Source of the DNA: an uncultured bacterium
GTDB lineage: Bacteria; Verrucomicrobiota; Verrucomicrobiia; Verrucomicrobiales; DEV007
DNA: 64,000 nucleotides
Direction of reading: 5' to 3'
NCBI GenBank assembly: GCA_963977015.1
Contig: CAXBMO010000026.1
Span: 1 to 64,000, forward strand
Positions within the stretch are counted from its first letter, which is position 1; each line of letters starts with the position of its first letter. Position numbers and translations under genes: made by a program. Below, in pieces: positions 1 through 64,000 of this stretch. The notes beneath the pieces were generated by a model. The model worked only from the letters and a program-made list of their open reading frames with translations, searched no databases and had not been told where the DNA came from.

Positions 1-220
1 CTAAACACGCGATGATCCAAAGCTTTTCATTTTGCAGAACTTGACGCACACAACTGGGTAAAGGATCAGCAAGAAACGAGTGCTGAAGAAGGGAAGACAA
101 CCGGTCCCTTTCCGCTGCGCCGCAATCGCCGTCCGCCGGTTCACGAATCGCTGTTTCGCGGTCGTGGCTCCGGTAACCACTTTGCATCGCGTTCACAAAA
201 TCTTGAACCCCGGGACTCAT
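1..220 (-). CDS. Possible 5' end of a hypothetical gene running off the left edge
   Basis: ATG at 220 (minus) opens a frame MSPGVQDFVN...IIACL with no stop before position 1; it is preceded by the AT-rich 221-350 region. No recognisable motif. Confidence 0.3.
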   Translation of the reverse strand, partial: MSPGVQDFVNAMQSGYRSHDRETAIREPADGDCGAAERDRLSSLLQHSFLADPLPSCVRQVLQNEKLWIIACL

Positions 221-350
221 TGTATTGGTTATTCTTTTTTTTGAGTGTTTTGTTTTAATGTGGTAATATTTAAAACGGTCTTTCTGCGGTGGGTATTATG
301 ATAAATTAAGGTATTTGCTTAACTTTTCTAAAGTAAATAAATCACCTTGT
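221..350. promoter_or_regulatory. AT-rich divergent intergenic/promoter region
   Basis: Strongly AT-rich stretch in a GC-rich background, between two divergent starts. Confidence 0.4.
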
Positions 351-427
351 AGGATGGATCGCCGATTCGTCACCGAGCGCCAGTTCGACCGCAGCCTCCC
401 CAAAACCCCTCATCCTATCCTATCCAC

Positions 428-1651
428 GTGAAGCGCCCTGCCCTGATTGTCGCCATCACCCTCCTGGCAACCTTCCCCGCCCAAGCCCGCCTTGGCGATT
501 CCCGGTTGGACCTCACCCAGCGTTACGGCCAGCCCATCTCGGAGCAACCAGATCAACTCTTCGGAAGCCACCTGTTCACCTTCCATCACGAGGGCTGGAC
601 CATTCAGGCCTACCTTCTCAACGGCCGCTGCCAAGCCATCTCCCACACCAACTCAGGCTCCGCACTTTCCACCTACGAACAAATCGAGAACCTGAAAGCA
701 CAGAATTCCCAAGGGCAGGCCTGGTATCAGGCCGGGCAAAAGATGGCAAGCGCGACCAATAACTGGGCCGTCATCAGCCAGATCCACTACCCGCGGGCCG
801 ACCACCAAGCCTATCTCCTGCGCATGAAAAATGGCGTATTCTTCAAATCCGCACACTGGAAGCAACTCGAGCAAAAGCTCATGCCTTCGCCGTCGGCGCG
901 ACCAAGCGCCGCATCGCCAACCGGGCAAACCTCGAAAACACCATCTCGAACAACAGCTCCTTCGGCCAACACATCTGGACCCGGCAGCGCCTTCTTCTTG
1001 GTTATACTACTAACTCCGATGGTGATCGGCGCCATCACCGTGATAGGACGAGAAATCCGTCGCTCACCGAGAGTGAAGGGATGGATCGGAGAAAAAAGCA
1101 CTGACTGGTTCGTTCTCAAACTCCTTCCCTCAAAGGAATATCGAATCTTCAATAATGTCTTCCTTCCTCGCCCGGATAAGGCCGGGTCCACAGAAATCGA
1201 CCACATCGTCCTCTCCCCCTACGGCATCTTCGTCATCGAAACCAAGAACCTTGGCGGATGGATTCATGGAAGCGAGAATGACGAAAATTGGACCCTCACC
1301 TTTCCCGGCAAAAAGCACGCGATCCAAAACCCCCTGCGTCAAAACCATCTTCATGTGCAAGCACTTAAATCCTTCCTTGCACTGCCCGATTCCACCTTCC
1401 ACTCGATCATCAATCTCTGTGGCCGTGCAACGTTCAAGACCGAAAAGCCGCGCAACGTCGTCGACACTTTATTCCTGAGCAGAACGATAAAGTCCTACCA
1501 AACCGTCATCCTGAATCCGGAAGCTTTGGAGCGCGCCACGCATCGCCTCGAAGCCTGGATCCCGTCTCGGGAAATGAAACGCCTCAAACGCGGGCACATC
1601 CCGTTCCTTCGATCGCACCACGGTGGTGGCGTGGTGGCAACGCGGTCATGA
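428..1651 (+). CDS. NERD (nuclease-related domain) protein with signal peptide, extracytoplasmic N-terminal domain and TM helix
   Basis: Signal peptide MKRPALIVAITLLATFPAQA; TM AFFLVILLTPMVIGAITVI; NERD motifs KGWIGE, TEIDHIVLSPYGIFVIETKN, QNPLRQN. Confidence 0.85.
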   Translation: MKRPALIVAITLLATFPAQARLGDSRLDLTQRYGQPISEQPDQLFGSHLFTFHHEGWTIQAYLLNGRCQAISHTNSGSALSTYEQIENLKAQNSQGQAWYQAGQKMASATNNWAVISQIHYPRADHQAYLLRMKNGVFFKSAHWKQLEQKLMPSPSARPSAASPTGQTSKTPSRTTAPSANTSGPGSAFFLVILLTPMVIGAITVIGREIRRSPRVKGWIGEKSTDWFVLKLLPSKEYRIFNNVFLPRPDKAGSTEIDHIVLSPYGIFVIETKNLGGWIHGSENDENWTLTFPGKKHAIQNPLRQNHLHVQALKSFLALPDSTFHSIINLCGRATFKTEKPRNVVDTLFLSRTIKSYQTVILNPEALERATHRLEAWIPSREMKRLKRGHIPFLRSHHGGGVVATRS

Positions 1652-1664
1652 GGTCTACGGTAAT

Positions 1665-1720
1665 TTGGACTGCTGCAGCCTGTTGCCGCTTTTATTTAAG
1701 GCAGCCATGCTGCCGGCGGT
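1665..1720. repeat. Possible REP-like palindromic element
   Basis: TTTGGACTGCTGCAGCCTGTTGCCGCTTT..GGCAGCCATGCTGCC resembles GGCAGC-N3-GCTGCC intergenic palindromes common in PVC bacteria; only one clear copy here. Confidence 0.25.
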
Positions 1721-1769
1721 GCGGATTTGAGCTTGCCTGTTCGGAACAGGTTGCTTACTCTTTGGCGTT

Positions 1770-2003
1770 ATGGATTGGCAAGCGTTTCTAAATAATATTC
1801 TCATTCTCTTTGGCTATGGGATCTCGGCAGCCCTGATGCTGTCCCTCGCCCTTGGAATACTCATCAAGATTTGGGATAAGATCTCACCGATCAATGAATG
1901 GGAAGAGTTGAAGAAGGGCAATGTTGCCGTCGCCATCGTCACTTCCGCAGTCTTCCTCTCCTTGGCAATTGTCGTGGCAGCAGCAATTATTCCGGGGAAT
2001 TAG
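1770..2003 (+). CDS. DUF350 family small membrane protein
   Basis: Two hydrophobic helices flanking WEELKKGNVAVAI. Confidence 0.8.
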   Translation: MDWQAFLNNILILFGYGISAALMLSLALGILIKIWDKISPINEWEELKKGNVAVAIVTSAVFLSLAIVVAAAIIPGN

Positions 2004-2024
2004 AGTGCTTTTAAATTCAGCGGA

Positions 2025-3059
2025 TTACGGCTGATCGGGATTGCAGGTCCCGCAGTTTTTAATTCCTTCACCCAACGCAGAAAAATGGCCTCCGGCGCGA
2101 TTGCGATGGTGGCAATCGATTCGGTGGAGCGTTCCGTTGTGGTTGAGCCATAACGTGTCGCCCACCACGGTGGGCCGTTGGTGGAGATCAACGGTGACGT
2201 GATGGAACGGAGACGTAATCCGTGGATTCGGGATCGGGCTACGCCAAAGCTCCTTCTCAACCGGCAGGAATCGGGGGCTGAGGATGCGGGTTTTGCGGGC
2301 GGCAGGGCGACCGATGCGGTAATCCCAGGGAGGTTGAGCCGTTTCTGACCCACCCCACAGCCCTTCCTTCTCTCTTTTCGCCTTTTTAAAGGCCTCCTCA
2401 TACTCCTCGTTGACCCAATAATCTGGCGAGTGCCACGCCAATCCCTCCTCAATCAATTGCAGGTTCACGTTCTCTCCTTGAGCATCAAAAACCGTTCCCG
2501 TAATCCGCTTAAAGCTGTTGCCCACCCGGTAGACCGTCACCCTTTGGCCCTGTACCAACTCCCCCAAACGCTGTTTCGCCCTCGCGCAAAAAGGTTGGGC
2601 CTTCTCCGGTGCATCAATCCCGTGGAGCCGAATCCGAAGCATCCGCTTTGCATCGGTCACCAGCATCAACGTGTCCCCGTCCTCAATTCCGATCACCTTC
2701 CCCTTGATGATTCCCGATTGATACTCCGAAATAATTTCCAAGTCCCGGTCACTCATCCGGGATCTCGGCACCACGATCTCCTCGGAAGTGGCGAGGTTCA
2801 ACAACGTATACTTGCCTTCTCCTTCTTCAGCAGGTGCCGCCTTCTCATCATCCGTGTCTTTCTCTTCCGTCACCTTGATGATGACTCCATAAAAAACGTC
2901 TCGCCATTTCAGATCCCAATCGCGCTTCAGGCGGCTGAGATTCTCATGTGCATTGGGTTTATGGGGCGGATTTTTGGGCTTGGCAGGCTCTGCCGCACCG
3001 TGCGAAAGGGAAACTCCCAAAAGAAGAGCGGCAACCAAGCCAACCAGAAAACGCTTCAT
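2025..3059 (-). CDS. Secreted thermonuclease (SNase) family protein
   Basis: Signal peptide; IEDGDTL, RIRLHGIDAPEKAQPF, NVNLQLIEEGLAW, AKREKEGLW, PPWDYR; C-terminal HRIDC..CGTC. Confidence 0.85.
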   Translation of the reverse strand: MKRFLVGLVAALLLGVSLSHGAAEPAKPKNPPHKPNAHENLSRLKRDWDLKWRDVFYGVIIKVTEEKDTDDEKAAPAEEGEGKYTLLNLATSEEIVVPRSRMSDRDLEIISEYQSGIIKGKVIGIEDGDTLMLVTDAKRMLRIRLHGIDAPEKAQPFCARAKQRLGELVQGQRVTVYRVGNSFKRITGTVFDAQGENVNLQLIEEGLAWHSPDYWVNEEYEEAFKKAKREKEGLWGGSETAQPPWDYRIGRPAARKTRILSPRFLPVEKELWRSPIPNPRITSPFHHVTVDLHQRPTVVGDTLWLNHNGTLHRIDCHHRNRAGGHFSALGEGIKNCGTCNPDQP

Positions 3060-3195
3060 GTCGTTTACCCACGATCAAATTGCTGCAAACTCAACCAAAA
3101 CCAAACATTGGCGCCCCAATCGCCCGGATTAGGAGCGATTGCCCGGGGCACCGCTTCCCAAACCTCAAACGCAATCCGAAAGTCGATTCCCGCAA

Positions 3196-3843
3196 TCACC
3201 GAATCTCCAGAATCTTGTGAACCGGTCTCCGAAGCTTCCCGGGCCGCGGCGTCGCGGCAGGGTGGCCGATGGTGATGAGCATGACGGGGACGAGTTGGTC
3301 GCCGAGGTTGAATTCCTCAGCTACGCCGTCGGCGTCGAATCCGCTGAGGGCGCCGGAGGCGAGGCCGCGATCCTGGGCGGCGAGCATGAGAAGCATCGCG
3401 GCGAGGGAGGCGGAGCGGAAGGCTTCGTCGCGGCGCAGTTGCGGGTTGTCGCGGTGGAGGTCGCCGACCATGGCGGCCCATTGCTCCTGCACGGAGGGTG
3501 GGAGGAGCCCGGCGTCGACCGAAGGTTGGAGGGTGCGGGTGAGTTCGCGGTAACCATCGAGCTGGCCGCAGACAATGAAGGTGACGGCTGCTTCCCGCAC
3601 CTGCTCCTGGCCGTAAGCCAGATCGCAGAGCCGCGCTTTGGCCTCTGGCGAGCGTACCGCGATGAAGCGCCAGTTCTGGAGGTTGAAGGCGGAGGGCGCG
3701 CGGGTGGCGAGCCGGAGCAGGTCGTGGATGGTGTCTTCATCAACGGTTCTGCCGGGATCGAAATGCCCGGCGGTGGCCCGGTTCTCGATGAGGGTTCGGA
3801 AGGAGTGGGAGGCGATCATCCGGTCTTGCAGGTGAGGTTTCAT
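3196..3843 (-). CDS. Nitroreductase family protein
   Basis: RAPSAFNLQNWRF, LMLAAQDRGLASG..GFD, PVMLITIG. Confidence 0.9.
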   Translation of the reverse strand: MKPHLQDRMIASHSFRTLIENRATAGHFDPGRTVDEDTIHDLLRLATRAPSAFNLQNWRFIAVRSPEAKARLCDLAYGQEQVREAAVTFIVCGQLDGYRELTRTLQPSVDAGLLPPSVQEQWAAMVGDLHRDNPQLRRDEAFRSASLAAMLLMLAAQDRGLASGALSGFDADGVAEEFNLGDQLVPVMLITIGHPAATPRPGKLRRPVHKILEIR

Positions 3844-3844
3844 G

Positions 3845-4759
3845 TCAGGCTATGGTGGGGGAGCTAAGCTGGAATTCGAGGAGTTGGGGAGCCGTGGTGT
3901 TCCAACGGGTTTGGAACGATTCGTTGCGGTCAGGTTCAGCGTCGAACACCCGGACGGGGACGCGCACGACAAGCGGGTCGGGACGGAAAGGGTAGGGATC
4001 GAGCACGACGCGGTTCTCGCCATCGGGGCGCACTTCGATGGTGACACGGTCTTCCCAACTGGTTTGCGGAACTTCGCGAAGTTCAAACGTGTCGTGCCCG
4101 AGGCCGCGCGCCTCGCCGGATCGCGCCGGAATGAGGGAAGAGGTGAGGCCGAGCGAGAGCCCGTCGAGAATCTGCAGCATCCGCACGTGCGGGCTCAGCG
4201 TCTCCGGCTCGATCCAGTCGCGCGTTTCCGGATTCGCGGCGAGCCGGTCCTTCCAGCGGGATTGAAGGCGCTCCAACTCATCGATGAAGCCGGCGAGTCG
4301 CGTTGCGCTGCCGGGGAGCAACTGTTGGGGGCGTTTCTTCCAGAACAGGGGATGAATCTCCGCTTCCTCCATTCCATTCCGCTGACCATATTTGTAGAGC
4401 AGGCGCGGATGCTCGCTGATCAGGAGATTGGCAAAGTCGGCGTTGGGGAAGCGTCGCAGCCCGATCCGCCAGCGGTTCATCCCGTCCTCCTGGTCGCGCA
4501 CCATCTCGGAGAGGTCGTTGGGAAGGCTGTCGGACGCGGAGAGCTTCGGTTCCGCCTCCCACTCGATCCAGCCGTTGTCGTGTTGCGCGATTGCGAAAAT
4601 GGCCTGGGAACGGAGTTGCGAGGGATTCGCGACCGGCGTGTAGTCGCCGAGTTGACGGAATTCGGCGTTGCCCCAGTGCGCGGCGAGCGTTCCGGCGAGT
4701 TGACTGTGATCCGGCTGGGTTACCAGCCACGATTGATGGTCTTTTTTGGTTTTCAGCAT
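3845..4759 (-). CDS. DUF3891 family protein
   Basis: LVTQPDHSQLAGTLAAHWGN...AIAQHDNGW, C-terminal LDPYPF. Confidence 0.75.
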   Translation of the reverse strand: MLKTKKDHQSWLVTQPDHSQLAGTLAAHWGNAEFRQLGDYTPVANPSQLRSQAIFAIAQHDNGWIEWEAEPKLSASDSLPNDLSEMVRDQEDGMNRWRIGLRRFPNADFANLLISEHPRLLYKYGQRNGMEEAEIHPLFWKKRPQQLLPGSATRLAGFIDELERLQSRWKDRLAANPETRDWIEPETLSPHVRMLQILDGLSLGLTSSLIPARSGEARGLGHDTFELREVPQTSWEDRVTIEVRPDGENRVVLDPYPFRPDPLVVRVPVRVFDAEPDRNESFQTRWNTTAPQLLEFQLSSPTIA

Positions 4760-4899
4760 TGCTTTATGGGTGAAGGTTAGCGTTTCAGTCGCCAGACGTT
4801 CTGGATGGTGTTGGCGACGTGGGGACGGTGCCTCCCCGTTCCACTCCCGGCCAATACGGCGATGTTGCCAGCGTTATACGGTTTGCGTATAGTCCACTC

Positions 4900-5796
4900 A
4901 TGCTCGACCGCATTCGCACCATCCTCACCATCATGGAAGAAGGCAGCCTGAACCGCGCCGCGACCCGGCTCGGCGTATCGCAACCAACCCTGACTCGGCA
5001 GATCCACGCCTTTGAGGCGGAAGCCGGCGCGCCCTTGTTCGAGCGCGGATCGTGGGGGGTGCGACCGACGGACCTGGCCTACCGGTTGCGCGAGGAAATG
5101 GCGCCCGTGCTGAAGGCTTACGACCTGGCCTGGGCCGAGATTACCGCGCACGCCAGCGGTCGCCAGAGCCAGCTGCGGATCGGATATTTGGGATTGGCTG
5201 CGGGACGGTATCTGACACCGGTGTTGGGAAAATTTCAGGAGGCGCATCCCGGGGTGAAACTCTGGTTGTTCGACCAAACGCCGAGCGAGCAGCTTCAGGC
5301 GTTGCGGGCCGGCGATCTCGACCTCGCCCTGATTGGGCAGGAAGGCGCCTCGCTCGCCGACGACGAGTTTTATCTGCAGCGAATCGCGCGGGTCGGTGTA
5401 TTGGCAGCGCTTCCCTCGAACCACGCCCTCGCGGGCAACGATGCCATTACGTTGGCCGAACTTCGCGGGGAGGGATTTCTCGTCCCGTCGGAGGAAACGG
5501 TTCCCGGACGCAAAAAGTGGGTCGCGAGTCTCTGCCGGGAAGCCGGATTTCGCCCGCGTTGGCTCGGCCGGACTGACAGCGTCGCCGAGACCTTTGCCCG
5601 GATTGCCGGCGAACGCGGCGTCAGCCTCCTGCCCGATTACCTGGAAGGCGCGCCGCCACCCGGCATCGCGCTCGTTCGGTTGTCCGACCGGTTCGCGACC
5701 TGGGACTTCATCCTGCTGCGTCAGCGTGGCCGGATCACGTCTGCCTGCCGCGATCTCGTCCGATTTATTCGAGAGGCGAACGCCCGGTCGTCGTGA
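4900..5796 (+). CDS. LysR family transcriptional regulator
   Basis: EEGSLNRAATRLGVSQPTLTRQI..LFER HTH; ATG at 4900 preferred; divergent from the DUF3891-nitroreductase genes. Confidence 0.92.
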   Translation: MLDRIRTILTIMEEGSLNRAATRLGVSQPTLTRQIHAFEAEAGAPLFERGSWGVRPTDLAYRLREEMAPVLKAYDLAWAEITAHASGRQSQLRIGYLGLAAGRYLTPVLGKFQEAHPGVKLWLFDQTPSEQLQALRAGDLDLALIGQEGASLADDEFYLQRIARVGVLAALPSNHALAGNDAITLAELRGEGFLVPSEETVPGRKKWVASLCREAGFRPRWLGRTDSVAETFARIAGERGVSLLPDYLEGAPPPGIALVRLSDRFATWDFILLRQRGRITSACRDLVRFIREANARSS

Positions 5797-5870
5797 AGAA
5801 AGTTTTCACGCGTCGCCTCTTGCCAAGGCTTCGGAAGTTCGGTAGGGGCCTCGAAACGTTTTTTACGAAC

Positions 5871-6110
5871 ATGCCCTACGTCAACCTGCAGATCACCCAA
5901 GGCGCGACCCGGAAACAGAAGGAAGACCTGGTTTCAGACATCACGGATTCCCTGGTTCAACGGCTCGGCAAACGTCCCGAACACATCCACATCGTCATCC
6001 AGGAGATTGCGGAAGAAAACTGGGGTTTTGCCGGGATGCTGACCGATGACTATCGGCGGCAGGCGCAAGTCGGCACCGGGGCGGAATCTCAAGAAGAAAC
6101 GGACGCATGA
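5871..6110 (+). CDS. 4-oxalocrotonate tautomerase family protein
   Basis: M-P-YVNLQIT start gives the catalytic Pro1; HIVIQEIAEENWGFAG. Confidence 0.88.
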   Translation: MPYVNLQITQGATRKQKEDLVSDITDSLVQRLGKRPEHIHIVIQEIAEENWGFAGMLTDDYRRQAQVGTGAESQEETDA

Positions 6111-6850
6111 AAACACTCGTCGTGGGAGCAACCGGAGCCACGGGACGGCTCATCGTGGAAGATCTGCTCGGTCGCGGCCAGGAAGTCGTCGCCGTGGTTC
6201 GATCGCCCGAAAAGCTACCCGAACACCTGAGAAGCCACGCTGGATTGACGATCGTCACCGGATCCATCCTCGAACTTGGCGACGGGGAAATCGCCGAACA
6301 CCTGGCGGGCTGCGACGCCGTCGCCAGTTGCCTGGGCCACTCGCTGAACTTTGCCGGGCTCTTTGGCAATCCAAGAAGGCTGGTTAGGGATACCGCGCGC
6401 CGGTTGTGCGAGGCGGCGCAACGCAAGCAGGGGAACGCGCCGGGCTCGCCGGTCAAATTCGTCCTCATGAACACCGCCGGCAACAGCAATCGCGATCTCA
6501 ACGAGCCGATCTCGCTGGGGCAGAAATGCATCATCGGCCTGCTGCGCGCCCTCCTTCCGCCCCATTCCGACAACGAAGACGCCGCCGACTACCTGCGCAC
6601 CACCTTTGGGCCGGAGAACCCCGCCATCGAATGGGTCGTGGTGCGACCGGACAGCCTGACCAACGAACCTGACGTCACTCCCTACCAGCTTCACCTCTCC
6701 CCAACGCGCAGCGCCATCTTCGACCCCGGTCAAACCAGCCGCATCAACGTCGCCCATTTCATGGCTGAACTACTGACCAACGGCGAAGCCTGGGAAACTT
6801 GGAAGGGACAGATGCCGGTCATCTACAACACTGAGGAGTCGGCCGAGTAG
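6107..6850 (+). CDS. NAD(P)-binding atypical SDR (flavin reductase/BVR-B-like)
   Basis: VVGATGATG Rossmann motif, VRSPEKL, WVVVRPDSL, SRINVAHFM; ATGA overlap with the upstream gene. Confidence 0.85.
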   Translation: MKTLVVGATGATGRLIVEDLLGRGQEVVAVVRSPEKLPEHLRSHAGLTIVTGSILELGDGEIAEHLAGCDAVASCLGHSLNFAGLFGNPRRLVRDTARRLCEAAQRKQGNAPGSPVKFVLMNTAGNSNRDLNEPISLGQKCIIGLLRALLPPHSDNEDAADYLRTTFGPENPAIEWVVVRPDSLTNEPDVTPYQLHLSPTRSAIFDPGQTSRINVAHFMAELLTNGEAWETWKGQMPVIYNTEESAE

Positions 6851-7254
6851 GTTTTGGGCGGAGGTGTGGAAGACGCGTATTGGAGAATGGATCGCCGATT
6901 CCTGAACCTTCTGCGGAATCATTGGGCAGAGGTGAAATGCTTCATCCGCGTTGGTGAAAAACTGTATCCCTGCTACTCTTAAACCCAGACGTGACAAGCA
7001 TCCACCGCTGCTCAATTTAGCGTTCACTTCCCATCCTTTACTATTCGAATTTCGGGGACTTGACTTCTATAACGGCAGAGGGGTAAATGATAAGCAAGAG
7101 TGTTTACCCGTCTTTGTAGCAATAGGTTGCAAAGTCCTCAATCACCTATTAATCAATAAATCAGGTTCTCCGGTTCATCAGGAGTTTTAAGTAAATGATT
7201 AAGGGCAAATTCCCTTTTTCTCTGTGAATTCCCAAAGCCACAACTAGCGATTTC

Positions 7255-8454
7255 ATGGCCACACTGCTTTATCTCCACGGTATCAACGTTCGCGATGCCG
7301 TCTCACAGCTTACCGAAAAAGACGTTGCTCAAAAGTTATTGGGACATAGTCTTGTAACTATTCCGTGGGGAGTCGACACAAATGTCCGACTTCACGGAGG
7401 TGGGCTCTCCATTCCAGTAGCCCGAAAGTTCGCTCAGCCCACTAATCCTTGGCATCATATAGAAACACAGCCACTTCACGCGCTTCAAATTTTAATGATT
7501 CGACACATCGGGTCGGAGCTACATTCCGGTTCTCCGATGGCCAAAGACTTTCGACAGGAGTTGCTCAGCTGCTTAAGTCAGTTGCGAGATAAGGCCTCAG
7601 CCGCCGTTAATTCCGATTCCAGCTTTGAAGTGTTTACCGAAACGGCGGCTGGTTTGGAACTCAACTATTACATTCCTTCTGCCATTGATTGGCTGCTCTC
7701 CTGCGATTTGGACTCCAATCTTGTAGCCGTGCAATCTTCCAATGTACAAGAATACCGTGATGCTTTGGCGCGGGCGATCTTCTTTAGAGCTCGTCAGTTA
7801 CACCTCTACGAGAAATCTACATCTTCCTTCACTCAATCCGATTACGAGGTGGCCCTCGACGCTCTAGCGGAAGCCCTCCGTGGAACTGACCGGTTTCTGG
7901 GTGGTGTGAAGAGATTCTGGGACTCTGCATCAGGCTTGATTACAGGCATGGTTCGAAATCATTTCACAGAACTTGCCATTCCCGCAGTCGGTGACGTGCT
8001 CTTTTACCAAGCCCATTACCCGAATTTGCACCTCAGGATTCAAGACGTTCTGGATCAAGCTGGCAATCAACCGGTCATCATGATTGGCCATAGCCTCGGC
8101 GGCGTAGCCCTTTTTGATTTCCTTTGCCGAAATCCCTGTGATAACCAAGTTCACGGCCTGGTCACGTTCGGTTCTCAGGCACCGTTCTTCTACGAAATGA
8201 ACGTATTTGCGGATGGTGGTCTGCCTTTCGATCCAGAATCCAAAACTGCCGATCGATTGCCGCCACATTTTCCGGCGAAGTGGCTGAATATTTACGATCC
8301 GTTGGACTGGCTTTCGTTCATTGGCCGCCCGCTATTCGGCAATAGAGTAACGGATATAGAGATCGATACAAAATCGCGCAACCCGCTCGAAGCGCACGGG
8401 GCCTACAACCAAACTGCCGATTTCTGGAAGCACCTCCAAACCTTTCTCGCATGA
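7255..8454 (+). CDS. Alpha/beta-hydrolase (lipase-like) protein
   Basis: LYLHGI oxyanion region, GDVLFYQ, nucleophile elbow IGHSLGG, LVTFGSQ, WLNIYDPLDWLSF, AHGAY (Ser-Asp-His triad). Confidence 0.85.
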   Translation: MATLLYLHGINVRDAVSQLTEKDVAQKLLGHSLVTIPWGVDTNVRLHGGGLSIPVARKFAQPTNPWHHIETQPLHALQILMIRHIGSELHSGSPMAKDFRQELLSCLSQLRDKASAAVNSDSSFEVFTETAAGLELNYYIPSAIDWLLSCDLDSNLVAVQSSNVQEYRDALARAIFFRARQLHLYEKSTSSFTQSDYEVALDALAEALRGTDRFLGGVKRFWDSASGLITGMVRNHFTELAIPAVGDVLFYQAHYPNLHLRIQDVLDQAGNQPVIMIGHSLGGVALFDFLCRNPCDNQVHGLVTFGSQAPFFYEMNVFADGGLPFDPESKTADRLPPHFPAKWLNIYDPLDWLSFIGRPLFGNRVTDIEIDTKSRNPLEAHGAYNQTADFWKHLQTFLA

Positions 8455-9308
8455 GCCTGTCTACCACTCAGCCCCATGATCCCGTGACATTCCCGATCGA
8501 CTCAGGTTCGGTTCTTCTTATCCTCGCAGCGGCAACTTATCGCTATGACATCAATGAGTTGCCCTCCGTGACCAGTGACATTGCTGAAGGGGAAGCGTTC
8601 GCTGATCGCATAGGAATCCCACCTGCGCAACGCCATCTCATTTGCTGGGGAGAACCATCGGTCTGGAGTGGACAGTGCACTGTTGATCCGGACCTTCTAT
8701 TGACGTCTACAACCCTCCGCGATTTGGCTTTTGCTTTAAAGAAAGGCCCGCTTCCAACATCCGTGATTATCATGTGGGGTGGACATGGTTACTACTGCAC
8801 AGCATCGGAACGGGACCAGGTTGCCCTTGTTCATCCAGACAGCCGACTCAGTGAACGATGGGGAATCTATGAGAGTCAACTTCTTCGATGTTTTCAAAGT
8901 ATCTCAGCCCCCCAGCTCTACTTGTTGGATTGTTGCCAACAGATGGATGCCACCGAACTAAAGGACCCCGGCTCAATGATGGACCCGGGCGGAGAACAGG
9001 CGGAAGTACTGCCAGCAGCCACCTTATTTTTCCCTGGAGCCGCAAACTCAAAGAGCACGGGCGGACTGTGGAAAGCCTTCAGCCGTAAGGTATCGGCGCA
9101 TGGATCTTTGAACCTTAGGGAAGTTTATCATCAAATCCGCACGGACCAACAATACCCTCTTCTTCTGAATGTACGTTGGCCTGATGAACGTAGTTGGCTG
9201 AGGAGTTCCTCGTCTTCTCCATCAAACATCGCGAAGCCCCGAGAACTAAGCGAAACTGAAAAATTCTGGGAAGCCCAACGGAAAATCATTCAAGATTGGG
9301 GCGATTGA
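8451..9308 (+). CDS. Caspase-like (peptidase C14) protein
   Basis: His in IIMWGGHG and Cys in LYLLDCC with caspase-like spacing; ATGA overlap with the hydrolase gene. Confidence 0.7.
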   Translation: MSLSTTQPHDPVTFPIDSGSVLLILAAATYRYDINELPSVTSDIAEGEAFADRIGIPPAQRHLICWGEPSVWSGQCTVDPDLLLTSTTLRDLAFALKKGPLPTSVIIMWGGHGYYCTASERDQVALVHPDSRLSERWGIYESQLLRCFQSISAPQLYLLDCCQQMDATELKDPGSMMDPGGEQAEVLPAATLFFPGAANSKSTGGLWKAFSRKVSAHGSLNLREVYHQIRTDQQYPLLLNVRWPDERSWLRSSSSSPSNIAKPRELSETEKFWEAQRKIIQDWGD

Positions 9309-9389
9309 ATGCTCTTTACCAAACTTGGTTAGGATTTTTCGGATAGATGACAGTGTGAGCTCGGCAAGGGTTTAACCATTGGACTTGAG

Positions 9390-11954
9390 TTAGCCGAGGC
9401 GTTGTGCCAGCAAAACAATTGCCTTCATTTCTGCCTCCACTCTCTGACGCTTTTGTTTGCTCAATGAACGCTTGTTGCGTAACGAGGTTTCTTTCTTGCG
9501 GTAGCGTTCCCTCCAAAGCAACCCAATCTTGTGCGCATCACGGCCTTCCCAGCCTTCAATAATCTCTTCCACAGCATTGTAGAAGGGAGAGTTTTCGTTT
9601 TCTACCTCAGCAGTATCCGCAAGGGCATCTGCTAAGATCGAGTTAACCATGCTTTCGGCGTCTTTGGCTCCACGGAATCCCCAAAATGCCTCAATTTCAT
9701 CTTGAAGCACGAATGAAAGAGAATCATTAAGGTTCTCGTCTCGATATCGTGAAATATAGAACTCGCGGAATGAAGGGCGGAATTCGCACATCGCCTCGAA
9801 TGGCCCCTTCTCCGCATTTTTCCCTGCCAAGGCATGGCGAAACTTACGACTGACGATCGGGACAAACGCCACCGCGTAGTTCCACCGTGCGTGCTCGTCG
9901 TCTTTGTTTCTCCATTCTTCCAACCGGTCGAGCACTTCCAAGCATCGCTCAATCGATTGCGAGGATTCGGACAGCAACGCTCCGATGGCTGCGTTGCGCG
10001 CGTTGCTTTTCCCTCTACAGAGTATCTGAGAGAAGAATTCTAGAATATCAAATCCCTCCTCGTAACGCAACCGGGTGCTAATCTGGATGGCGATGTCCTC
10101 GTCTCGCGAATCGATTAAACTTCCCAGAAGTTTGGTGACGTCTCCAGCACTGGTATTTCGGATGATGGCGCGGCAAAGTTCCGCGATGCGAGAGATCAGA
10201 AAGCTTGATAAATTACGATTATGGTCATAGGCTCTGAACCACTCCACAATACCGTCCATATCATCGGTTCGCTGCAATTTTTCTCGTTCGAACTCATCTA
10301 GTGCGGCCACAAGATTCTTTGAAAAGTCTGTTAGTTCGCGCAGCCAGCCCTGATCTGTTTCCTCAGCAAATTGAGGAAACATAGACGCAAAGTAGTCAAC
10401 CAAAAATCTGACACTACGATCAGGCAATTCTGGGTCGAAAAGTATTTTGTGGGAGTAAATTTTTTGGAAGCCATCGAACGTAATAGGTTGTGACTGGAGT
10501 TGACGACGTAACTGTTCACGAATCACTGTACCGTCGAATTCGACCACCAAACTTCCGCGCTGATTGGGAAATAAGCCAATGGAGCATTCTTCCCATATGT
10601 CATCCCTATTTTGAAGCAAGAATTCGTTGGCCTCGACAAACTGCTCTTCAATTTGTTCTTCCACCTTCCCTTCTTTGCTTGTTGTGTGTTTCTTTACCTG
10701 GACCTTTTGCTTTTTGCCAATCAACAAGATATTTAGCACTTTATTGAAAACTGTCACCGGAATGCCCGGAAGGTAGGATACCAAAAAAAGGATAGCCTGA
10801 TGACACGGCTTTTTCAATAACACCCGAAGCTCGTCACCAAGTTCAACTTGAGGGGAATAGGCTGTGTTTTCGCGATCGTTTATTAGCTTTTCAAGACCTT
10901 CTGGGCCGTTTTTCTGTAGTTCTCTGCGAACATCGTTGTAAAATTCGAATGGATCTTGTGACCAGAGCTGAGACTGCCTTTGTCGCTGTAGTTCATGAAT
11001 ATGATTTACCGTTTTCTCGACTGAAAAATGCTTCAGGAGCTGTATTTCAAGTGCATCCAGTTCCCAACGAAATGTGTCGGTCTGGAGGAGACAATCTCGA
11101 AGATTGGGAATTGTGAAGCCTGAGTATATCAGGAACACAAACACTATCTCTTTTTGTTGCAGATATGGCTTAAGGTTTGCTGCCCCAGCCCCTAGTGTTC
11201 GGCTTGCAAAACCCTGCATCACGCCGTTGCGAACATGAAAAAATATCGCAGTTGGAACTTCCGAATAGGTTTCCGCGAAGGACTTGGCCGTGAAAGTATT
11301 GTCCAGCAACTCATCCCCGCTGTCGATATCAACTTGGAGGCATTTGTGTTTTGCCCTATGTAATTCTCGGGCCACCCGCTGGCCTGCCTCCACGAGCATT
11401 TGTTCATCAATCGACTCGATTACCGCCATCCTTGATTCCATGAGTTTTGAGACTTCTCCAAACCTAATATCGTAGCGTAGGTTGGAATAGAACACGACAT
11501 TATCAACCAGATCAGAAACTTTGAAATTCGGATTTTTTGTCGTGAATACTGGATTGGCCTTTTGTCCCCCGGCCAGCGATGCTTCGGCGGAACCTGGCCG
11601 GTAGTCATTCCTAAAAATATTGTAGTGGACATCCCGCTCAGCGACTATTCCTGTGTTTTCCTTGATAGTCGTTGCTTTGTTCTCCACCTTGGTAGGCTCA
11701 GCCTTATCCTTTGGAATTGCAGGAAGAGGACCATCCTGTACCGGTTGTTTCCGATCTGATGCAGGCCCTTGCTGCTCTCCAACGGCTGGTTCTTGGGCAA
11801 TTCCAGAAGCCGACTGTCCGCCTTCTGTTGCTGATTTATCAGACGGTGGTATTTCGGTGGGATTCCCTTCCGGGCTGGTGTCCGCTTCTGGTGACGGCAA
11901 ATTGCCGTCACCTTCGTCTCCAGGGGGCGTTTGATTTGTGTTTGACTCAGGCAT
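9390..11954 (-). CDS. Large protein: disordered N-terminus, possible inactive STAND-like NTPase domain, C-terminal helical repeats
   Basis: ~854 aa from ATG 11954 (4 bp after the upstream stop, preceded by GAGGAAGG); alpha/beta central region with no intact Walker A; all-helical C-terminus. Domain call is inference. Confidence 0.5.
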   Translation of the reverse strand: MPESNTNQTPPGDEGDGNLPSPEADTSPEGNPTEIPPSDKSATEGGQSASGIAQEPAVGEQQGPASDRKQPVQDGPLPAIPKDKAEPTKVENKATTIKENTGIVAERDVHYNIFRNDYRPGSAEASLAGGQKANPVFTTKNPNFKVSDLVDNVVFYSNLRYDIRFGEVSKLMESRMAVIESIDEQMLVEAGQRVARELHRAKHKCLQVDIDSGDELLDNTFTAKSFAETYSEVPTAIFFHVRNGVMQGFASRTLGAGAANLKPYLQQKEIVFVFLIYSGFTIPNLRDCLLQTDTFRWELDALEIQLLKHFSVEKTVNHIHELQRQRQSQLWSQDPFEFYNDVRRELQKNGPEGLEKLINDRENTAYSPQVELGDELRVLLKKPCHQAILFLVSYLPGIPVTVFNKVLNILLIGKKQKVQVKKHTTSKEGKVEEQIEEQFVEANEFLLQNRDDIWEECSIGLFPNQRGSLVVEFDGTVIREQLRRQLQSQPITFDGFQKIYSHKILFDPELPDRSVRFLVDYFASMFPQFAEETDQGWLRELTDFSKNLVAALDEFEREKLQRTDDMDGIVEWFRAYDHNRNLSSFLISRIAELCRAIIRNTSAGDVTKLLGSLIDSRDEDIAIQISTRLRYEEGFDILEFFSQILCRGKSNARNAAIGALLSESSQSIERCLEVLDRLEEWRNKDDEHARWNYAVAFVPIVSRKFRHALAGKNAEKGPFEAMCEFRPSFREFYISRYRDENLNDSLSFVLQDEIEAFWGFRGAKDAESMVNSILADALADTAEVENENSPFYNAVEEIIEGWEGRDAHKIGLLWRERYRKKETSLRNKRSLSKQKRQRVEAEMKAIVLLAQRLG

Positions 11955-11958
11955 AGTT

Positions 11959-14577
11959 CTAGGAACCTTCCTCACGATCAGTCGTATTAGTATTATCGGT
12001 CAAACGTGAGTAATCACTTGGTTGCGAACTATTCTTGGAATGATCTTCAATTCTAAGGTTCCCTAATTCCGACTGATCTTCCAGCGCCTTCAACTCTTCC
12101 TCCAAGGCGTTAAGGTCTTGAACGGTCTTGTCGAGCTTGATTTCATCACCGGGAAACCCGGATTCCTCATAATCTTTCTTTTGTTCTAGCAGCATCGCTT
12201 GGCGCTCAACGATCGCATTAATCCGGTTCTTCCGCATTTTGAGTTGAGCTCTACGAAACTCCTCCGCATCTTCTGCGGCTTTGAGTTCCAGCCGGCCAGT
12301 CCCCCTTTCCAAAAGATCAATGGAAATATCCAACCCAAAGGCTTTGGCAACGCTTCTCTTGGCGAATGGCGAGATCACACTGGCCTTTAGGTCTTCAACT
12401 TCGCGGATATCACGATATCGTAGTTTTGAGGAGCCCAGCGTTTGCAGGTTCTGGCGACAAACATTTACGATACTTTCACCTACCTTCGCAAAAAAGTCGT
12501 CATCGCTTAGGTGCCTAGCCGAGTTCTGAAATTTGCCCCAGGCCTCAGCATTGTTTGCTATTCCCTCAATACTAAATGTTATATTGAATGAAATTTTTTC
12601 CAAGGCGTTATCCAGAGGAGTCACCTCGAATCCCAACGTTTTAGGCCGAGACGTCAGAATGTCGTGAGTTTTGCTAAATTGTGTCTCTAGCGGGGAAAGG
12701 ATTATGGTGTAGCATTCAGCATCATATCCGTGAGGAGGCTGCTGTCCGAAGGCCTCCTCAATTGAAGCTTTGATCTGATCTCCGGGTGATGCTCCATCGT
12801 CCATGCTCTCCTCAAACTCTAGAAAAAGCTGTTGTGGTAACAGATTTCGGGTGACCGATTCCACCCGAACATTGATTAAACGTTTCATTTCGGACTCCCA
12901 GTCCCATGTGGGGGTGAGGTAGTCTCGCAATGATTGAAGGTTTCGAAGTCGCCCCTCCACGTTAACTCGGCATGGAAATCGCACCCTAGAATCCTTCGTC
13001 AAAAATCCTTCGTCGCGTTGATTACCCCATTGGGAAGAATTCGATGTAGATTTGCTTCCTGCTTGGACGGTTTCATCGGCAGTGGCAACTTCTTCTGTTT
13101 TGCCATTGTCACCTTCGCCAACAACTTGGAATTCGTCGTCGGAGCTCGGTTTGGGTGAGTCTTTGGAGGAACTTACCGATCCATTGGTTTCGCCTTCCAA
13201 ACCTTCTGGGTCGCCACCACGAGTAATCTCTAGGCGAAATCCTTCATCAATAAGCTTGCGGAGAGGAAGGTTGGGAATGCTGATGAGTTGGCGGACCACT
13301 AACCCGACATCGGCGGCTTGTTGTCTTACTGCAGATCCTATCCGCTGTTTGATAGGATCGAATGCTAGTAGCAAGTCGGTATAGGTGTGACCAAATAATT
13401 CTTTTTGCGTGCAACGATTCAAAATATCAGTAACCCAATTCTCGAAATTGGTGATTCCAGCTTGTTGGTATTTTGCGACCTCTGAAAGGTCCGTATCCAA
13501 TTGATGGCGAATTGAAACTTGGGTATCATCTGGTTGAACACGGCAAGAGACATCGTGTTCAAAGGTGTCATCAATTGTGGCAATTAAAGAGAAATTCGTG
13601 TGGAGTGCTAGGTGTTGGATACTCAAGCCATATTGATTGACAAATTGGTTTATGTGGCCTTCAAGACCCGCACGAACGCGCTCTGGCGACTTGTGAATAT
13701 CATCGATTGTAGGAGATCCTGCGAGCCATCTCTTCACTTCAGTGTCAATATTTCTCCGGAGATCTACAGGTGGAATATAAGTTTGGGAAGCATGCCCGTG
13801 TTCTTCAGCTGACATCAGGCCTATTTCATACCGAAATTGGATAGGCTCATTGGAAATGAATGTTTTGAAAGAGGGCGTTGAAAAGTACAAGATACCGTCG
13901 TAACTTGGGAAAGTCACTCCAGCGACTAACTGTAGTCCCAGTTGGCTGCTTGCTTTTTCAGCGAGAGTTCGTGCCAACGAATCCAATGCGGCAGGCGACA
14001 ATGCAGTGCCTTCTCCAACGTCTTGATGCAGTGAGTGGAGGATCGTCTCTTCGACAAATCGTAGAAAGATCTCATGTGGTTCTATAATGTCTCCCTGAAA
14101 GCCTAATCGTCCCCTAGCCAAGGACTCAACAAATTGCCGCTCTTTACTGCGAATGGGGCCGTGGATTTCAAACCAAATGTCCAACTCAATGGATTGACCT
14201 TGTAACCGCTCAAAGCGAAAATTACGAGGGGAGCAGGTTTGACGCCCTTCAAGAAACACAACGTAGTGACGCTGAAACTGCGCCGGATTAATAAAGCGAG
14301 TCCAGTTTACGGCCTTTTTGGTTTTTTCATCAATGGAAATGAGTAGCTCGTTGTCATTCAGAGACGAAGGTTTATCGGCTCCACGGGGAAGCATCTTCAC
14401 CAAAGGGGCAAGGTATGACTCAGCCACGGAAATAGAGGGTTTCCTTTCGTGGCTTTGAGTTGAGTCCACGACAGCAAAATCGTCGCTAGGGCGATTTGTG
14501 CCGAGTACTTTGAAAGCGTCTTGATTTGGCGTCTGATTGCTTTCGGTCTGGCCCAGAATTTTAAAGTCGTCGGACAT
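11959..14577 (-). CDS. Protein with ~5 tandem SPFH/band-7-like repeats and a C-terminal coiled coil
   Basis: ~110-aa units ending in QLGLQL, QYGLSI, DVGLVV, HGYDAE, AFGLDI; FLTKDSRVRF strand; heptad-rich C-terminus. Confidence 0.55.
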   Translation of the reverse strand: MSDDFKILGQTESNQTPNQDAFKVLGTNRPSDDFAVVDSTQSHERKPSISVAESYLAPLVKMLPRGADKPSSLNDNELLISIDEKTKKAVNWTRFINPAQFQRHYVVFLEGRQTCSPRNFRFERLQGQSIELDIWFEIHGPIRSKERQFVESLARGRLGFQGDIIEPHEIFLRFVEETILHSLHQDVGEGTALSPAALDSLARTLAEKASSQLGLQLVAGVTFPSYDGILYFSTPSFKTFISNEPIQFRYEIGLMSAEEHGHASQTYIPPVDLRRNIDTEVKRWLAGSPTIDDIHKSPERVRAGLEGHINQFVNQYGLSIQHLALHTNFSLIATIDDTFEHDVSCRVQPDDTQVSIRHQLDTDLSEVAKYQQAGITNFENWVTDILNRCTQKELFGHTYTDLLLAFDPIKQRIGSAVRQQAADVGLVVRQLISIPNLPLRKLIDEGFRLEITRGGDPEGLEGETNGSVSSSKDSPKPSSDDEFQVVGEGDNGKTEEVATADETVQAGSKSTSNSSQWGNQRDEGFLTKDSRVRFPCRVNVEGRLRNLQSLRDYLTPTWDWESEMKRLINVRVESVTRNLLPQQLFLEFEESMDDGASPGDQIKASIEEAFGQQPPHGYDAECYTIILSPLETQFSKTHDILTSRPKTLGFEVTPLDNALEKISFNITFSIEGIANNAEAWGKFQNSARHLSDDDFFAKVGESIVNVCRQNLQTLGSSKLRYRDIREVEDLKASVISPFAKRSVAKAFGLDISIDLLERGTGRLELKAAEDAEEFRRAQLKMRKNRINAIVERQAMLLEQKKDYEESGFPGDEIKLDKTVQDLNALEEELKALEDQSELGNLRIEDHSKNSSQPSDYSRLTDNTNTTDREEGS

Positions 14578-14588
14578 TGCTGAAATCG

Positions 14589-15383
14589 TTACGTAGGGTT
14601 GTTATTTTTTGGCCCTTTAAAGAGTCGGGCTACGAAAGATTGTGGAGGGCTCTTATTGATTCCATCGGAACCCGAATACCCGGTTGCGCGAGAGTAATTG
14701 TCACGATCGTTCGAGGTAGAACTGCTACCTTGCATCCGTTTTTGAAAATCACATTCGAAGCCAGAGCAATCGACCATGATTCCTCTGCAGGGAGCACTGT
14801 CTTTACCGTGAAAGACCCCCCACTGCTGAGTGTTTGGATTGAGAACTACCCCAATTTGCCATAGTTTACCAAATAGCTGTACCTGTGTGTCCCTGTCAGG
14901 CTCAGAGAAAAAAATCTGTAGTTCGTTGGGATGGGTATGATACCAACCAACCGTCCTGAGAAAAGGGTCGCCGAGCATCTTTTTGAGGCTATCCGCTTCT
15001 TGGAGTAGATCATTCCAAGCTGAGAAATTCATTTCGACACTCACCTCCGAGGAATGACTCTCCTTGCCGGGTATCGCATGCGTCGCAATGACGTTTAGGT
15101 TACTCATAGATAACCTAGGAAGTCCTATTTGACTTGGGTCGACAACCACTTCACCAATAAGGAGCCCGGCCTTTTCTTTCTGTCTAGTTCGATCATTTGT
15201 GCCCCAATTGATGTGATCGTATATAACCCGCCTTGCAGATGATTCAATTGTTACAAACGGACTGCTAACCAAACCGCTAGTTGTGCTTTCGTGAAACTCG
15301 CATCGATCATACGATGGCTGGTGCCTATATTCAAACGAGTGGCGTTTTTGTTCAGTATGGATTATATTGAATTCGTCTTCCAT
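14589..15383 (-). CDS. JAB/MPN+ metallo-isopeptidase (soluble)
   Basis: KEKAGLLIG Glu plus GWYHTHPNELQIFFSEPD (HxH..S..D JAMM motif). Confidence 0.9.
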   Translation of the reverse strand: MEDEFNIIHTEQKRHSFEYRHQPSYDRCEFHESTTSGLVSSPFVTIESSARRVIYDHINWGTNDRTRQKEKAGLLIGEVVVDPSQIGLPRLSMSNLNVIATHAIPGKESHSSEVSVEMNFSAWNDLLQEADSLKKMLGDPFLRTVGWYHTHPNELQIFFSEPDRDTQVQLFGKLWQIGVVLNPNTQQWGVFHGKDSAPCRGIMVDCSGFECDFQKRMQGSSSTSNDRDNYSRATGYSGSDGINKSPPQSFVARLFKGPKNNNPT

Positions 15384-15421
15384 TTTGGGACTCGAATATA
15401 CTACAATATCGACTTGAGGGG

Positions 15422-16756
15422 CTAGCTGTTCTCGGAGTCTCCCGATTCGGATTTTGTGGCCGTAGAGACATCTGCTTCGGGGGGGAGCGCTTCGGTTTTG
15501 GGTTTTGCGCCCTTGTTGTTTTCGATTTTTTGTTTAGCATCCTTGTTGTCTTCGGCTTTGGGTTTAGCGTCCTTGTCGTCTTCGGTTTTGGGTTTAGCGT
15601 CCTTGTTGTCTTCGGTTTTGGGTTTAGCGTCCTTGTTGTCTTCGACTTTGGGTTTAGCGTCCTTGTTGTCTTCGACTTTGGGTTTAGCGTCCTTGTTGTC
15701 TTCGACTTTGGGTTTTGCGTCCTTGTTGTCTTCGGATTTGGATTTTGTAACTTCGGTGTCTTGTGCTTTGGCGTTTGCTACCATCGTTTGATCACTCTGA
15801 TGTTGACTGCTAGTTGTAGAAAGAGTTCTGATGCTATCAGGTGGAATCGTGTTGTCGTCCGGATTAGTTGGAAATCCGCCAGAAGACACACTTCTCCTTA
15901 CTTCCTGAAGTTGTGTTTTTAGTTCCGTCAATTCGAACTTCAGATCTGAAACCTCGGAGGCCGCCCTTTCAAATTGCAGCCCTCGAAGACCGAGAAAACC
16001 ACCGACGATCAGTAGAATAGCCAGCGTAACAATTGCGATAATTTCCAATAGTGTTGTTCGACTCTGAGGGGACTGGACGATGATTTGAGGCTGGTTTTGG
16101 GAATTCATGATGAGGCCGGAGTCGTGATTGGAGTCGTGATTGGAGTCGTGATTGGAGAAACCGATAGGTTTGTTAGTTCTAAGGAACCCAAGGCAAGGGA
16201 GAGCGTTTTCACCGTGGAATGCACACCAAATTTCCCGATGTGGATTCAGAACAATTCCGAACTGCCAGTCCTCGCTAAAGTAGCGACGTTGCGTATCGCG
16301 GTCTGTGCCAGAAAAAAAGACATCAAGGTTGTTCGGGTGGGTGTGATACCAACCAATAATCCGAAGGTCGGGAGATGATTGAATTGCTTTATCCGCCACT
16401 TTGAGCATTTCATTCCAGGCATCGTAACCAAGATCAAGATGCACAGGGTTCCCGTCTCCTTGATGACCAGGTATCGCGCTGCGGGCTAGACCGATAACGT
16501 CCCCACCAATATCTAAGACTTGGCCAAGCAAAATTCCACCTTGCTCATTTCTGTTGAGACTAGTGGTTTGTCCCCAACCTATATGACCATTAATAATTTC
16601 AAAGGCCGAAGGTTCAACGATAACAATGTGCGTTGAACTAGTTCCAACTTGGCGATTAGAAACGGATTGAAAACCATCGAGTTGTAAGTCCTGAAAGCGA
16701 GCTGGTTCTGGGGAGTAAGGGGAAGACTCATCGATGATAGTTAGGGTGTCGTCCAT
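15422..16756 (-). CDS. JAB/MPN+ isopeptidase with TM helix, coiled coil and C-terminal 10-aa repeats
   Basis: NEQGGILLG; GWYHTHPNNLDVFFSGTD; TM LLEIIAIVTLAILLIVGGFLGL; KPKVEDNKDA repeats. Confidence 0.9.
   Translation of the reverse strand: MDDTLTIIDESSPYSPEPARFQDLQLDGFQSVSNRQVGTSSTHIVIVEPSAFEIINGHIGWGQTTSLNRNEQGGILLGQVLDIGGDVIGLARSAIPGHQGDGNPVHLDLGYDAWNEMLKVADKAIQSSPDLRIIGWYHTHPNNLDVFFSGTDRDTQRRYFSEDWQFGIVLNPHREIWCAFHGENALPCLGFLRTNKPIGFSNHDSNHDSNHDSGLIMNSQNQPQIIVQSPQSRTTLLEIIAIVTLAILLIVGGFLGLRGLQFERAASEVSDLKFELTELKTQLQEVRRSVSSGGFPTNPDDNTIPPDSIRTLSTTSSQHQSDQTMVANAKAQDTEVTKSKSEDNKDAKPKVEDNKDAKPKVEDNKDAKPKVEDNKDAKPKTEDNKDAKPKTEDDKDAKPKAEDNKDAKQKIENNKGAKPKTEALPPEADVSTATKSESGDSENS
15491..15746. 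repeat. 30-bp tandem repeat, 8 full units plus a partial one (encodes KPK[VTA]EDNKDA on the minus strand)
   Basis: Units TTCG(G/A)(T/C)TTTGGGTTTAGCGTCCTTGTTGTC begin at 15491, 15521 ... 15701. Confidence 0.95.
16118..16153. repeat. 12-bp tandem repeat x3 (SNHD) in the JAB-TM linker
   Basis: GGAGTCGTGATT three times. Confidence 0.9.
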
Positions 16757-16775
16757 TGTAAGAAGCTATTGGGGA

Positions 16776-17369
16776 TTAAATGATGTTAAAATCATCGGGT
16801 CCAGTTTCCTGTTTCCCTGAGGCACTAGAAATGTTGAAGATTTCAAAGGTTTCCTGCTCAACTTTCCCGGTTAAGTTTGGCTTTGGGGTTCGTGCCACCG
16901 GAAGCCGTCCACTATCTCGCATCTTGCAAAACCACTTTGCTTTTTCCGCATCACCATCTGTATAACTCTCGGGATTTGAAACCTCGGTATCAAATTCTAA
17001 AGTTCGAACCATTCTTACAACATGATCGACAAGGTCTATTTCAGAATCCCAGCTGCCCGCTCCTTCGCACCAACGACCGTCCCTCCACCAATTTGGATGA
17101 TAGGGAGCAGGCCTGGTGACCATCACAATTTCAGGTGATGATTCTGGGAAGGTTGAGGGCAGCTTCAGCCGTATTTCGTGGTTGTTCCGGAAATCAAAGC
17201 CGCTACTAATAACGGATTTGACCTCAAGCTTTAACTTGTATTCGGTAACATATGGAGGTGATCCGGAAACTACTTCCCAAGTTACCCACGGGCACTGTTG
17301 CTGGAATTTGACCATGTCACCGTATTCGTTTTTGAGGCGTAACCGGCGTTGTTTAGCAGAAAATGCCAT
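16776..17369 (-). CDS. Ubiquitin-conjugating enzyme E2 (UBC fold)
   Basis: RRLRLKNEY helix, LKLPSTFPESSPEI, HPN-x7-C (HPNWWRDGRWC; Cys codon 17067-17069), downstream W, NPES. Confidence 0.88.
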   Translation of the reverse strand: MAFSAKQRRLRLKNEYGDMVKFQQQCPWVTWEVVSGSPPYVTEYKLKLEVKSVISSGFDFRNNHEIRLKLPSTFPESSPEIVMVTRPAPYHPNWWRDGRWCEGAGSWDSEIDLVDHVVRMVRTLEFDTEVSNPESYTDGDAEKAKWFCKMRDSGRLPVARTPKPNLTGKVEQETFEIFNISSASGKQETGPDDFNII

Positions 17370-17372
17370 GAT

Positions 17373-18950
17373 TTAGATGGGTTGTGTGATTCCTGCTTGC
17401 GTTGCTGGAACGATTCGGAGAGCTGTATTTGATGCCACTCCCTGTTGCGAAAGTGCTGTGTTGGAGTCTAGGAGGATGCTCTCACCGCCGGTAGTAGCAA
17501 GAGAGTAATCTCCAGCCTTCAGAAAGTTCGCTTCTACGAGTTTTGCGATCACTCTTGATGGAGTCATAGATGAAGATATCTCCACGGTAATCTCCTTGCC
17601 GGTGGTGGGATGTACGAATGTCAGGGTCAATTTGTCGTTCATAGCTTTATCTATCTGAGAAAATTTATATCGTAAGGACTGTGGTGGACACAGGCGACTG
17701 GCTCGGTCCAAACTCAAGGTGTAGTAGTCAAAGTCATCTTTAACAGGCGAGAATACAGTGATGTAAGGGCCAAAGGGGAAACCTAGCTGTTGAATTGTCT
17801 TGTCTAGCACATTATTCTCAGAGGTAAGATCAATGGATTCTAAGGTGTGAGTTTCGTAACTGGTCTCCCCAATCACCGCGTTGTGATCCTCAAAAATCTT
17901 TGCGACCTCATCTTGAGTCATTGTGAAAATGGGACGGTATACGGGAATCTCTACTCCGGTTTCTAACACAAAACTTTTCACAAACGTAGTGTGTGTTATC
18001 TCTAGGCTACAGTTTTCGCCTGAATGCTCTGTTGTCGTTACGGCATTTAAAAAATCACGGACGGTGCAACTACTTGGGAGAGGGACCTCCCAATTGGGTG
18101 TGATGGGGCTTAATGGTTCAGTTGTTTCTGAAATGTTCGCATAACCAAAAGAATCGAGGCTATTTGACATTCCTTGAAAGAAGAGTCGCTTTCCGATCGC
18201 TAGATTCTGCTTGCAAAGGTGCTTTACGGCTTCCTGAACTTGGAGGCCTGAAACAAGCGTTGCAGCAATCTGTGTGGTCGCTACCCGACTCTCCTTCGCC
18301 GCTTGGACTTTAAATCCAAAACAAGAGTTACGATCTACCGCATTTTGGAGTTCATTCTTACTTAGAGTCGATTCGTAGGAAATCAGTGAATCCGGGCTAA
18401 AAAAAGTCACAGAGAGCCCCAACTCGTGGATGCCCGCGTCAATCCAGGGGATACCAGCTAAACGACAATTGCGATCAATTGCCAATCTTGCTCCAACATT
18501 ATCCAAGCAACCCAAAACGACATCCATCTCAGCGTAAATTGAAGGTCCTAGATCTCTAGTTACGTCCCCATGATACCACTCAATTTCGAATGACGGATTG
18601 ACAGCAAGCTCTCGAACTCGACGAGCTGCAACTTCGACCTTTTTTTTCCCAATGTCCTCTCTCCGAAAAAGTACAGTTCTTGAGAGATTAGATCTTTCGA
18701 CTGTGTCAAAATCGAGCGCGAAAACGTAACCGAATCCCAGTAGTGCGAGGTTTTTAAGCGTTTCGTTCCCGACAGCCCCAGTGCCGATAACCATTACTCT
18801 TGAATCTCTGAGGCGTTTTTGATCCCACCACTCGATACGTTCTTGGCGATCTACAGGGTTTTCGTCCGGATCGTAAACGTTCAAAACCGAGAAGTTATCG
18901 TCGGCCGTCGTTGAATTAATTATTCCGGTCTTCACTGTTTCCATTGCCAT
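17373..18950 (-). CDS. ThiF/E1 ubiquitin-activating enzyme fused to a C-terminal ubiquitin-like domain
   Basis: RQERIEWWDQ, VIGTGAVG, DFDTVERSNLSR, GCLDN, putative catalytic Cys in DRNSC; last 89 aa (MNDKLTLTFVHP...LRIVPATQAG-ITQPI) show a beta-grasp pattern. Start at 18950 or 18944. Confidence 0.88.
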   Translation of the reverse strand: MAMETVKTGIINSTTADDNFSVLNVYDPDENPVDRQERIEWWDQKRLRDSRVMVIGTGAVGNETLKNLALLGFGYVFALDFDTVERSNLSRTVLFRREDIGKKKVEVAARRVRELAVNPSFEIEWYHGDVTRDLGPSIYAEMDVVLGCLDNVGARLAIDRNCRLAGIPWIDAGIHELGLSVTFFSPDSLISYESTLSKNELQNAVDRNSCFGFKVQAAKESRVATTQIAATLVSGLQVQEAVKHLCKQNLAIGKRLFFQGMSNSLDSFGYANISETTEPLSPITPNWEVPLPSSCTVRDFLNAVTTTEHSGENCSLEITHTTFVKSFVLETGVEIPVYRPIFTMTQDEVAKIFEDHNAVIGETSYETHTLESIDLTSENNVLDKTIQQLGFPFGPYITVFSPVKDDFDYYTLSLDRASRLCPPQSLRYKFSQIDKAMNDKLTLTFVHPTTGKEITVEISSSMTPSRVIAKLVEANFLKAGDYSLATTGGESILLDSNTALSQQGVASNTALRIVPATQAGITQPI

Positions 18951-19300
18951 TTGCACTCGAGTTCACCACATTCCCAATTTGAATTACCTAGCTCTTTTAT
19001 GAGTTTACTCTTACATTGTGGACATTTAGAAGGCTTACCTTCACTGATTATAGCGAAACTTGTGGATCCAACACTTGCGGGGGTAGGGCTTGAAATTACC
19101 CTAAAGTGATCGTTTTCAACTGTACGGCGGTTTTGTGGAGCGGGCACGGGGGATGTCCCCATAAAGGCTGAATTGTTGTTGGTGACCGTCGGTGGGGTCC
19201 TGTTTGAGTTTTTGATGTGCAGCCACCTAGCCGCGCTGACTACAATGGCGAGCACTACAGCAAAGATTAAAAAAAATCCGAAACCCCAATCTGCGATCAC
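18932..19300 (-). CDS. Single-pass membrane protein with C-terminal Zn ribbon
   Basis: N-terminal TM; KPSKCPQCK...WECGELEC; overlaps the E1 start. Confidence 0.75.
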   Translation of the reverse strand: MIADWGFGFFLIFAVVLAIVVSAARWLHIKNSNRTPPTVTNNNSAFMGTSPVPAPQNRRTVENDHFRVISSPTPASVGSTSFAIISEGKPSKCPQCKSKLIKELGNSNWECGELECKWQWKQ

Positions 19301-19385
19301 ACTGCGAATGTGAAGTGGACTGAAATGAAGTCAAAAAAAAAATAAACTTTTAGGGTGTGTAGTGTAATTCTAATTCTTATCGGCG

Positions 19386-19916
19386 TCAGGCCCACCAGTG
19401 CTCACACTCGATGCACCGCCAACCACTTCTTGAATGCTCAGTAATTCTGGTCCCCTTACAGATTGGGCATTTTTGTGGCTTGGTGACCGAAAGCACAGTT
19501 ACCGATTCATCTGGATGTGCCCAATCAGTCGGAAGCTGAATTGGTTCAGCCAGGCGGTGACCGGAGAGTAGATTAATTCTTGGATTTGATCCAAATTTGT
19601 TAGAACCAGTGGTTCCGGGCAGGATACCACACTCAATAATCCACCAGATAATTCCCACGTAGGGAATCAAGGTAATTAGGATCCACCATCCTGACCTGTT
19701 GCGATCATGCCAACGCTTTGTCTGAATCGCGATACACATCCAAGCTGCAGGGATGAATGCAAAGAAAAATGCTGCACCCGAACCAAAAATTGCTTCCACT
19801 ATCGAATAAATTATTAACCCTGAAATTATCACTAGTGGGCAGAATTTCCAGAACAGGTTGCGTCCTATTCTTCCTTGGAGTTGGAACAAAATGTGACTGG
19901 GCTTCATAGCTCGCAT
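19386..19916 (-). CDS. DUF805 membrane protein with C-terminal Zn ribbon
   Basis: GRIGR..FW, KRWHDRNRSGWW, PGTTGSNKFG (DUF805); KPQKCPICK...WRCIEC. Confidence 0.85.
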   Translation of the reverse strand: MRAMKPSHILFQLQGRIGRNLFWKFCPLVIISGLIIYSIVEAIFGSGAAFFFAFIPAAWMCIAIQTKRWHDRNRSGWWILITLIPYVGIIWWIIECGILPGTTGSNKFGSNPRINLLSGHRLAEPIQLPTDWAHPDESVTVLSVTKPQKCPICKGTRITEHSRSGWRCIECEHWWA

Positions 19917-20123
19917 TCTTCACTTATCATGTTTCGAAACTGGACCGGTCAGGATCAAAGGTGTCTGCCTAGTTAATATGAATCACCGCTATTCAAACAT
20001 TGTTCAAGTCATGGATTCTGGAAGATCGCATTGAGTCCCTAAACGGTGTCTTTGGCGTGACCTCTCCGGGGGAAGTTCACTGTCGAATTTATCGGCAGTG
20101 CGGCGGCTCTCAACACGACCTAC

Positions 20124-21455
20124 CTACTCAAACTGATACCCCCGCTGCTTCGTCTGTACCTGATCAAAGAGCTGCCCGGCAGGCTGGGAATCCAGGTGCA
20201 CGGCGCTTTCGTGGATGCAGTGGGCGAAGGCTTGCCACTGGAGGAGGCTGTTGATGTAGATGGCTTGGGCGCTGAGACGGCGGGCTATTCCGGCGGCGTA
20301 GATGTCGTCGGTCTCGAAGAGGCTGACGAGGAGTTCGCGGCGGGGACCGAGCAGTTCGGGGAGGGCGTCGAAGTCGTCGATCTGGCTGATGGCGAGGACG
20401 GGGCCGGAGAGGTCGGCGTCGAGGAAGGGGGCGATGTTGTCGAGACCGAGGAAGGTGGGGATGACGAAGTTGGCGCTGTGTTTGCCGCCGCAGATGAGTT
20501 GGGCGCCGTTTGCGACGAAGTGCTCGACCTGGTCGAGGAGGGCTTCTGCGCGGTCGCTGGAGGGGAGGGGGCCGATCTCGGTGTGGTTTTCGAGCGGGGG
20601 GCCACTCTTGAGGTCGAGGATGCGCTGGGCGAGGAGTTTGCGCAGTTTGGTGTAGCAGGCGGGGGTGGCGAGGATGAGTTTGGGGGCGAAGGCGGTCTGG
20701 CCGTTGTTGGTGAAGGCTTGGGCGACGATTTCGGTGGCGAGTTCCTTGAGGTCGTGGGTTTGACCAACGACGACGACGCCGGGGCCGCCAAAGTGGAGGG
20801 AGGTGGGTTTGAAGCGGGCGACGCGTTGGACGGAGAGGGCCGTTTTGCGGCTGCCGTAGACGACGAGAGCTTCGATGCGGGGATCGGCGCAGAGGGCGGG
20901 ACCGAGTTCGGTGCCGGGGCCGTTGAGGATGGCGAGTTGTTGCGGGTTGCCTCCGGCTTTTAGCCAGAGGTCGCGCAGCTCGTTGGCGATCTGGAGGGTG
21001 GCGCGGGCCGGCTTGAGGACGACGTTGCAACCTGCGGTGAGGGCGGGGAGCACGGCGAGGGCGGGCATGAGGAGCGGGAAGCTGGCTCCGGTGATGGCGC
21101 CGACGGTGCGGTAGGGGTGGCGGCGGAGGAAGCCGAGCCAGCCGAGGCGGTAGGGATCGTAAAGGAGTTCAGCTTCGCCGGTGAGGGGGGCGAGTTTGGC
21201 GAGTTGATCGATGGTCCAGATGGTCTCTTCAACTTCGGCGCGGGAGTCGACGACAGGTTTTCCTCCCTCGATGGCGATGCTTTTGGCGAGAGGCTTGAGG
21301 TGGTCTTCCAGCGATTGGGCGAGGCGACGCAGAATTTCGCCGGCATCATTGGCTTCCCGCTGGGCCGCAGTTGCGCTCAAACCGGTGACAGCCGGCGCTT
21401 TGGCAGCGGGATCCAAGGCTTCGAGAGCCTGGTCGAGTTGGTCGCGGGTTGACAT
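20124..21455 (-). CDS. Aldehyde dehydrogenase-fold protein lacking the catalytic residues
   Basis: EGGKP, AGCNVVLKP, EIGPL motifs present, but NNGQTAFA (no Cys), LHFGG (no Glu), GASFP (no Asn). Confidence 0.8.
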   Translation of the reverse strand: MSTRDQLDQALEALDPAAKAPAVTGLSATAAQREANDAGEILRRLAQSLEDHLKPLAKSIAIEGGKPVVDSRAEVEETIWTIDQLAKLAPLTGEAELLYDPYRLGWLGFLRRHPYRTVGAITGASFPLLMPALAVLPALTAGCNVVLKPARATLQIANELRDLWLKAGGNPQQLAILNGPGTELGPALCADPRIEALVVYGSRKTALSVQRVARFKPTSLHFGGPGVVVVGQTHDLKELATEIVAQAFTNNGQTAFAPKLILATPACYTKLRKLLAQRILDLKSGPPLENHTEIGPLPSSDRAEALLDQVEHFVANGAQLICGGKHSANFVIPTFLGLDNIAPFLDADLSGPVLAISQIDDFDALPELLGPRRELLVSLFETDDIYAAGIARRLSAQAIYINSLLQWQAFAHCIHESAVHLDSQPAGQLFDQVQTKQRGYQFE

Positions 21456-21695
21456 CGGTTAGGATGGAGACTGAGACAAAGCCGAGGTTTGCGGCAAGAT
21501 CAAGTTTCTCCAAACTTGGGAAGTGGCGCGAGCTTTTAAGGATGGGGTTGAGTTTTGAAGGTTGTGGAAAATTGAGTTGCTACAGGTTGCGGTGCACACT
21601 TTCTGTGCGAATTCCTTGAGTTTTCGCTCGCGTCAGGTTGTGATACGGGCTAAATCGGCTTTTCAGGCCCTCACATAGATTCCTAGATTATAAGC

Positions 21696-22886
21696 ATGAA
21701 AGTATTGGTTCTTGGCGGCGACGGCTTTTGCGGTTGGCCCACTTCTCTCCATCTCTCAAACCTCGGCCACGACGTGGTGGTTCTGGACAATTTATCGCGA
21801 CGAAACATCGATAATGAGTTGGGAGCGAATTCGCTGACGCCAATCACTCCGATGGGGACGAGAATTGAGGCTTGGAAGGAAGTTTCCGGGAAGGATATCG
21901 GCTTTCACAACATCAACGTGGCGAAGGACTACGATCGATTTTTGGCCATCATCAAGGAAGAGAAGCCGGATGCGATCGTCCACTTTGCCGAGCAACGCGC
22001 GGCGCCTTATTCGATGAAGTCGCCCGCGCACAAGCGTTACACGGTCGACAACAACCTGAATGCGACCCACAACACCCTTTGCGCGATCGTGGAGAGCGGG
22101 TTGGACATTCATTTGGCGCACCTCGGAACGATGGGCGTCTACGGTTACGGAACCGCCGGGATGAAGATCCCTGAGGGGTACCTCGATGTGGAGGTGACGA
22201 CCGAAGACGGTCAGAAGATCGAGCAGCAGATTCTGTATCCGACCAATCCGGGAAGTATTTACCACATGACGAAGAGCCAGGATCAGCTGCTCTTCGCCTA
22301 TTACGTGAAGAATGACCAGGTGCGGATCACCGATCTGCATCAGGGCATCGTTTGGGGCACGCACACGCCGGAGACGAGCCAGGACGAGCGCCTCATCAAC
22401 CGTTTCGACTACGATGGCGACTACGGCACGGTGTTGAACCGCTTTTTGGTGCAGGCCGCAGTGGGTTACCCGCTGACGGTGCATGGCACGGGCGGCCAGA
22501 CCCGCGCGTTCATCCACATTCGCGACACGGTGCGCTGCGTGCAGTTGGCACTCGAGAATGCGCCGGCCAAGGGGGATCGGGTGAAGATCCTGAACCAGAT
22601 GACTGAGACCCATCGGGTGCGCGATTTGGCGGAACTCGTCGCGAAGCTGGCGAATGCCGAGATCGCCAATGTCTCGAACCCGCGGAACGAGGCTCCCGAG
22701 AACGAATTGCACGTTCACAATGACCTGTTTTTGGACCTGGGGCTGAAGCCCACCACGCTGAGCGAGGGATTGCTCGAGGAAGTTACCGAGATCGCGAAAA
22801 AATACGCGGATAGGTGTGACAAATCGAAAATTCCTTGCTATTCCACGTGGACGCAGGACCAAAAAGCGGGCGTTCCCGGCGCCTAA
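21696..22886 (+). CDS. sqdB: UDP-sulfoquinovose synthase
   Basis: GGDGFCGWPT, HFAEQRAAPYSM, HLGTMGVYG, PGSIYHMTK, ITDLHQGIVWG, NRFDYDGDYGTVLNRF. Confidence 0.95.
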   Translation: MKVLVLGGDGFCGWPTSLHLSNLGHDVVVLDNLSRRNIDNELGANSLTPITPMGTRIEAWKEVSGKDIGFHNINVAKDYDRFLAIIKEEKPDAIVHFAEQRAAPYSMKSPAHKRYTVDNNLNATHNTLCAIVESGLDIHLAHLGTMGVYGYGTAGMKIPEGYLDVEVTTEDGQKIEQQILYPTNPGSIYHMTKSQDQLLFAYYVKNDQVRITDLHQGIVWGTHTPETSQDERLINRFDYDGDYGTVLNRFLVQAAVGYPLTVHGTGGQTRAFIHIRDTVRCVQLALENAPAKGDRVKILNQMTETHRVRDLAELVAKLANAEIANVSNPRNEAPENELHVHNDLFLDLGLKPTTLSEGLLEEVTEIAKKYADRCDKSKIPCYSTWTQDQKAGVPGA

Positions 22887-22914
22887 TCCAATTGCGAAAA
22901 CACGGGGTCCCTTA

Positions 22915-24075
22915 ATGAGAATCGCATTTTTCACAGAGACCTTTCTCCCCAAGATCGACGGTGTCGTCACCAGGATGATCCGAACGTTGGATCAGCTCCA
23001 CGATCTTGGGCATCACGCTATTATTTTTGCGCCGGAGTATCGTCACGGTGACAATGTTTCCGACTACAAGGGGTTTCCGGTCGTTCGGCTGAAATCCATT
23101 CCGTTCAAGCCATGGTATCCGGAGCTTCGCCTGGGGATGCCGAGCACGAAAATTTACTCGGAGCTCAAGGCATTCGATGCCGATCTCGTTCACACCGTGA
23201 ACCCGTTTGTGATCGGGGCTTGGGGCACGGTCGTGGCGGCGAACATGGATATCCCGATGGTCGCCAGTTATCACACGGATCTCGGGCAATACGCGGAACG
23301 CCTGAAGGTCCATTTTTTGATTCCTCCGGGGCGGCTTCACGTTCGGACGGTGCACAATGCGGCGCAGTTGAATCTGACCACGAGCGTTCCCATGGTGCAA
23401 GTCGCCGAGGAAATGGGGATCAAGCGGATTCGGGTTTGGCCGAAAGCAGTTGATACGGAGACCTTCCATCCCGGTAATCGGAGTGACGAGATTCGCCATT
23501 TTTTGAGCGAGGGAGAACCGGAGAAGCCACTGATCATTTGTGTGGGGCGTTTGTCTCACGAAAAGCGGGTGAGTTGGCTTCTCGAAGCCGCGAAGCAGAT
23601 TCCCGGGATACGCATCGCCATCATCGGTGGCGGGCCCGCTGAGGAGGAACTGAAGGAGGCGTTCAGGGGCACCCCCACGTTCTTTGCGGGCTACATGAAG
23701 GGCGAACGCCTCGCGCAAGCGTATGCGAGTGCTGACGTATTCGCCTTTCCGTCCGATACCGAAACGCTGGGATTCGTCGCGATGGAGTCGATGGCGAGCG
23801 GAGTTCCGGTTGTGGGTGCACGCGCGGGCGGAATTCCCGACGTCATCAATCACGGCGTCAACAGCCTGATGTTCGACTCCAATGATCGTCGAGACTTTGT
23901 CGCCCAGCTTCGCAAGTTGCTCGACGACGAGAAGTTGCGGTCGCATCTCTCGAAACGCGCTCGAATCGACATGGAAGCCTGCAGTTGGCGCGCGGCGACG
24001 GAATCGCTGATGGACTACTACCACACCTCCGTTCGGGCGCATCGCCGGTGGAAGCAGTTGGACGCGGTGGCGTGA
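22915..24075 (+). CDS. sqdX: GT4 sulfoquinovosyltransferase (cyanobacterial SqdX / plant SQD2 type)
   Basis: FTETFLPKIDGVV, YPELRL, VASYHT, VGRLSHEK, AYASADVFAFPSDTETLG; directly downstream of sqdB. Confidence 0.85.
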   Translation: MRIAFFTETFLPKIDGVVTRMIRTLDQLHDLGHHAIIFAPEYRHGDNVSDYKGFPVVRLKSIPFKPWYPELRLGMPSTKIYSELKAFDADLVHTVNPFVIGAWGTVVAANMDIPMVASYHTDLGQYAERLKVHFLIPPGRLHVRTVHNAAQLNLTTSVPMVQVAEEMGIKRIRVWPKAVDTETFHPGNRSDEIRHFLSEGEPEKPLIICVGRLSHEKRVSWLLEAAKQIPGIRIAIIGGGPAEEELKEAFRGTPTFFAGYMKGERLAQAYASADVFAFPSDTETLGFVAMESMASGVPVVGARAGGIPDVINHGVNSLMFDSNDRRDFVAQLRKLLDDEKLRSHLSKRARIDMEACSWRAATESLMDYYHTSVRAHRRWKQLDAVA

Positions 24076-24087
24076 TTCAACGGGAGT

Positions 24088-27000
24088 TCAGAGCTTCTTC
24101 ACCCATTCCAGCGCTTCCAATAGCCGGTCCTTGGGTTTTCTCGACTTCAGCCTTGGGTATTTGCCATCGACTTGAATTCCGTGCCCCTTTCGCGTCAGGA
24201 TCAGCTTGTCGCCCTTGATCTCGCAGGTGCCGACGTGCTTCTGAGCCAGGCGCATTTTCAGCTCGGTGCATCGAAACAGGTTATCGACCTCTTCCGGGCG
24301 CTTCCCAAAGCGATCCTCCCAATTCTTGATCATTCCGTTCAATTGCTTGAGCGAGGAAATTTCCGCCAGTTTGCGATAACTCGTGATGCGGTGACGCGGT
24401 TCCTCCATGTATTCGGCCGGGATAAACGCCGGCAATAGGCCGGATCCGTGTTGGTCGAACTCCGCCTCGTTCATGCTCACAAAGTCCAGGTTCATCGCGA
24501 CATCCACCGTCCGGGTTACGCGTTCCCCTTTCAGCTTCGCGATGCTTTGTTTGAGCAGGCGACAATAGAGATCGAATCCGACTGCGGCGATGTGGCCGCT
24601 CTGCTGCAGGCCGAGCAGGTTTCCCGCTCCCCGAATCTCCAGGTCGCGCATCGCAATCTTGAACCCGGATCCCAGGGCCGTGTATTGCTTGATTGCGTTG
24701 ATGCGTCGCCGCGCGTCACCCGCCGTCATCATGTCGCGTGGAATCATCAGGATCGCGTAGGCCTTTTCTCCGGCTCGACCAACGCGCCCGCGCAACTGAT
24801 ACAAATCCGCCAACCCAAACCGGTCCGCCCGATCGATGATGATGGTGTTCGCGTTCGGAATGTCGATCCCGCTCTCAATGATCGTCGTCGAAACCAGCAC
24901 GTCGAAATCGCCGCGAATAAAGCGATTCATGACGTCCTCAAGTTGATGCTCGTCCATTTGGCCGTGTCCGATCTCAACGCGGGCGTTCGGTGCCAGTTTC
25001 TCGATCTTCTCCTTGAACTTGCCGATCGTTTTCACGCGGTTGTGGAGAAAGAACACCTGGCCCTGGCGCTTCAGTTCGCGCTCAATCGCCATCTTCATGA
25101 CGCGTTCGTCATAGGGAACGATGGACGTAGCCACCGGGATCCGGTTCGCCGGCGGCGTATCAATCGTCGACATGTCCTTCACCCCCATCAGGGAGAGATA
25201 CAGCGTTCGCGGAATGGGTGTGGCCGAGAGGGTCAGCACATCCACCAGCTTAAACACCTCCTTAAAACGCTCCTTGTGGCGCACGCCAAAGCGTTGCTCC
25301 TCATCGATCACGACCAACCCCAGTTTCTTGAACGCCACATCTTTGGAGATCAGCCGGTGCGTCCCAATCACGATGTCCACGCTTCCCGCTGCCACACCCA
25401 CAATCGTCTTGCGCTGTTGGCCCGCCGTCCGGTAACGGCTCAGGAGATCGATCGTGATGGGATAGTCGGACATCCGCTCGCGAAAATTCTGGTAGTGCTG
25501 CTGTGCCAAAACCGTCGTCGGCACCAATACCGCCACCTGCCGTCCGCTCATCACCGCCTTGAACGCGGTGCGAATCGCAACCTCCGTCTTCCCGAATCCC
25601 ACGTCTCCGCAAAGCAGCCGATCCATCGGTTGATCGCTTTCCATGTCGCGCTTCGCCTGCTCAATCGCCGTAAGCTGATCCGGCGTCTCCTTGTAAAGAA
25701 AGGAGTTCTCGAACTCCCACTGCCACTTGGTGTCGGGCGAATGATTGTAGGCTTTTTCTGTGTCGCGCTCTGCCTGGACCTTGAGCAACTGCGCTGCGTA
25801 TTCCAGGATCGACTCCTCCGTCTTGGCGCGCGTCTTGCTCCAGCGCGTGCTGCCCAACTTGTTGAGCGGAGGTGCCTTCCTGCCCACCCCCACATAACGC
25901 GAAACCTGATGCGCGTGATCCATCGGCACGTAGAGCTTCGCTTTCTCCGCGTATTCGATGATCAACACCTCCTCGCCGTCCTTCTTCCCGATCTCGATAA
26001 ACCGTCCGATGCCGTGATCCTGGTGAACCACCAGATCGTCCTCCTCAAACTTCCGCAACTCCGCGTCGGAAGACTTGCGCTGCTTGATCCGCTTGTTCGC
26101 GATGCGGCGTGCGCGCAGGTTCTGGTAACGGCCGAAGATCTCCGCATCGGCCAAAATCGCCAGTTTCGCACCGGGAATCGTGAATCCGCGTCCCAGTTGA
26201 CCTCGGTAGGGTTGGATCTGGCCCGACTCGATGTAATCCAGGTCGACGAGCTCGGCAAAGCGCTCCAACTCTCCTTCGGTGTTGAAGAACATTGCGACTT
26301 GCCAGCCCTCGTCGCGCCACTCGTTCATCTGACCAAGGAACTGAGCCCGTTTCGCCTCCTGCAAAATGAAGTCGCCCGCTCCAAATGAGCCGAGCGGATT
26401 GTCGAAACAGGCGAGACCCGATTCCTCCTCCCCAAACGCCGTAATCACCACATCGCGATCAGAGATCCGCGTCTCCGGCTTGCACTCCACCGCGACAAAA
26501 AGATCGCCCGGTTGAATGTAGTCCCGCAGCTGGCAGTGCCCCTGCTTCTGCGACGCGCTCAGCAGGATCGTCGCGGAATCAACGCGCCGGATCGACGTCT
26601 GCTCGTCCACGTCAAACTCGCGAAGCGACTCCACTTCATCGTCAAACAGCTCGATCCGAATCGGCTCCGTGTTCTGCCACGAGAACACATCCACAATCCC
26701 GCCGCGAATCGCATACTGGCCGCGTTGAAAAACCTGGGTGCCGCGCTCGTAACCGGCCTTGTCGAGTTGCTTTGTCAGGTTCGTCAAATCCAGCCGCTCA
26801 CCCACGGTCACCTTGATTTGGTCGGACTTCAGCCCCTTGGGCGTTGGCACCGTGTCATCCAGGCTCTCCTCACAAATGATGACGACCAGTGGTTGTGCCG
26901 GATCGCCCTCCTGACCGGCGTCATGCAGAATCGCGAGTCGTTCCGCGCCGATGTCCGGATCCGGTAGCGCGTCCTCAAAACCCGAGAACTCCACCTCGGG

Positions 27001-27297
27001 GAAAAAACGCCCTTGGATTCCCCAAATCGCCAAATCGTGATGCAAATGCTCCTGCGCCTTGATGTGCGGACAACACACCCAAATCCGCGGGGCCTTACTC
27101 TGACCAATCGCCAAGGCCGCGACAAACGGCTGCGCCGGCTCCGCAATATGTTCGATCCGACCGAGCGTTTTCGGCAAAAGCTTCCCGCTGGAAACCGCGA
27201 CGAGCAGTTCCCGTGGATCGCAAAACGTTGCATCAGTCAGGCTGGGTAACGCTCCAGACATGGGTGGCAGAAAGAAGGGGCCACCATAGGTCGGCAT
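24088..27297 (-). CDS. mfd: Transcription-repair coupling factor
   Basis: RGGIVDVF, VVHQDHGIG, DRLLCGDVGFGKTEVA, IDEEQRFGV, LSATPIPRTL, QLRGRVGR, DLEIRGAGNLLG; start could be 27261. Confidence 0.96.
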   Translation of the reverse strand: MPTYGGPFFLPPMSGALPSLTDATFCDPRELLVAVSSGKLLPKTLGRIEHIAEPAQPFVAALAIGQSKAPRIWVCCPHIKAQEHLHHDLAIWGIQGRFFPEVEFSGFEDALPDPDIGAERLAILHDAGQEGDPAQPLVVIICEESLDDTVPTPKGLKSDQIKVTVGERLDLTNLTKQLDKAGYERGTQVFQRGQYAIRGGIVDVFSWQNTEPIRIELFDDEVESLREFDVDEQTSIRRVDSATILLSASQKQGHCQLRDYIQPGDLFVAVECKPETRISDRDVVITAFGEEESGLACFDNPLGSFGAGDFILQEAKRAQFLGQMNEWRDEGWQVAMFFNTEGELERFAELVDLDYIESGQIQPYRGQLGRGFTIPGAKLAILADAEIFGRYQNLRARRIANKRIKQRKSSDAELRKFEEDDLVVHQDHGIGRFIEIGKKDGEEVLIIEYAEKAKLYVPMDHAHQVSRYVGVGRKAPPLNKLGSTRWSKTRAKTEESILEYAAQLLKVQAERDTEKAYNHSPDTKWQWEFENSFLYKETPDQLTAIEQAKRDMESDQPMDRLLCGDVGFGKTEVAIRTAFKAVMSGRQVAVLVPTTVLAQQHYQNFRERMSDYPITIDLLSRYRTAGQQRKTIVGVAAGSVDIVIGTHRLISKDVAFKKLGLVVIDEEQRFGVRHKERFKEVFKLVDVLTLSATPIPRTLYLSLMGVKDMSTIDTPPANRIPVATSIVPYDERVMKMAIERELKRQGQVFFLHNRVKTIGKFKEKIEKLAPNARVEIGHGQMDEHQLEDVMNRFIRGDFDVLVSTTIIESGIDIPNANTIIIDRADRFGLADLYQLRGRVGRAGEKAYAILMIPRDMMTAGDARRRINAIKQYTALGSGFKIAMRDLEIRGAGNLLGLQQSGHIAAVGFDLYCRLLKQSIAKLKGERVTRTVDVAMNLDFVSMNEAEFDQHGSGLLPAFIPAEYMEEPRHRITSYRKLAEISSLKQLNGMIKNWEDRFGKRPEEVDNLFRCTELKMRLAQKHVGTCEIKGDKLILTRKGHGIQVDGKYPRLKSRKPKDRLLEALEWVKKL

Positions 27298-27356
27298 GGC
27301 AGAACTTCAACACCGCCTTGCGGGCCACTTCACCACACGTCTTTCCGCCTTCATCC

Positions 27357-28835
27357 TTACAACTCCGGTGGAGCCTCACCCGTCTTTGCGTTGGGGCGCA
27401 GCATCTTGGCCCCTACCTCCTGGCGCCAGGTTTGCAGCTTCTTGCGCATCTCCTCCACCTTCTCCGGATACAATTGCTCCAGGTTGTTGTGCTCTTCCGG
27501 GTCATCCAGCAGGCTGTATAACTCCACATCGCCTGTCTCCAGATCTTCAATCAACTTGAACTCTCCCATTCGCACCGCGCTCGCCGGTAGCCCGCCCTGG
27601 TTCGAATAATGGGGGTAATGCCAATAGATCGCTTCCCGCTCCAGAGTCGCCTCGGGATCGCGCAAGAGCTTCGCAAAGCTGACCCCGTCCACATGCTGCT
27701 CGGGTTTGGCCGGTAATCCTGCCATCTCCAGAATCGTCGGATAAAAATCCGTGCTCACAATCGGTGTCGAGTTCCGCGTTGCCGGCTTCGTCACCCCAGG
27801 CCATTTCACGAACACCGGCTCCCGCAGCCCGCCCTCATACATCCAGCCTTTCCCGCCCCGATACGGCAGGTTCGAAGTCGGGCTTCCCTCGGATGTCGAC
27901 AATCCACCGTTGTCCGACATGAAAAAGATCGCCGTGTTCTCGCTCAGTCCCAACGCCTCCAGCTTTGCCGCCACTTTTCCCACTGCCCGATCCATCGACT
28001 CAATCATCGCCGCGTAAACGGCGTGGTCCTGCAACACGCGAACCCGGCGGGCGGTCTTGGTATCCGGCCAGACCTGAGGCAGGCGTGTATCGCTAAAGCG
28101 AACGGAATCCTCCAGCTGCGCATACCCCATCGTCTCCGCCTTCTTCTTATATTTCTCCACCAGCTCCTTTGGTGCCTGGAGCGGAGTATGCACATTATAG
28201 AACGATAGATAGAGCAAGAACGGATCGTCCTTCACCGAATCCAGAAACCCGGTGCACTCTTCCGCCAGCCGATCTGTCAGATACTCGCCCGGCTTCCGAG
28301 GTTCCAGGTTTGTCACATTCTTATACGGTTCAAAATAGCTGCGGGGCAGGCCATTCGACCCGCCGCCAAAGTTGTGATCAAACCCCTGATCCTGCGGCCA
28401 AAAACCTTCCGGCCCCAAATGCCACTTTCCGGCGAAACACGTCGCGTATCCCGCTTCCTTCATCGCCTCCGCGAGCGTCACCTCCTCCAGCGCCATCCGG
28501 TCGACAAACTCCGCCGGCTCGAACCGGCCCGCCCGCTTTCCACTGAAGAAATTCGTCGCATCCATCCGCGCCGGATACTTTCCGCACAGGATGCTCGCCC
28601 GGGTTGGGCTACAGACCTGACTCGCCGCATACGCCTCCGTCAGCACGGTTCCCTCCGCCGCGAGGCGATCGCAGTTCGGGGTTTCGTAAAACGACTCGGG
28701 ATTGTTGAACCCCATGTCCATGTAGCCGAGGTCATCGACCAGGAAGAACACAAAATTCAGCTTCTCCGCCGCGTGGGAAGTCCACATCAATCCGAACGCG
28801 AGTGCGCACGTCAAAAGGGATTTTGAAAGAGTCAT
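27357..28835 (-). CDS. Secreted S1 sulfatase
   Basis: LVDDLG, CSPTRASILCG (FGly motif), GKWHLG, SDNGG, GKGWMYEGG; signal peptide from ATG 28835. Confidence 0.95.
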   Translation of the reverse strand: MTLSKSLLTCALAFGLMWTSHAAEKLNFVFFLVDDLGYMDMGFNNPESFYETPNCDRLAAEGTVLTEAYAASQVCSPTRASILCGKYPARMDATNFFSGKRAGRFEPAEFVDRMALEEVTLAEAMKEAGYATCFAGKWHLGPEGFWPQDQGFDHNFGGGSNGLPRSYFEPYKNVTNLEPRKPGEYLTDRLAEECTGFLDSVKDDPFLLYLSFYNVHTPLQAPKELVEKYKKKAETMGYAQLEDSVRFSDTRLPQVWPDTKTARRVRVLQDHAVYAAMIESMDRAVGKVAAKLEALGLSENTAIFFMSDNGGLSTSEGSPTSNLPYRGGKGWMYEGGLREPVFVKWPGVTKPATRNSTPIVSTDFYPTILEMAGLPAKPEQHVDGVSFAKLLRDPEATLEREAIYWHYPHYSNQGGLPASAVRMGEFKLIEDLETGDVELYSLLDDPEEHNNLEQLYPEKVEEMRKKLQTWRQEVGAKMLRPNAKTGEAPPEL

Positions 28836-28974
28836 TGCCGGGAATGATGAAACGCTGAGCGTCCGCAAGCAAGCGTTTCTCGGAGAATCACTGCACCTCC
28901 GGACGCGGCATCATTGCGGCGAAGGTTAGTGTCGTTGCGCTGTGGGAATGGCACTGCCGTTGAGCGCTTGGCTT

Positions 28975-29700
28975 TTACGTTTCGTGGGGGGCGGTTTTTT
29001 GCCTTGTTTCCCTGATGATCCTGGCTTCTCGCTCACGGGCAATGGTTCGGGCCAACGCGAGGAGATCCGGTTCGGCGACGTCAATAAACAAGTCCAGGGT
29101 TCGCAAGGCTTTTACGATGTCTTCATGTTGGATTTCCCTGCCAAAGGGATGGGGTTTCAAGGGGCGGCGACCTTTTGCCAGTCCAACCGGGTATCTCCGC
29201 CAGGCAAAGGGGAGATTGAAGACCACGGCAATTCCGACCATGATCAGCGCATTGGCCATGACGGGGCAGAGGACGAAGGCAAGCCCCATTTCCTGGATCG
29301 CTTGACCGCCCAGAACCGCGGTTAACGCCGTGGCGCCTCCAGGTGGATGGATGCACTTGAGCTGATGCATGGCCCCGATGGAAAGCCCAACGGCACATCC
29401 TGCCGCGAGCCAGGTGTCGCCGAGGTGGTGGGAGCAGAGCACCCCAATCGTGGCGGAAATTCCATGCCCGGCCAATACCGGCCACGGCTGAGACAACTGG
29501 CCGTGTGGCACTGCAAACAAGAGGACCGCGCTGGCCCCCATCGACGCAATGATGAGCGTCGCATCAACCGGGCCAACGGCTTGGCGGGTAATCCAAACCA
29601 AGATACTGATCGAAAGGACTCCTCCAACCAGGGAGACGAGCTTCTCTTTGTGGGAAACGGGGCTTAGCTCAATACCGATGAGCGAGAGGAGGGCCTTCAT
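28975..29700 (-). CDS. HPP family membrane protein
   Basis: ASMGASAVLLFAVP, SQPW, CIHPPGGATAL. Confidence 0.9.
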   Translation of the reverse strand: MKALLSLIGIELSPVSHKEKLVSLVGGVLSISILVWITRQAVGPVDATLIIASMGASAVLLFAVPHGQLSQPWPVLAGHGISATIGVLCSHHLGDTWLAAGCAVGLSIGAMHQLKCIHPPGGATALTAVLGGQAIQEMGLAFVLCPVMANALIMVGIAVVFNLPFAWRRYPVGLAKGRRPLKPHPFGREIQHEDIVKALRTLDLFIDVAEPDLLALARTIAREREARIIRETRQKTAPHET

Positions 29701-29817
29701 GAAAGGGGCGTTTCGTGAGCGTCTCAAATCACCCGGCCTGGAGCGAAGGGCGAGCTTGAAGGGAAGGTTGGGGTTCAGCTTCCGAAGTTTGGGGCTAAGC
29801 AAACTCCGACGGAAATG

Positions 29818-30642
29818 CTACTTTGGCAGGGACTCGATCTCCGCGGCTGTCAATGCCCGGTCATAAACCGCAAGACCGCCAAGATTTGCCCCGAGAAAGT
29901 TGCCCGGCTTCCCGCCGACATTCACTGAGCCAACCGTGAAATCCGCGCCATTCTCTCCTCCGTTGAACAAGCCTTCGGGATACGGGAATGGATTCATCCC
30001 TTCCGCCTCACTCAACTGACCATTGAGATACAACCGCACTTCCTTGCCATCGTAGGTCATCGCGAGCGATTGCCATCCTTCCATGGGAACGGTTTGCCCC
30101 GACGACGCGTAGGTGATGCAAAACTCGTTGCCCGGAGTGCCGCCACCCACGGATGAAACATGGCCCTGAAACCGGTTTTTCGACGGGATCCGTTTCATCG
30201 TCCTGAAGTCGGTCTGTTTGGCCGCGTTCAGAAAAAGGCAATACTGTCGTTTTTTGCGCGACTCATCCCAAACTCCCGCCACCGCCTGCCAATGGCTGGT
30301 CTTGTTTCGCTTGATCCACGCGACCACCGTTACCTGCGCATCCTGACCGTGAATATCCAGGGGACCGATGTTCTTCCGTGGGATGGTCAGCCATTGTCCC
30401 TGGTTGATTTTGATGGCCGAGCCGAACGGGCCGCCTTCAAGTGCCTTGATCGGGCCGTTGCGCTCCAGGAGTTCGAGCGTCGGGTTTACCAGCGAGGCTT
30501 TGGGCTCGCCCTCCGCATCTCCGAACGTCCAGAACGCCACCAGGTTGGGAATCGCCTTTACCTGTTGGACGGATTGCTCCGGCGCAGCGGAGAGAGGGGT
30601 GGCCAGGAACAGGCAGAAGAGAAATAGGAAAGGGGCTTTCAT
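29818..30642 (-). CDS. Secreted LamG/concanavalin A-like domain protein
   Basis: Signal peptide, [41 protein letters not shown]. Confidence 0.8.
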
Positions 30643-30781
30643 GGGATTTTCGAAGGGCCGACGATAGGCACCTTCCTCAAAAAATGCCAATTCGAATTGC
30701 GGGCGGGTTTCTGGCTCCGGCGGAACAGCGCAAGCCAACCACGATCCTTTTTGGTTTGTCCGTTGGTTGACGACCGATGGA

Positions 30782-31465
30782 TCACTCGGAGGTATCGACC
30801 TCTTCCGGGATTTTGGTCAATCGTTCCACGTTTTTGATTTCAGATACGTACCAGGGCTCGCCGGACTTGCGGCGATAGCCAACACAGCGTGTCGGTAACC
30901 GAAAGCCATCGAATTGCTCCGGTTTGCTGAACCGGCAAATTTCGTCGTCCCAGTCCATGCGGACGAGCAACATCGTCTTGTGGTCGAAGTATAGATCCAT
31001 GGCAGGCTCGACCGGGCCAGTAACCCTCAATCCAACCATTTCCATTTTCGTCTCGGGATCTACGAGGTCAGCAAGCGGTTGAATCTTGGCTTCCGGATCA
31101 TTGAGGACCGCCAGGGTCCATCCATACGCGAGCCATTTGGCGGGTTCTTTGCCTCGCTCGGTCCATTCCCCTTTCTTATTCAGCCACCACAGATGAGGAG
31201 CCCGGATGTAACTGATCCGAGGTCGGCGATTCTCGTCGAAAGGTTGAAAGAGCTTCTCCTGATCGCGGGTTACTTTCAGGAGTTCAGTCAATCGGTATTG
31301 AGTAAAGAGCTTGTCTTTTCCTCCGGCGGCAGTGAGAACTTTGGATGCGAGGTCAGGAGATTCAGATTCCTGGCCAAAGGATAAAGGTGCCGCCAACGCC
31401 AGTGTCGCAAGCGGCAGTAGAATGAAGCGAAAGATCATGGGCTTGAGGAGGTTGGTCGCGGTCAT
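30782..31465 (-). CDS. Secreted hypothetical protein
   Basis: Signal peptide, [14 protein letters not shown] beta-rich pattern (possibly LolA-like fold). Confidence 0.6.
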
Positions 31466-31995
31466 TACCAAAGTTCTGGTTGATTGAGAGGGGTCACACA
31501 AGTGATGGATACAGGCGTGCGGAGGGGGCTGTTGTTGCCAAGGTCAATGCCTTGCCAGCCGGCCGGATATTTGAGTTCGAAGGGTGGAATGAAGTTCTCT
31601 GCCACCGCGGTGCGGAAGCCAAACCGAGCGTAATAATCCGGATCGCCATAGACCAAAATGATGTTGGTGTCGTCCTGGGCGGATTCCTTGATCCCGAACT
31701 CCACCAGTTGCTTTCCGACTCCCCTTTTTTGGCTTTGTGGATTGACCGCGAGCGGCGCCAGCAACCAGCCGGCCAGACGTTCATCCTCTTTCGTGAAAAC
31801 GGGGGAAAATGCGACGTGCCCCACCAAACCGTCGCCATCGTCAGCCACGAGATGGATGATCTGAGGACTGGTTTGTTCTTGCAACAGGTTGCCGACGAGA
31901 GCCGAGACCAACTCACGCTCACCAGCTTCGAAAGCTTGATGGTGGATCTGCCGGATGGACTCTTCGTCAGATGGCCTCGCGATTCGGATCTTCAT
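31465..31995 (-). CDS. GNAT N-acetyltransferase (YhbS-like)
   Basis: VGHVAFSPV, LAPLAV.PQSQKRGVG, VYGDPDYYARFGF. Confidence 0.9.
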   Translation of the reverse strand: MKIRIARPSDEESIRQIHHQAFEAGERELVSALVGNLLQEQTSPQIIHLVADDGDGLVGHVAFSPVFTKEDERLAGWLLAPLAVNPQSQKRGVGKQLVEFGIKESAQDDTNIILVYGDPDYYARFGFRTAVAENFIPPFELKYPAGWQGIDLGNNSPLRTPVSITCVTPLNQPELW

Positions 31996-32149
31996 TTCCT
32001 GCTGAATGCCCAGCCTAGCGTTCAGATTCCGGGTGGAAAGTGAAAAATCATCGCCAGCGTCGATCCCGGGTTTCCCGTGATTCAGGGGACGCCTTGGTGG
32101 GCGCGCGAGGGAGGTTTGAATTGAGGCAATCGCTGATTGCGCGCAATTT

Positions 32150-34099
32150 TCATCGCTCTGGTTCAAGGATTCCTGTCCCAACCAGGATATTGAAAACCAA
32201 AGTCGCCAATATCCACCCGACGATTGGGACCCACACGACGAGGCTGGCTTTGAGGGAAAGGTTCGCCATCCAGCCTTTGCGGGCGCCTCGTTTGGCCCTT
32301 CGTTTTGCGGGAATGGCAATGAATAGGGCCGCGAGGGACACGGGGAGTACGGCGAAGATCGCCAGTAGCAAAGAAATCAGTTTGTCCGCGATCGGCCCCA
32401 AATCGCTGGGGCTCGTGTTCTGCGCCCAAACAAAAACGAGGAGCGGGCTCATCCACACCACGAGACTGGAGACGGCCCATCGATTGGGCTGGCCCAGCAG
32501 GGGGAGGGCCGGATCTTTCCAAGGTTCGCTGCTCTTGAACGAGGCGATCTCCTGGTTGAGGCGTGTCCGGCCCCGTTGGAGCCAGGTTCCGAGGCTTGAG
32601 TTCGGAGATTCTGGCGATGGCGCACTTACACCCTCCTGATGCGCGATGTGCTGGCACAGAATTTCGATAATTTGCGGGTGGTTGAAGTAGCTGTTGTGGA
32701 TCAGCTCCGGTCCCAGCAATCCCTCCCCACTGTTGAATGCTCCCGAAAAGGTGTCCAGCCCTTTGGAATAGTTGGCCAGTGAAGTCCGTGCTGTGGAGAG
32801 AAGGTCGCTATTGCTCAATCGGCGATTCGCTGCCGCAATCAGTTCTTGGTCGACTTCCGGTGGGAGTCTCAGGTCATCTTCTTTGAGGGTGTGGGAGAAT
32901 CCGTAGGGAGCTTGGCTTACCGTCTCGATGTTGCATCCCGGCCGATCCAGACCCACGGCTTGGCGTCGCAGGATTTTCCAGATTTGGCCATCGATTTGGC
33001 GGCGGATTCGCCTGTTGTAGATAGGGCCGACGATGGTGAGTACAATATATTTGGAAAGCTGGGCGTATATATCAGATCGGAAAACCCGGCGATTGGGAAC
33101 TCGCACGGGCGCAAGCAACGGGTTTTGATCCGATTCGGCAAGCTTGACGGAAGCCTTCAACCCGTTGATCGCCTCGTCCTGATCCGACCAAATCCCGAGC
33201 CACCGGCTTCCGAATTCGATGAATGCCTGTCTTTTGGTGCGGATCTGTCGCCGAAGTTGATGCGCCTCCACTCTGCCGACATGGATCAAGCCATGAATTT
33301 GCAAGGCCACCAGCACGAGTAGAAACGTACCCAGCAGAACCCAGCGATCATCCCGCTCTCCCAGAATGGGTTTGATCAGAAAATCTTTGGCTCCATGGAG
33401 CGTCGTGGCCACTTTGGGGACCAGTTGGGTTTGCAATTCTTCCGCCACCACTCTCCACGTTACATCGTGCATTGTGGGGTCGACAAAGTTCACATAAAAG
33501 AAATTCAGGAGGATATAGAAGAAGAACAGAAACAGACTGACTGATAGCAAGGCAAAGTCGAACGCCGTCGCAATCGCGCCGGGCCATCCCGCCAGCCAGC
33601 TGGCTTTAAACTGGAAAAACGGAGTCGCCACCGTGTTCCAGGAACGCAAATGGGTCAGGCGAAGCGCCTCCTCGTTCTTTGGCGAACGCCATCTGCGATC
33701 GATCGCCTCTTGGAGGGCTGTCCAAATGATGGACCCACCGTGACTGTGCGAGACGAGGTGATACGGCTGGCGATCGTTTTCCAGTTCGATCAATTTGTCG
33801 AGCAGTGCATTGGCCGCTTGGTGTCGGCTGCGCTCGCTATTGTTGCCATCCCAGTGGAAAACGAGGGAGTCCTCAAAATAGGGGAGTTCGTTCCATTCCT
33901 TCTTCGACTTGGAGACGGTAACGCCCAGTGGAGCGAGTCGACCTTCAAATGCTTCGTAGAAATCACTACTCTCTTGCCACCAACGCGCTCCACGGTTCTC
34001 GAAGCGGGGTGCCCTGGATTCCTCGTCAAGGGTTTCGGAACTCGCAAACGTTCCGTGAATTAAGATAACGATCGGTTTCTTCGTTTCGCCTCCTTCCAT
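32150..34099 (-). CDS. Membrane-embedded alpha/beta-hydrolase-like protein
   Basis: LIHGTF, FHWDGNNS, VSHSHGG, TVATPF, DEAI, IHNSYF; four hydrophobic helices; start at ATG 34099. Confidence 0.7.
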   Translation of the reverse strand: MEGGETKKPIVILIHGTFASSETLDEESRAPRFENRGARWWQESSDFYEAFEGRLAPLGVTVSKSKKEWNELPYFEDSLVFHWDGNNSERSRHQAANALLDKLIELENDRQPYHLVSHSHGGSIIWTALQEAIDRRWRSPKNEEALRLTHLRSWNTVATPFFQFKASWLAGWPGAIATAFDFALLSVSLFLFFFYILLNFFYVNFVDPTMHDVTWRVVAEELQTQLVPKVATTLHGAKDFLIKPILGERDDRWVLLGTFLLVLVALQIHGLIHVGRVEAHQLRRQIRTKRQAFIEFGSRWLGIWSDQDEAINGLKASVKLAESDQNPLLAPVRVPNRRVFRSDIYAQLSKYIVLTIVGPIYNRRIRRQIDGQIWKILRRQAVGLDRPGCNIETVSQAPYGFSHTLKEDDLRLPPEVDQELIAAANRRLSNSDLLSTARTSLANYSKGLDTFSGAFNSGEGLLGPELIHNSYFNHPQIIEILCQHIAHQEGVSAPSPESPNSSLGTWLQRGRTRLNQEIASFKSSEPWKDPALPLLGQPNRWAVSSLVVWMSPLLVFVWAQNTSPSDLGPIADKLISLLLAIFAVLPVSLAALFIAIPAKRRAKRGARKGWMANLSLKASLVVWVPIVGWILATLVFNILVGTGILEPER

Positions 34100-34182
34100 G
34101 GGGCGAGATCTATCAGGCGGGAATCTGCCATGCAACCGAAAACTGGGTGAGCCTCGCGAGGTGTTGGCAAGGCCGCCGGAGT

Positions 34183-34707
34183 TTACGGGCTGTTCTCCGA
34201 GTCTGGTTCGCCTTGGTAGGCGCCTGCGGAGTAGGTGAGCTCGTAGCTGTGGGTATAGATCTCGAAAACCAGGCCAAACGGGTCTTCGACATAGACCATC
34301 TTGTAGGGTTTCTCGTTGGGATAGTATTCGCGAATGGGCATCCGCTGCTTTCCTCCGTGGGCCACGATTTTTTCGACCAGGTCTTCGATATTCGGGTCTT
34401 GAACGCAGAAGTGGAAGGTTCCGGTCTTCCAATACTCGAATTCCTTCGGCTTCTCATTGTTCTGGAACTCGAACAACTCGATCCCGATTTTGTCTCCGGT
34501 GGAGAGGTGGGCGATTTTGAAGGAACCCCAGCCTTCGCCGAACACATCGATGCACATCTTGCCGATCGCGGAGTCCGCCTCTTCCTTCACCACCGTGGGT
34601 TTCATGATGGTGTACCAGCCCATGACGTTTTCGTAGAACGAGACCGCCGCTTCAAGGTTCGGGACCGAGAGGCCGATGTGTGAGAATGTTTTCGGGTAGT
34701 TGTTCAT
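34183..34707 (-). CDS. VOC/glyoxalase (lactoylglutathione lyase-like) protein
   Basis: FSHIGLSVP, GIELFEF, FHFCVQDP, YVEDPFG..EIYTHSYE. Confidence 0.9.
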   Translation of the reverse strand: MNNYPKTFSHIGLSVPNLEAAVSFYENVMGWYTIMKPTVVKEEADSAIGKMCIDVFGEGWGSFKIAHLSTGDKIGIELFEFQNNEKPKEFEYWKTGTFHFCVQDPNIEDLVEKIVAHGGKQRMPIREYYPNEKPYKMVYVEDPFGLVFEIYTHSYELTYSAGAYQGEPDSENSP

Positions 34708-35111
34708 ATTTTCAGGGGGCAAACGACCGGGGTAAGCCAACGCACGCAGCGTTTGAGTTCGGTCATGGTTTCGTCCCAGCATCGGTGCAGACCAAAGCAG
34801 GATCAAGTTTCCCATCTGGGAAACGAATCCACTCCGAGACGTCGAATCGCCGGTCGAAACCTGCGGTGACGGACCGAATGTCCATCGTGCCGGTGCCGCG
34901 GTGCCGCGGGAGATTTTCGTGCAAAGGCGCGTTGCCAGACGCAGCGAATGGATTTAGGAAAACGGCGTTAGGTTGCCATCGTGAAGCACGACCGGAAAAG
35001 AGCAGTGGCAGGGCATCGGCGAGATCGCGGCGATGGGCGCGAATCCGTGTGGCCGGTCCCCTTACGGGTCACGGTCCGGTCTGTTTACCCTCACCCGCAA
35101 ATTCTTCTTCT

Positions 35112-38100
35112 ATGAGCGAAGCATACGAACTTCAGAACCGCCTCCAGCGTCCGCTTTTCAACATTGATGAGTATCCCGGAGGGACCGAGGTCTCGAACGA
35201 GGATCTGGTTTCGAAATCCGAATACCGCAAGTGCTACCGCGTCGATCCGGTGACGGGGCATATCGTCGCGTTGAATCTGAGGAATTGTGGCCTCGGCGAT
35301 GAAGGAGCCCAAACTACCCTTCAGTCCCTCCCGTCCCTGGTTTTTCTCTCACTGGGGAACAATTCCCTGCAAGACGCAGGCTTCCTGCGCGAGCTTTCCA
35401 GCCTCGTGTCTCTCGACCTTAGTTCCAACCAAATCGCTGACTATAGCTTCCTGCGCGAGCTTACCAGTCTCCAATCTCTCGACCTCAGTTCCAACCAAAT
35501 CGCTGACGCAAGCTTCCTGCGCGAGCTTTCCAGCCTCGTGTCTCTCAACCTCAGTGACAACCAAATCGCTGACGCAAGCTTCCTGCGCGAGCTTTCCAGC
35601 CTCCTATCTCTCAACCTCGATTACAACATAATCGCTGACTATAGCTTCCTGCGCGAGCTTTTCAGCCTCCAAACTCTCAACCTCCGTTTCAACAAAATCG
35701 CTGACTATAGCTTCCTGCGCGAGCTTTCCAGCCTCCAAACTCTCAACCTCAGTTCCAACAAAATCGCTGACGCAAGCTTCCTGCGCGAGCTTTCCACCCT
35801 CCAATCTCTCAACCTCAGTTCCAACGGAATCGCTGACTATAGCTTCCTGTGCGAGCTTTCCAGCCTCCAATCTCTCGACCTCAGTGGCAATCAAATCGCT
35901 GACGCAAGCTTCCTGCGCGAGGTTTCCAGCCTCCAATCTCTCGACCTTAGTTCCAACCAAATCGCTGACGCAAGATTCCTGCGCGAGCTTACCAGCCTCC
36001 AATCCCTCGACCTCAGTTCCAACCAAATCGCTGACTATAGCTTCCTGCGCGAGCTTTCCAGCCCCCAATCTCTCGACCTCAGTTACAACCAAATCGCTGA
36101 CTATAGCTTCCTGCGCGAGCTTTCCACGCTCCAATCTCTCAACCTTGGGAGCAACCAAATCGCTGACGCAAGCTTCCTGCGCGAGCTTACCAGCCTCCAA
36201 TCTCTCGACCTCAGTTCCAACAAAATCGCTGACGCAAGCTTCCTGCGCGAGCTTACCAGCCTCCAATCTCTCGACCTCAGGAACAACAAAATCGCTGACG
36301 TTTCTCCCATCTTTCAGTTGATTTCGCCCAAGACGGGTCGTTCCAACCTGCGCACGGTGGATTTGTTCGAGAACCAAATTCGCGAACTTTCCCGTGAAAT
36401 GCTGGCGCTGGGGCCGGAATTGGAAGCTGGGTCCGAACGCTCATGGAACTCTCTCCCCGGCTCGATCAGGTTCTCCGGCAAGCCGATCGAGAGCCTTGCG
36501 CCCGAAGTATGGCAGCAAGGCCATCAGGCGATCACTGATTGGTTCGGATTCGATTGGTTGGAACGGAAACGTTCGTAGTTGACGGCTTCTACCCAGGATG
36601 ACAGCCAAGCCGCCGTTGGTCCACCGCTCCACGAAGCCAAACACCTTGTCGTCGGCAATGGTGCGGTTGGTAAAACCTCGATCATTAAACAACTAACAAC
36701 TGCGGGGCGAAGCCTTCGACGGCAACGAAACCCAGATCCATGGAATCCGGCGGCATACCCCGGATGGCGAAGCGGATGCGGAGAATTGCGCCTGGTGTGG
36801 CGAGGTAAGGCTGCATGTGTGGGACTTTGGAGGGCAGGATATCATGCATGCGACCCATCAATTTTTTCTGACCCGGCGCAGCGTTTATCTGCTCGTGCTC
36901 AATATCCGGATCAGCGAGGAACAGAACCGGCTGGAGTATTGGCTGCGGATGATCCAGAACTTCGGTGGAGGTTCGCCGGTGATTGTAGCTTGCAACCAGA
37001 GTGATGAGCAAGGCATGGATCTGGACTGGGACGGACTGCGCAAGAAGTATCCGCAGGTCGTGAGCTTCGTCCGCCGCGTGAGTTGCCTGAAAGGAGAGGG
37101 AATCGAGGACCTGAGAACGGAGATTGGTAGAATCGTGGGAAGTCCGCAGGCGATGCCGCTGGTGCATCAGCCGTTTCGCGCGGCTGGGCGGCGCGTGAAA
37201 GATCGGCTGGAGGCGGAGATCACTCAGGAAATTAGCCGGACGCGGTATGAGACGATTTGCGATGAAGGGCAGGTGGGCGAGGGGAGCCCGCGAGAGACAT
37301 TGCTCGGCGTACTTCATGCGCTTGGCTCGATCCTTCACTTTGGCAGCGATCACGAGCGTTCCATGGTGCGGGAAAAACATGCGGGCCAGGAGACGTTTGT
37401 GCGGAATCCCGGTTGGGTGACTTCGGCGGTTTACAAGATCCTGAACGAGACTTCGGTGAAGGAGCAGAAAGGCGTCTTGGCGATGGCGCAATTGCCGGGA
37501 TTGCTCGCGGAGGTGGAGAACAACTACCATTACACCGGGCGCGAGAAGTTCTTCATCGATCTGATGGAAGACTTTGATTTGTGTTTCCGCTTTGAAGGCG
37601 ATGAGGAGCGCGTCTGGATTCCGGACCTTTCCACGAAGCAGGCGATCTCGGCTGGCGATTGGGCCAAGGAAGTCGTCTTTCGCTACGAGTATGATGTGTT
37701 GCCCACCTCGGTGATGACGCGCTTTCTGGTGAAGATGCATCCGATGCTGTTGGGGCGCGATAGTTTCTGGAGGAAGGGCGCGATTTTGGAGCGGAACGGG
37801 ATTCGGGCCTTGGTGACGGCGGATGAGGCGGATGGGTTTGTCGAGATTTGGATGGACCGGAGTGAGGAGGCGTGGAGCGATGCGCGGCGCGAGTTTTTCG
37901 GCTTGATCGGGACGGCGTTGGAAGACATCCACGAATCTTTTCAGGATCGGTTGGGATTGGAGGAGAAGGTTCCCGTGCCCGAGCGCGAAGGCGTGTTCCG
38001 CGATCTCGAGGAATTGGTGGAAGCGAAGCGCGAAGGGGAGACCGAGGTGTTCGTGAAAGGCAGCGGACGGGTTTCGATCGCGTCGATGCTCCCATTTTTA

Positions 38101-38739
38101 ACGACGTTGGAAACGCCGGTCTTCCAGACGAAGCCGGGTGGAGGAAAAACGGAGCTTCCCGACTCTCCCAACACGAAGAATCTTCTCTATGTGTCCTACA
38201 ACTGGAGCGAGAGTGACGCCAAGGTGACGCAGCTCTGTGAGATGGCGGAGAAACGCAACTTTGCCGTGGTTCGCGACAAGGAAGAGATCCGGGTGGGAGA
38301 CAGTATCCGCAATTTTATGAGTCGGCTCATCCAGGGCGAACGCGTGGCGCTCTTTATCGGGCCAAAGTACCTGGAGAGCCACTATTGCATGTGGGAGTTG
38401 TTCCACCTCTGGAAGGACTGCAAGGAAGATCCGGTCCAGTTTCAACGCCGGGTCGTTCCGTTCATCGATCCGGGATTGCGGTTAGGCGATCCGATCCAAC
38501 TGATCGAGCATCATCAATTCTGGATGGAGAAGTTTCGAAAGGTGGACGAGCACCGCCTGGATTGCGCGCAAAAGGGAGTCGGCATGGGTGAGTTGCAGCG
38601 ACATTGGGACTGGATGAACGATTTCCAAAGCAAGGTTCCCGACATGTTGAGCTTCGCACAGGACAAACTGATCCCGCGAGATTTTAACGAGTCGGCGGCG
38701 AACGGATTCGAGGATCTGTGGGAGCAGTTTGAGATTTAG
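35112..38739 (+). pseudogene. LRR-Roc-COR-TIR (Roco) protein gene, interrupted by an in-frame stop and a frameshift
   Basis: 22-aa LRRs; TAG at 36576-36578; P-loop VVGNGAVGKTS follows in the same frame; the 7-bp duplication AACAACT (36688-36701) shifts to the frame carrying WDFGGQD..HATHQFFLT, COR and TIR (YVSYNW...SHYCMWEL). Confidence 0.85.
35385..36308 (+). repeat. 14 tandem 66-bp LRR-coding repeats
   Basis: Unit CTGCGCGAGCTT...ATCGCTGAC(GCA/TAT)AGCTTC encoding LRELSSLQSLDLSSNQIAD(A/Y)SF. Confidence 0.95.
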
Positions 38740-38768
38740 GGACCGAATCGCCTAACGGGCATCTCAAT

Positions 38769-40988
38769 CTACTCTACTTCGTGGGCAATCACCACGGCGT
38801 TGGACTGGATCTCTACTTTCATGCCGGCGAGTTGCGCCGTATAACGCAGGGCTTCGGACAACGGAACGTTGCTGAGCCGGAGCGAAATTTTGGCGTCGCT
38901 ATCGTCGCGGATGATGAGGTTGATCCCTTTCTTTGCCGGGTCGGCTTCCTCGGTATCCAGTTGTTTGCTTCTTAGGGCGAGGAACTGGAGGGCGGATTCT
39001 ATCGGCGTGTCCTGGAATTCGATTTGCGGAATGACGATCCGTTTGAGCTTAGCTTCATAGGCCGAAATTGCCGGGTCGGGTTCCGGTGCGGCAGTCGAGC
39101 GGGGGATGAGTTTCGCGATGGCGTCGTGCGCTTTTTCCGTCGCGCGAACGATGAGCTGGTTGGTGCCGCGATTGTGAACGAGGCTGAATCCTTTTGGGCC
39201 ATCGATGCCGTGCTTCCTGGCCCATTCCATGGCGCTTGGAGAAGGGAGGTTTTCCCGCGCGACATGGTCTTCATCGAGGAAGGTGTCCGGGACCTTGTAG
39301 GCCACGACCCAAAGAAGCTGATCGTTGGCCGGAGGGAGCAGGATGACGGCGCTTTCCTCATATCGTAAGCGCAGTTGCGCGAGTTGGGCGCAATAACGCA
39401 GGGCTTCGGCCAGCGGAATGTTGCTGAGGCGAAGCGAGATCTTCACGTCAGCGGAGTCCCGTGCCTCGAGGAGGATGTTGAGCCCTTTCTTGGCCGGATC
39501 CGGTTCCGTGGTATCCAGTTGCTTGCTCCTCGCACGGAGAAAGGCGATCGCATCCTTCAGCGGTGTGTCCTGAAATTGCAGGCTTGGGATGATGATCGTG
39601 TTGGCTTTTTGTTGGAGGGTGAGGTTGTCGATCGGGTTTGGCGTTGGCGTGTTTCCGCTATCGAGCGAATTGATGAGAATGGCATTCGGCTCCACCTCAT
39701 AGGTAACGCCTCCGAGCCGGACGGTATAGCGCAAGGCGTCTTCCAGCGAGACGTTGCTGAGGTTCAGGGTTACCGGTTTGGGGCGGTGCTTGAGATCGAT
39801 GATGAAGTTGATCCCTTTTTTTGCCGGTTCCGATTCAGTGGTGTCCAGTTCGATGCTTTTTTGCGCGAGAAAGGCGATTGCATCATCGAGGGGAGTCTCG
39901 ACAAACTCGATTCGGGGAACCTGGATTCGTTTCAATTTTTCGGCGGGACCGATGATGGTTGCGGCTTCCTTCCCGGGTTCCGCGGCGATGACTTGAAGGA
40001 CGCCGATGGTTCCGCCAAGCAGGGCCAGGGTGAGGAGCAAAGGAAGGGCGACCCACCAGCGTGGCGGGCGATGCCTGCTGTTGGCCGAGACGCGGTGCAG
40101 TCGTTTCAGGACGGAAGGCGCACGGAGAAAGGTGGCTGCGGCAGGCTCGGAAACGGGGACGAGGTCGAGAGCCAATTGAGCCAGCGCCTGGCGGTAGCTT
40201 TCGACGCCACCTTTTCGGGCGGCAGCCGCATCGCAAGCCTCTTCGCAGGCGCGCAAATGGGCTGCGGCAAGCCACCAAATCAACGGGTGAAACCAAAGCG
40301 TGCAGGCCGCGAGCCGAATCAGCGGAATCCAGATGCCGTCGTTCGATCGCAGGTGGGCGGCCTCGTGCCTCAGGGCGTGAGCAGCTCCGTCCAGGTTCGA
40401 TTCGACCTGTGATTCGAAGGTTCTGGGAATGGCGATCCGGCGTTGGAACCCCGGGGCGACGAACGGCGAGCTATTTTCCGAAACGATTTTGAGTTCCACG
40501 TTGGAGAGGGCGAATTCGGATTCGATCTGTTGCCAGAGGCGGGTCAGTTTTTGAGATGGCGACGCTCCGGCGCGGACGGAGATTCTCAGGCGAGTCAGTC
40601 GCCAGATTTCCCGAAACAACGCAATGGCTGCGCCGATCGCCCAGACCCAGGTGAGGATCAGTGGCCAATTGAGAGTGTTGGGTTGCGAAAGCGGAAGGGG
40701 CGCGGTTTCGACGGTGGGTTCGCCCGTTGGATTGGGTTGGAGTGCGGTCAATTCGGGAGCCGGAGCAAGGGGGGCGGGAACGGTGAATTGCCATTTCGGG
40801 GCCCAACTGTGAGCGGCGAGCAGGAGCGGCAGAATGACGAGCGCGGTTCGTGCGATCCCGACTCTCCACCGTGGTTCGGCGCGGCCGAGCAGGTTCATAA
40901 GGCCGAGGGCCAGGAGCAAGAGGCTGGAAATTTTGAGCAAGGCTCCTCCGATTCCGTCCCAGAAGAGGAGGTGTGTGATGGTTGACAT
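38769..40988 (-). CDS. BlaR1/M56 peptidase-family sensor with three STN-like repeats and a secretin N3-like domain
   Basis: HEAAH, WFHPLIW, EEACD; three IP.IEF.DTPL.DAIAFL...KKGIN..L.LSNV.L.EALRY units; TNQLIVRATEKAHDAIAKLI. Confidence 0.85.
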   Translation of the reverse strand: MSTITHLLFWDGIGGALLKISSLLLLALGLMNLLGRAEPRWRVGIARTALVILPLLLAAHSWAPKWQFTVPAPLAPAPELTALQPNPTGEPTVETAPLPLSQPNTLNWPLILTWVWAIGAAIALFREIWRLTRLRISVRAGASPSQKLTRLWQQIESEFALSNVELKIVSENSSPFVAPGFQRRIAIPRTFESQVESNLDGAAHALRHEAAHLRSNDGIWIPLIRLAACTLWFHPLIWWLAAAHLRACEEACDAAAARKGGVESYRQALAQLALDLVPVSEPAAATFLRAPSVLKRLHRVSANSRHRPPRWWVALPLLLTLALLGGTIGVLQVIAAEPGKEAATIIGPAEKLKRIQVPRIEFVETPLDDAIAFLAQKSIELDTTESEPAKKGINFIIDLKHRPKPVTLNLSNVSLEDALRYTVRLGGVTYEVEPNAILINSLDSGNTPTPNPIDNLTLQQKANTIIIPSLQFQDTPLKDAIAFLRARSKQLDTTEPDPAKKGLNILLEARDSADVKISLRLSNIPLAEALRYCAQLAQLRLRYEESAVILLPPANDQLLWVVAYKVPDTFLDEDHVARENLPSPSAMEWARKHGIDGPKGFSLVHNRGTNQLIVRATEKAHDAIAKLIPRSTAAPEPDPAISAYEAKLKRIVIPQIEFQDTPIESALQFLALRSKQLDTEEADPAKKGINLIIRDDSDAKISLRLSNVPLSEALRYTAQLAGMKVEIQSNAVVIAHEVE

Positions 40989-41010
40989 GTTAGGCGTGAG
41001 TTTGGGGGTT

Positions 41011-41412
41011 TTAGTGCGATGATGAATCTTCGTTGCGCGCAATCTTTTCCAGTTCGGCGCGTTCTTCGGGCGATAGGGTGCGATCCTGCAAGAGTTGAGC
41101 GATGAGACCGGCTTTCGAGCCACCGGTGAACACTTCGGCCAAACCCGAGAACCAGGTCGAGAGAGCTTTTTGCTTCTTGTTGGCAGGTTGATAGTAGAAC
41201 GGCTTGCCGCGTCGCTCGCGCAAGACTTCGCCCCGCTCCATCAAGACGCGGAGGACGGAGCGCAGGGTGGCGTTGTCGATTTCCCAATCGAAGCGTTCTT
41301 CGATGTCCTGAGCCCGGAGAGCGTCGTCCGCCTGCCAGAGAATCTGCAGAATGTGAAGCTGGGTCCGGTTGAAGTCGGGAATGGGATGATCGTCAGGAGG
41401 CGTTCGGGGCAT
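41011..41412 (-). CDS. BlaI/MecI/CopY family repressor
   Basis: QLHILQILW, TLRSVLRVLMERG, GKPFYYQP, LSPEERAELEKI; directly upstream of the M56 gene. Confidence 0.9.
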   Translation of the reverse strand: MPRTPPDDHPIPDFNRTQLHILQILWQADDALRAQDIEERFDWEIDNATLRSVLRVLMERGEVLRERRGKPFYYQPANKKQKALSTWFSGLAEVFTGGSKAGLIAQLLQDRTLSPEERAELEKIARNEDSSSH

Positions 41413-41474
41413 TCTGTGAAAAAATCACAAAATGGAGGGGCGTGGCAATCCTTTTCTGTGAAAAAATCACAAAA
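41412..41474. promoter_or_regulatory. Tandem palindromic operator, probably for the BlaI-like repressor
   Basis: Exact 21-bp direct repeat TTCTGTGAAAAAATCACAAAA at 41412-41432 and 41454-41474, each containing TGTGA-N5-TCACA. Confidence 0.75.
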
Positions 41475-41500
41475 AGGGGCGAACGCCTCGTTGCAGGGAC

Positions 41501-42136
41501 TCACGAAGCTTCGTCGAGAAGGTTCATCCAGTGCTGAAGCCAGTCGGCGAACTCATACTGTCGCGGGCTGGCGTGGAGATCGTAGCCGACTTTTTGGATG
41601 ACCTCTTCAGGGGAGACCATCTCGAAGTTCATCTGCACGAGGGAAGGGGAGTGGCTGACGGTGCCGCCGAGGGCCGTCCACCATCCTTGAATGGCCGCGT
41701 TCGAGGGACGGGCATAGCCGACGATTCGGCGGAGGCCCAGGTTCCAACCTTCGATCCAAAGAATCGAAAACAACAGGGTGGCGAAACCCTTGCGGTGCCA
41801 GGCATCGGCAACGGTGAAGGAGGCTTCGGCCTGGCGATCCGCTTCGAGATCGAGCCAAAGCGAGGCTCCACCAAATCCCGGAGCGTCCTGATTTTGAGCA
41901 TCCATCGCGAGCCACGTCACCTGCTGCTCGTTGGCGGTGTTGGAAAGGTATTCCGCAAGATCGTGGTTGGCGGAGATTTGGGAGAAGCGCTTGCGAAACG
42001 AGGATTCGGACAAGAGCGCCAAGGCCCGTTGGACCCGCTCGGTGTCGCCGGGCTGGATGGGGCGAAGACGCACCGCCAAGCCATCCTCCAATTGGACGTC
42101 GAGCGGGGTGAGCTCACGAAGGGATCGCGCTTTCAT
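41501..42136 (-). CDS. GNAT N-acetyltransferase
   Basis: LEDGLAVRLRPIQPGD, AEASFTVADAWHRKGFAT. Confidence 0.8.
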   Translation of the reverse strand: MKARSLRELTPLDVQLEDGLAVRLRPIQPGDTERVQRALALLSESSFRKRFSQISANHDLAEYLSNTANEQQVTWLAMDAQNQDAPGFGGASLWLDLEADRQAEASFTVADAWHRKGFATLLFSILWIEGWNLGLRRIVGYARPSNAAIQGWWTALGGTVSHSPSLVQMNFEMVSPEEVIQKVGYDLHASPRQYEFADWLQHWMNLLDEAS

Positions 42137-42228
42137 GGCGAAACGATAGGAGCGAACTTCATCGGAACAAGGGATTCGAACCCCACATTTTTTCGCTGAT
42201 TGGGTCCCAAGGCAATGGCAAACGCCCT

Positions 42229-43437
42229 CTAGGCGGTTTGCGTGACCAATCCCCTGGAAGCCGGTTTCGATTCCGTGGGACGATAGGTCAATGTGAGGAA
42301 GGCGACGCAGAGAATCACAATCGCGAGAAAGATGTAGTCACGAACGGGGCCGCCATAGACGCCATTGACGACGACGGCCAGGGTGACGATGGCAAGAGGG
42401 AGGATCTGTTTGAGGGCAAAGCTGAGATTGGTGATCTTGATAACGTGGATGATCAGCAACGGAAGCGAGGAGAGCAGCGAGATGCCCAGCGCGGGAATGA
42501 CGGTGAGTTGCTCGTGATACACGATGACCGCAAAGACGATGAAGAAGAGCGAGTAGGTTAGGGCGAGGAGCGAAAAGTGGCCGAGGCGAAATCCGTCAAG
42601 ACGCCCCGGTTCGTCCCGCTCGTTCATCGTCAAGAACCCGCCGCCAAAGAGAAGGACGGCCAGCGCCATGTAGCGGAACAGCTGGATGAGGCGCCCCGCC
42701 GGACTGTCCGCGCCGGGAACATTGACGACAATCTGCCGATTCGTGACGAGATTGTCGAAACTCCATTCCACCGTATCGCCATCGACTGAAGTGGGAGTGA
42801 GGCTGTAGTCGGCGACCTGCTTGTCGGGAGTTTCGCTGAGGTCGAGCGTGAGGCGCAGTTGTTCGAGCCGCCGCGCCGGGGGCATCACGAATTGAAGGCG
42901 ATCACGACCGAGAATGGAGTAGCGGATCTGGGCGAGAATCGGCTCAGTTGAGGTCGTTTCCGGTTTCCAGAGAATGCCGCGTTGATGATAGCTGACGTCA
43001 TCCGGCTCGATGAAGGTGCCATCCTCCTGTTCGACCGCGAGTTGGATGTCCCAGGCTTCGATGGTGCCTTCAGGAAAGGGGATGTTGAGGAGAACCTGGT
43101 CGTCGAGATCCTGCCGGAGTGGGCGAAACACAATCTCGCCTTCAGCCGTGAGGCGAAACCGATTGAACACTTCCAAACCGATTCGCTGATAGTCGGCGGC
43201 AAGGGCCATCTCCAGGTCGAATCGTTCAATCAGCGGAGGCGCCGAGTTCGCCTGGGTTGCGAGGGCGCGATCCACCACCTCATCGTATTGAAGGAGGGCT
43301 TTGGCTTTCACGCGATCTTTGACGCTCATGGCCGCGGGAAGCGCGACGCTTGCGAGGATGGCGACAACCGTGACCACGGTCAGAAGTTCAATGAGTGTGA
43401 ATCCGGCAGGGTGATGAGGCAGGGGGCGAGTTTTCAT
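42229..43437 (-). CDS. Prepilin-type N-terminus fused to a CreD-like inner-membrane domain
   Basis: GFTLIELLTVVTVVAIL; C-terminal ~5 TM region with HFSLLALTYSLFFIVF. Confidence 0.6.
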   Translation of the reverse strand: MKTRPLPHHPAGFTLIELLTVVTVVAILASVALPAAMSVKDRVKAKALLQYDEVVDRALATQANSAPPLIERFDLEMALAADYQRIGLEVFNRFRLTAEGEIVFRPLRQDLDDQVLLNIPFPEGTIEAWDIQLAVEQEDGTFIEPDDVSYHQRGILWKPETTSTEPILAQIRYSILGRDRLQFVMPPARRLEQLRLTLDLSETPDKQVADYSLTPTSVDGDTVEWSFDNLVTNRQIVVNVPGADSPAGRLIQLFRYMALAVLLFGGGFLTMNERDEPGRLDGFRLGHFSLLALTYSLFFIVFAVIVYHEQLTVIPALGISLLSSLPLLIIHVIKITNLSFALKQILPLAIVTLAVVVNGVYGGPVRDYIFLAIVILCVAFLTLTYRPTESKPASRGLVTQTA

Positions 43438-43509
43438 CCCCGGAGAATGAACCCGGATTGTTACCGGTTCGTGACCGGATTCAGAGCGTCCAGTGATTTC
43501 CGAACGGCG

Positions 43510-44292
43510 CTAAGCCTCCGGTGTCCCCGCTACCTTGATCGGAGCAGGAACTCCCATTTCGCGCGGTTGGGTGTCGAAAACGTAGACGTCGAGAACGGCT
43601 TTGACGCGGGCGAAGACTTCGCGGATCCGGCTTTTGGCGGATTGATGGACATCGACACCGGGCGCGGCAAAGCCGACGACGTGGTGCTTGTGATGCGAGG
43701 CGAGAAAAACGGCCCGGGTGACGTGAAAATCGTCGGTGATGATGGTGTAATGCTCCTGGCCGAAGATCTTGTTGGCCCGGACGACGGAATCGAGCGTGCG
43801 AAAGCCGGATTCGTCCTGCGTGATGGCGGTATCGGGGACGCCAAGCTTGCCCAGTGCCGTTTGCATGTCCTTCGGTTCGTTGTAATAACGAGAATTATTG
43901 GAGCCACTCACCAATAGATGCTGCACCTTTCCCATTTTGAAGAGCTCCGCCGCCGCATTGACGCGAGTCGTGAAATGGGCGTTGGGCCGATTGGGGCCGA
44001 CATTCTTGGAGGTGCCCAAAACGACCCCCACCGCGTTTTCCGGAACTTCGTCGGGAGACCGAAACACTTTGTCCTGCGTAGAAAGTGAGACCAGTAGGTT
44101 GCAAAAGATGACAAAACCAGCCAACAACAGGAACGGGATGGCGAGAAGGCTCACCATCTTTCCAGATTTTCGGCGTATTTTGTTTTCGGCGGCCACGAGT
44201 GCAAGGTGATGAGCATCCTCCCAACCGAATTCGGAGGAACCAGCGTTGAGGCTGTTGCTCGAAAAATTTACACGGTCTGGATTCGTTGTCAT
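43510..44292 (-). CDS. sanA: SanA/YdcF (DUF218) protein
   Basis: GVVLGT, LLVSG..YNEP..M, DESGFRTLDSVVRA, FHVTRA, REVFARVKAVLD. Confidence 0.85.
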   Translation of the reverse strand: MTTNPDRVNFSSNSLNAGSSEFGWEDAHHLALVAAENKIRRKSGKMVSLLAIPFLLLAGFVIFCNLLVSLSTQDKVFRSPDEVPENAVGVVLGTSKNVGPNRPNAHFTTRVNAAAELFKMGKVQHLLVSGSNNSRYYNEPKDMQTALGKLGVPDTAITQDESGFRTLDSVVRANKIFGQEHYTIITDDFHVTRAVFLASHHKHHVVGFAAPGVDVHQSAKSRIREVFARVKAVLDVYVFDTQPREMGVPAPIKVAGTPEA

Positions 44293-44322
44293 GCCTAAAT
44301 CAAAGGTCCGTCAAAACCAGTT

Positions 44323-46047
44323 TTGAACACGATTGTCCGTATTTTCAGTTACTTGAAGCGCTATCCCGGGTTGGCGACGGCGCAGTTGTTTTGCGCCGTG
44401 GCGGCGACGGTGATGGTGGTGATTTTCCCAAAAATTATAGCGATTATCATCGATGACGTCATCGCGCAGGAGCAGCGGGAACTGCTTTGGCCGATGATCT
44501 GGCTCGCGGCCGGCTCGTTCCTCGTCCGTGAGGTTTTCGATTCACTGCGGATTCAGCTTAATAATACGTTTGAGCAGCGCATCATATTCGATCTGCGCAG
44601 CGACCTCTACGAGCACATCCAAAAGCTGCCGCTCCAGTGGTTCGACAACCATCCGACCGGCGACACGATGACCTGCGTGAGCGAGGATGTGCAAAGCATG
44701 GAGCGCGTCTTGATCGACGGGATTGAGCAGGGGCTGATTTCCATTCTGCAGATCGCGATCGTCGGAACGATGCTCTTTTTGACGAATGCGGCGCTGGCGT
44801 GGGCCACCTTGATTCCGCTGCCGTTCCTCATCGGAGGAGCCATCATTTACACCCGTGGCCGGAAGCGATACAGCATCGTTCGACGAGTTACGGGCGAGAT
44901 GAACAGCCTGTTGCACGACAACATTGCCGGGATTCGCCAGATCAAAGCCTACGCGCTCGAGGAAAGCGAACACCGCGCGTTCAACAAGGCGAGCGAAGCG
45001 GTGCGGCAGGCGACGCTCAAGGTGATGCGGGCCTGGGCAATCTACAAACCCGGAATGTCGTTCTTCAACTCGATTGGACGCGTCATCGTTCTGGGATTTG
45101 GCGCGTTTCTCGTTTTTGACGGGAAAATGGAGGTTGGCGAGTTGGCGGCGTTTCTCTATCTCGTCACCTTGTTCTTTTACGAGCCAATCACCCGGCTCCA
45201 TCAGCTCAATCAACTCGTGCAATCCGGACTGGCCGCGGCCGAGCGGGTCTTCGGTGTTCTCGATTCCGATCCCGAAGTGAGTCTGGAGTCCGGGGAAAAA
45301 ATCGAGAAGGTGACCGGTCACGTGGTTTACGACAATGTGGGGTTTTCCTACACCGGGCGGCAGTCGACCTTGACGGGCGTGAGCCTGGAAGCAAAGCCGG
45401 GGCAGACGATCGCGTTGGTCGGTTCCACCGGGGCCGGAAAGTCGACCGTCATCAACTTGCTGGCGCGGTTTTACGAGCCGGATGCGGGGTTGATCACCAT
45501 CGATGGAACGGACATTCGCAGCTTCAGCAAGCGCGCGCTGCGCTCGAAGATCGGCTACGTGACGCAGGAAAGTTTCCTCTTCAACGGCAGCGTCCGCGAC
45601 AACCTTCTCATCGCGAAACGCGAGGGAACCGAGGAGGAATTCTGGGAAGCGCTCCGGATCGCGAATGCGGCGGGATTTGTCGAGCGCCTTCCCGAGCAAC
45701 TCGAAACCAATGTCGGCGAGCGCGGGGTGAAGCTGAGCGTCGGCGAAAAGCAGCGCATCTCCATCGCGCGCGCCCTCTTGAAAAATCCCCCGATTCTCCT
45801 GCTCGACGAAGCCACGGCCAGCGTCGACACCGAAACGGAGCGGCTCATTCAGGAAGCGCTGGAGAAACTGATGGTCAATCGCACCAGTTTCGTCATCGCC
45901 CATCGCCTTTCCACGGTTCGCAATGCCGACTGCATCTACGTTCTCGATCACGGAAAGATCATCGAGCAAGGCACGCACGATGAACTCCTGGCGCAGGACG
46001 GCGAATACGCGAAGTTGAGCAAAACCGCGTTTTTGGAAGTCGAGTGA
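44323..46047 (+). CDS. ABC exporter (fused TMD-NBD, MsbA-like)
   Basis: TM domain; GSTGAGKST, LSVGEKQR, LLLDEAT, IAHRLST. Confidence 0.95.
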   Translation: MNTIVRIFSYLKRYPGLATAQLFCAVAATVMVVIFPKIIAIIIDDVIAQEQRELLWPMIWLAAGSFLVREVFDSLRIQLNNTFEQRIIFDLRSDLYEHIQKLPLQWFDNHPTGDTMTCVSEDVQSMERVLIDGIEQGLISILQIAIVGTMLFLTNAALAWATLIPLPFLIGGAIIYTRGRKRYSIVRRVTGEMNSLLHDNIAGIRQIKAYALEESEHRAFNKASEAVRQATLKVMRAWAIYKPGMSFFNSIGRVIVLGFGAFLVFDGKMEVGELAAFLYLVTLFFYEPITRLHQLNQLVQSGLAAAERVFGVLDSDPEVSLESGEKIEKVTGHVVYDNVGFSYTGRQSTLTGVSLEAKPGQTIALVGSTGAGKSTVINLLARFYEPDAGLITIDGTDIRSFSKRALRSKIGYVTQESFLFNGSVRDNLLIAKREGTEEEFWEALRIANAAGFVERLPEQLETNVGERGVKLSVGEKQRISIARALLKNPPILLLDEATASVDTETERLIQEALEKLMVNRTSFVIAHRLSTVRNADCIYVLDHGKIIEQGTHDELLAQDGEYAKLSKTAFLEVE

Positions 46048-46102
46048 CGCTTCGCTCGACTTTTTCGTCTTACTTGTGCGAAGGTTGTCCGTTGCGTTCC
46101 CA

Positions 46103-47179
46103 ATGAATCTGTTTTCCTCAGTATTGGCCCTTTTCAGTTGCTTCCTGGTGCTTGGAGCGAGCGCTGAACCGCGGACCTACTACCTCTCGGATTCTCAGTG
46201 GGCGCACCTCGCTGCGGGGGAGGTGAGGCTGCTCGAGCGGAAGAGCGAGGAGAGTGGCGGAAATCTCTTCGATCCGCTGTTTGCCGCCGGTTTCATGGGT
46301 TCGCGGCTGGTGGAGGGCGGGATTCCCGTGAGCAACGTCGAGTTTTCGTCTCCCTACGAGATGACGGTGGAGGCGACACCGGAGGCGCACGAGAAGCTGG
46401 CGGTCGTGCTCGAATTCCTGAACCAATCGGTCACCGCGATTTTGATCAAGACGACCGTGTTTGCGATTCCGCTCGAACTCCTGGCGGATGAGCGGCTCAA
46501 ATTCACAACCGGAGACTCGCCCTTCTCCAAGGTCGTGGTTTCCGGCGAGGAAGCCGCCGAATTGCGAAAAACCCTGCAGGAAATCGAGGGCGTCGATCTT
46601 CTTTCCGCACCGACGGTGACCGCGCGGAGTGCACAACGGGCCAAGGTGGAGGTGGTTCGTGAATTGGTGTTTCCGAGCGAATTTGACCCGCCTCAAATCG
46701 CGGATGAAGACGCCGAATCCGAGATTCCCGTGGTCCCGGCTCAGCCGCGCGCGTTTGAATCGCGGAACATCGGGCTGACCTGCAACTTCTCGCCCCGCCT
46801 GGAGCTGGATGGCTCCATCAACCTGGATATGGCGATGGATGATACGCGCTTCCTCGGGTTTGTGAACTACGGCAGCCCGATCTCCAAAGCCGCCAAAGGC
46901 AAAATTCTGAGGCGGCCCAAGGCGGTGGTGATGACCGAGAACCGGATGGAGATGCCGGTGTTCAATACGCGTCGCTTTGAGGGATCGGTCCGGCTTCCCA
47001 TCGGTGGCAACGTGATCGTCGGCGGAATGGCGCACGAGGAGGTCGTGGAGGTGACGGAAGGCCGGGAATTCCCGTTGATCGGCAAGAAGCGCAGTTGGAT
47101 GGACTCGACCAAAAGCGCGCTCTTTTTCCTCATCAACGTTTCCGTGGTTGATGCCGGGGGCAAGCCGGTCAAGCCTTAG
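46103..47179 (+). CDS. Secretin-like protein (N3 + secretin core only)
   Basis: Signal peptide; GVDLLSAPTVTARSAQRAKVEVVRE, FESRNIG, FLGFVNYGSPI, MPVFNTR, LFFLINVSVVDAGG. Confidence 0.7.
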   Translation: MNLFSSVLALFSCFLVLGASAEPRTYYLSDSQWAHLAAGEVRLLERKSEESGGNLFDPLFAAGFMGSRLVEGGIPVSNVEFSSPYEMTVEATPEAHEKLAVVLEFLNQSVTAILIKTTVFAIPLELLADERLKFTTGDSPFSKVVVSGEEAAELRKTLQEIEGVDLLSAPTVTARSAQRAKVEVVRELVFPSEFDPPQIADEDAESEIPVVPAQPRAFESRNIGLTCNFSPRLELDGSINLDMAMDDTRFLGFVNYGSPISKAAKGKILRRPKAVVMTENRMEMPVFNTRRFEGSVRLPIGGNVIVGGMAHEEVVEVTEGREFPLIGKKRSWMDSTKSALFFLINVSVVDAGGKPVKP

Positions 47180-47182
47180 CGA

Positions 47183-48082
47183 ATGAGCATCGCTTATCTG
47201 GGGAAGCACCCCGTGACGTTTGGCTTTCAGGCCGCGCAAAAACTGGGGAAAACCGGCAAGATGGTCGGCTGCGGTTCTCACGCGGAGGTTTATGAGGCCG
47301 TGGCCAATGGGGAAGCGGATTTGGGAATCCTCGCGCTCGAAAACCAGTTGGCCGGAATCGTCGATGAATCGACTCATGCGGTGATCGATCCGATTCTGAC
47401 CCAGTCCAAGCCCCTTTCCAAGAGTGACACCATCGTCCGGATCGCCCGGGAAGTCACGGTGCCGGTCGAGCTCTATCTCATGAACCAAAGCGGCAAAATC
47501 GAGGATATTCGGCAAATCCGGACGCATCCCGTGCCGATGCGTCAATCCCGCGGGCGCTTGGACGAATTGAGCCTCGGCGCCAGGTTCAGTCGCGAGACGT
47601 GTCTCAGCACGGATGCCGCGGCTGAGGCGGCGAGTGAAGATCCGGAAGTCGCGGCGATTGCCTCCAAACTCGCCCCGAGCGGCTACCCGAATCTCAAGGT
47701 GATTCAGCGGATCGACGATCCCATTCCGAACGCCAACTACGAGAACGTGACCCGCTTCTGGGTGATCGAGAAACACCCCGGCGGCACGATCCTCGATCCG
47801 GAACTGGTCAAGGCAACGGGGTTAACCCACAAGATTTGCCTGCTGTTTAATCTGGAGCGCGACGAGTCGGGCGGCTTGGCCCGGTCGCTGCAGGTCTTCG
47901 CCGAAAACGGAATCAACCTTGCGATGATCTTCTCCCTTCCGCGGCGGGACCGATCCTGGGAATACACCTTCGTGCTCGAGTTCGAGGTGGAGGCCGCCGA
48001 CATCGATCGCGCCGCTTCCGCGTTGGAGGCGTTGGGCGAGTTTGACGACTTCACCCTGCTTGGGATCTACCCAAAGGCGTAG
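47183..48082 (+). CDS. pheA: Prephenate dehydratase (with ACT domain)
   Basis: IAYLG, LALEN..AGIV, THP, STDAAA, NVTRFWVI, ACT GGLARSLQVFAENGINL, LGIYP. Confidence 0.8.
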   Translation: MSIAYLGKHPVTFGFQAAQKLGKTGKMVGCGSHAEVYEAVANGEADLGILALENQLAGIVDESTHAVIDPILTQSKPLSKSDTIVRIAREVTVPVELYLMNQSGKIEDIRQIRTHPVPMRQSRGRLDELSLGARFSRETCLSTDAAAEAASEDPEVAAIASKLAPSGYPNLKVIQRIDDPIPNANYENVTRFWVIEKHPGGTILDPELVKATGLTHKICLLFNLERDESGGLARSLQVFAENGINLAMIFSLPRRDRSWEYTFVLEFEVEAADIDRAASALEALGEFDDFTLLGIYPKA

Positions 48083-48084
48083 AG

Positions 48085-49524
48085 CTACAACGCTTTCAGC
48101 TCTCCCAGCATCTCCAGCAGGTTCTCGGTCAGCTTGACGGAGGAATCCGGAACAAAGCGCGAAGTCCCCAGCCACGTTTCATAGCCGCCGAGTTTGTGCT
48201 GATTGGGAGGTGGCAGATAACCGTAGCCGCCGTTGGCGAGTTCGATCATGAAGGTGTGGGGGAAAGGGCTCTTCTCCTTGATCTCGAGCCCTATCTCGAC
48301 CAGCACCTCAAACGGAAGCGAGACGATGGCCTGGTCGCCGATGCGGATGGCTTGGACGATCACGCTCTCGGTGCGGTCGGGTTCATCGTGACGCAGGGTG
48401 GCGTTGGCGTAACCCTCGGCCTTGTGGTGCAGCCCCTCGCGCTCCTTGCGTGACAGGCCCAGGAGTTTCCTTGCATACTCGACCTGCTCTTCGGTGGCCG
48501 TGCGATAGTCGAGCACCACCTCACGTTGCCGCATCGCGACCACCGGGTTTTCGTCGTAAGTCTCGATTTTTTTGACCGCTCGCCAGGCTGCGTCGGCGGC
48601 CTTGTTCGCGACCACGCGCACCTGTTCAAATGGCGAACGAGGGGCGCGGGTGCGATCGAAGTCAATATTGTTGATGTCGCCGCTCGATCCGTTCGTCATC
48701 ATCGCGACGAAGTTCTCGGGTGGTCGCGACCCGCCCACGCGATACGGCATGATGCGGGCAAACTCCCCAAAATAGTCAGCCGAAGCCATCCCGTATTCCT
48801 TTCCGTCGTCCGCGTAAACCTTCGGGATTCCGCCGACGTAGTGCAGCGCGTAATTGGCGATGAGGCCGAGCGCTTTGCCGCGACTGGTGCGCACATCCAC
48901 GACACAGATTTCCGGATCCGTTGGCCCCGCGGGCTTCACGATTTTGTCGCGCGGCGGATTCATGCGGACCGCGTCCAGCTTCCCAAACGGGTTGGGATCC
49001 ATCGCCCCCGGTTCAAGATACCAGCGGCGATTGTAAACCTCGGAAGGTTCTTCATCCGAGGCAAAACCGACCTTGGCAGGCTCCAGCGATTCAATCGCCG
49101 CGATCATCGCCTTGACCAGTCCGGTGCTGCGACGCTCCTCATAGGCAATGCGGCCGGGAGAGGTGTCGCCGCCTTTGGGCGTGGAATGCGAGTGGGTTCC
49201 GGAGACGAGCATCTGCTCCGGCTTCCAGCCCGTTTTTTTGGCGACTTCCAGCTTGGCCGCGTCGGTCATCTCCCGCCCGACTCCAATGGCATCCATCAAC
49301 GCGATCAATGCGCGCCCTTCCCCGTTTTCAAACGCGACCGCCCGCACATGGAGCGGGTCATGAACGTACTCCGAAGGGCCGGAGCGCAATTGAAAGGGCG
49401 TGACGGTTGGTGAAATATCGACTGCGGCAGTGCCGGCTCGAAAACCAGTGGATTCCTGGGCAAACGTGGACGCAACACATCCAAGTCCGGCCCAAAGCCA
49501 GACCAACAAGAGGGGGTTTTTCAT
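48085..49524 (-). CDS. Neutral/alkaline ceramidase-like secreted protein
   Basis: AGTAAVDISP, HDPLHVRA, GTHSHS, SADYFG, NGSSGD, LPFEV, ELANG..GYLP, GGYE. Confidence 0.75.
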   Translation of the reverse strand: MKNPLLLVWLWAGLGCVASTFAQESTGFRAGTAAVDISPTVTPFQLRSGPSEYVHDPLHVRAVAFENGEGRALIALMDAIGVGREMTDAAKLEVAKKTGWKPEQMLVSGTHSHSTPKGGDTSPGRIAYEERRSTGLVKAMIAAIESLEPAKVGFASDEEPSEVYNRRWYLEPGAMDPNPFGKLDAVRMNPPRDKIVKPAGPTDPEICVVDVRTSRGKALGLIANYALHYVGGIPKVYADDGKEYGMASADYFGEFARIMPYRVGGSRPPENFVAMMTNGSSGDINNIDFDRTRAPRSPFEQVRVVANKAADAAWRAVKKIETYDENPVVAMRQREVVLDYRTATEEQVEYARKLLGLSRKEREGLHHKAEGYANATLRHDEPDRTESVIVQAIRIGDQAIVSLPFEVLVEIGLEIKEKSPFPHTFMIELANGGYGYLPPPNQHKLGGYETWLGTSRFVPDSSVKLTENLLEMLGELKAL

Positions 49525-49727
49525 AGAGGGTTTTGATCGGGGTTTCGCAACACCTCTCATCACGCAAGCGGGACGATGCAGTTTTCCGTTAAGAGAAAAA
49601 ATCTCCAAATCAAAACCATTCTACGAAACAAGCCCTCAGCCCTGACGGCTTTCCATGGCGGAAAAGACGTAGGGTGGGGCTTTGGCCGTCGACAAGGCGA
49701 CCGGTCGGTAGAATAGTCTGCGCTTCG

Positions 49728-50975
49728 TTAGAATTTGAAGCCGACCCATGCTCCAACGACGAAGGCGTCGTCGATGTCGCCCGTGCCACCGGGGTTCTGG
49801 ATATATTGAACCGAAGGTTGGACGTAGAAGAAGTCGGTGAACTGAAGGCGGTGGCCCAGCTCGTAGACCAGTTCGTGGGAGAGGTTTTCGCCGATGGAGT
49901 CGCCAAAGTCGTCGCTCAGTTGGCCGTAGGTGGCGAAGAAGAAGGTGGTGTCGTCATCACGACCGGGAAAGAGCCCCTGGTAGTTGAGACCGGTGCTGAC
50001 CTGCATCGGCGTCTTGGCGACCTCGTGTTGGTCGGAGTAGGAGATCATCCCGAAGGCTTTGAGGCCGTCGGCGACTTCCATTTCCCCGTGCAGGTAAGCG
50101 CGGAAGAGAAAGTCGGTGGTGGACTCTCCGTCGAAGTTGTCAAAATCGCGGAAGGAATTGATGGCACCGAGCATGAAGCGGGCGTCGCGTCCGTTGATTT
50201 GTGGAGTCCAGTCATACTGGGCGATGACGGAGACGCCGTCATCATCACCGAAACTGAAGTCAAGGCCGTTGGCGGTGAAGTCCCATTGGTCGGGACCCGT
50301 TTGGTAGGCGCCGAGCTGGAACTGGTGCTCGTCAGTGGCGTTGTATTTCAGGCGGCCGCCCCAGACCGGATAAGGGAAGGACGTGATGGAGTTCTCCAGG
50401 AGTGTGGCGCGAATGGGGCCGTTGATGGCGGTGCTGAGAGAGTAGCCGTAAAGGGGTGATTTCGCGAAGTCGGTGTCGGCGGAGACGCGTCCGAATTTAA
50501 GGGACCATTGGTCGTTGAACTGGGTTTCCAGAAAGAACTGATAGAGGTAGCTGACTTGTCCACCGAAGATCGTCATTGGGTCGTAGATGCCGCCGACCGA
50601 AGGGCTGATGCTGTCACCATGACGGTGAACGTAGGACATTTTCATCATGGTGCCTTGGATGCCGAAGAGCTTCTCAAGGTCGAGATCGAAGCCGCCGTAG
50701 ACTTGCCCGGCAAATTCTTGGTCGGCTCGAATGCCGCCACTGACATTGGCGCCAAAGATGGTGTCATAATAGAGGAACGGCGTGATGCCATTATCAATCA
50801 GTTGAGGGCGTAGTCCGCCCCAATCTCCGGTGAGGTAGGCGCCGGAATCGAAGTCGGTGAGGTCGTCGGTAATTACGTTTTTCGCCAATGGGTCGCTGAT
50901 TGGAGGGGCGTCTTGGCTGTGGGCCGGGAATATACCGGTGGCGAGGATGATTATTGCTATTGTTGAGGGTTTCAT
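49728..50975 (-). CDS. OprB carbohydrate-selective porin
   Basis: YLTGDWGGLR, GLFPGRDDD, VQPSVQYIQNPGG, C-terminal Phe. Confidence 0.9.
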   Translation of the reverse strand: MKPSTIAIIILATGIFPAHSQDAPPISDPLAKNVITDDLTDFDSGAYLTGDWGGLRPQLIDNGITPFLYYDTIFGANVSGGIRADQEFAGQVYGGFDLDLEKLFGIQGTMMKMSYVHRHGDSISPSVGGIYDPMTIFGGQVSYLYQFFLETQFNDQWSLKFGRVSADTDFAKSPLYGYSLSTAINGPIRATLLENSITSFPYPVWGGRLKYNATDEHQFQLGAYQTGPDQWDFTANGLDFSFGDDDGVSVIAQYDWTPQINGRDARFMLGAINSFRDFDNFDGESTTDFLFRAYLHGEMEVADGLKAFGMISYSDQHEVAKTPMQVSTGLNYQGLFPGRDDDTTFFFATYGQLSDDFGDSIGENLSHELVYELGHRLQFTDFFYVQPSVQYIQNPGGTGDIDDAFVVGAWVGFKF

Positions 50976-51087
50976 TGTTCTATAGAGGAGGTTGTTGTAA
51001 CGAACTGTGGGGAGTTTGTACATAGGATGGAGGGTCGCAATTTGCGACGCAGGGTTAGGGGGGGCGGTCACGAAGGTGGCGTGACGC

Positions 51088-52584
51088 CTATACGCGACCG
51101 AAGAGCAGGGATTGCATCAAACGTGCAATGTCGGGATTGTTGTACAGGTCCTCGACCATTGGTACATATTGGCGAGTGAACGCTTCGCGTTCCGCCAAGT
51201 CGCCGAAGACCGATTGGACGGCGGGGAAGGCGGTCTTGTGATGAGGTGTTTCTGCTGCGGCGGCATGGAGTTCGGCTTTCAGGTCGTCGACGATGTCGAG
51301 CTTGACTCCAAGCCGGTCGGTTCCTTTGTCAGAGGAGTAACACCACGCGGCAATGGCGAGCGTGGCAAATTCCACGCTGCCGCCGCGATCGAGATTTTCA
51401 ACGATGGTGGGGAGCAGGAACTTGGGTATTTTGGATGAACTTTGCAGACAGATTCGGGCGAGGTCGTCCTTGATGTAGGGATTTCCAAAACGCGCGATCA
51501 GGGAATCCTTGTAGTCGTCAAGATTGATCCCGTTCACCGGTTCAAGGATGGGCGTGACCTCAACGTCCATGAAGCGGCGGAGATAGGTCGAGAACAGGGG
51601 GTCGGCCATGCAACTGTCGATGGTCGGATGCCCGTGGATGGAACCGAGAAGACCGAGCACCGAGTGACCGGCGTTGAGGAGCCGGATCTTCATCGTCTCG
51701 TAGGGAGTGACGTCGTCGACGAACTGGGCGCCGACGGTTTCCCATGATGGCCGGGAATCGGAGAAGTTGTCCTCGATCACCCATTGGCAGAAGGGTTCGC
51801 AGGTGACCGGCCATTCGTCTCGAAGCCCGGTTTGCTCCTCGAGGGTTTTGATGTCGCCGGGAGTGGTGACCGGGGTGATGCGGTCGACCATGGCATTGGG
51901 GAAGGCGACGTTTTCCGTGATCCATTCGGCAAGATCTGGATCCTGTGCGGAAGCGAAGGCGAGGAGCATTTTTCGGGTAACGTCACCGTTGTGCTGAATA
52001 TTGTCGCACGACTGAATGGTGAAGGCGGGGAGCCCTGACGCCCGGCGTTTGCGGAGTGCCTCGGTGAGGAAGCCGAAGGTGGTTTTCGGCGATTCCGGCG
52101 ACGCGATGTCGTGTTGGATCTCAGGTTTGTCGATGATGAACTCGCCGGTGCCCGGGTCGAAGTTGTAGCCACCTTCGGTAATGGTGAGGGAGACGATTTT
52201 GGTCGTCTCAGCCGCCATGCGGTCCGTGACCGCAGCGGGGTCTTTGTCACCAAGCATGAAGTCGACGAGGGAGCCAATGACCCGGTTTTCGCATTCGCCG
52301 TTGGGATGCTTGACGATGAGGGTGTAAAGATAGTCCTGGCGTTTCAGAACGTCGGCAATCTTGTGGTCCGCCTCGCGGATGCCGACGCCGCAGATGCCCC
52401 AGTCGGTGGATCCGGATTGCTCCAGAAGGCGGTCGGTATAGTAGGCTTCATGGGAGCGGTGGAACCCGCCGACGCCGATGTGAATGATACCGGGAGTGAC
52501 TGCGGAGCGGTCGTATTCCGGACGTGCCACCGAGGCGGGAAGCCGACTGAGATTTCTTTGATTGAGAGAGAGGTGGTCGCTCAT
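51088..52584 (-). CDS. Mannitol dehydrogenase family (mannitol 2-dehydrogenase-like)
   Basis: IIHIGVGGFHRSH, SLTITEGGY, SCDNIQHNG, FPNAMVDRITP, EPFCQWVIED, KIRLLNAGH. Confidence 0.92.
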   Translation of the reverse strand: MSDHLSLNQRNLSRLPASVARPEYDRSAVTPGIIHIGVGGFHRSHEAYYTDRLLEQSGSTDWGICGVGIREADHKIADVLKRQDYLYTLIVKHPNGECENRVIGSLVDFMLGDKDPAAVTDRMAAETTKIVSLTITEGGYNFDPGTGEFIIDKPEIQHDIASPESPKTTFGFLTEALRKRRASGLPAFTIQSCDNIQHNGDVTRKMLLAFASAQDPDLAEWITENVAFPNAMVDRITPVTTPGDIKTLEEQTGLRDEWPVTCEPFCQWVIEDNFSDSRPSWETVGAQFVDDVTPYETMKIRLLNAGHSVLGLLGSIHGHPTIDSCMADPLFSTYLRRFMDVEVTPILEPVNGINLDDYKDSLIARFGNPYIKDDLARICLQSSSKIPKFLLPTIVENLDRGGSVEFATLAIAAWCYSSDKGTDRLGVKLDIVDDLKAELHAAAAETPHHKTAFPAVQSVFGDLAEREAFTRQYVPMVEDLYNNPDIARLMQSLLFGRV

Positions 52585-53552
52585 ACTGTCTTGCGGTTTT
52601 GGAGGCAATCAAGGGCGACTGCGATCATGAGGACGGAACCTTTGATCACCATCTGGACAAACTGGCTGACGTCCATGAGGACGAGTCCGTTGCTGAGCAC
52701 CCCGAGAATGAGAACGCCGGCGAGGACGTTGGAGATCTTCCCAACGCCGCCCGTGACGCTGACTCCGCCGAGCACGCAGGCGGTAAGGACATCAAACTCG
52801 AAGCCTTTTCCGGAGAGAACCTGGCCGGAATTGGTTCGCGAAAGGATGACGATCCCCGCGACTCCGGCGAAAAATCCGGAGAGGGTGTAGACGAGATACT
52901 TTACGCGCTTCACATCGATGCCGGAAAGTTTGGCGGCTTCCTCATTGCCACCCACGGCGTAGAAGTAGCGGCCGAAGAAGGTCTTGCCGAGGATGAAACT
53001 CCCGAGCGCCATGATGACAGCCATGATGATCACCGGGATGGGAATGGGGCCGACATATCCCTGACCGATGACGGCGAAGGATTTCGGGAATCCGTAAATC
53101 GGCAGGCCGTCGCAGATGAGGTAGGCAACCCCTTCGATGATGATCAGCATGGCGAGGGTGACGATGATCGGAGGCATCTTGAGGTTGGCGATAATCCAGC
53201 CGTTGGAAAAGCCGATTCCTGCGGAGAGAAGCAGGGCTGCGGAGACGGCCAGGACCGGGCTCCAATTGGCATTCACCATGAGTGAGGCTGCAAAAATGTT
53301 AACCAGCGTAATGAGTGATCCGACGGAGAGGTCGATGCCGCCGAGGAGGAGGACGAAGGCAAAGCCGACGGCGGTGATGCCCAACATGGACACCTGGCGT
53401 GCGACGTTGAGCAGGTTGTTGCCGACAAGGAAGTTCTCTGAAGCGATCGAAAAGAAGATGATAAGGATGAGGAGGACGATGTAGATGCCGTATTGTTTGG
53501 CAAAGGCGAGTCCGGCGTTCCCGGCGAGGTTTAAGTTGGAAGTTAGTTTCAT
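52581..53552 (-). CDS. Sugar ABC transporter permease (RbsC-like)
   Basis: GGIDLSVGS, FGRYFYAVGGNEEAAKLSGI, ACVLGGVS. Confidence 0.93.
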   Translation of the reverse strand: MKLTSNLNLAGNAGLAFAKQYGIYIVLLILIIFFSIASENFLVGNNLLNVARQVSMLGITAVGFAFVLLLGGIDLSVGSLITLVNIFAASLMVNANWSPVLAVSAALLLSAGIGFSNGWIIANLKMPPIIVTLAMLIIIEGVAYLICDGLPIYGFPKSFAVIGQGYVGPIPIPVIIMAVIMALGSFILGKTFFGRYFYAVGGNEEAAKLSGIDVKRVKYLVYTLSGFFAGVAGIVILSRTNSGQVLSGKGFEFDVLTACVLGGVSVTGGVGKISNVLAGVLILGVLSNGLVLMDVSQFVQMVIKGSVLMIAVALDCLQNRKTV

Positions 53553-53578
53553 TGCGAGTTTTTTTGGGAGACTGGGGT

Positions 53579-55054
53579 TTAGTTTTGCGATGCGAAGCTC
53601 ATGATCGCTTCCTGGGAGAAATCTTTGCGGGCGAGCTCGCCGGTGACTTTGCCCTCGTGGAGGACGATGACGCGATCGGACATGCCGATGACTTCTTCCA
53701 TTTCCGAGGAGATCATGAGGACGGCCTTGCCGGATGCGACGAGTTCATTGACCAGCGCGTAGATTTCCGATTTCGCGCCGACGTCGATGCCTCGGGTGGG
53801 CTCGTCGAAGATCACGAGAGTCGGGTGGGTGGCGAGCCACTTGGCAATGATGACTTTCTGCTGGTTGCCGCCGCTGAGATTCTTGATCTTCTGTTCAAGG
53901 TTCGGCGTTTTGATCCGGATTGCGTCTCGGTAGTGTTCGGCGATTTTTCGCTCTTCCTTGTTGTCGACGGTGAAGAACTTGGAGATGCGCTCAAGCACGG
54001 AGATCGTGGTGTTGTCCTTGATGGAACGTTCCAACAGGGCGCCAAGTTTCTTGCGGTCTTCAGGGACGAGGGCAATGCCCTTGGCGATCGCTTCCTTGGG
54101 AAGCCGCGGGTTGATCAGTTTCCCCTCAAGGGTGATCTCGCCCGAGGTTCTTGGTTTGTAGCCGAAGAGAATCTCCGCGAGTTCCGTGCGGCCCGACCCG
54201 ATGAGACCAGCCAGACCGAGCACTTCTCCGCGCTTGATGTCGAGACTCACGTTTTTGACGATCTGCCCGGAAACGTTCTCCAGCCTGAGCAACACCTCGG
54301 TGGAGATTTCGTGGCTGCGGGTGGGATAGGTTTCGGTGAGTTCCCTGCCGACCATCAATTTGACGAGCTTATCAAGGTCGGTATCGGCCGTGTTTACGGT
54401 TTCGATCTTCTGACCATCCCGAAGCACGGTAATGCGGTCGGAGAGTCGGAAGATCTCATCCATGCGGTGGGAGATGTAGACGATGGTGACGCCGGCGGCC
54501 TTGAGCTTTTCGACCACGGCGTAGAGCGCCTGCGCCTCGGTTTGGGTGAGGGGGGCAGACGGCTCATCCATGATGAGCAGCTTGGCGTTCTGGGAGATGG
54601 CTTTCGCGATCTCGACCAGTTGCTGGTAGCCGACGGTCAGGCGACCGACCAGCGCGGAGGGATCGATGTCGATCTCGAGTTGCTTGAAGATTTTTGCCGC
54701 CTCGTGCTCCATCGCCTTGCGATCAATGACGATGCCTTTGCGGATGGCTCGACCGAGAAAGATGTTCTCCGCGACCGAGAGTTCGTCGACAAGGTTGAAC
54801 TCCTGATAGATCACGCCGATCCCCTTCTGTTCCGACAACTTCGGGTTGAGAGAGGTGAACTCTTCTCCCTGGATGATGATCTTCCCTTCGTCAGGGGTGA
54901 TCGCACCGGTGCAGGTCTTAATGAGGGTGGATTTTCCCGCGCCGTTTTCGCCGACGAGGGCATGAACTTCGCCCTCGAGAACGTCGAGGCTGACGTTGTT
55001 CAACGCCACGACGCCGGGGTAGGTTTTGGTGATGTTTTGAAGTTGAAGGAACAT
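53579..55054 (-). CDS. Sugar ABC transporter ATP-binding protein (RbsA-like, two NBDs)
   Basis: GENGAGKST, MDEPSA, LSGGNQQK, DEPTRGIDVGAK. Confidence 0.95.
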   Translation of the reverse strand: MFLQLQNITKTYPGVVALNNVSLDVLEGEVHALVGENGAGKSTLIKTCTGAITPDEGKIIIQGEEFTSLNPKLSEQKGIGVIYQEFNLVDELSVAENIFLGRAIRKGIVIDRKAMEHEAAKIFKQLEIDIDPSALVGRLTVGYQQLVEIAKAISQNAKLLIMDEPSAPLTQTEAQALYAVVEKLKAAGVTIVYISHRMDEIFRLSDRITVLRDGQKIETVNTADTDLDKLVKLMVGRELTETYPTRSHEISTEVLLRLENVSGQIVKNVSLDIKRGEVLGLAGLIGSGRTELAEILFGYKPRTSGEITLEGKLINPRLPKEAIAKGIALVPEDRKKLGALLERSIKDNTTISVLERISKFFTVDNKEERKIAEHYRDAIRIKTPNLEQKIKNLSGGNQQKVIIAKWLATHPTLVIFDEPTRGIDVGAKSEIYALVNELVASGKAVLMISSEMEEVIGMSDRVIVLHEGKVTGELARKDFSQEAIMSFASQN

Positions 55055-55076
55055 GGGGATGGGGCTTTCGAGGAGG

Positions 55077-56021
55077 TTATTTGGTGTAGTATTGGTCGAC
55101 GTTTTCCGACGTGACCGGGATCAGCTTGCGGAAGACTTTGGCGGGGAGCTCTTCTCCCGCGTTGAGCTTCTGTGCGAAGCCGAAGACGGTTTTGGCGACA
55201 TCCTGATCCGTCCCGGTGACGATGACGCTCATTTTGATGGCGCCGCCGTTTTTGATGGCGTCGAGCTCGGGCTTTGTGGCGTCGACGGCGAAGATTCCGA
55301 AGTCGTCCGCGTCCTTGCCTGCCGCCTTTGCGGCTTCGTTGGCGCCAACGGATCCACCGCCACCAATGCAGGCGACGACTTTCACATCAGGATTGGACTG
55401 GAAAATGGTTTCCATCTTCGAAATGCCTTCCTGAGGATTGATGGCGCTGGTCTCGGCGACGATTTTTGCATTGGGAGCGAGCTCGGTGATGGCGTCACGG
55501 ATGCCATTTCCACGAGCGAGGAGAACGGGAAGTTGGGGGTAGTTGAGGATGGCAACTTCCGCAGTTCCGCCGTGTTGTTCCTTGATGAAGGTCGCAGCTT
55601 CGGAGCCGACCTTGTGGCCGAGATCGTAGTTGTTGATCAGCCAGCGGACGTCGGCGTTCTCGATGTCGTCATCCCAAGAGATGATTTTGACTCCAGCGTT
55701 GCGTGCTTCGCGACAAGCGGATTCGATTCCCGCGGGATCCGCGGGGTGGACGATGATGATGTCCATGCCGCGAGAGACGAAGTTTTCGATCTGCATGATC
55801 TGCTTCGAGACGTTGCTCTCACAGGCGATGAAGTTCATTTTGGCGCCGTTGGCCTCTGCTTCCTTCTTGATGGCGTTGCAGTAGCCCGACCAGGTCGGAT
55901 TGCTGAGGTCTTGGACGGTCATGCCAATCTTTAATTGATCGCCGCCTCCATCGTCGCGATTGCAGGAGGTGATGGTGAAGCTGGCGAGAATGGCAATGCT
56001 TGTGAGGATAAGGTTTTTCAT
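55077..56021 (-). CDS. Sugar ABC transporter substrate-binding lipoprotein
   Basis: Lipobox ITSC; periplasmic binding protein type I pattern. Confidence 0.9.
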   Translation of the reverse strand: MKNLILTSIAILASFTITSCNRDDGGGDQLKIGMTVQDLSNPTWSGYCNAIKKEAEANGAKMNFIACESNVSKQIMQIENFVSRGMDIIIVHPADPAGIESACREARNAGVKIISWDDDIENADVRWLINNYDLGHKVGSEAATFIKEQHGGTAEVAILNYPQLPVLLARGNGIRDAITELAPNAKIVAETSAINPQEGISKMETIFQSNPDVKVVACIGGGGSVGANEAAKAAGKDADDFGIFAVDATKPELDAIKNGGAIKMSVIVTGTDQDVAKTVFGFAQKLNAGEELPAKVFRKLIPVTSENVDQYYTK

Positions 56022-56027
56022 CGTAAT

Positions 56028-56954
56028 TTATGAGGTTGTGAGGATTGGTTTGAATGGAGTTTTTTCGGATAGGTGGGTGGGGAGTTTCGGGGTGGGGCCA
56101 TGTTGCGAGCACACAGATGCGGCGACGCGGTTGGCGAACATATTGATTTCGGAAAGCGGCCAATCGGAAAGAAGGCCGACGCAAAACGCTGCGGTGAAGG
56201 AGTCTCCGGCGCCGACCGAGTCAACGACCTTGAGTGGGCTCACGGGGCATTCGTCACTCTGGTCACGGTCCAGAAGGATGCTGCCCTTGGCTCCGCGGGT
56301 GAACGCGATGAACTTGAGATCGAAGCGGTTGAGGAGCGTGGAGAGTTGATGATTCGTGCTGCCTGACAGGCTGAAGAATTCAGCGAGGGTGGGAAGCTCT
56401 TCGTCGCTGAGTTTAAGGACGTTGGCGAGTTCAAGAGACTCCTCAACGAGAGACTCTGAGTAGAAGGGGGCACGCAAATTGATGTCGAGGATCTTGAGCG
56501 ACTGGGCGGGCATGTGGCGGATGAACGTCCGGATGGATTCCCGCGCCGTCGGAGAGCGTTGTGCCAGGGTGCCAAAGCATGCGGCGTCGAGTTGGCTCGC
56601 GAGTTCTTTGAGCTCGGCGGTGAACGGGATCTGATCCCAAGCCACGTCCGTTTGGATGTCGTAGGTTGGTTTTTGCTGGTGATCCAGTGTGACGTTTACC
56701 CGACCGGTGGCGAGTCCCGGAAGTTCCGACACGTAGCGGAGATTGGTTCCACGCCTTTGAAGCTCGGCGGAGGTTTGGAGCCCGAGTTTGTCGGTGCCGA
56801 TGGAACTTACGAGATAGGAGGTGGCGCCGAGTTGATCACAGTGATACGCGAAATTGGCAGGTGCTCCACCAAGATGGGAGGCGTTGGGAAAGAGATCCCG
56901 AAGGATTTCTCCGATGCCGGCAATCTTAAGATGTCGATGGGAAGTGGAGGTCAT
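56028..56954 (-). CDS. PfkB carbohydrate kinase (fructokinase-like)
   Basis: GGAPANFA, DINLR, VVDSVGAGDSF. Confidence 0.92.
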   Translation of the reverse strand: MTSTSHRHLKIAGIGEILRDLFPNASHLGGAPANFAYHCDQLGATSYLVSSIGTDKLGLQTSAELQRRGTNLRYVSELPGLATGRVNVTLDHQQKPTYDIQTDVAWDQIPFTAELKELASQLDAACFGTLAQRSPTARESIRTFIRHMPAQSLKILDINLRAPFYSESLVEESLELANVLKLSDEELPTLAEFFSLSGSTNHQLSTLLNRFDLKFIAFTRGAKGSILLDRDQSDECPVSPLKVVDSVGAGDSFTAAFCVGLLSDWPLSEINMFANRVAASVCSQHGPTPKLPTHLSEKTPFKPILTTS

Positions 56955-57069
56955 GAAAAATACATTGAATCTTTGTAAAGATAAATGTAACTAAATGGAC
57001 GAATAAATGTAAAGAAAAAAGATTTACAATTAGTTTGTTAGGAGTTTACAAATTGGTTACATTTAAGTC
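56955..57069. promoter_or_regulatory. Divergent AT-rich promoter with repeated TGTAA/TTACA half-sites (candidate operators)
   Basis: Three TGTAA and three TTACA; AAATGTAAC (56983-56991) is the reverse complement of GTTACATTT (57056-57064). Confidence 0.5.
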
Positions 57070-58164
57070 ATGAGTGATTCAAAACCCAGCTACTTACAAA
57101 TATATGACGATTTGGAAGGAAAAATTCGCCGTCAGCAAATTCCTGCCGGAGAGATGCTCCCGTCGGATAGCGAGATCAGTCAGACCTACGGGGTGTCACG
57201 CCCAACGGTTGCGAAAGCCTTGCAGTTGTTGAGCACTGACAAACTGGTTCTGCGGAAACCGGGTTTTGGGACGCAAGTGCTCGCGACAAGGAAAACTGCG
57301 CTGCTGGCGGGGTTGTTGATTCCTCAGTTCTCGGAAACTGAGATCTTTCGTCCGATTTGCGCGAGCTTGGCCGAGACTGCGGGAAAGGAGGGGATGCGGG
57401 TCGTTCGTCCGACTGATCTGAACGAGGTGGACGACTTGAAGAAGCGGACCGAATCGCTCGCGGAGGAACTGATTGAGGCGCGGGTGCGTGGCGTGTTCTT
57501 TGCGCCGACCGAGCATGTGGAGGAACCCGAGAAATTCAACTTGGAGATTATCGAGCGTTTTCATGCCGAGGGCATTCAGATCGTGCTTTTGGACCGGGAT
57601 GTTCACCGTTGGCCGCGACAGACGCCGCATGAGTTGATCAGCATCGACAACGTGCAGGCGGGGTGCGTGGTTGCGGACCATCTGCTGGACCAGGGCTGCG
57701 AGCATTTGGCGTTTGTGAGCAAGGACAATCCGGCGACAACGGTTCAGCTTCGTCGCATGGGCTGTCGCGAGGCGCTGATTCAGCGGGGGATGGACCCAAA
57801 GAACTTGGAGTTCGTCATCCACGATGCCGAGAATCCTGAGCTGTCCGCCAACGAGTTGCTGGCGAAAGGCGTTGATGGGGTCGTCTGTGCGAACGACGCC
57901 ACCGCGAGCACGTTTTTGCGCGGGCTCTTGGATCTTGGAGCAAAGGTTCCGCAGGACGTTAAAGTCTGCGGCTTTGACAATGTGACCTATGCGGCATTGC
58001 TCAGTGTGCCGCTGACGAGCTACCAGCAGCCTTGTCATGACATCGGCCGAATCGCGGCGGAGGCGATGGTACGGAGAATCACCGCACCGGACTCGCCATT
58101 CCTGCGGATCACGCTTCAAGGTGAGTTGATCGTTCGCGAGTCTTCCGTTGGCGGGAAGGAATGA
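57070..58164 (+). CDS. GntR-HTH / LacI-type sensor regulator (AraR-like)
   Basis: LPSDSEISQTYGVSRPTVAKAL..GFGT; VCANDATA, VPQDVKVCGFDN, LIVRES. Confidence 0.9.
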   Translation: MSDSKPSYLQIYDDLEGKIRRQQIPAGEMLPSDSEISQTYGVSRPTVAKALQLLSTDKLVLRKPGFGTQVLATRKTALLAGLLIPQFSETEIFRPICASLAETAGKEGMRVVRPTDLNEVDDLKKRTESLAEELIEARVRGVFFAPTEHVEEPEKFNLEIIERFHAEGIQIVLLDRDVHRWPRQTPHELISIDNVQAGCVVADHLLDQGCEHLAFVSKDNPATTVQLRRMGCREALIQRGMDPKNLEFVIHDAENPELSANELLAKGVDGVVCANDATASTFLRGLLDLGAKVPQDVKVCGFDNVTYAALLSVPLTSYQQPCHDIGRIAAEAMVRRITAPDSPFLRITLQGELIVRESSVGGKE

Positions 58165-58317
58165 CGAGCGGCATGGATCAATGTTAGGAAGCTGCTGCCA
58201 GAAAGCGGTTGAGCGCATCCGTGGCTGCCATACTGTCAGGGACTCATCAATCCAAGAGTATCCTGCGATTCCTCATCGGTTGAATCCTTCCCATCAAGCA
58301 ACCGGACTCTCCAGCTT

Positions 58318-59073
58318 ATGAAATTCCAAGGCAAGACAGCAGTCGTCACCGGTGGTAGCCGCGATATTGGACGCGCGGTATCGGTCAAACTCGCCCGTGA
58401 AGGCGCGAATGTCGTAGTCAACTACTTCAACAACGAAGCAGATGCCGATGCGACCCTCGCAGAAATCGAAGCGGCCGGCGGCGGCAGGGCGATCAAGTTC
58501 AAGGGGGATGTGACCAAGGCGGCAGAAGTTGATGCGCTGGTCTCGGCGGCGCAGGACGCATTTGGCGACGCCATCCACATCCTCGTCAATGTTGCCGGAG
58601 GGTTGGTCGGTCGCAAAACGCTGGAGGAGATGGACGAGGAGTTCTTTAACCGGGTGATGCAGCTCAATGTGACATCGACCTTCCTCGCGACGAAGGCGGT
58701 GGCGCCGCACATGCCCGAAGGTGGTGCAATTGTGAACCTGGCCTCGCAGGCGGGCCGTGACGGTGGCGGTCCGGGAGCCAGCGCGTATGCGACGGCCAAG
58801 GGCGCGTTGATGACCTTTACCCGCAGCATGGCCAGGGAACTGGGACCCAAGGGGATTCGCGTCAATTCGCTTTGTCCCGGGATGATCGCGACGACGTTTC
58901 ACGACAAATTTACCAAGGATGCGGTGCGCGAAACCGTCGCCGCCTCGACCCCCTTGCGCCGCCAGGGCAGCGCCGAGGAAACCGCCGATGCCGTGGCCTA
59001 TCTCGCGTCTGACGAGGCCTCCTTCATCACGGGCGTGAATCTGGACATCAATGGTGGGATGGCCTTCTCCTGA
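58318..59073 (+). CDS. Short-chain dehydrogenase/reductase, resembling alginate-pathway DEH reductases
   Basis: TGGSRDIG, AGGLVGRKTLEEMD, AGRDGGGPGASAYATAK, TTFHDKFT. Confidence 0.85.
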   Translation: MKFQGKTAVVTGGSRDIGRAVSVKLAREGANVVVNYFNNEADADATLAEIEAAGGGRAIKFKGDVTKAAEVDALVSAAQDAFGDAIHILVNVAGGLVGRKTLEEMDEEFFNRVMQLNVTSTFLATKAVAPHMPEGGAIVNLASQAGRDGGGPGASAYATAKGALMTFTRSMARELGPKGIRVNSLCPGMIATTFHDKFTKDAVRETVAASTPLRRQGSAEETADAVAYLASDEASFITGVNLDINGGMAFS

Positions 59074-59162
59074 TGCCGGGCAGCATGACATGATCAAGCG
59101 TGCGCGATGATTCAATTGGGAAGATCGCGTCGCCCCGGTTCCCATGTTCTCAGGTTACCGTC

Positions 59163-61283
59163 TCACAAATCGAACTTGATCAGCCCCTGGCGGCCAGCGG
59201 GGATCAGGACATGTCCGTCCCCGATGAAAGCCAGATCGGGGGTGCCTTGAACTTTGAACTTCTGAACGAGCTTCGGCGTTTTCAAATCGCTGATGTCGAG
59301 AACGGTGACGTCCCCGTCGATGCGATTGCAGGTGACCAGGGTGTTTCCCCGAACTGTGGGTTTGCCGTAAAAGGAGGGGCCATTGGGAATCCGGTAGACC
59401 GGTGTTTCGAAATCGTATTCGCCATCGCGAAGCGGCTTGTAGATGGAGTATCCCCCCTTGCGCGTGAGCAAGGCATAGTCGCCGCAGGCCGCATAGCCGC
59501 CCCTGCTCATGTCAGGCAATAGGCCGAGCGGGTCCGGCAGTTCAACCGGCTCGTCCTCACTCAGATCGGACATGAAGGTGCGACCGGCACACCAGGTCCC
59601 GCAAATCAGCCCATCGCCGATGAATCCGTTACAAAGTTGACGGTAATACACCAAGCCGCCCCAACCGCGAATCTGTTTCGTCCGCTGGAGTTCGTCCCAG
59701 TTGGAGACATCCAGGATTTCGTAACCTCCCCCTCCAGCATGAACGACCGCGTAACGGCCATTTGGCGCAACTCGCACCTGCCGGATCGCCCGGTTGGTCT
59801 CATAGGACGTCACTTTCTTCAGCGCCGGGCCGTCTACTTTATAACAAACCAGGCCTTCCGAGCCCTGGGCGGCATACAGTTTCTCTCCCGACATTTGAAC
59901 GTCCATGGCGAATCCCGTGGTCGGATGCTTTTGAAGAAGGCCCAGGTCCTGATCCAGAACATGGATTCCGTCTGAACCGCAGGCGGCGTAAATCAATCCG
60001 TTCTCTTCCACCGCCGCGTAGACCTGCCCGCCCGGCCGATAGCTGGCCAGGTTCTTTAGCCCGAATGGCTCCAACGAGGCAAAGTCATGGAAATCGCCAC
60101 TCGCTTTCAGTTCTCCGGCATCGGCGTTTCCCTGCGAAATCGCCTGAGCCAGGTCGTCGTTCTTGAAGAGATGCAGATCCGTGAACAAGCCCGTGAAATA
60201 CAGATAGCCATCGACGGCTTCCAATCCGCACACCGGACTGTAACAAACTTCAGCCGGGTCGAAGGGGAGAATCTTGGGCCGGGTCCCGGATTTGTCCTCG
60301 GTTTTGAGTTTGTGATACCCTTTCTCTCCCGGATAGCGGGGAATGCGAATTTGCGCCAGTTCCTTCGGCCGCTTTGGATCGGAAACGTCGAGGATGAACA
60401 CTCCGTTGTGCGTGTGATAGAGATAAGCGTAAGGGAAGGAGAGTTTGACCCGCCACGTATCCGGCCAGCTGTAGTAATACCGCCAGGCGAACTGGACGCG
60501 GGACAACTGTTTTGGCTCAGCGGGATTGGAAACGTCGTAAATGTCCATGCCGTTGCCGCTTCCGTATCGAGGGTCGTCCAGCGAAAGCTCCGCGCCCGGC
60601 TGATGATGACCGTAGGCCGCGTAAAGAATTCCGTTCTCCACCCACAAACCATCGCCCCGGCCATTGAGTTCGACCTCGGCGACCTGCTTCGGATCGGCAG
60701 GATTGCGAACGTCGCAAATCGCCACGCGGCATTCTCCCCACGCGCCGGCATAGAGGAAACCGTCGGAAACCACGCACGATTGCGCCTCACCGACCCGCAC
60801 CACGGAAACGTGGCGTAGGTTCGCCGGGTCGGAGACGTCGACAATCTCCACCCCGAACCAGCGTTGGGCGACAAAGGCGAATTGGCCTTGCACGTCGATC
60901 CCGGTCGCGAATTCGATGGAGTCGTAGTGCGAGAGGATTTTTGGCGCCGACTTGTCCGAAACATCGACGACGAACAGGCCGTCCTCCCGCGCGGTGACGT
61001 AGGCGACGTTTCCGCGAACCACAACCTGCCGAAGGTTGCCGACATTCTCCAGTTTTCCCACCACCTCCGGCCGGGCCGGATCCTTCACCGAGAGAATCAC
61101 CAGGTTTCGCTGTTGCAGCATAAAGAGGTGCTCCCCCTCGCGGACCACATCCATCCCGGGCCCGACCCCGGCATCAGCCGTCGGTTGCCGTTCGTTCTCG
61201 AACTGGAGGGTAACCGGGTTCAGCGCTTCGTCCGCGACGGTTGCAGACACAAACAACAGGGTGAGGAAAATAGTCAGTCTCAT
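59163..61283 (-). CDS. Secreted LVIVD-repeat beta-propeller protein
   Basis: Repeated [35 protein letters not shown]. Confidence 0.85.
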
Positions 61284-61372
61284 GGGGTTTGGGATGAGAA
61301 GGGATTGGGGCAGGCGTATTTGTTGTCAACCCGCGATGCACGACGGCGGTTGGGGAACCGGGCAGGAGGATC

Positions 61373-61669
61373 CTAATTCGAGGCCGTGATGCTGAAGAGA
61401 GAGGCGAAGTAGATGGCGCCGACCAAGACGAGGGAAAGCACGAAAACGGCGGTGAAGGGGCAACCTTGTTTGGAGGCGGAGAGGGCGGCGTATTTCTCCG
61501 GATCCTGCTCCTTCAGTTGGACGATGAGGGCCTCGACGAACTGTTTGGCGGCGAGAAGGTCTTTGCCCGTCGCTTCCCGGTAGATCCTGATCGCTTCAAT
61601 CTTCTGACCGGCGGCGAGGGCGTCACCGATTTGCGCGATTTGTTCGGTCGTGGGCTCCTGGTTGGACAT
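61373..61669 (-). CDS. Ribosomal L7/L12 C-terminal-like domain protein with TM anchor
   Basis: GQKIEAIRIYREATGKDLLAAKQFVE; C-terminal TM. Confidence 0.75.
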   Translation of the reverse strand: MSNQEPTTEQIAQIGDALAAGQKIEAIRIYREATGKDLLAAKQFVEALIVQLKEQDPEKYAALSASKQGCPFTAVFVLSLVLVGAIYFASLFSITASN

Positions 61670-61773
61670 GGCTGAGCCAAAAACGTAGGGCGCCCAGCAG
61701 ATTGGTCAACCGGAATAGGAGAGGGGGCGAGAGCGGAGGATCACGCGTTTGTCCTGACCTGTGACGATCTCGG

Positions 61774-61935
61774 CTATTCCTGCGTTGGTTCTTTGGTCCG
61801 TAGTGCGTCGCTCTTCTTTTCGCGCTCTTCGGCTTCGTCGGTTCGCGATTTGCCCGCAAAATAGGGGTAGGCGAGCATGGCGGCGAGGAGAATGACGACG
61901 AGAAGAGCGGTGAGGAAGAATTCGAGGAAAGACAT
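61774..61935 (-). CDS. Small single-pass membrane protein
   Basis: MSFLEFFLTALLVVILLAAMLAY followed by a charged tail. Confidence 0.5.
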   Translation of the reverse strand: MSFLEFFLTALLVVILLAAMLAYPYFAGKSRTDEAEEREKKSDALRTKEPTQE

Positions 61936-62540
61936 GGGTGAAAGGGGCTGGTTGAGCAATTGAGAGGCTGCCAGGACAGTGTGTGATCAACGCCTGGTTG
62001 CCTCTAATTCGCCTCTCGACCGGGAAAGGATACGGAGAGTTTCGCGGAGGCGCGATCGGGCTCTCAGCCCATAACATCACGATAATTCCATTAATCTGAG
62101 GTAATTCCCCATTTCTCTGTTATACTGATAGTCTTATTACTAAGAAACCTGACTACTTAAGAGAGGGACTCCTGGCATTTCTCCAGGAGGGACCGAAAAA
62201 TCTCGACGAATGCGTTGAGGAAGCCGGAAACGTGTTGAAGCGAAATGGATTCAAGGGCTCGCACAACTCTGATGATTTCCGCATGCGCGTATGTGACAAG
62301 CTCAACCAGCTGACTGCGGTTGGGCAGGTAACGAAGGATCGCTCGGTAAAACCTCCTCTGTTTTTGGCGAACTAGATTCGTTGATGAGCCGCGGATTGCG
62401 GGTTCCGGCGCTCGAGATTGAGCAAAACGCGGGACCCAGGCTTTTCGAAGGTAGCTTCGTGCCCGGATTTCTGAGAAAAGGATTCCCTTGTCACTTGTTT
62501 CCTGATTGAATGGCAGGGCTTGCGCCAAACCCTCGTTCCC

Positions 62541-64000
62541 ATGCAGTTATCCTTTCTCGTCCTCCCCTTTGTGGCCCTTGTTCTGGCCATTCCCCAGTCA
62601 GCTGTCGGAGGCGAGATGCGAACTTGGACGGACAATCAAGGACGCAAGGTCGATGCCGAAATGACCGGGTTTCGCGACGGGAAAGTGATGATGAAGCTGG
62701 CAAATGGGAAGAGCCTGGCGTTTCCCTTTGATCTGTTGAGCGAGATGGATCGCGGTTATGTGCGGGAGAACGCTCCAATCGATCCCCGAACGGCAACGCG
62801 TCAGATCGACGTAATGGTGCTGGAGAAGCTGAAAGAGGCGAACGCGGAGATCAAGGAGAAGCAGCTCGCACTTCGCGACAACACGAAGCTGAGCAGGGAG
62901 GACAAATTGAAGGAGCTGGAGAATCTCAAGTTTCGCGAGAAAATGACCTTCCCGACTCCGAGGACGAGTGATGAGCAGTTTCTGCGCCGGGTCTATCTGG
63001 ATATCGCAGGCCGGATCCCGACTTACCAGGAGGCGAATGGCTTTTTGCGCGATGGAAACAAGAACAAGCGGGCGTTGCTGATCGATTCGCTGCTCGATTC
63101 CGAGGCGTTTGTCAGTCACTTTTTCAATTACCTGAGCGATCTGCTGCGAATTCGTGACGGGATCAGCATGGGCGGACTTGGCGAGTTGAAATCCGAGGCC
63201 TACGCCGAATGGATCAAGGACCAGATCCGCGCGAACACGCCCTGGGATGAGCTGGTGGAGGAATTGATCTCGGCGGAAGGCTACTATTGGGAAAGCCCGG
63301 CGACCGGATATCTCCTGACGGATTACGGAATGGAGCTGTGCAACCTGTCGAACACCTTCACCGTGTTTACCGGCACGGAGATCACCTGCGCGCAGTGTCA
63401 CGACCACCCCTTTGAGGAAGTCTACCAGATGGACTTCTACAAGATGGCGGCGTTTTTTGGTCAGGTCGATTTCAAGAAGCAGGCCAACCCCGAGTTGAAG
63501 AAACAGCTCGACGCGAGGATCAAGCAACTGGATGCGGAAGCGAAGGCGAAGAAGGTCGATCTTCGCAATTTTTACGCTGCGGTCAGTGGGTTCGACTGGA
63601 GTCTCGGTGAGGGTGGGGCGAATAAAATCAAGCTTCCGTTCGATTACAAGTATGACGATGCGGATCCCAATCAGTCGGTCGCGCCGGCGACCTATTTTGG
63701 GGAGATCGTGGAGATGGAGGAATACGCGACGCCGCGCGAGGGGTTTGCGGACTGGCTGGTTTCCAAGGACAACCCGCGCTTCACGATCAACATCGTCAAC
63801 CGGATGTGGAAGCACGTCTTCGGGCTTGGTCAGATTGAGCCGGTGCACAACATTCCCGGTCACCTCGACGGCCAGGCCCAGAACTACGAGTTGGTGAAGT
63901 TTCTGGAGCAACTCATGAAAGAGTTGGACTACGATTTGAAGGCGTTCCTGAGCATTCTCTACAAATCGCAGACCTATCAACGTGAGGCGAGCCACTCGTC
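62541..64000 (+). CDS. SHD1 + DUF1549/DUF1553 (PSD1) protein, truncated by the window end
   Basis: My translation: signal peptide MQLSFLVLPFVALVLAIP, RTWTDNQGRKVDA (SHD1), SDEQFLRRVYLDIAGRIPT, ITCAQCHDHPF, NPRFTINIVNRMWKHVFG; not in the ORF track because there is no stop in the window. Confidence 0.9.
   Translation, partial: MQLSFLVLPFVALVLAIPQSAVGGEMRTWTDNQGRKVDAEMTGFRDGKVMMKLANGKSLAFPFDLLSEMDRGYVRENAPIDPRTATRQIDVMVLEKLKEANAEIKEKQLALRDNTKLSREDKLKELENLKFREKMTFPTPRTSDEQFLRRVYLDIAGRIPTYQEANGFLRDGNKNKRALLIDSLLDSEAFVSHFFNYLSDLLRIRDGISMGGLGELKSEAYAEWIKDQIRANTPWDELVEELISAEGYYWESPATGYLLTDYGMELCNLSNTFTVFTGTEITCAQCHDHPFEEVYQMDFYKMAAFFGQVDFKKQANPELKKQLDARIKQLDAEAKAKKVDLRNFYAAVSGFDWSLGEGGANKIKLPFDYKYDDADPNQSVAPATYFGEIVEMEEYATPREGFADWLVSKDNPRFTINIVNRMWKHVFGLGQIEPVHNIPGHLDGQAQNYELVKFLEQLMKELDYDLKAFLSILYKSQTYQREASHS

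Follow-up and report, generated by a model that had tools for sequence, protein, structure and literature searches.

Genomic setting and gene content

The window, the whole 64,000-nt stretch of DNA that was analysed, belongs to contig CAXBMO010000026.1 (assembly GCA_963977015.1) of an uncultured DEV007 bacterium (Verrucomicrobiota). Its composition profile contains a low-GC island at positions 6800..20000 (43-52% GC vs 60-67% in the flanks; no strand assigned), which holds the whole system described here. The island is foreign in GC and was acquired horizontally. No tRNA gene lies within positions 1-30000 of the window, a search of 40 related genomes did not find the E1, and a profile of the SPFH protein (p7) found nothing in 400 other genomes of the phylum.

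Eight co-oriented ORFs (p1 to p8) occupy the minus strand (19916..19386, 19300..18932, 18956..17373, 17369..16776, 16756..15422, 15383..14589, 14577..11959, and 11975..9390). From their coordinates, the first two ORFs are 85 bp apart, the next pair overlaps, and gaps of 3, 19, 38, and 11 bp follow, as listed in a first-pass annotation of this DNA; the final gap of 4 bp in that list, between p7 and p8, is obtained when the 861-aa gene is taken to start at the ATG at 11954, where an 854-aa database copy of p8 begins. The eight-gene set is a real, conserved unit. Hydropathy places hydrophobic segments in only three of the eight proteins, p1, p2, and the 444-aa JAB, in line with the three membrane-anchored members first proposed. 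PADLOC returns only generic E1, E2, and JAB matches on the operon, all of them weak, and nothing for p1, p6, p7, or p8.

Enzymes of the Ubl cascade

The E1 is fused to a ubiquitin-like protein (Ubl) in a single ORF (527 aa; 17373..18956, minus strand), whose likely start is the ATG at 18944; the same fusion, 523 aa long, is recorded on 2 contigs. The E1 part (residues ~1-420) matches ThiF (Pfam, 4.4e-45), carries a DNFSVL motif at residue 20, and has its catalytic Cys at C212, encoded at 18321-18323 as first assigned. In a 25-sequence family alignment, this E1 keeps all of the invariant columns (GxGxxGNE, SNLSR, D152/N153, R157, and C212), which confirms the earlier reading of intact GxGxxG, SNLSR, DN, and RNSC motifs. 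Members of the family are typically ~412 aa long with one ThiF domain, that is, a single adenylation domain. The nearest solved relatives of the E1 profile are eukaryotic UBA1 (1.3e-37), then ThiF (1e-26), and PADLOC E1-E2 models match over the adenylation domain only (best, 4e-16).

The Ubl forms about the last 85 residues of this ORF (residues 439-522; 17391-17642) and aligns with 73 free-standing Ubl ORFs of relatives, whose C-termini read AG or GG, followed by 0 to ~10 further residues. In the window the corresponding end is PATQAG-ITQPI, which puts a 5-residue tail (ITQPI) after G522; the alignment and this terminus uphold the claim of an intact Ubl and suggest a beta-grasp protein whose terminal Gly is followed by a removable tail. 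An in-frame Met at 17642-17640 preserves the ancestral Ubl start.

The E2 (197 aa; 16776..17369, minus strand) has an HPN motif (H91, P92, N93) and a catalytic C101 (17067-17069) that is invariant in 23/23 aligned sequences. Its C-terminal tail contains ETFEIFNI and closes with DDFNII. The HPN-x7-C motif and the Cys position given at the outset are therefore correct. UBE2A/Rad6 are the nearest solved relatives of the E2 profile (1.7e-10), and the match to Pfam UQ_con reaches only 0.005.

Two JAB/MPN+ peptidases complete the enzyme set. The larger (444 aa; 15422..16756, minus strand; Pfam JAB, 1.5e-06) has an N-terminal DDTLTII and, at residue 138, a JAMM motif; a single TM helix (239-257) and a tail of charged KPK/EDNKDA repeats follow. 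The other (264 aa; 14589..15383, minus strand; Pfam JAB, 9.2e-09) is soluble, with an N-terminal EDEFNII and a JAMM motif at residue 149. Both contain H-x-H-x8-S-x2-D, so that two JAMM motifs are intact, as first noted. Judged by these motifs, the whole set, from E1 and Ubl to E2 and the two JABs, appears catalytically intact.

Zn-ribbon membrane proteins and the missing RING

p1 (176 aa; 19386..19916, minus strand) consists of a DUF805 membrane domain (Pfam, 1.4e-21) and a C-terminal four-Cys Zn-ribbon, preceded by the strand ESVTVLSV; one related locus (L032) encodes a Prok-RING_1 + DUF805 protein. p2 (122 aa; 18932..19300, minus strand) has one TM helix, followed by a linker with DHFRVI and SFAII motifs and by a Zn-ribbon at the C-terminus. 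According to a local HMM, it belongs to a family of small Zn-ribbon proteins encoded immediately upstream of E1 in 29 related loci. A CxxC..CxxC arrangement lies inside the last 50 aa in 25 of these 29 ORFs, and only two of them have a TM-like segment; membrane anchoring of this Zn-ribbon protein is peculiar to the present copy. None of the eight proteins matches Prok-RING_1 (PF14446) at E<=0.1, and the best match genome-wide, on another contig, scores 19.1 bits against a cut-off of 29.1 bits, in agreement with the "no RING" of the first-pass annotation. Among the neighbouring proteins of relatives, 6/10 tested match Prok-RING_1, one of them above the cut-off.

The SPFH and STAND-like pair

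p7 (872 aa; 11959..14577, minus strand) begins with a disordered N-terminus bearing three motifs (DDFKIL, DAFKVL, and DDFAVV), has a further disordered insert (456-522) with DEFQVV, and ends in long C-terminal helices (762-837) modelled as a coiled coil. The structure model, built from 7 sequences, is of middling confidence (pLDDT 65.8). Three of its segments, 226-332, 332-438, and 634-763, match SPFH domains (VIA Z 12.6, 14.7, and 11.4, respectively); the best is prohibitin (Z 14.7, rmsd 2.0, 104 aligned residues) and the other two are flotillin. All of the Foldseek matches among those listed are stomatin, prohibitin, HflK/C, flotillin, erlin, or vault chains, and the FliL periplasmic domain also matches (VIA, Z 9.6). 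Pfam finds nothing in p7, Band_7 included; a 634-aa homologue at the p7 position in locus L020 does match Band_7 (9.4e-06). Hydropathy detects no hydrophobic segment and hence no N-terminal membrane anchor. At the fold level, then, p7 is predicted to combine three or more SPFH domains with a coiled coil, and its first description as a tandem SPFH protein holds. Its family numbers 736 representatives at E<=1e-3.

p8 (861 aa; 9390..11975, minus strand; likely start at 11954) has a disordered region (residues 1-172), an AAA+/STAND-like alpha/beta domain (166-309), and, C-terminal to it in the model (pLDDT 57.9, from 9 sequences, again of middling confidence), a helical stretch, what may be a winged helix, and a set of helical repeats. 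The top Foldseek matches are SAMD9, Avs3/4, NLRC4, NOD2, Cdc6/ORC, and FtsH. VIA aligns 166-309 with clamp-loader delta (Z 10.9, rmsd 3.4, 131 aligned residues), AVAST5 (Z 10.6), and p97 and dynein (Z ~10), and the ESM Atlas gives nSTAND3/5. The order of secondary structures, compared only as a whole, fits the STAND layout of a helical domain, a winged helix, and a repeat sensor at the C-terminus. A Walker A motif (GxxxxGK[ST]) is absent from the window p8 and occurs in 0/8 copies beside Ubl cassettes and 0/20 wider-module copies, and the window loop from beta1 to helix 1 reads ESIDEQ; thus, an active NTPase is not expected. The label "STAND-like" that p8 first received therefore stands for the fold, and the nucleotide site does not go with it.

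In 36 metagenome loci with p7, p8 lies upstream of p7 in 21/22, 16/19 have an upstream CHAT or trypsin-like gene, and ZorA-like and ZorB-like genes lie downstream in 18/23 and 15/23, respectively; E1, E2, and JAB occur in none of the 36. p7 and p8 are a module separate from the Ubl cassette. The window and eight further loci have the cassette beside this module, and no stator-like gene was detected in them; a search of the Ubl-cassette loci L001-L080 likewise detected no ZorA/B-like genes.

Relatives of the Ubl cassette and neighbouring genes

The E1 has 581 relatives at E<=1e-10, and 80 genome loci repeat the order Zn-ribbon, E1, Ubl, E2, JAB. This core cassette, with its HPN E2, falls within a large and so far uncharacterised family of bacterial Ubl systems of eukaryote-like type, spread patchily over many phyla. 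The first-pass annotation had grouped Zn-ribbon, SPFH, and STAND-like genes with E1/E2; relatives keep the Zn-ribbon family there, but an SPFH gene is present in only 6/80 loci and a STAND-like gene in 8/80. The last two are no general part of the cassette. The p7/p8 pair does recur beside it, in Bacteroidota, Gammaproteobacteria, Acidobacteriota, an unclassified marine bacterium, and the window genome. Loci with both modules retain a protease, CHAT in L016, L020, and L029, and a trypsin-like protein in L013 and L014. Elsewhere, Kordia loci have TIR proteins, a WYL regulator, and an N6 methylase nearby, as well as a two-domain Ubl that itself bears KKKFKIL, and two cyanobacterial loci have a ClpC-like AAA+ gene upstream of the cassette.

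Two genes within the island lie on the strand opposite to the operon. One adjoins p8 convergently and encodes a caspase-like protein (285 aa, GHG ... DCC; 8451..9308, plus strand). It has no Pfam match; the ESM Atlas relates it to Peptidase_C14 clusters (score 0.94; TM 0.56-0.69 by query over 201-249 aligned residues), which makes it a candidate effector. A possible second effector is an alpha/beta-hydrolase-like protein (399 aa, GHSLGG; 7255..8454, plus strand), whose Pfam matches are all sub-threshold (Hydrolase_4 at 6.6e-05, Abhydrolase_1, PGAP1, and LCAT) and which PADLOC does not match. Profiles of the CHAT and trypsin partners in related loci match neither protein, so that these two show no sequence kinship to those partners.

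A charged strand motif and its charge switch

Most proteins of the system share a short, charged F-x-[IV] strand, which in the window consists of an acidic residue, F, x, I/V, and I/L/V. It lies at the N-terminus of E1, the C-terminus of E2, the N-termini of the JABs, in the Zn-ribbon proteins, and at the SPFH N-terminus; its window bearers are E1, E2, both JABs, the two membrane Zn-ribbon proteins, and p7 (four copies). At the same positions, the motif of relatives is basic (KKF) where that of the window is acidic (DDF). Within group-1 loci it is found at the E1 N-terminus in 29/37, in the last 12 residues of E2 in 21/25, in p2 (basic form) in 22/24, and at the SPFH N-terminus in 5/6, compared with 20/349 N-termini and 6/349 C-termini of other ORFs in these loci, all counted with a regex that was composed after the sequences had been inspected. 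F22 of E1 is invariant (25/25 in the family alignment). Only 5/35 group-1 JAB ORFs have the N-terminal motif, in part because ORF starts are heuristic. In every Zn-ribbon protein the last copy sits directly before CPxC at constant spacing and therefore may belong to the Zn-ribbon fold.

The motif tracks the Ubl cassette: it is present in loci without SPFH or STAND genes, and only 10/143 representatives of the p7 family have a basic motif in the first 40 residues. Among 60 N-termini listed, the motif-bearing p7 members rank among the nearest to the window p7.

The charge of the motif covaries with that of the Ubl. E2-tail charge and Ubl net charge are inversely correlated (Spearman -0.69, 63 loci). 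Co-switching columns were required to hold an acidic residue in >=60% of the basic-motif loci, in <=10% of the acid-motif loci, and a non-acidic one in the window; they number 5/85 in Ubl, 2/150 in the E2 core, and 6/398 in E1, and are ~4x denser in Ubl. The five Ubl positions (15, 24, 25, 31, and 35) form one cluster from the beta1/beta2 turn to alpha1, and the beta2/alpha1 charges shift in the direction that compensates the motif charge. Since the loci are mutually related, the correlation and column counts overstate independence; effectively, there are two independent charge switches. In the E1 tree (FastTree, support values not considered, window on a long branch), the window lies inside the basic-motif clade and far from the planctomycete acid-motif clade, and thus the switch happened twice. 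No description of a shared docking motif with such a charge switch was found in the literature searched.

In eukaryotic-type conjugation, SUMO-SIM, Atg8-LIR, and UFM1-UFIM pairs rely on a brief hydrophobic strand with charges on its flanks, which the enzymes of conjugation themselves carry, and SIMs dock on SUMO by beta-strand addition. The motif here resembles these in being a charge-flanked strand on the enzymes, with complementary charges in the Ubl beta2/alpha1 region; it differs in its F-x-[IV] core spacing and in being bacterial, and its docking is putative. With these similarities, it can be read as a SIM-like Ubl-docking network.

Proposed mechanism and alternatives

The reading favoured here, whose chances are judged about even, is that of a composite conflict system, gained by horizontal transfer and most likely directed against phages or acting by abortive infection. 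In it, a Ubl cascade and an SPFH/pseudo-STAND pair would be joined by a Ubl-docking motif. Module A would act as a eukaryote-like cascade. One JAB may trim the ITQPI tail and expose G522, which E1 would adenylate before taking the Ubl on C212; the E2 would receive it on C101 and pass it to target lysines without a RING, and the second, membrane-anchored JAB could undo this step at the membrane. Fusion of the Ubl to E1 leaves two options: the entire E1-Ubl polypeptide would be conjugated, or free Ubl would also be made from the retained internal ATG. Module B would combine an oligomeric multi-SPFH scaffold with a nucleotide-blind AAA+/STAND-like partner. The strand motif, docked by beta-strand addition in the Ubl beta2/alpha1 groove like a SIM on SUMO, would hold the two modules together. 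The trigger of the system and the role of its protease are likewise presumed. A motif on most proteins of a Ubl cascade, together with a scaffold, a "dead" ATPase, and a protease in the island, thus looks probably like a defensive tagging machine, for which genomic context makes a defence role plausible.

There is a smaller, still appreciable probability that the motif is real and docks on a different common hub, for example the Zn-ribbon/RING proteins, the E1 C-terminal domain, or a JAB, or that it strand-pairs the proteins with one another. Its fixed place before CPxC, its presence on the two-domain Kordia Ubl itself, and the co-switching columns in E1 and E2 count in favour of this alternative. 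The SPFH and STAND-like proteins are poor candidates for it, since the motif persists in loci lacking both, and the Ubl, on which E1, E2, and JAB all act, is the simplest common partner and holds the denser, single cluster of co-switching columns.

The system might also serve a purpose other than defence. The SPFH fold, with its cage-forming relatives, the membrane-anchored JAB and Zn-ribbon proteins, and the cyanobacterial ClpC-like genes would suit quality control of membrane proteins, in which the Ubl tags substrates at an SPFH cage for proteolysis, as in HflK/C cages with FtsH. This is unlikely, given an island of foreign GC, the absence of the system from the 40 relatives and 400 phylum genomes searched, relatives that adjoin TIR, WYL, methylase, CHAT, and ZorAB-like genes, and a patchy spread that suits conflict systems better than housekeeping. 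The two modules might also be unrelated systems that are mere neighbours in a defence island and work independently, as the many E1 loci (most of the 80) without p7 and p8 and the metagenome p7 loci without E1 and E2 would allow. Against this, which is judged quite improbable, the pair recurs beside the cassette in the lineages named above, p7 has the cassette motif, in the local charge flavour, in 5/6 adjoining loci vs 10/143 family-wide, and the ZorA/B-like genes of the wider module are not detected in L001-L080.

Relationship to known systems

Eukaryote-like prokaryotic Ubl systems with a RING E3 were reportedly described by Burroughs, Iyer and Aravind in 2011. Since relatives of the window cassette usually carry a Prok-RING_1 protein, the cassette is of a kind known from comparative genomics. 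Like those systems, the window has a single-adenylation E1 with a catalytic Cys, nearest to UBA1, an HPN E2, a single Ubl with a Gly end and apparently removable tail, and an MPN+ JAB. Unlike them, it lacks a RING, has the Ubl fused to E1, has two JABs (one membrane-anchored) and two Zn-ribbon membrane proteins, and is joined to an SPFH/pseudo-STAND pair and a caspase-like gene. Such systems reportedly include the archaeal Caldiarchaeum subterraneum operon (PMC5654768, PMC6043591), and Chambers et al. 2023 cite RING-bearing operons of this type as uncharacterised.

The first-pass annotation did not recognise the gene set as a described system; this is right insofar as it is not Bil, Bub, or CBASS, and the core cassette is nonetheless of the known, Prok-RING-related kind. 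As far as excerpts of the Bil reports go (PMC10557695; bioRxiv 10.1101/2024.11.21.623966), Bil has the order Ubl-E2-DUB-E1, with a CEHH-type E2 in type II. BilABCD resembles the window in its separate E1, E2, Ubl, and JAB proteins, expected JAB trimming of a tail, lack of an E3, and conflict context; by contrast, the window E1 has a single adenylation domain, its E2 is of the HPN type, and its order is E1-Ubl-E2-JAB. With an E1 family of ~412 aa and one ThiF domain, another gene order, and a PADLOC BilD match of only 29.5 bits over 112 residues, BilABCD was rejected. Bub, in the sections of its description drawn on here (PMC11601596), has oxyester intermediates, no catalytic Cys, a DUF6527 serine protease, and JAB-E1 or E2-E1 fusions; it shares the E1/E2/Ubl/peptidase toolkit, and type I Bub also fuses the Ubl to an enzyme (Ubl-E2). 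Types I and II were rejected on the lack of DUF6527, the conserved C212 and C101, and the separate E1, E2, and JAB genes. Type II CBASS (Cap2/Cap3) was rejected as well: there is no E2-E1 fusion, and no nucleotidyltransferase family among the eight proteins, just as "no CD-NTase" had been stated.

Zorya and other ZorA/ZorB systems are MotA/MotB-like defence systems, according to parts of two reports (PMC11946911, PMC11890865), and the wider SPFH/pseudo-STAND module resembles them in being encoded with ZorA-like and ZorB-like genes. A word search of the Zorya papers listed gave zero occurrences of SPFH and CHAT in each. A Zorya-like assignment was rejected for the operon itself, since such genes turn up solely in metagenome loci, next to the wider p8-p7 module, and neither Pfam nor PADLOC finds a MotA_ExbB or OmpA domain among the eight proteins. 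FliL, which forms rings around MotAB stators, has a periplasmic domain that resembles the p7 SPFH domains. Finally, p7 resembles the SPFH cages (HflK/C-FtsH, prohibitin, stomatin, flotillin, and major vault protein) in its SPFH domains followed by long helices. Unlike these, it would have at least three SPFH domains per chain and no membrane anchor, and its disordered N-terminus bears the motif of the Ubl cassette.

The operon and its island

Eight open reading frames (ORFs) occupy the minus strand across 9390-19916, and their spacing, as recorded in the first-pass annotation, was confirmed. They encode a DUF805 protein with a Zn-ribbon (p1), a second Zn-ribbon protein (p2), an E1 joined to a ubiquitin-like protein, Ubl (p3), an E2 (p4), JABs of 444 and 264 aa (p5 and p6), an 872-aa SPFH protein (p7), and an 861-aa STAND-like protein (p8). 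The predicted catalytic cysteines had been correctly placed (C212 of E1 at 18321-18323 and C101 of E2 at 17067-17069), and H-x-H-x8-S-x2-D, the JAMM motif, is present in both JABs. By hydropathy, p1, p2, and p5 are the only ones of the eight operon proteins with membrane segments. Pfam recognizes p1 (DUF805, 1.4e-21), p3 (ThiF, 4.4e-45), p5 and p6 (JAB, 1.5e-06 and 9.2e-09), and weakly p4 (UQ_con, 0.005). PADLOC adds only weak generic E1-E2 and JAB matches and NCBIfam only sub-threshold ThiF/MoeB/UbaA-type matches; p7 and p8 have no match in any of these three collections. The earlier statement that the operon lacks a RING also holds, since Pfam detects none in the eight proteins and none over cut-off anywhere in the genome.

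The operon lies within an island (about 6800-20000) of 43-52% GC, compared with 60-67% GC in the flanks. A search of 40 related genomes (3 from the same genus, 21 from the same family, and 16 from the same order) detected no copy of this E1, and the p7 profile gave no match in 400 further genomes of the phylum. The drop in GC content and the absence from the searched relatives thus show that the island was horizontally acquired. No tRNA gene was found at its borders.

Two other genes of the island, both on the plus strand, are convergent with the operon. One (8451-9308), whose end is 82 bp from that of p8, encodes a caspase-like protein with a GHG...DCC signature; it has no Pfam match and is assigned from the ESM Atlas only (features 0.94, TM 0.56-0.69). 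The adjoining gene (7255-8454) encodes an alpha/beta-hydrolase-like protein with a GHSLGG motif. Both products are possible effectors. About 4-6 kb upstream of the island, the window also contains genes for a NERD-domain protein (428-1651, plus strand, 7.9e-30) and an SNase-domain nuclease (2025-3059, minus strand, 4.8e-16), which may be part of a wider defence neighbourhood.

The Ubl cassette and its relatives

Among 8000 candidates scored, 581 relatives of the E1 were found at E<=1e-10, most of them ~412 aa long and aligning over about 75% of the query. Every invariant column of a 25-sequence alignment is kept in the window E1. From 117 confirmed matches in a scan of one genome per species, 80 loci (L001-L080) were taken; their ORFs were called in six frames and then assigned with HMMs iterated from the window proteins. 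E1 is present in 80/80 of these loci, E2 and JAB in 67 each, and a small p2-like Zn-ribbon protein in 29, while 73 ORFs encode a Ubl. In one set of loci (group 1) the recurrent order is Zn-ribbon, E1, Ubl, E2 (~178 aa), and then at least one JAB. This set includes loci of Bacteroidota (Kordia among them), Acidobacteriota, filamentous cyanobacteria, Thiomargarita, and a gammaproteobacterium, and their Ubl (~85-94 aa) terminates in PATDAG followed by a tail of at most ~10 residues. Planctomycete loci with an acidic motif (group 2) have the order Ubl, E2, E1, JAB.

In group 1 the JABs are usually followed by another gene, whose product has an N-terminus matching Pfam Prok-RING_1. Such a match was obtained for 6 of 10 of these proteins tested, and only the protein at L047 was above the curated cut-off. 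The E1 profile is nearer to eukaryotic UBA1 (1.3e-37) than to ThiF (1e-26), and the nearest match of the E2 profile is UBE2A/Rad6 (1.7e-10). Given these affinities and the Prok-RING_1-like neighbours, the core of the cassette is, by sequence comparison, a eukaryote-like prokaryotic Ubl system of the type from which the Prok-RING_1 family stems. RING-bearing operons of this kind are named as uncharacterised by Chambers et al. 2023. Consequently, the first-pass interpretation of the gene set as an unrecognised system has to be narrowed: the cassette is of a kind already known from comparative genomics, but in the window it is joined to a second module.

Other genes accompany the cassette in particular lineages. 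At L060 (12705-17277) and other planctomycete loci, the genes after Ubl-E2-E1-JAB encode an M48 (CAAX-type) membrane peptidase and an MMPL transporter. In two cyanobacterial loci, the Zn-ribbon/E1 genes are immediately preceded by a gene for a ClpC-type double AAA+ unfoldase (L022:4138-6696, L025:6514-8982), an arrangement that could be coincidental or could reflect a link to proteolysis. Transmembrane (TM) proteins with a C-terminal Prok-RING_1 occur at L047 and L074. Kordia encodes a second Ubl of 181 aa (L001:12714-13259, L002:12047-12592), placed between extra JAB genes; it has two beta-grasp domains, an N-terminal KKKFKIL, and the end SGC, and it could conceivably self-associate via its own motif.

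Several features set the window copy apart. Its Ubl is fused in frame onto the C-terminal end of E1; the ancestral start Met of the Ubl is retained at 17642-17640, and translation now runs through what was once intergenic sequence. The same fusion is recorded from 2 contigs, and a metagenomic E1 that is 63% identical is unfused. Another E1-Ubl fusion, the 767-aa protein P0009 of Candidatus Electrothrix communis, carries a further domain, continuing for ~330 residues beyond the Ubl end TISAGG, so that this Ubl would need excision at its C-terminus. Cysteines C193, C196, and C278 of E1, conserved at >=90% in the alignment, as well as the Cys pairs that the consensus has in the 300s, are missing both from the window E1 and from its 63%-identical metagenomic relative (E1 regions ~190-200 and ~278-340); a structural zinc site of most E1 relatives is probably gone from these two. 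The window has two Zn-ribbon proteins, both membrane-anchored by hydropathy, and a TM-like segment is seen in only 2 of the 29 Zn-ribbon family ORFs from related loci. It also has two JABs, one with a TM helix. The C-terminal tail of this membrane JAB (15422-15800, minus strand) consists of about eight tandem KPK-x-EDNKDA units; this repeat has most likely given rise to a spurious 130-aa ORF on the other strand (15530-15922).

The p8-p7 pair as a separate module

Word-index searches with p7 and p8 returned only the proteins themselves and no relatives. Relatives were obtained by local HMM iteration on the fetched loci, which places p7 in 6/80 and p8 in 8/80, and by an exhaustive profile search. 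All Foldseek matches listed for the p7 model (7 sequences, pLDDT 65.8) are SPFH proteins, and VIA delimits three SPFH domains, at residues 226-332 (Z 12.6), 332-438 (Z 14.7, rmsd 2.0 over 104 residues), and 634-763 (Z 11.4), which are followed in the model by long helices. A 634-aa protein at the p7 position of L020 matches Pfam Band_7 (9.4e-06). In the p8 model (9 sequences, pLDDT 57.9) the first 172 residues are disordered, and an alpha/beta domain (166-309) resembles AAA+/STAND ATPase domains by VIA, with Z scores of 10.9 for the nucleotide-free clamp-loader delta, 10.6 for AVAST5, and about 10 for p97 and dynein. SAMD9, Avs3/4, NLRC4, NOD2, and Cdc6/ORC are among the Foldseek matches listed, and nSTAND3/5 clusters among those listed from the ESM Atlas. 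Window p8 has no Walker A motif, and one is present in 0/8 of the copies beside Ubl cassettes and in 0/20 of those from the wider module. The earlier labels 'multi-SPFH' and 'STAND-like' therefore stand as descriptions of folds, but the usual nucleotide binding by p8 is not expected.

The p7 profile retrieves 736 cluster representatives at E<=1e-3 (455 at <=1e-30), and most have another conserved N-terminus, MSQTYPLDxVIRR. Only 10 of the 143 representatives starting with Met have the basic motif within their first 40 residues; among the 60 N-termini listed, those bearing the motif are among the closest to window p7. For the wider family, 36 metagenome loci (L084-L119) were fetched. Of the 22 loci whose sequence extends far enough upstream, 21 have p8 immediately before p7; a gene for a CHAT or trypsin-like peptidase lies upstream in 16/19, and downstream there is a MotA/ExbB-like gene (PADLOC ZorA) in 18/23 and a MotB/OmpA-like gene (ZorB) in 15/23. 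None of the 36 loci contains E1, E2, or JAB. This five-gene module of peptidase, Walker-A-less STAND-like, multi-SPFH, ZorA-like, and ZorB-like proteins (for example, L085:4080-12625 and L096:4633-12268) looks, from its gene content, like a Zorya-related system with SPFH, pseudo-STAND, and protease partners. SPFH and CHAT are unmentioned in the Zorya literature searched.

ZorA/B-like genes are found in none of the eight loci that combine p8 with a Ubl cassette and nowhere in L001-L080. Since the cassette lies beside the p8-p7 pair with no ZorAB-like genes, the window operon is a composite. The protease is kept in five of the eight combined loci, as a CHAT-like (L016, L020, L029) or trypsin-like (L013, L014) protein, and in the three Kordia loci TIR proteins take its place. 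That the caspase-like gene of the window might be a CHAT homologue finds no support in its sequence, which could not be linked to the CHAT genes. Membrane proteins with DUF4407 occur repeatedly in the combined loci (3/8; L003:6649-7704, L020:14053-15171, L029:13541-14554). Around the Kordia cassettes, two TIR-domain proteins, a WYL/WCX regulator, and an N6-methylase/HATPase gene (L001:2689-3252, L001:7844-8281, L003:15167-16177, L001:18631-21141) suggest a defence-island context.

A short motif shared across the cascade

A short motif recurs in proteins of both modules. In the window it is acidic: DNFSVL at residue 20 of E1; DDFNII as the final six residues of E2, with ETFEIFNI upstream; DDTLTII and EDEFNII at the JAB N-termini; DHFRVI and SFAII in p2; ESVTVLSV in p1; and DDFKIL, DAFKVL, and DDFAVV at the N-terminus of p7, with DEFQVV in its disordered insert. 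Relatives have a basic form at the same positions (MKKFxI in E1 and KKKFxIN at the end of E2), with the Zn-ribbon protein carrying two or three basic copies and the p7 N-terminus one to three, and the E2 of the planctomycete group ends in DEIVFIE. With a regular expression written after the sequences had been seen and with heuristic ORF starts, the group 1 counts are 29/37 for E1, 21/25 for the E2 tail, 22/24 for p2, 5/6 for p7, 5/35 for JAB, and 0/8 for p8; the figures for other ORFs of the same loci are 20/349 and 6/349. The independent evidence for this putative motif is that its position is conserved across phyla. A shared docking motif is described in none of the papers examined.

The substrate common to E1, E2, and JAB is the Ubl, which may be the partner that the motif binds. 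Over 63 mutually related loci, E2-tail charge is negatively correlated with the net charge of the Ubl (Spearman -0.69). Columns were then scanned for positions at which an acidic residue occurs in >=60% of basic-motif loci and in <=10% of acid-motif loci, the window residue being non-acidic. Five of 85 Ubl columns (positions 15, 24, 25, 31, and 35) switch in this way, as do 2/150 in the E2 core and 6/398 in E1. The Ubl segment reads DD..TGQE..AEL in group 1, SS..TPSR..AKL in the window, and AF..PVSR..PNI in planctomycetes. From the alignment to ubiquitin-like folds, we infer that this region covers the beta2 end and the initial turns of alpha1. The groove at this position is where SIMs bind SUMO. 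In the E1 tree (FastTree), the window E1, on a long branch, falls inside the basic-motif clade, beside Bacteroidota and far from the planctomycete acid clade. This placement suggests that the charges of motif and Ubl switched jointly on two occasions.

Proposed mechanism

The analysis establishes gene content, intact motifs, folds, synteny, and covariation, and upon these a series of steps can be proposed. The Ubl tail would be trimmed, and the Ubl would then pass along a thioester relay; the motif would dock on the Ubl, assembly would occur at the membrane on an SPFH/pseudo-STAND scaffold, and a caspase-like effector could be under the control of the system. The broadest reading joins these parts, and as a whole we consider it rather improbable. 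It holds that bacteria evolved a SIM/LIR-type, non-covalent 'reader' code for Ubl, in which one strand motif on E1, E2, deconjugases, membrane adaptors, and scaffold would organise the cascade around the Ubl; that motif and Ubl groove swapped charge together at least twice; and that in the window lineage the cascade replaced a ZorAB-type stator beside a module of SPFH cage, dead STAND, and caspase/CHAT-type protease.

Three aspects of the locus lend themselves to testing. The recurring candidate docking motif, with its compensating charges, predicts the exact residues to mutate. The multi-SPFH scaffold and the nucleotide-blind STAND-like protein constitute a defined candidate physical partner, through which Ubl tagging is connected with a module that elsewhere comes with genes for ZorAB-like stators and caspase/CHAT proteases. 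The natural E1-Ubl fusion without an E3 makes reconstitution simpler. If the motif binds Ubl, SIM/LIR-type recognition would be older than eukaryotes.

Comparison with known systems

Bil, Bub, and CBASS were each considered and rejected on their defining features. Bil has a tandem-domain E1, the gene order Ubl-E2-DUB-E1, and, in type II, a CEHH E2 (PMC10557695; bioRxiv 10.1101/2024.11.21.623966), while Bub is characterized by DUF6527, oxyester chemistry, and fusions (PMC11601596). Classes 6a-6e were also rejected, as none, in the accessible part of Iyer et al. 2006, combines an HPN-type E2, a single-domain E1, and a Zn-ribbon protein. Among the papers listed by the literature searches, none joins SPFH, STAND, or CHAT to a bacterial E1/E2 system, and the literature examined contains no demonstrated target, partner, or function for cassettes of the present type. 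Among bacterial systems, these eukaryote-like E1/E2/Ubl/JAB cassettes are the nearest relatives of canonical ubiquitination, and if the broadest reading of the window operon is true, ubiquitin-controlled, caspase-type cell-death platforms would have in it a prokaryotic counterpart.

Follow-up and report, generated by a model that had tools for sequence, protein, structure and literature searches.

A conserved F-x-[IV] short linear motif recurs across a bacterial ubiquitin-like conjugation operon, with its Ubl as candidate receptor

In a stretch of 64,000 nucleotides from an uncultured bacterium (hereafter the window), nearly all components of a predicted ubiquitin-like conjugation operon, apart from the ubiquitin-like domain (Ubl), carry the same short peptide in a flexible terminus or linker. 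Comparison with homologous operons indicated that the core of this peptide is F-x-[IV] and that it is a family trait of these operons, and the peptide is apparently a new, conserved short linear motif of SIM/LIR-like type. We infer both binding to the operon's own Ubl, for which the motif would serve as a docking peptide, and the surface used, and give this reading a probability of about 0.5. The Ubl appears the best candidate receptor on the grounds of charge complementarity and of a charge switch located at the end of β2 and in α1.

The operon and its motif copies

The genes lie in a low-GC island of the window encoding an E1-Ubl fusion, an E2, two JAB peptidases, two membrane Zn-ribbon proteins (ZnR), an SPFH-like protein (P872) and a further large protein, P861 (Table 1), a set predicted to be a complete ubiquitin-like conjugation system. 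E1 and Ubl are separated by zero stop codons. In an alignment of 41 Ubl sequences G84 is nearly invariant, and the mature Ubl probably ends at the Gly of ATQAG, after which five more residues are encoded. As a lead only, P872 may be a divergent SPFH/Band-7 scaffold, given an atlas feature score of 0.94 to a cluster with 14% Band_7 and PF01145 matches in 2/5 members of its family (best 5.7e-5). Searches of P861 against Pfam and PADLOC gave zero matches; its atlas comparison, to nSTAND-like NTPases, is likewise a lead only, and its homologs were found in loci L015, L021/L022, L024, L049 and L079.

The original prediction described the motif as [DE]-x-F-x-[IV]-[ILV], and we matched this pattern as a regular expression against the operon proteins. 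Seven operon proteins, 2,602 residues in all, contain the strict pattern eight times, always on the minus strand. Every copy that had been listed, looser and degenerate ones included, was found in its place, and the copies in the window bear out the predicted placement in termini and linkers. A ninth strict match, non-terminal and inside P861 (10041-10058), may be due to chance.

Table 1. Coordinates of operon components and motif copies in the window
Feature	Position	Strand	Remarks
DUF805 membrane protein with C-terminal Zn ribbon (DUF805-ZnR)	19386..19916	-	Pfam DUF805, 1.4e-21
Small TM-anchored Zn-ribbon protein (TM-ZnR)	18932..19300	-	Only sub-threshold zinc-ribbon-type Pfam matches
E1 (ThiF-type adenylation domain) fused in frame to Ubl	17373..18956	-	Pfam ThiF, 4.4e-45
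Ubl (β-grasp) domain, candidate receptor	17373..17642	-	C-terminal part of E1-Ubl fusion
E2 (HPN...C, UBC-like)	16776..17369	-	Pfam UQ_con, sub-threshold, 0.0051
JAB peptidase with TM segment and KPKxEDNKDA-type repeat tail (JAB-TM)	15422..16756	-	Pfam JAB, 1.5e-6
Soluble JAB peptidase	14589..15383	-	Pfam JAB, 9.2e-9
P872, possible divergent SPFH/Band-7 scaffold	11959..14577	-	Atlas and PF01145 leads
P861, large protein, family not assigned	9390..11975	-	Homologs co-occur with P872 homologs
P872 N-terminal array, three strict copies (residues 3, 20, 32)	14554-14571, 14503-14520, 14467-14484	-	
P872 linker strict copy (residue 481)	13120-13137 (extended 13120-13140)	-	
Soluble JAB N-terminal strict copy	15360-15377	-	
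E2 C-terminal strict copy DDFNII	16779-16796	-	
E1 N-terminal strict copy	18882-18899 (extended 18882-18902)	-	
TM-ZnR strict copy DHFRVI	19094-19111	-	
E2 tail looser copy ETFEIF	16836-16853	-	Falls on family-invariant F175
TM-ZnR looser copy TSFAII	19046-19063	-	Pre-ribbon slot
DUF805-ZnR degenerate copy DESVTVL (V replacing F)	19491-19511	-	Pre-ribbon slot
JAB-TM degenerate copy MDDTLTII (L replacing F)	16733-16753	-	N-terminus, where many relatives have a copy

Enrichment and conservation of the motif

The background was taken from a crude ORF proteome of this genome, where 265 matches in 2,102,581 residues correspond to 0.126 per 1,000 aa. At this rate 0.33 matches would be expected in the operon proteins, where eight were observed; the Poisson tail for at least eight is 2.5e-9, which is no formal P value because the pattern was defined after the data had been seen. 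Among 12-kb clusters genome-wide the operon is the densest with nine matches, the runner-up on contig C24 having six. Moreover, a PSSM derived from E1 N-termini only gave 0.99 hits per 1,000 aa for both E2 and JAB, 3.95 for ZnR and 1.10 for P872 homologs, as against 0.17-0.23 for flanking genes and 0.063 for the window's genome.

Among 119 E1s, position 0 (F18) is F in 116 and +2 is I or V in 115, and the 14-residue spacing from motif to DRQ box is kept in 111; a basic residue, K or R, precedes the F in 85, and N, K, T, S or E predominate at +3. E2 tails (consensus PDPTxxRFxxxxxxKKKFxI) usually hold two copies, and F175 is present in 26/26 rows of the E2 alignment. In the loci, 25 of 38 E2s have F.[IV] within their last 30 aa, as against 17/188 interior windows; for E2 representatives at 50% identity the counts are 34/87 and 51/396 (odds ratio 4.3, p 8e-8). 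Many short JAB homologs have (K/R)(K/R)F-x-I at their start; JAB N-termini, whose start codons are uncertain, showed no enrichment in a crude count (10/31 versus 109/477 interior windows). About 20 homologous small ZnR proteins, several encoded directly upstream of E1, have 1-4 linker copies each, the last of them fixed ~10 aa before the first Cys of the ribbon, and the P872 homolog in L022 has four N-terminal copies with basic flanks. The original prediction was to be given up if the motif were no commoner than in the genome at large or missing from orthologous operons; it is both enriched and present there.

Some parts of that prediction did not carry over to the family. Acidic residues had been counted as a feature of the motif and proved peculiar to the window operon, since flanks in relatives are usually basic (KKFxIK, and KKKFxI in E2 tails). 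Its carriers had been called otherwise unrelated, yet each folded domain has one copy at a constant distance. The sign of the flanks is uniform among all copies of one system, and in a distant subfamily a change to I-x-I occurs jointly, including E2, JAB and ZnR; together these observations point to one common receptor. In the window operon, the sequences indicate that flank sign has changed in concert across the copies. A quick E1 tree places the window among basic-flank systems, so that its acidic-flank state looks derived.

Charge relation between motif flanks and Ubl

Median net charge per 100 aa was -5.9 for the Ubl, -1.9 for E1, +1.8 for E2, -2.6 for JAB and +11.8 for ZnR. The Ubl is thus the sole strongly acidic component family-wide, complementing the usual basic flanks; the window Ubl has a net charge of -1.1 per 100 aa. 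Its α1 carries +1, versus -1 to -4 in 33 other operons. In acidic-flank systems the α1 charge is +1 (window), +2 (L087), 0 (P0233) and +3 (P0247), and in the remaining 38 it runs from -4 to 0 (Mann-Whitney p = 4e-4, a value that ignores phylogeny and for which Ubl segments and flank classes were picked after the data were seen). We also scanned each component in 12-column segments for those where the window operon and L087 both exceed all other systems in positive charge. This signature was found in 16/68 segments of the Ubl, all from the end of β2 through α1, in one isolated segment of 140 in JAB, and in 0/319 for E1 and 0/144 for E2. Over all operons, flank charge shows a weak rank correlation with the charge of Ubl α1 (rho -0.30, p 0.08), a stronger one with that of β1 (rho -0.49 to -0.61), and a rho of -0.33 (p 0.09) with that of the whole Ubl domain. 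As few as two independent events may underlie the charge switch; the E1 tree forces no more than one acidic-flank switch, and L087 is a long branch. These data favor the Ubl among the components, as the original prediction of Ubl docking had it, and the assignment of the receptor stays provisional.

Docking onto the Ubl and alternative explanations

In Ubl docking, the motif would join the Ubl sheet as a further β-strand along edge strand β2, next to helix α1, in the groove that SIMs use on SUMO; its F and I/V would be buried there, and its flanks would face Ubl residues of opposite charge. Where one copy is tethered at a set distance from a domain, as in E1, E2, JAB and the Zn-ribbon proteins, it could keep the Ubl, or a Ubl-modified protein, near the active site, and the arrays carried by the SPFH-like scaffold and the membrane Zn-ribbon proteins could concentrate Ubl at the membrane. 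In the AF2 monomer model of the window E1-Ubl, whose Ubl part is poor, residues 1-20 have a pLDDT of 50-66 and the motif forms no strand; in the model of a natural Ubl-E2 fusion the tail reaches 67-70 at most, also without a strand.

The fixed spacing from each domain is not obviously needed by a docking peptide and counts against Ubl docking. One copy at a set distance per folded domain would suit strand exchange between neighbors in a defined complex, and the docking site could instead lie on a different common component (the C-terminal domain of E1, the E2, the JAB or its N-terminal domain, or the Zn ribbon), the motif assembling the enzymes without the Ubl. The pre-ribbon copy might belong to the ribbon fold, and UBA5 binds its E2 via a separate tail peptide (PMC8304084, in excerpt). 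However, the near-absence of the acidic-flank signature from E1, E2 and JAB argues against these domains as receptors, the Zn ribbon and the slightly basic E2 would repel the usual basic flanks, and E1, E2, JAB and ZnR themselves carry the motif. We consider docking onto such a component rather unlikely.

Alternating hydrophobic residues with charged 'gatekeeper' flanks are typical of strand-forming segments, and the motif shows this pattern. Its copies, which form arrays of 3-4 on P872, the L022 homolog and ZnR linkers, might be sticky strands that zip together and gather the components into a cluster or condensate on the SPFH and membrane scaffold. Such self-pairing is improbable, as flanks of like sign within each system (mostly basic, here acidic) would oppose it and the change in Ubl charge alongside the flanks would go unexplained. 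Clusters of basic and aromatic/aliphatic residues of the KKFxIK type, as present in relatives, could bind acidic lipids; several carriers are membrane proteins or begin with a TM or amphipathic helix, and copies sit at extreme termini, as degrons do. We nevertheless think it very improbable that the motif acts as a signal for degradation or sorting, or as a basic-hydrophobic patch that binds membranes, in place of a docking site within the system: the acidic copies of the window (DDFNII etc.) are unfit for anionic membranes, yet keep the F-x-[IV] core and positions, and copies that lie internally, a set distance away from folded domains, misfit terminal degrons. Finally, chance or compositional repeats devoid of function, for which the post hoc definition of the pattern and the probably fortuitous lone P861 copy might speak, are already refuted by the conservation data, with F near-invariant in E1s and E2s at fixed positions across phyla, and are opposed by the enrichment over the genome and the fact that a PSSM built from a different protein family detects the motif independently.

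Comparison with known systems

With SIMs the motif shares a short hydrophobic, strand-forming core with charged flanks, a location, often in multiple copies, in disordered extensions of E1, protease and ligase-type factors (E1, proteases and E3s for SUMO), and, as a proposal only on our side, β-strand addition with a charged sub-site by a hydrophobic groove (PMC12751080, in excerpt). The window copies, with their acidic flank and F-x-[IV]-[ILV], resemble SIMs, whereas the family core F-x-[I/V] has an aromatic at 0 and only 0 and +2 conserved. The polarity is reversed relative to SUMO and SIMs, with mostly basic flanks and an acidic Ubl; moreover, the E2 itself carries two copies, and the system is bacterial, with binding proposed from sequence.

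The window motif also resembles the LIR/AIM of Atg8/LC3/GABARAP in having acidic residues before its aromatic and in its presence on a protease and other core machinery: ATG4, with its C-terminal LIR, and other core autophagy proteins carry LIRs, whose strand pairs with β2 of the Ubl while acidic flanks contact basic helix residues (PMC7615515, in excerpt). The LIR-type spacing of the original prediction did not hold for the family. A LIR is defined by 0 and +3, but the family here by 0 and +2, with +3 mostly polar in E1; acidity is not a family feature; and the AF2 model of a family-member Ubl has β1 from residue 3, without Atg8-type N-terminal helices. In UBA5, as in the E1 here, a short linear motif (LIR/UFIM) lies outside the adenylation domain, and there it binds the enzyme's own Ubl, UFM1, via an intermolecular β-sheet (excerpts of PMC7615515; Padala et al. 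2017 as cited in PMC8304084). In UBA5 the motif lies at the C-terminus and is anchored by W/I/L, whereas the E1 copy here is N-terminal, before the DRQ box, and further copies are found on E2, JAB, ZnR and SPFH-like proteins.

Bil, Bub and CBASS Cap2/Cap3 are likewise bacterial E1/E2/Ubl/JAB operons (bioRxiv 10.1101/2024.11.21.623966, in excerpt), but the window proteins match PADLOC only weakly and partially (BilD 7.4e-8 over 112 residues; E1-E2 models at best 4e-16, over the Rossmann part). The excerpted literature on these systems, that preprint included, describes no shared peptide motif. The E1 profile places eukaryotic Uba1, SAE2, UBA7 and UBA6 (1e-38 to 1e-31) above ThiF/MoeB (1e-27 to 1e-25). 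The eukaryote-like Caldiarchaeum-type Ub operon (Ub, E1, E2, small RING, Rpn11), compared by description from excerpts of PMC5654768 and PMC6043591, is similar in its separate Ubl, E1, canonical-looking HPN...C E2, JAB/Rpn11-like peptidase and small zinc protein; the latter is a RING there, whereas here it is a membrane-anchored four-Cys ribbon whose linker bears the motif.

Motif copies are concentrated in the conjugation operon

Every motif copy listed in the original prediction was found at its coordinates in the window, and its pattern, [DE]-x-F-x-[IV]-[ILV], is enriched over the genomic background. Eight matches occur in the 2,602 residues of seven operon proteins, where 0.33 would be expected from the 265 matches in 2.10 million residues of a crude proteome derived from all ORFs of this genome; one more, beyond the seven-protein count, lies inside the large protein P861. 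With 9 matches, the operon forms the densest 12-kb cluster of the pattern in the genome, compared with 6 in the runner-up (6 matches in 8.3 kb, contig C24:84225-92531). Three of the four core positions of the window copies are hydrophobic (F, I/V and I/L/V), and their flanks, the charged residues beside the core, have a mean charge of -2.0, whereas those of most relatives range from +1 to +3. The setting of the copies is disordered: the E1 N-terminus is modeled with pLDDT 50-66 and the E2 tail extends past the last helix. Other copies are placed in the linkers of the zinc-ribbon (ZnR) proteins and in the low-complexity N-terminus and linker of P872, a second large protein.

The locus encodes a predicted E1/E2/Ubl conjugation system

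The genes of the operon form a single run on the minus strand and are collected in the table together with associated features. The components expected of a conjugation system can be recognized by sequence, namely a ThiF domain, JAB peptidases, an E2 with HPN and Cys, and a Gly-ending β-grasp Ubl. Alignment revealed that H91, N93 and C101 of the E2 are invariant and P92 nearly invariant, and that G84 of the Ubl is nearly invariant. The operon is thus predicted to be a canonical E1/E2/Ubl conjugation system.

Features of the operon and its surroundings (window positions unless a related locus is named)
Feature	Position	Strand	Evidence or remark
Run of eight genes	9390-19916	-	
DUF805 membrane protein, Zn ribbon at C-terminus	within the run 9390-19916	-	Pfam
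Small TM protein	within the run 9390-19916	-	zinc-ribbon-type Pfam matches below threshold; four-Cys C-terminal ribbon read from sequence
E1, ThiF-type, ORF uninterrupted through the β-grasp Ubl	17373-18956	-	Pfam ThiF, 4.4e-45
E1-Ubl junction	near 17642-17660	-	single ORF, no stop between
E2, UBC-like, with HPN and Cys	within the run 9390-19916	-	Pfam match below threshold
Two JAB peptidases, one with a TM segment	within the run 9390-19916	-	Pfam JAB, 9.2e-9 and 1.5e-6
Repeat units in the C-terminal part of the TM-JAB	15422-15800	-	
P872 and P861, large proteins	within the run 9390-19916 (P872, 11959-14577; P861, 9390-11975)	-	neither with a Pfam or PADLOC family
Divergent 285-aa ORF	8451-9308	+	at the island edge
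Natural fusions in related loci	L016:8137-9531; L023:4644-5489; L051:5062-6096; L013:3349-4137		

The G+C content is 46-51% across window positions of about 8000-20000, compared with 54-63% in the flanking DNA, and no tRNA gene was found in positions 1-26000. For the run of eight genes itself, the values are 46% inside and 57-60% on either side. Homologs of the E2 are rare in the phylum of the window: 7 of 401 genomes matched, including the window's own, and the other six matches were weak. The low G+C content, taken together with the rarity of the E2 in the phylum, suggests a horizontally acquired island. A search of 401 genomes around a Tannerellaceae MAG yielded four with an E2 match.

The fusion of E1 to Ubl distinguishes the window from more than 40 related operons, in which the two are separate genes. 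The C-terminus of the window Ubl reads ATQAG followed by five residues, and this Ubl may either be freed through an internal start or be carried by the E1 itself. Fusions of other kinds occur naturally in related loci, some of the Ubl-E2 or Ubl-Ubl-E2 type. In another, a Ubl-like domain is immediately followed by a motif copy and then by a large C-terminal domain that, in our own reading only, looks sirtuin-like; a further type joins a Ubl to a domain without assignment and ends in two motif copies. About seven tandem ten-residue units of the KPKxEDNKDA type, rich in Lys, Asp and Glu, lie in the C-terminal part of the TM-JAB. The 285-aa ORF gave no Pfam match, and its best PADLOC match was a sub-threshold MTase_II (E 0.0056); its His...Cys spacing is, we presume, reminiscent of caspase-like peptidases.

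P872 had been called an SPFH protein, a label that is plausible but not established. P872 itself has no Pfam match, while Band_7 (PF01145) was matched by two of five members of its family, at best with 5.7e-5. In the protein atlas, its feature score against a cluster of which 14% is Band_7 was 0.94, with TM-scores below 0.5, and its profile placed a stomatin homolog at E 0.13 in the PDB. P872 is probably a divergent SPFH/Band-7 protein. For P861, no family was found in Pfam or PADLOC; homologs of it travel with P872 homologs beside the same Ubl operons (L015, L021/L022, L024, L049 and L079), and nSTAND-like NTPase clusters in the protein atlas offer a lead only.

An F-x-[I/V] core is conserved across the family

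The comparison drew on 80 loci from metagenomes and two from MAGs. E1 homologs numbered at least 577 at E <= 1e-20, and conservation was counted in 119; the E1 family was found in Bacteroidota, Cyanobacteria, Planctomycetes, Pseudomonadota and others (names as in the sources). As the original prediction would have it, the motif recurs in homologous operons, in E1, E2, ZnR and P872 homologs and in many JABs. The N-terminal F of E1, 14 residues ahead of the DRQ box, is present in 116 of 119 sequences, with exact spacing in 111 of 119. I or V occupies position +2 in 115 of 119, and K or R occupies position -1 in 85 of 119; at +3, the residues N, K, T, S and E predominate.

The E2 tail follows the consensus PDPTxxRFxxxxxxKKKFxI, its motif reading F-x-I-K/Q, and the F aligned with the window's ETFEIF is invariant (26 of 26 rows). 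Of 38 E2s, 25 carry F.[IV] in their final 30 residues, against 17 of 188 interior windows; after clustering at 50% identity, it is present in 34 of 87 E2 representatives and in 51 of 396 interior windows. Many short JABs start with (K/R)(K/R)F-x-I, and a crude count of JAB N-terminal motifs, for which start codons are uncertain, was not significant (10/31 versus 109/477). The small ZnR protein, encoded directly upstream of E1 in several loci, begins with a TM or amphipathic segment, and its linker holds 1-4 motif copies, the last of them about 10 residues ahead of the first Cys; in the window, this pre-ribbon slot is filled by TSFAII and by the degenerate DESVTVL. A word-index search with P872 returned P872 alone, and phmmer applied to the loci found homologs in five others (two near-identical), the one in locus L022 bearing four N-terminal copies.

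A PSSM trained on E1 N-termini alone detected 0.99-3.95 matches per 1,000 aa in E2, JAB, ZnR and P872 homologs, compared with 0.17-0.23 in flanking genes and 0.063 in the window's genome. In a distant subfamily, I-x-I replaces F-x-I jointly in the tail of E2, at the N-terminus of JAB and in the linker of ZnR. The loci of this subfamily (L063, L064, L067, L068 and L073) carry the PKINII type and encode several E2 and Ubl paralogs each. The pattern of conservation across the family therefore defines the core as F-x-[I/V], an alternation that, as read from sequence, would suit a β-strand. Most systems carry basic flanks; those in the window are acidic.

Charge signatures point to the Ubl as candidate receptor

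Since the flanks of all copies within one system have the same sign and change together, they argue for a single shared receptor. Family-wide, the Ubl is the sole strongly acidic component: median net charges per 100 aa are -5.9 (Ubl), -1.9 (E1), +1.8 (E2), -2.6 (JAB) and +11.8 (Zn ribbon). The window's Ubl, found with acidic flanks, has a value of -1.1. Fewer acidic residues remain along the end of β2 and on α1 of this Ubl, and R and K have been added to α1. A second, distant acidic-flank system, locus L087, also has a basic α1, and in two representatives of natural Ubl-E2 fusions whose tail motifs are acidic, the α1 charge is 0 and +3, respectively. The four acidic-flank systems thus span 0 to +3 in α1 charge, compared with -4 to 0 in the other 38 systems. 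A quick E1 tree places the window inside the basic-flank systems, which makes its acidic-flank state look derived, and gives L087 a long branch on the outside; the acidic flanks of the two may have a single origin.

The common receptor could also be an operon protein other than the Ubl. A sliding-window scan counted the windows in which the window's system and L087 both exceed every other system in positive charge. Such windows numbered 16 of 68 in the Ubl, forming a single block that starts at the end of β2 and takes in α1, against 0/319 in E1, 0/144 in E2 and 1/140 in JAB. The block coincides with the SIM-type β2/α1 groove, the candidate binding site. Across all operons, flank charge was related weakly to Ubl α1 charge (rho -0.30, p 0.08) and to whole-domain Ubl charge (rho -0.33, p 0.09) and more strongly to β1 charge (rho -0.49 to -0.61). 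In all these charge comparisons, the segments and classes were picked after inspection of the data, and the systems, being related by descent, are not independent samples.

Structure models were also obtained. The AF2 model of the window E1-Ubl, built with 119 E1 rows, reached pLDDT 84.8 for E1 and was poor in the Ubl part because Ubl rows were absent from the alignment; its N-terminal motif copy (pLDDT 50-66) was not docked. The natural Ubl-E2 fusion L013:3349-4134 was modeled at an overall pLDDT of 94.1 with β-grasp topology, the Ubl running strand E3-9, E16-22 and then H27-36, and no strand was formed by the tail (pLDDT 67-70). A complex prediction of the window Ubl with the E2 tail (residues 153-197), run without controls, gave scores of 0.20 and 0.15, where the mark is 0.32, and weighs on neither side. 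On balance, we give about even odds to the operon's Ubl being the receptor, and we regard another operon protein in that role as unlikely. Readings of the motif as a membrane patch, a degron, a self-zipper or a chance occurrence were rejected.

A proposed role for the motif

With the Ubl taken as receptor, one short linear motif would dock E1, E2, the JABs, the ZnR adaptors and the SPFH-like scaffold onto the Ubl at its β2/α1 groove, the charges of flank and groove would co-evolve, and motif arrays on membrane proteins would make the Ubl a multivalent assembly hub. If the Ubl is indeed what they bind, the presence of arrays on the membrane ZnR proteins and on the SPFH-like protein suggests that recruitment at the membrane is multivalent. 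We assign a probability of roughly 0.4 to the reading as a whole, in which the entire Ubl machinery is wired in this way and readers of the SIM/LIR type are also prokaryotic, predating or paralleling those of SUMO and Atg8.

Non-covalent reading of Ubls by short peptides (SIM, LIR, UFIM) is regarded as a hallmark of eukaryotic signalling. Here a conserved and positionally fixed motif occurs on each type of enzyme and adaptor of a large family that spans several phyla, and it provides a directly testable handle on cascade assembly and membrane targeting in bacterial conjugation. The acidic version of the window and the common basic version constitute a natural charge-swap pair for specificity. 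The motif also bears on how Ubl-SLiM recognition originated, and it supplies a sequence signature with which clients and adaptors of related operons can be found.

Comparison with known systems and motifs

PADLOC matches among the window proteins to Bil, CBASS Cap2-Cap3 and Bub models were weak and partial: BilD at 7.4e-8 over 112 aa, E1-E2 at 4e-16 over 134 aa, E2 at 0.0062, and JAB at 9e-5 for one of the two JABs only. DUF6527 gave no Pfam match among nine proteins searched. Among solved structures, the profile of the 119 E1s scored better against the adenylation domains of eukaryotic Uba1, SAE2, UBA7 and UBA6 (1e-38 to 1e-31) than against those of bacterial ThiF or MoeB. Together, the weak PADLOC matches and an E1 profile nearer to eukaryotic enzymes indicate that the predicted system lies outside Bil, Bub and CBASS, as these are defined in the available text of bioRxiv 10.1101/2024.11.21.623966.

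No bacterial motif of this kind was described in the full-text literature searched, although an earlier mention is possible, and the available portions of the Corbett-lab preprints, Iyer et al. 2006 and Kaur et al. 2020 contain no shared peptide motif. According to the available text of the respective papers, SIMs bind SUMO at its β2/α1-side surface (PMC12751080) and LIRs pair with β2 of Atg8 (PMC7615515). The window copies fit the LIR regular expression, but the family-wide anchors lie at 0 and +2, with a mostly polar +3, rather than at the 0 and +3 of the LIR/AIM core; likewise, the acidic flanks are a property of the window but are absent from most relatives, whose flanks carry +1 to +3. 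The two N-terminal helices that form pocket HP1 in Atg8-type proteins are absent from the AF2 model of a family Ubl (that of the Ubl-E2 fusion), and the Ubls are 82-90 aa long. The motif shares a disordered location with SIMs. The SIM core has four residues, at least three of them of the V/I/L type; the window copies have three hydrophobic residues in four, and the family as a whole has only two hydrophobic positions, position 0 being aromatic. Functionally, SIMs are nearest to the motif, followed by LIRs and the UBA5 motif. The motif belongs to neither the SIM nor the LIR class: it is set apart from both by its anchors at 0 and +2, and the usual polarity is reversed in the bacterial family, in which the peptide flanks are basic and the Ubl is acidic.

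Follow-up and report, generated by a model that had tools for sequence, protein, structure and literature searches.

The window, a stretch of 64,000 nucleotides from an uncultured marine bacterium, carries a ubiquitin-type operon in which the tail of the E1 is the operon's own Ubl modifier gene, joined in frame to the E1 gene. A single open frame on the minus strand (17373-18956) encodes the resulting protein of 527 aa. The fusion arose when two neighbouring genes lost, in this particular lineage, the reading-frame break that separated them; it is an unusual arrangement of a bacterial ubiquitin-type system that is otherwise known. Taken as a whole, our preferred explanation, that the break was lost in a horizontally acquired, low-GC, eukaryote-like operon of the order E1-Ubl-E2-JAB-JAB and that the product is a recent tolerated variant, has in our estimate a probability of about 75%. 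On this account the E1 tail, a former spacer of roughly 20 to 27 nt and the Ubl would now be read as one 527-aa protein, and the fusion would be no new mechanism but a variant of the split arrangement that arose recently and is tolerated.

The segments of the fusion and the neighbouring genes are listed in Table 1. Reading the frame bore out the 89-codon tail that the earlier note had described, running from an in-frame ATG at 17642 to LRIVPATQAG-ITQPI: the last 89 codons of the E1 frame begin with the ATG at 17640-17642 (MNDKLTLTFVHPTTG...) and end ...LRIVPATQAG-ITQPI-TAA, with the stop codon at 17373-17375. Homology to E1 extends up to about residue 422 of the fusion and homology to Ubl starts at about residue 441. 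The codon at 17391-17393 specifies the invariant Gly of the Ubl, which is Gly84 of the tail and Gly522 of the fusion.

Table 1. Segments of the E1-Ubl fusion and other genes of the operon, with positions counted from the first nucleotide of the window.
Feature	Position	Strand	Description
E1 core, residues 1-422	17691..18956	(-)	ThiF-type adenylation domain + C-terminal domain
Linker, residues 423-438, CPPQSLRYKFSQIDKA	17643..17690	(-)	Between E1 homology and Ubl homology
Ubl domain, residues 439-522 (Ubl residues 1-84)	17391..17642	(-)	From ancestral start ATG to invariant Gly
C-terminal extension ITQPI after conserved Gly	17376..17390	(-)	Predicted propeptide, from related Ubl ORFs and JAB-removal precedents
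E2, 197 aa	16776..17369	(-)	HPN 91-93 + Cys101; starts 3 nt past E1-Ubl stop
JAB_A, 444 aa	15422..16756	(-)	Rpn11-like JAMM peptidase domain; PF01398, E 1.5e-06
JAB_B, 264 aa	14589..15383	(-)	Second JAMM peptidase, no hydrophobic stretch; PF01398, E 9.2e-09
p872	11959-14577	(-)	Large downstream accessory gene, no Pfam family
p861	9390-11975	(-)	Large downstream accessory gene, no Pfam family
TMZnR	18932-19300	(-)	Upstream of E1; N-terminal hydrophobic stretches (by eye), four-Cys zinc ribbon at end
DUF805+ZnR	19386-19916	(-)	Upstream of E1; hydrophobic N-terminal stretches (by eye), four-Cys zinc ribbon at end

We searched for relatives of the tail with phmmer; at a threshold of E ≤ 0.001 an exhaustive search with the 89 aa gave 160 proteins. 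The best non-self match, P0121, is a free-standing protein of 84 aa that is 61% identical over residues 1-85 (E 1.9e-23) and has the C-terminus PATQAG-AQ. Many family members of 80 to 95 aa align to tail residues 4-84. Among the 149 non-self matches listed, 48 are single-domain proteins of at most 130 aa, 70 contain at least three domains in tandem and the ubiquitin N-terminal motif is present in 69. Alignment A2 defines the family of free-standing bacterial ubiquitin homologues of E1-Ubl-E2-JAB operons, and by homology the tail is best placed among these proteins of about 83 aa with an invariant terminal Gly. The A2 profile found single ubiquitin in the PDB at E values of 0.0006 to 0.006 and a long polyubiquitin chain at 1.4e-32. 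The phmmer search from the tail also reached polyubiquitins, including P0124, which Pfam assigns to PF00240; the 89 aa themselves matched no Pfam family at E ≤ 0.1, and hence not PF00240, and searched alone they matched none of the PADLOC models. The broad features of the wider E1-Ubl-E2-JAB family, whose modifier phmmer connects directly with eukaryotic polyubiquitin, are known already. A search of the tail's own genome (95% complete) with the A2 profile gave one match only, the tail itself (E 7.7e-29), which on this evidence appears to be the operon's only Ubl gene.

AlphaFold2, run on the tail with a 30-row alignment, predicted a ubiquitin-type beta-grasp with the element order beta-beta-alpha-beta-beta (mean pLDDT 86.4). 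Foldseek matched the model to ubiquitin, CsUb and ISG15 chains in the PDB with probability 1.00 and TMq values of 0.67 to 0.75, the top matches being ubiquitin variants, the Caldiarchaeum ubiquitin 6fno_D (TMq 0.74) and ISG15. The beta-grasp that the earlier note had proposed for the tail is confirmed by prediction, and the homology to free Ubls upholds its view that the tail is a genuine Ubl and not an E1 ubiquitin-fold domain.

Gly84 is the sole invariant column in an alignment of 30 sequences, and conservation of A83 and P79 reaches 90% or more, in agreement with the suggestion that AG is the conserved activation terminus. Near-complete profile coverage was obtained for 56 Ubl ORFs, counting the window's tail; the domain ends in AG in 43 of these and in GG in 9. 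ITQPI is ordinary for the family, since 40 of the 55 Ubl ORFs of related loci have residues beyond the Gly (1 to 19 residues in 39 of them and 188 in one); by this count a masked Gly is the family norm and no oddity of the fusion. ITQPI had been taken for an extension of the type removed by JAB/Rpn11-type peptidases, and analogy with the pairs CsUb-pre/CsRpn11 and BilA/BilC, together with the two intact JAB genes, points the same way. CsRpn11 cuts the 87-aa CsUb precursor after Gly78, according to the cited part of PMC6043591, and the sections of the Chambers preprint on BilA describe a Gly that is conserved throughout, up to nine non-conserved residues beyond it, and cleavage by BilC after the Gly.

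We then compared the fusion with other E1 proteins and their loci. Of the 120 E1 homologues listed, 117 are 386 to 467 aa long, cover only about 75% of the query and stop where the linker begins; a Ubl domain is present on two, the window's own protein and P0009 from Electrothrix. P0009, the one other E1-Ubl fusion, is 38% identical in E1, lacks a Met at the start of its Ubl and continues for about 270 residues after ...SAGG. This C-terminal domain gave Atlas scores of at most 0.82, which is noise level, and no Pfam family. Two weak searches, both of which missed P0009, recovered no second fusion: a word-index search with residues 439-527 found the window's own protein alone among 61 candidates, and the A2 profile run against longer proteins found five, of which the sole E1 was again the window's own.

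Homologues were checked for a stop before the Ubl ATG, and none of 80 related genomic loci had E1 and Ubl in one frame. The Ubl lies at most 120 nt past the E1 stop in 31 of these loci, 121 to 600 nt past it in 13, further downstream in 5 and upstream of E1 in 20; in the remaining 11 none was found. Where the window has the linker, its relatives in these loci have a stop codon and a spacer of 5 to 85 nt. In six loci the Ubl ORF is open straight after the E1 stop in the same frame, so that one stop-codon change would fuse the two. The order E1-Ubl-E2-JAB(-JAB) recurs among the related loci, and the window's tail occupies the slot of the separate Ubl gene. Among 15 further metagenome loci no fused form was seen except in an identical scaffold, L087, and besides this scaffold a metagenome scan found no relative above about 40% identity over the whole E1. 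The closest split relative consists of P0002 (E1) and P0121 (Ubl), recorded on a 3,237-nt contig or contigs, with identities of 63% and 61%, respectively.

The linker looks like what used to be the E1 tail and the intergenic spacer after it, brought into frame; its last 27 nt are AT-rich. Comparison by eye of the three frames of 17643-17720 with the C-terminus of P0002 gave no preference between a stop-to-sense change and a one-base indel; a stop-codon substitution and a small indel would both fit as the fusing mutation.

The fusion is real and not an assembly error. We rechecked the sequence across the junction against other records. The marine metagenome scaffold L087, assembled separately, agrees base for base with the window over its full 4,428 nt (window 15716-20143), junction included. 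P0270, called on a metagenome contig of 4,248 nt, is identical over 525 aa, and a further marine run, X3, holds one 151-nt record on 17619-17769 with no differences or gaps. Every copy of the fusion found so far is 100% identical.

The ATG at 17642 is, judged by the comparisons above, the ancestral start of the Ubl, and its surroundings still resemble those of a gene start. The 63-nt window around it folds at −2.3 kcal/mol and the 25 nt upstream are 76% A+T. Means for the operon's 34 other in-frame internal ATGs are −11.6 ± 4.0 kcal/mol and 53% A+T; only 1 of the 34 is equally unstructured and none is equally AT-rich. Nine scored gene-start positions average −6.8 kcal/mol and 60% A+T, and by eye no Shine-Dalgarno motif was seen in the operon genes. 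Because the context of the Ubl ATG is still unstructured, AT-rich and start-like, some free Ubl is probably made, though this context could be an unerased relic.

The E1 core matches PF00899 (E 4.4e-45), and its best PDB sequence matches are to eukaryotic Uba1 (E 2.3e-26). It has a GxGxxG loop (G58, G60, G63), and in an alignment of 74 E1 sequences the LGCLDN motif (C150, D152) and Cys212 are invariant; we infer that Cys212 is the catalytic residue. The E2 matches Pfam UQ_con weakly (E 0.0051; 16.9 bits against a cut-off of 27) and in the PDB is closest to a Cdc34-type E2 (E 0.0026), with the rest weaker. Its H91, P92, N93 and C101 are conserved in 54, 48, 41 and 56 of 57 family members, respectively. 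The best PDB match of JAB_A is the Caldiarchaeum Rpn11-like protein 6fjv (E 1.9e-10), and its JAMM residues are kept in the family, E71, H138, S149 and D152 in 62/62 and H140 in 61/62. After the JAMM domain comes a hydrophobic stretch, by eye apparently a transmembrane helix that would anchor this JAB in the membrane, and then a tandem-repeat tail rich in Lys, Asp and Glu. JAB_B matches CsRpn11 (E 0.0021) and BRCC36 in the PDB, and the motif HTHP...FFSEPD is visible in it.

From what is known of the family, one of the two Rpn11-like JABs would remove ITQPI and expose Gly522, which would be adenylated at the E1 nucleotide loop and then moved onto Cys212. The Ubl would be handed to Cys101 of the HPN-type E2 and from there to target lysines, and the JABs would also reverse the conjugates. 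Since no stop is left, each E1 molecule carries a Ubl on a linker of about 17 residues.

To model the complex, we docked two copies of E1(30-425) with Ubl(1-84). The score was 0.64, against 0.00 for the best of three controls. Of 80 solved complexes, 58 reach the mark used here, as do 2 of 110 mismatched pairs. The runs share at least 89% of their contacts, with a partner pLDDT of at least 81. In the model Ubl residues 78-84 dock at the E1 nucleotide loop and contact E1 residues 58, 60-63, 150-154 and 174-182, and the Ubl N-terminus stays outside the interface. This result may reflect known structures, because E1-Ubl complexes have been solved, and the docking shows likeness, not binding. In the AlphaFold2 model of the full fusion, pLDDT is mostly above 90 for residues 40-422 and 52 to 58 in the blocks covering 421-440, and the Ubl is unplaced, with values of 29 to 47 over residues 481-527. 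These last values are low because alignment A4, the input for this fold and nearly empty over the Ubl, had almost no rows there; a joint alignment of E1 homologues and free Ubls (A3) was left unused, as MAFFT spread the short Ubls across E1.

The tether itself might instead be what matters. A trimmed E1-Ubl would then activate its own Ubl or that of its dimer partner and the whole E1-Ubl would be conjugated, so that the activating enzyme is brought to the target or forms polymers on it. This reading shares ground with our preferred explanation, from which it differs solely in which form matters, and we consider it rather unlikely. Consistent with it, all E1 is made as E1-Ubl in a genome without another Ubl gene, and the docking model leaves the Ubl N-terminus free of the interface. 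P0009 is a second, independent fusion, and because its Ubl starts without a Met, internal initiation cannot bypass the tethered form in that lineage. Ubls with large N-terminal domains have also been reported as conjugation substrates for Bil and Bub operons in the relevant part of PMC11601603. Against these points, the absence of fusion from all 80 related loci indicates that the family works with a free Ubl, and the window keeps the ancestral ATG in a start-like context. An E1 could, moreover, donate its own Ubl only once, P0009 is known as a database protein alone, and the full-length AlphaFold2 model leaves the Ubl unplaced relative to the active site. The specific case of a self-tagging E1, which loads its own tethered Ubl and becomes conjugated, with P0009 as an independently evolved fixed version, strikes us as unlikely.

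A different possibility is that the system was crippled when the frame break disappeared, for instance if the active site is obstructed by the tethered Ubl or the supply of free Ubl is insufficient, and that the operon is heading to decay. The operon's island is sporadic: a search of 60 related genomes at E ≤ 1e-30 did not recover the E1. The fusion is limited to the window's lineage, and the window's E1 has lost six cysteines with at least 90% conservation across the family (193, 196, 278, 331, 353 and 356), which may have cost some E1 function. However, the same cysteines are missing from P0002, which appears to be accompanied by a separate Ubl gene. None of the eight operon frames is interrupted or truncated, and the E1, the E2 and both JABs retain intact catalytic motifs. 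The Ubl is no more diverged than the E1 (61% against 63% identity) and keeps PATQAG, and other marine data sets show this allele only. We therefore regard decay as quite improbable.

Could the tail be a non-conjugated ubiquitin-fold domain that serves to recruit partners such as the E2 without ever being activated? To our knowledge, the ubiquitin-fold domain of eukaryotic E1 is fixed, non-activated in all orthologues and without a reactive Gly. The tail resembles it in being a beta-grasp domain at the E1 C-terminus, and the acidic-Phe-x-[IV]-[ILV] ends of several operon proteins could dock on a Ubl surface, although this pattern was picked out post hoc. Unlike that domain, the tail is a recent one-lineage add-on, homologous to free-standing Ubls, that keeps the invariant Gly and the PATxAG motif. 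It occupies the slot of a separate Ubl gene, and the E1 family already has its own confidently folded C-terminal domain, which ends at residue 422. Such a tail occurs in 0/80 related loci and 1/119 other E1 proteins listed, and the genome holds no other Ubl for the E1 to activate. On its homology to free Ubls, its terminal motif and its gene slot, we rejected this reading as very unlikely. Least credible of all is an assembly or sequencing error that hides two true genes: contigs of the organism-labelled run X1 (depth about 5) leave 17610-17760 uncovered, but L087 spans the junction with identity over 4,428 nt and P0270 and the X3 record agree with the fusion, so this reading is largely refuted and was rejected.

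Prokaryotic JAMMs close to Rpn11 sit in operons with Ub, E1 and E2 homologues (PMC6043591, in part), and related ubiquitin operons are described in several bacterial phyla in the portion of PMC4197634 cited here. Like the Caldiarchaeum subterraneum operon, which comprises CsUb, E1, E2, a RING E3 and CsRpn11, the window has a short extension after the reactive Gly; the tail model is close to CsUb 6fno_D, and JAB_A has CsRpn11 as its best PDB match. Unlike it, the window's operon lacks a RING E3 among its eight proteins by Pfam, which gave only four-Cys zinc ribbons with an IBR_1 match at E 0.061. It has two JABs, one apparently membrane-anchored, and a Ubl that ends in AG, not GG, and is fused to E1. 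Its host is a bacterium, and the island on which it lies is low in GC, with no tRNA genes found in 5000-22000.

With Bil and Bub the window shares the part list Ubl, E2, JAB and E1. Its E1, however, is a single ThiF domain without the PF14459 N-terminal domain of BilABCD; the PADLOC BilD model matches residues 51-162 only (E 7.4e-08), more weakly than the CBASS E1-E2 models. The E2 is of the HPN type, not CEHH, and the window and its close relatives have the order E1-Ubl-E2-JAB(-JAB), whereas the cited part of the Chambers preprint gives Ubl-E2-DUB-E1 for Bil. Known cascade fusions, as catalogued in the part of PMC11601603 used here, are Ubl-E2 (BubAB), JAB-E1 (BubCD) and E2-E1 (BubBD). In the known Ubl-E2 fusion, as we read it, a cut after the Gly frees the parts; in E1-Ubl they stay joined. 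Ub-like and E1-like domains also share one chain in sulfur-carrier pathways, for example in Campylobacter ThiF, where the Ubl is N-terminal, a ThiS gene is present separately and the Ubl is considered to serve a different purpose (PMC1779556, relevant section). The window's Ubl is instead C-terminal, is the only Ubl and keeps its activation terminus. Full-text searches and the covered parts of Iyer 2006, Chambers 2023, Gong 2024 and Kaur 2020 contained no E1 with its pathway's own modifier at the C-terminus; supplementary operon tables may list cases.

Bacterial E1-E2-Ubl-JAB systems (Bil, Bub, CBASS Cap2/Cap3 and the Caldiarchaeum operon) are an active field in which part fusions have been catalogued. 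Because a cut after the Gly leaves E1 and Ubl joined, the protein is a natural test case for whether an E1 can activate, in cis or across a dimer, a modifier that it carries itself, for the fate of an E1 that becomes part of a conjugate, and for the origin of the eukaryotic E1 ubiquitin-fold domain. If self-tagging were true, an activating enzyme would be planted on its target or E1 polymers would be built, and the fusion would be a living example of an E1 gaining a C-terminal ubiquitin-fold domain by capturing a neighbouring modifier gene. Should the fusion amount to no more than the tolerated loss of a stop, with the old start still yielding free Ubl, it would be a minor curiosity of evolution.

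The accessory genes recur in part near other E1 genes. In Pfam the small upstream genes gave PF05656 (E 1.4e-21) and weak zinc-ribbon matches; the ribbons of TMZnR and DUF805+ZnR match one another (E 1e-05), and weak matches to the ribbon proteins adjoin E1 upstream in L014, L026 and L027 and downstream in L028. Homologues of p872 and p861 each adjoin E1 in 5 of the 80 related loci. As a lead only, Atlas placed p872 near SPFH/Band-7 or vault-shoulder-like proteins (first match 0.94).

The E1 of this operon and its ubiquitin-like protein (Ubl) are encoded by a single open frame of 527 aa. Its final 89 codons, hereafter the tail, begin at an in-frame ATG (17640-17642; MNDKLTLTFVHPTTG...), and the frame ends ...LRIVPATQAG-ITQPI-TAA. 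Rereading of the frame bore out the coordinates and sequence that the earlier note had given for the tail. Rechecking the junction, as that note had proposed, we found the join unbroken in every record that covers it. Scaffold L087, assembled separately from a marine metagenome, matches the window at 4,428 of 4,428 nt (15716-20143). A database protein from a 4,248-nt contig of other sources, P0270, is identical over 525 aa. Finally, a 151-nt record from X3, a marine sequencing run of another study, matches 17619-17769 with no differences or gaps; it extends more than 31 letters beyond the linker midpoint in both directions, though just 24 past the ATG into the Ubl. The contigs of X1, the organism-labelled run, do not cover 17610-17760 and are neutral on the join. 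The join is real. At 17522 an X1 contig (depth 5.4) has A where the window has G, a CTG-to-TTG change on the coding strand at Ubl codon 41 that we read as synonymous.

The frame lies in a tight row of minus-strand genes within a low-GC island (about 46% GC; range, 45-52%) that spans roughly 7000-20000 and is flanked by DNA of 57-63% GC. The island lacks a tRNA gene, and no recognisable integrase was found among the ORFs scanned in it (window 7000-20000). Its opposite strand carries an alpha/beta-hydrolase-like gene (7255-8454) and a gene without known identity (8451-9308). At E ≤ 1e-30, the E1 was not found in any of 60 genomes of relatives (genus level, 3; family level, 33; order level, 24), which fits horizontal acquisition of the operon.

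Genes of the low-GC island, in the order in which they are read
Feature	Position	Strand	Remarks
DUF805 + zinc ribbon protein	19386-19916	-	first in row
Small protein, hydrophobic N terminus + zinc ribbon	18932-19300	-	second in row
E1-Ubl frame	17373-18956	-	ThiF family, E 4.4e-45 (Pfam)
E2	16776-17369	-	HPN motif + Cys; starts 3 nt past the E1-frame stop
JAB_A (444 aa)	15422-16756	-	matches eukaryote-type JAB/MPN model
JAB_B (264 aa)	14589-15383	-	matches eukaryote-type JAB/MPN model
p872 + p861 (872 aa, 861 aa)	9390-14577	-	no Pfam family

The top PDB sequence matches of the E1 were eukaryotic Uba1 (E 2.3e-26), followed by MoeB and ThiF. Across 57 members of the E2 family, the H, P, and N of the motif are present in 54, 48, and 41 sequences and the Cys in 56; the score of the E2 for Pfam UQ_con falls under the cutoff. 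Among solved structures, JAB_A comes closest to the Rpn11-like protease of Caldiarchaeum (E 1.9e-10), and the JAMM residues are kept in 61 to 62 of 62 sequences. This is a eukaryote-like bacterial ubiquitin operon, of a class already known in outline: passages of Fuchs 2018 (PMC6043591) and Zuin 2014 (PMC4197634) mention bacterial Ub-E1-E2-JAMM operons, and parts of Iyer 2006 (PMC1779556) describe E1/E2/JAB/Ubl neighborhoods and many fusions among them. We considered and rejected assignment to Bil: the PF14459 domain of Bil E1s is missing from this E1, the PADLOC BilD model covers residues 51-162 only, and the gene order differs. The fusion also differs from those described for Bub operons in the relevant part of Gong 2024 (PMC11601603), which are Ubl-E2, JAB-E1, and E2-E1, whereas here E1 is joined to Ubl. 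An E1 with its pathway's own modifier at the C terminus was not found in the full text and paper passages searched, a result to be read as "not found" rather than "absent." The E1-Ubl fusion is real, rare, and attractive for experiment.

Among the best 120 listed E1 homologues, 117 are 386-467 aa long, span about 75% of the query, and stop where the linker starts. Only two have the domain of the tail: the window's own protein and P0009, a cable bacterium protein with an E1-Ubl-GG-270 aa architecture. An exhaustive phmmer search with the 89-aa tail alone found 160 proteins at E ≤ 0.001, the best non-self match being P0121, a free-standing protein of 84 aa that is 61% identical and ends PATQAG-AQ. 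The 149 listed non-self matches comprise 48 single-domain proteins of up to 130 aa, 11 with two domains, 70 with at least three tandem domains, and 20 with a single domain inside a longer protein. One scanned tandem-domain match is a textbook polyubiquitin (PF00240, E 2.2e-262), and the N-terminal motif that we took as typical of ubiquitin occurs in 69 of the 149 matches. Across the tail and 29 free-standing members, the sole invariant column is the Gly of ...PATxAG. A profile built from this 30-row alignment matches ubiquitin in the PDB (E ~0.0006 to 0.006 for single ubiquitins and 1.4e-32 for a long polyubiquitin chain). The beta-grasp fold that the earlier note had read in the tail was recovered by structure prediction on the same alignment (mean pLDDT, 86.4), which gave a beta-beta-alpha-beta-beta model with a disordered end, whose top PDB folds were ubiquitin variants, Caldiarchaeum ubiquitin (6fno_D; TMq 0.74), and ISG15. 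From the family matches, the Gly column, and the ubiquitin-like predicted fold, we conclude that the tail is genuinely homologous to ubiquitin and that its Gly522 is the reactive terminus of the family. No second match to the Ubl profile was found in the genome of the window, which is 95% complete. The operon has a single modifier gene, the tail, and this is joined to E1.

We looked for a stop ahead of the Ubl, a check that had been suggested earlier, by scanning 80 related loci, taken from the genomes of 80 different species, with an E1-core profile and a Ubl profile. The Ubl was fused to the E1 frame in none of the 80. It starts at most 120 nt past the E1 stop in 31 loci, lies 121-600 nt downstream in 13 and farther downstream in 5, is upstream of E1 in 20, and was not found in 11. 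In 15 further metagenome loci, the fused form occurred only in L087, the window's own sequence. The closest relatives share the order E1-Ubl-E2-JAB(-JAB), and spacers from E1 stop to Ubl start are 5-85 nt in relatives. In six loci the Ubl ORF opens in the E1 frame immediately past the E1 stop codon; one stop-codon change would fuse the two there. P0002, the closest E1 (416 aa; 63% identity), is recorded on a contig of 3,237 nt, and so is the closest Ubl, P0121; we take these to be one contig, on which the pair is split. Other arrangements were seen in passing: 188 residues, E2-like in look, follow the AG of the Ubl in L067 (14735-15596), extra di-Ubl genes lie between the JABs of two Kordia loci (L004 and L005, near 10700-11260), and P0164 is a Ubl with a C-terminal EAD8 effector-associated domain.

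Homology to E1 stops at about residue 422 and the Ubl starts at Met439, with 16 codons between, the last 27 bases of which are AT-rich and look like a former spacer. Either a substitution that removed the stop or a small indel would fit, and in the simplest explanation the fusion is a stop loss that has been tolerated. Judged by its surroundings, the Ubl ATG still looks like a start. The 63-nt segment around it has a folding energy of −2.3 kcal/mol and the upstream 25 nt are 76% A+T, compared with means of −11.6 ± 4.0 kcal/mol and 53% for 34 other in-frame internal ATGs of the operon (one equally unstructured, none equally AT-rich) and −6.8 kcal/mol and 60% for nine scored gene-start positions. 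By eye, no gene of the operon has a Shine-Dalgarno motif, so its absence at the Ubl ATG is uninformative.

The earlier note had described the terminal Gly as masked. The residues ITQPI do follow the conserved Gly, but this is not peculiar to the fusion. Among 55 Ubl ORFs of related loci with near-complete profile coverage, 15 stop at the Gly, 39 have 1-19 residues past it, and one (L067) has 188; of 29 aligned database homologues, 10 stop and 19 extend. Since most members carry such extensions, ITQPI is the normal state of the family rather than a trait of the fusion. Residues past the reactive Gly are common to this Ubl, CsUb, and BilA, and in the two latter systems removal by the operon's own JAB peptidase has been demonstrated: CsRpn11 trims nine residues off CsUb, cutting after Gly78 (PMC6043591), and BilC cleaves BilA, which has up to nine residues past its Gly (Chambers 2023 preprint). 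By analogy, one or other of the two JABs of this operon may remove ITQPI.

When two copies of the E1 core (residues 30-425) were modeled together with the trimmed Ubl (residues 1-84), the score was 0.64 (best of three controls, 0.00). This passes a mark that is reached by 58 of 80 complexes of known structure and by 2 of 110 mismatched pairs, although, E1-Ubl complexes having already been solved, the pass may reflect structures known to the predictor. The runs shared at least 89% of contacts, with a partner pLDDT of at least 81. In the models, Ubl residues 78-84 contact E1 residues 58 and 60-63 (GxGxxG loop), 150-154 (LGCLDN), and 174-182. The predicted pair thus looks like a canonical E1-substrate pair, a likeness rather than binding. 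In the full-length prediction, the E1 core is confident to residue 422, including its own C-terminal domain, the linker is of low confidence, and the Ubl is unplaced. E1 C150 and C212 are invariant in the 74-sequence family alignment and retained here. The E1 and P0002 lack six Cys that are ≥90% conserved in it (193, 196, 278, 331, 353, and 356), which we presume to be zinc-site cysteines by likeness to ThiF/MoeB-type enzymes.

We favor, with a probability of about 0.75, an ordinary ubiquitin-type cascade in which the Ubl is tethered to E1. Each E1 molecule is made with a Ubl attached through a tether of about 17 residues, and the old start probably still yields some free Ubl. A JAB would cut off ITQPI; E1 would adenylate Gly522 and move the Ubl onto the invariant Cys212, and the Ubl would be handed to E2 Cys101 and thence to targets. 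The JABs would also undo conjugates.

A less probable alternative is that the tethered E1-Ubl is the form that matters and that E1 itself ends up within the conjugate. P0009, which belongs to a different clade and is known from its protein record alone, supports the workability of such a form: its E1 passes directly into a Ubl that lacks a Met at its start, and past ...SAGG it has about 270 more residues without known family. That the fusion is a harmful mutation in a decaying island is more doubtful still, and is opposed by the intactness of every frame and catalytic motif. A UFD, the C-terminal ubiquitin-fold domain of eukaryotic E1, is effectively excluded for a tail homologous to free-standing Ubls with a reactive Gly, and an assembly error joining separate E1 and Ubl genes, contradicted by the identical L087, P0270, and X3 records, is the least credible reading of all.

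Several further features of the operon proteins were noted. Homologues of p872 and p861 each adjoin E1 in 5 of the 80 related loci. The nearest protein atlas cluster to p872 is a 751-aa bacterial one (score, 0.94), in which 14% of the members have Band_7; SPFH/Band-7 and vault-shoulder clusters come next (0.84-0.88). All of these are leads only. The two small upstream proteins (18932-19916) are both hydrophobic in their N-terminal portions and have related four-Cys zinc ribbons at their C termini (KCPxCK...WxC..ECxWxW) and could substitute for the missing RING E3 or serve as a Ubl-binding module; weak matches to ribbon proteins adjoin E1 in L014, L026, L027, and L028, upstream in three of the four. 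Past its peptidase domain, the JAB_A C terminus (15422-15800) carries a hydrophobic segment that, by eye, looks like a transmembrane helix, followed by a Lys/Asp/Glu-rich unit of 10 residues (…EDNKDAKPKV…) repeated in tandem about eight times; the kilobase holding these repeats has an AT skew of −0.32.

A short motif of the acidic-Phe type, [DEN][DEHNAT]-F-x-[IV]-[ILV], recurs near the ends of operon proteins (window 11959-19300) as DDFKIL, DAFKVL, DDFAVV, DEFNII, DDFNII, DNFSVL, and DHFRVI. It lies at the E1 N terminus (residue 20), in the last residues of E2, at the JAB_B N terminus, in the small zinc ribbon protein, and in p872 (three times at the N terminus and once internally). This pattern, defined post hoc after being noticed, occurs 8 times in 3,463 operon residues, against 0 in 33,308 residues of the window's other ORFs and 20 in 374,237 residues of unrelated ORFs from related loci. 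We take it to resemble LIR/SIM-type Ubl-docking motifs. It was found in none of 62 E2s of relatives, and the JABs of two related loci (L056 and L058) have N termini similar to it.
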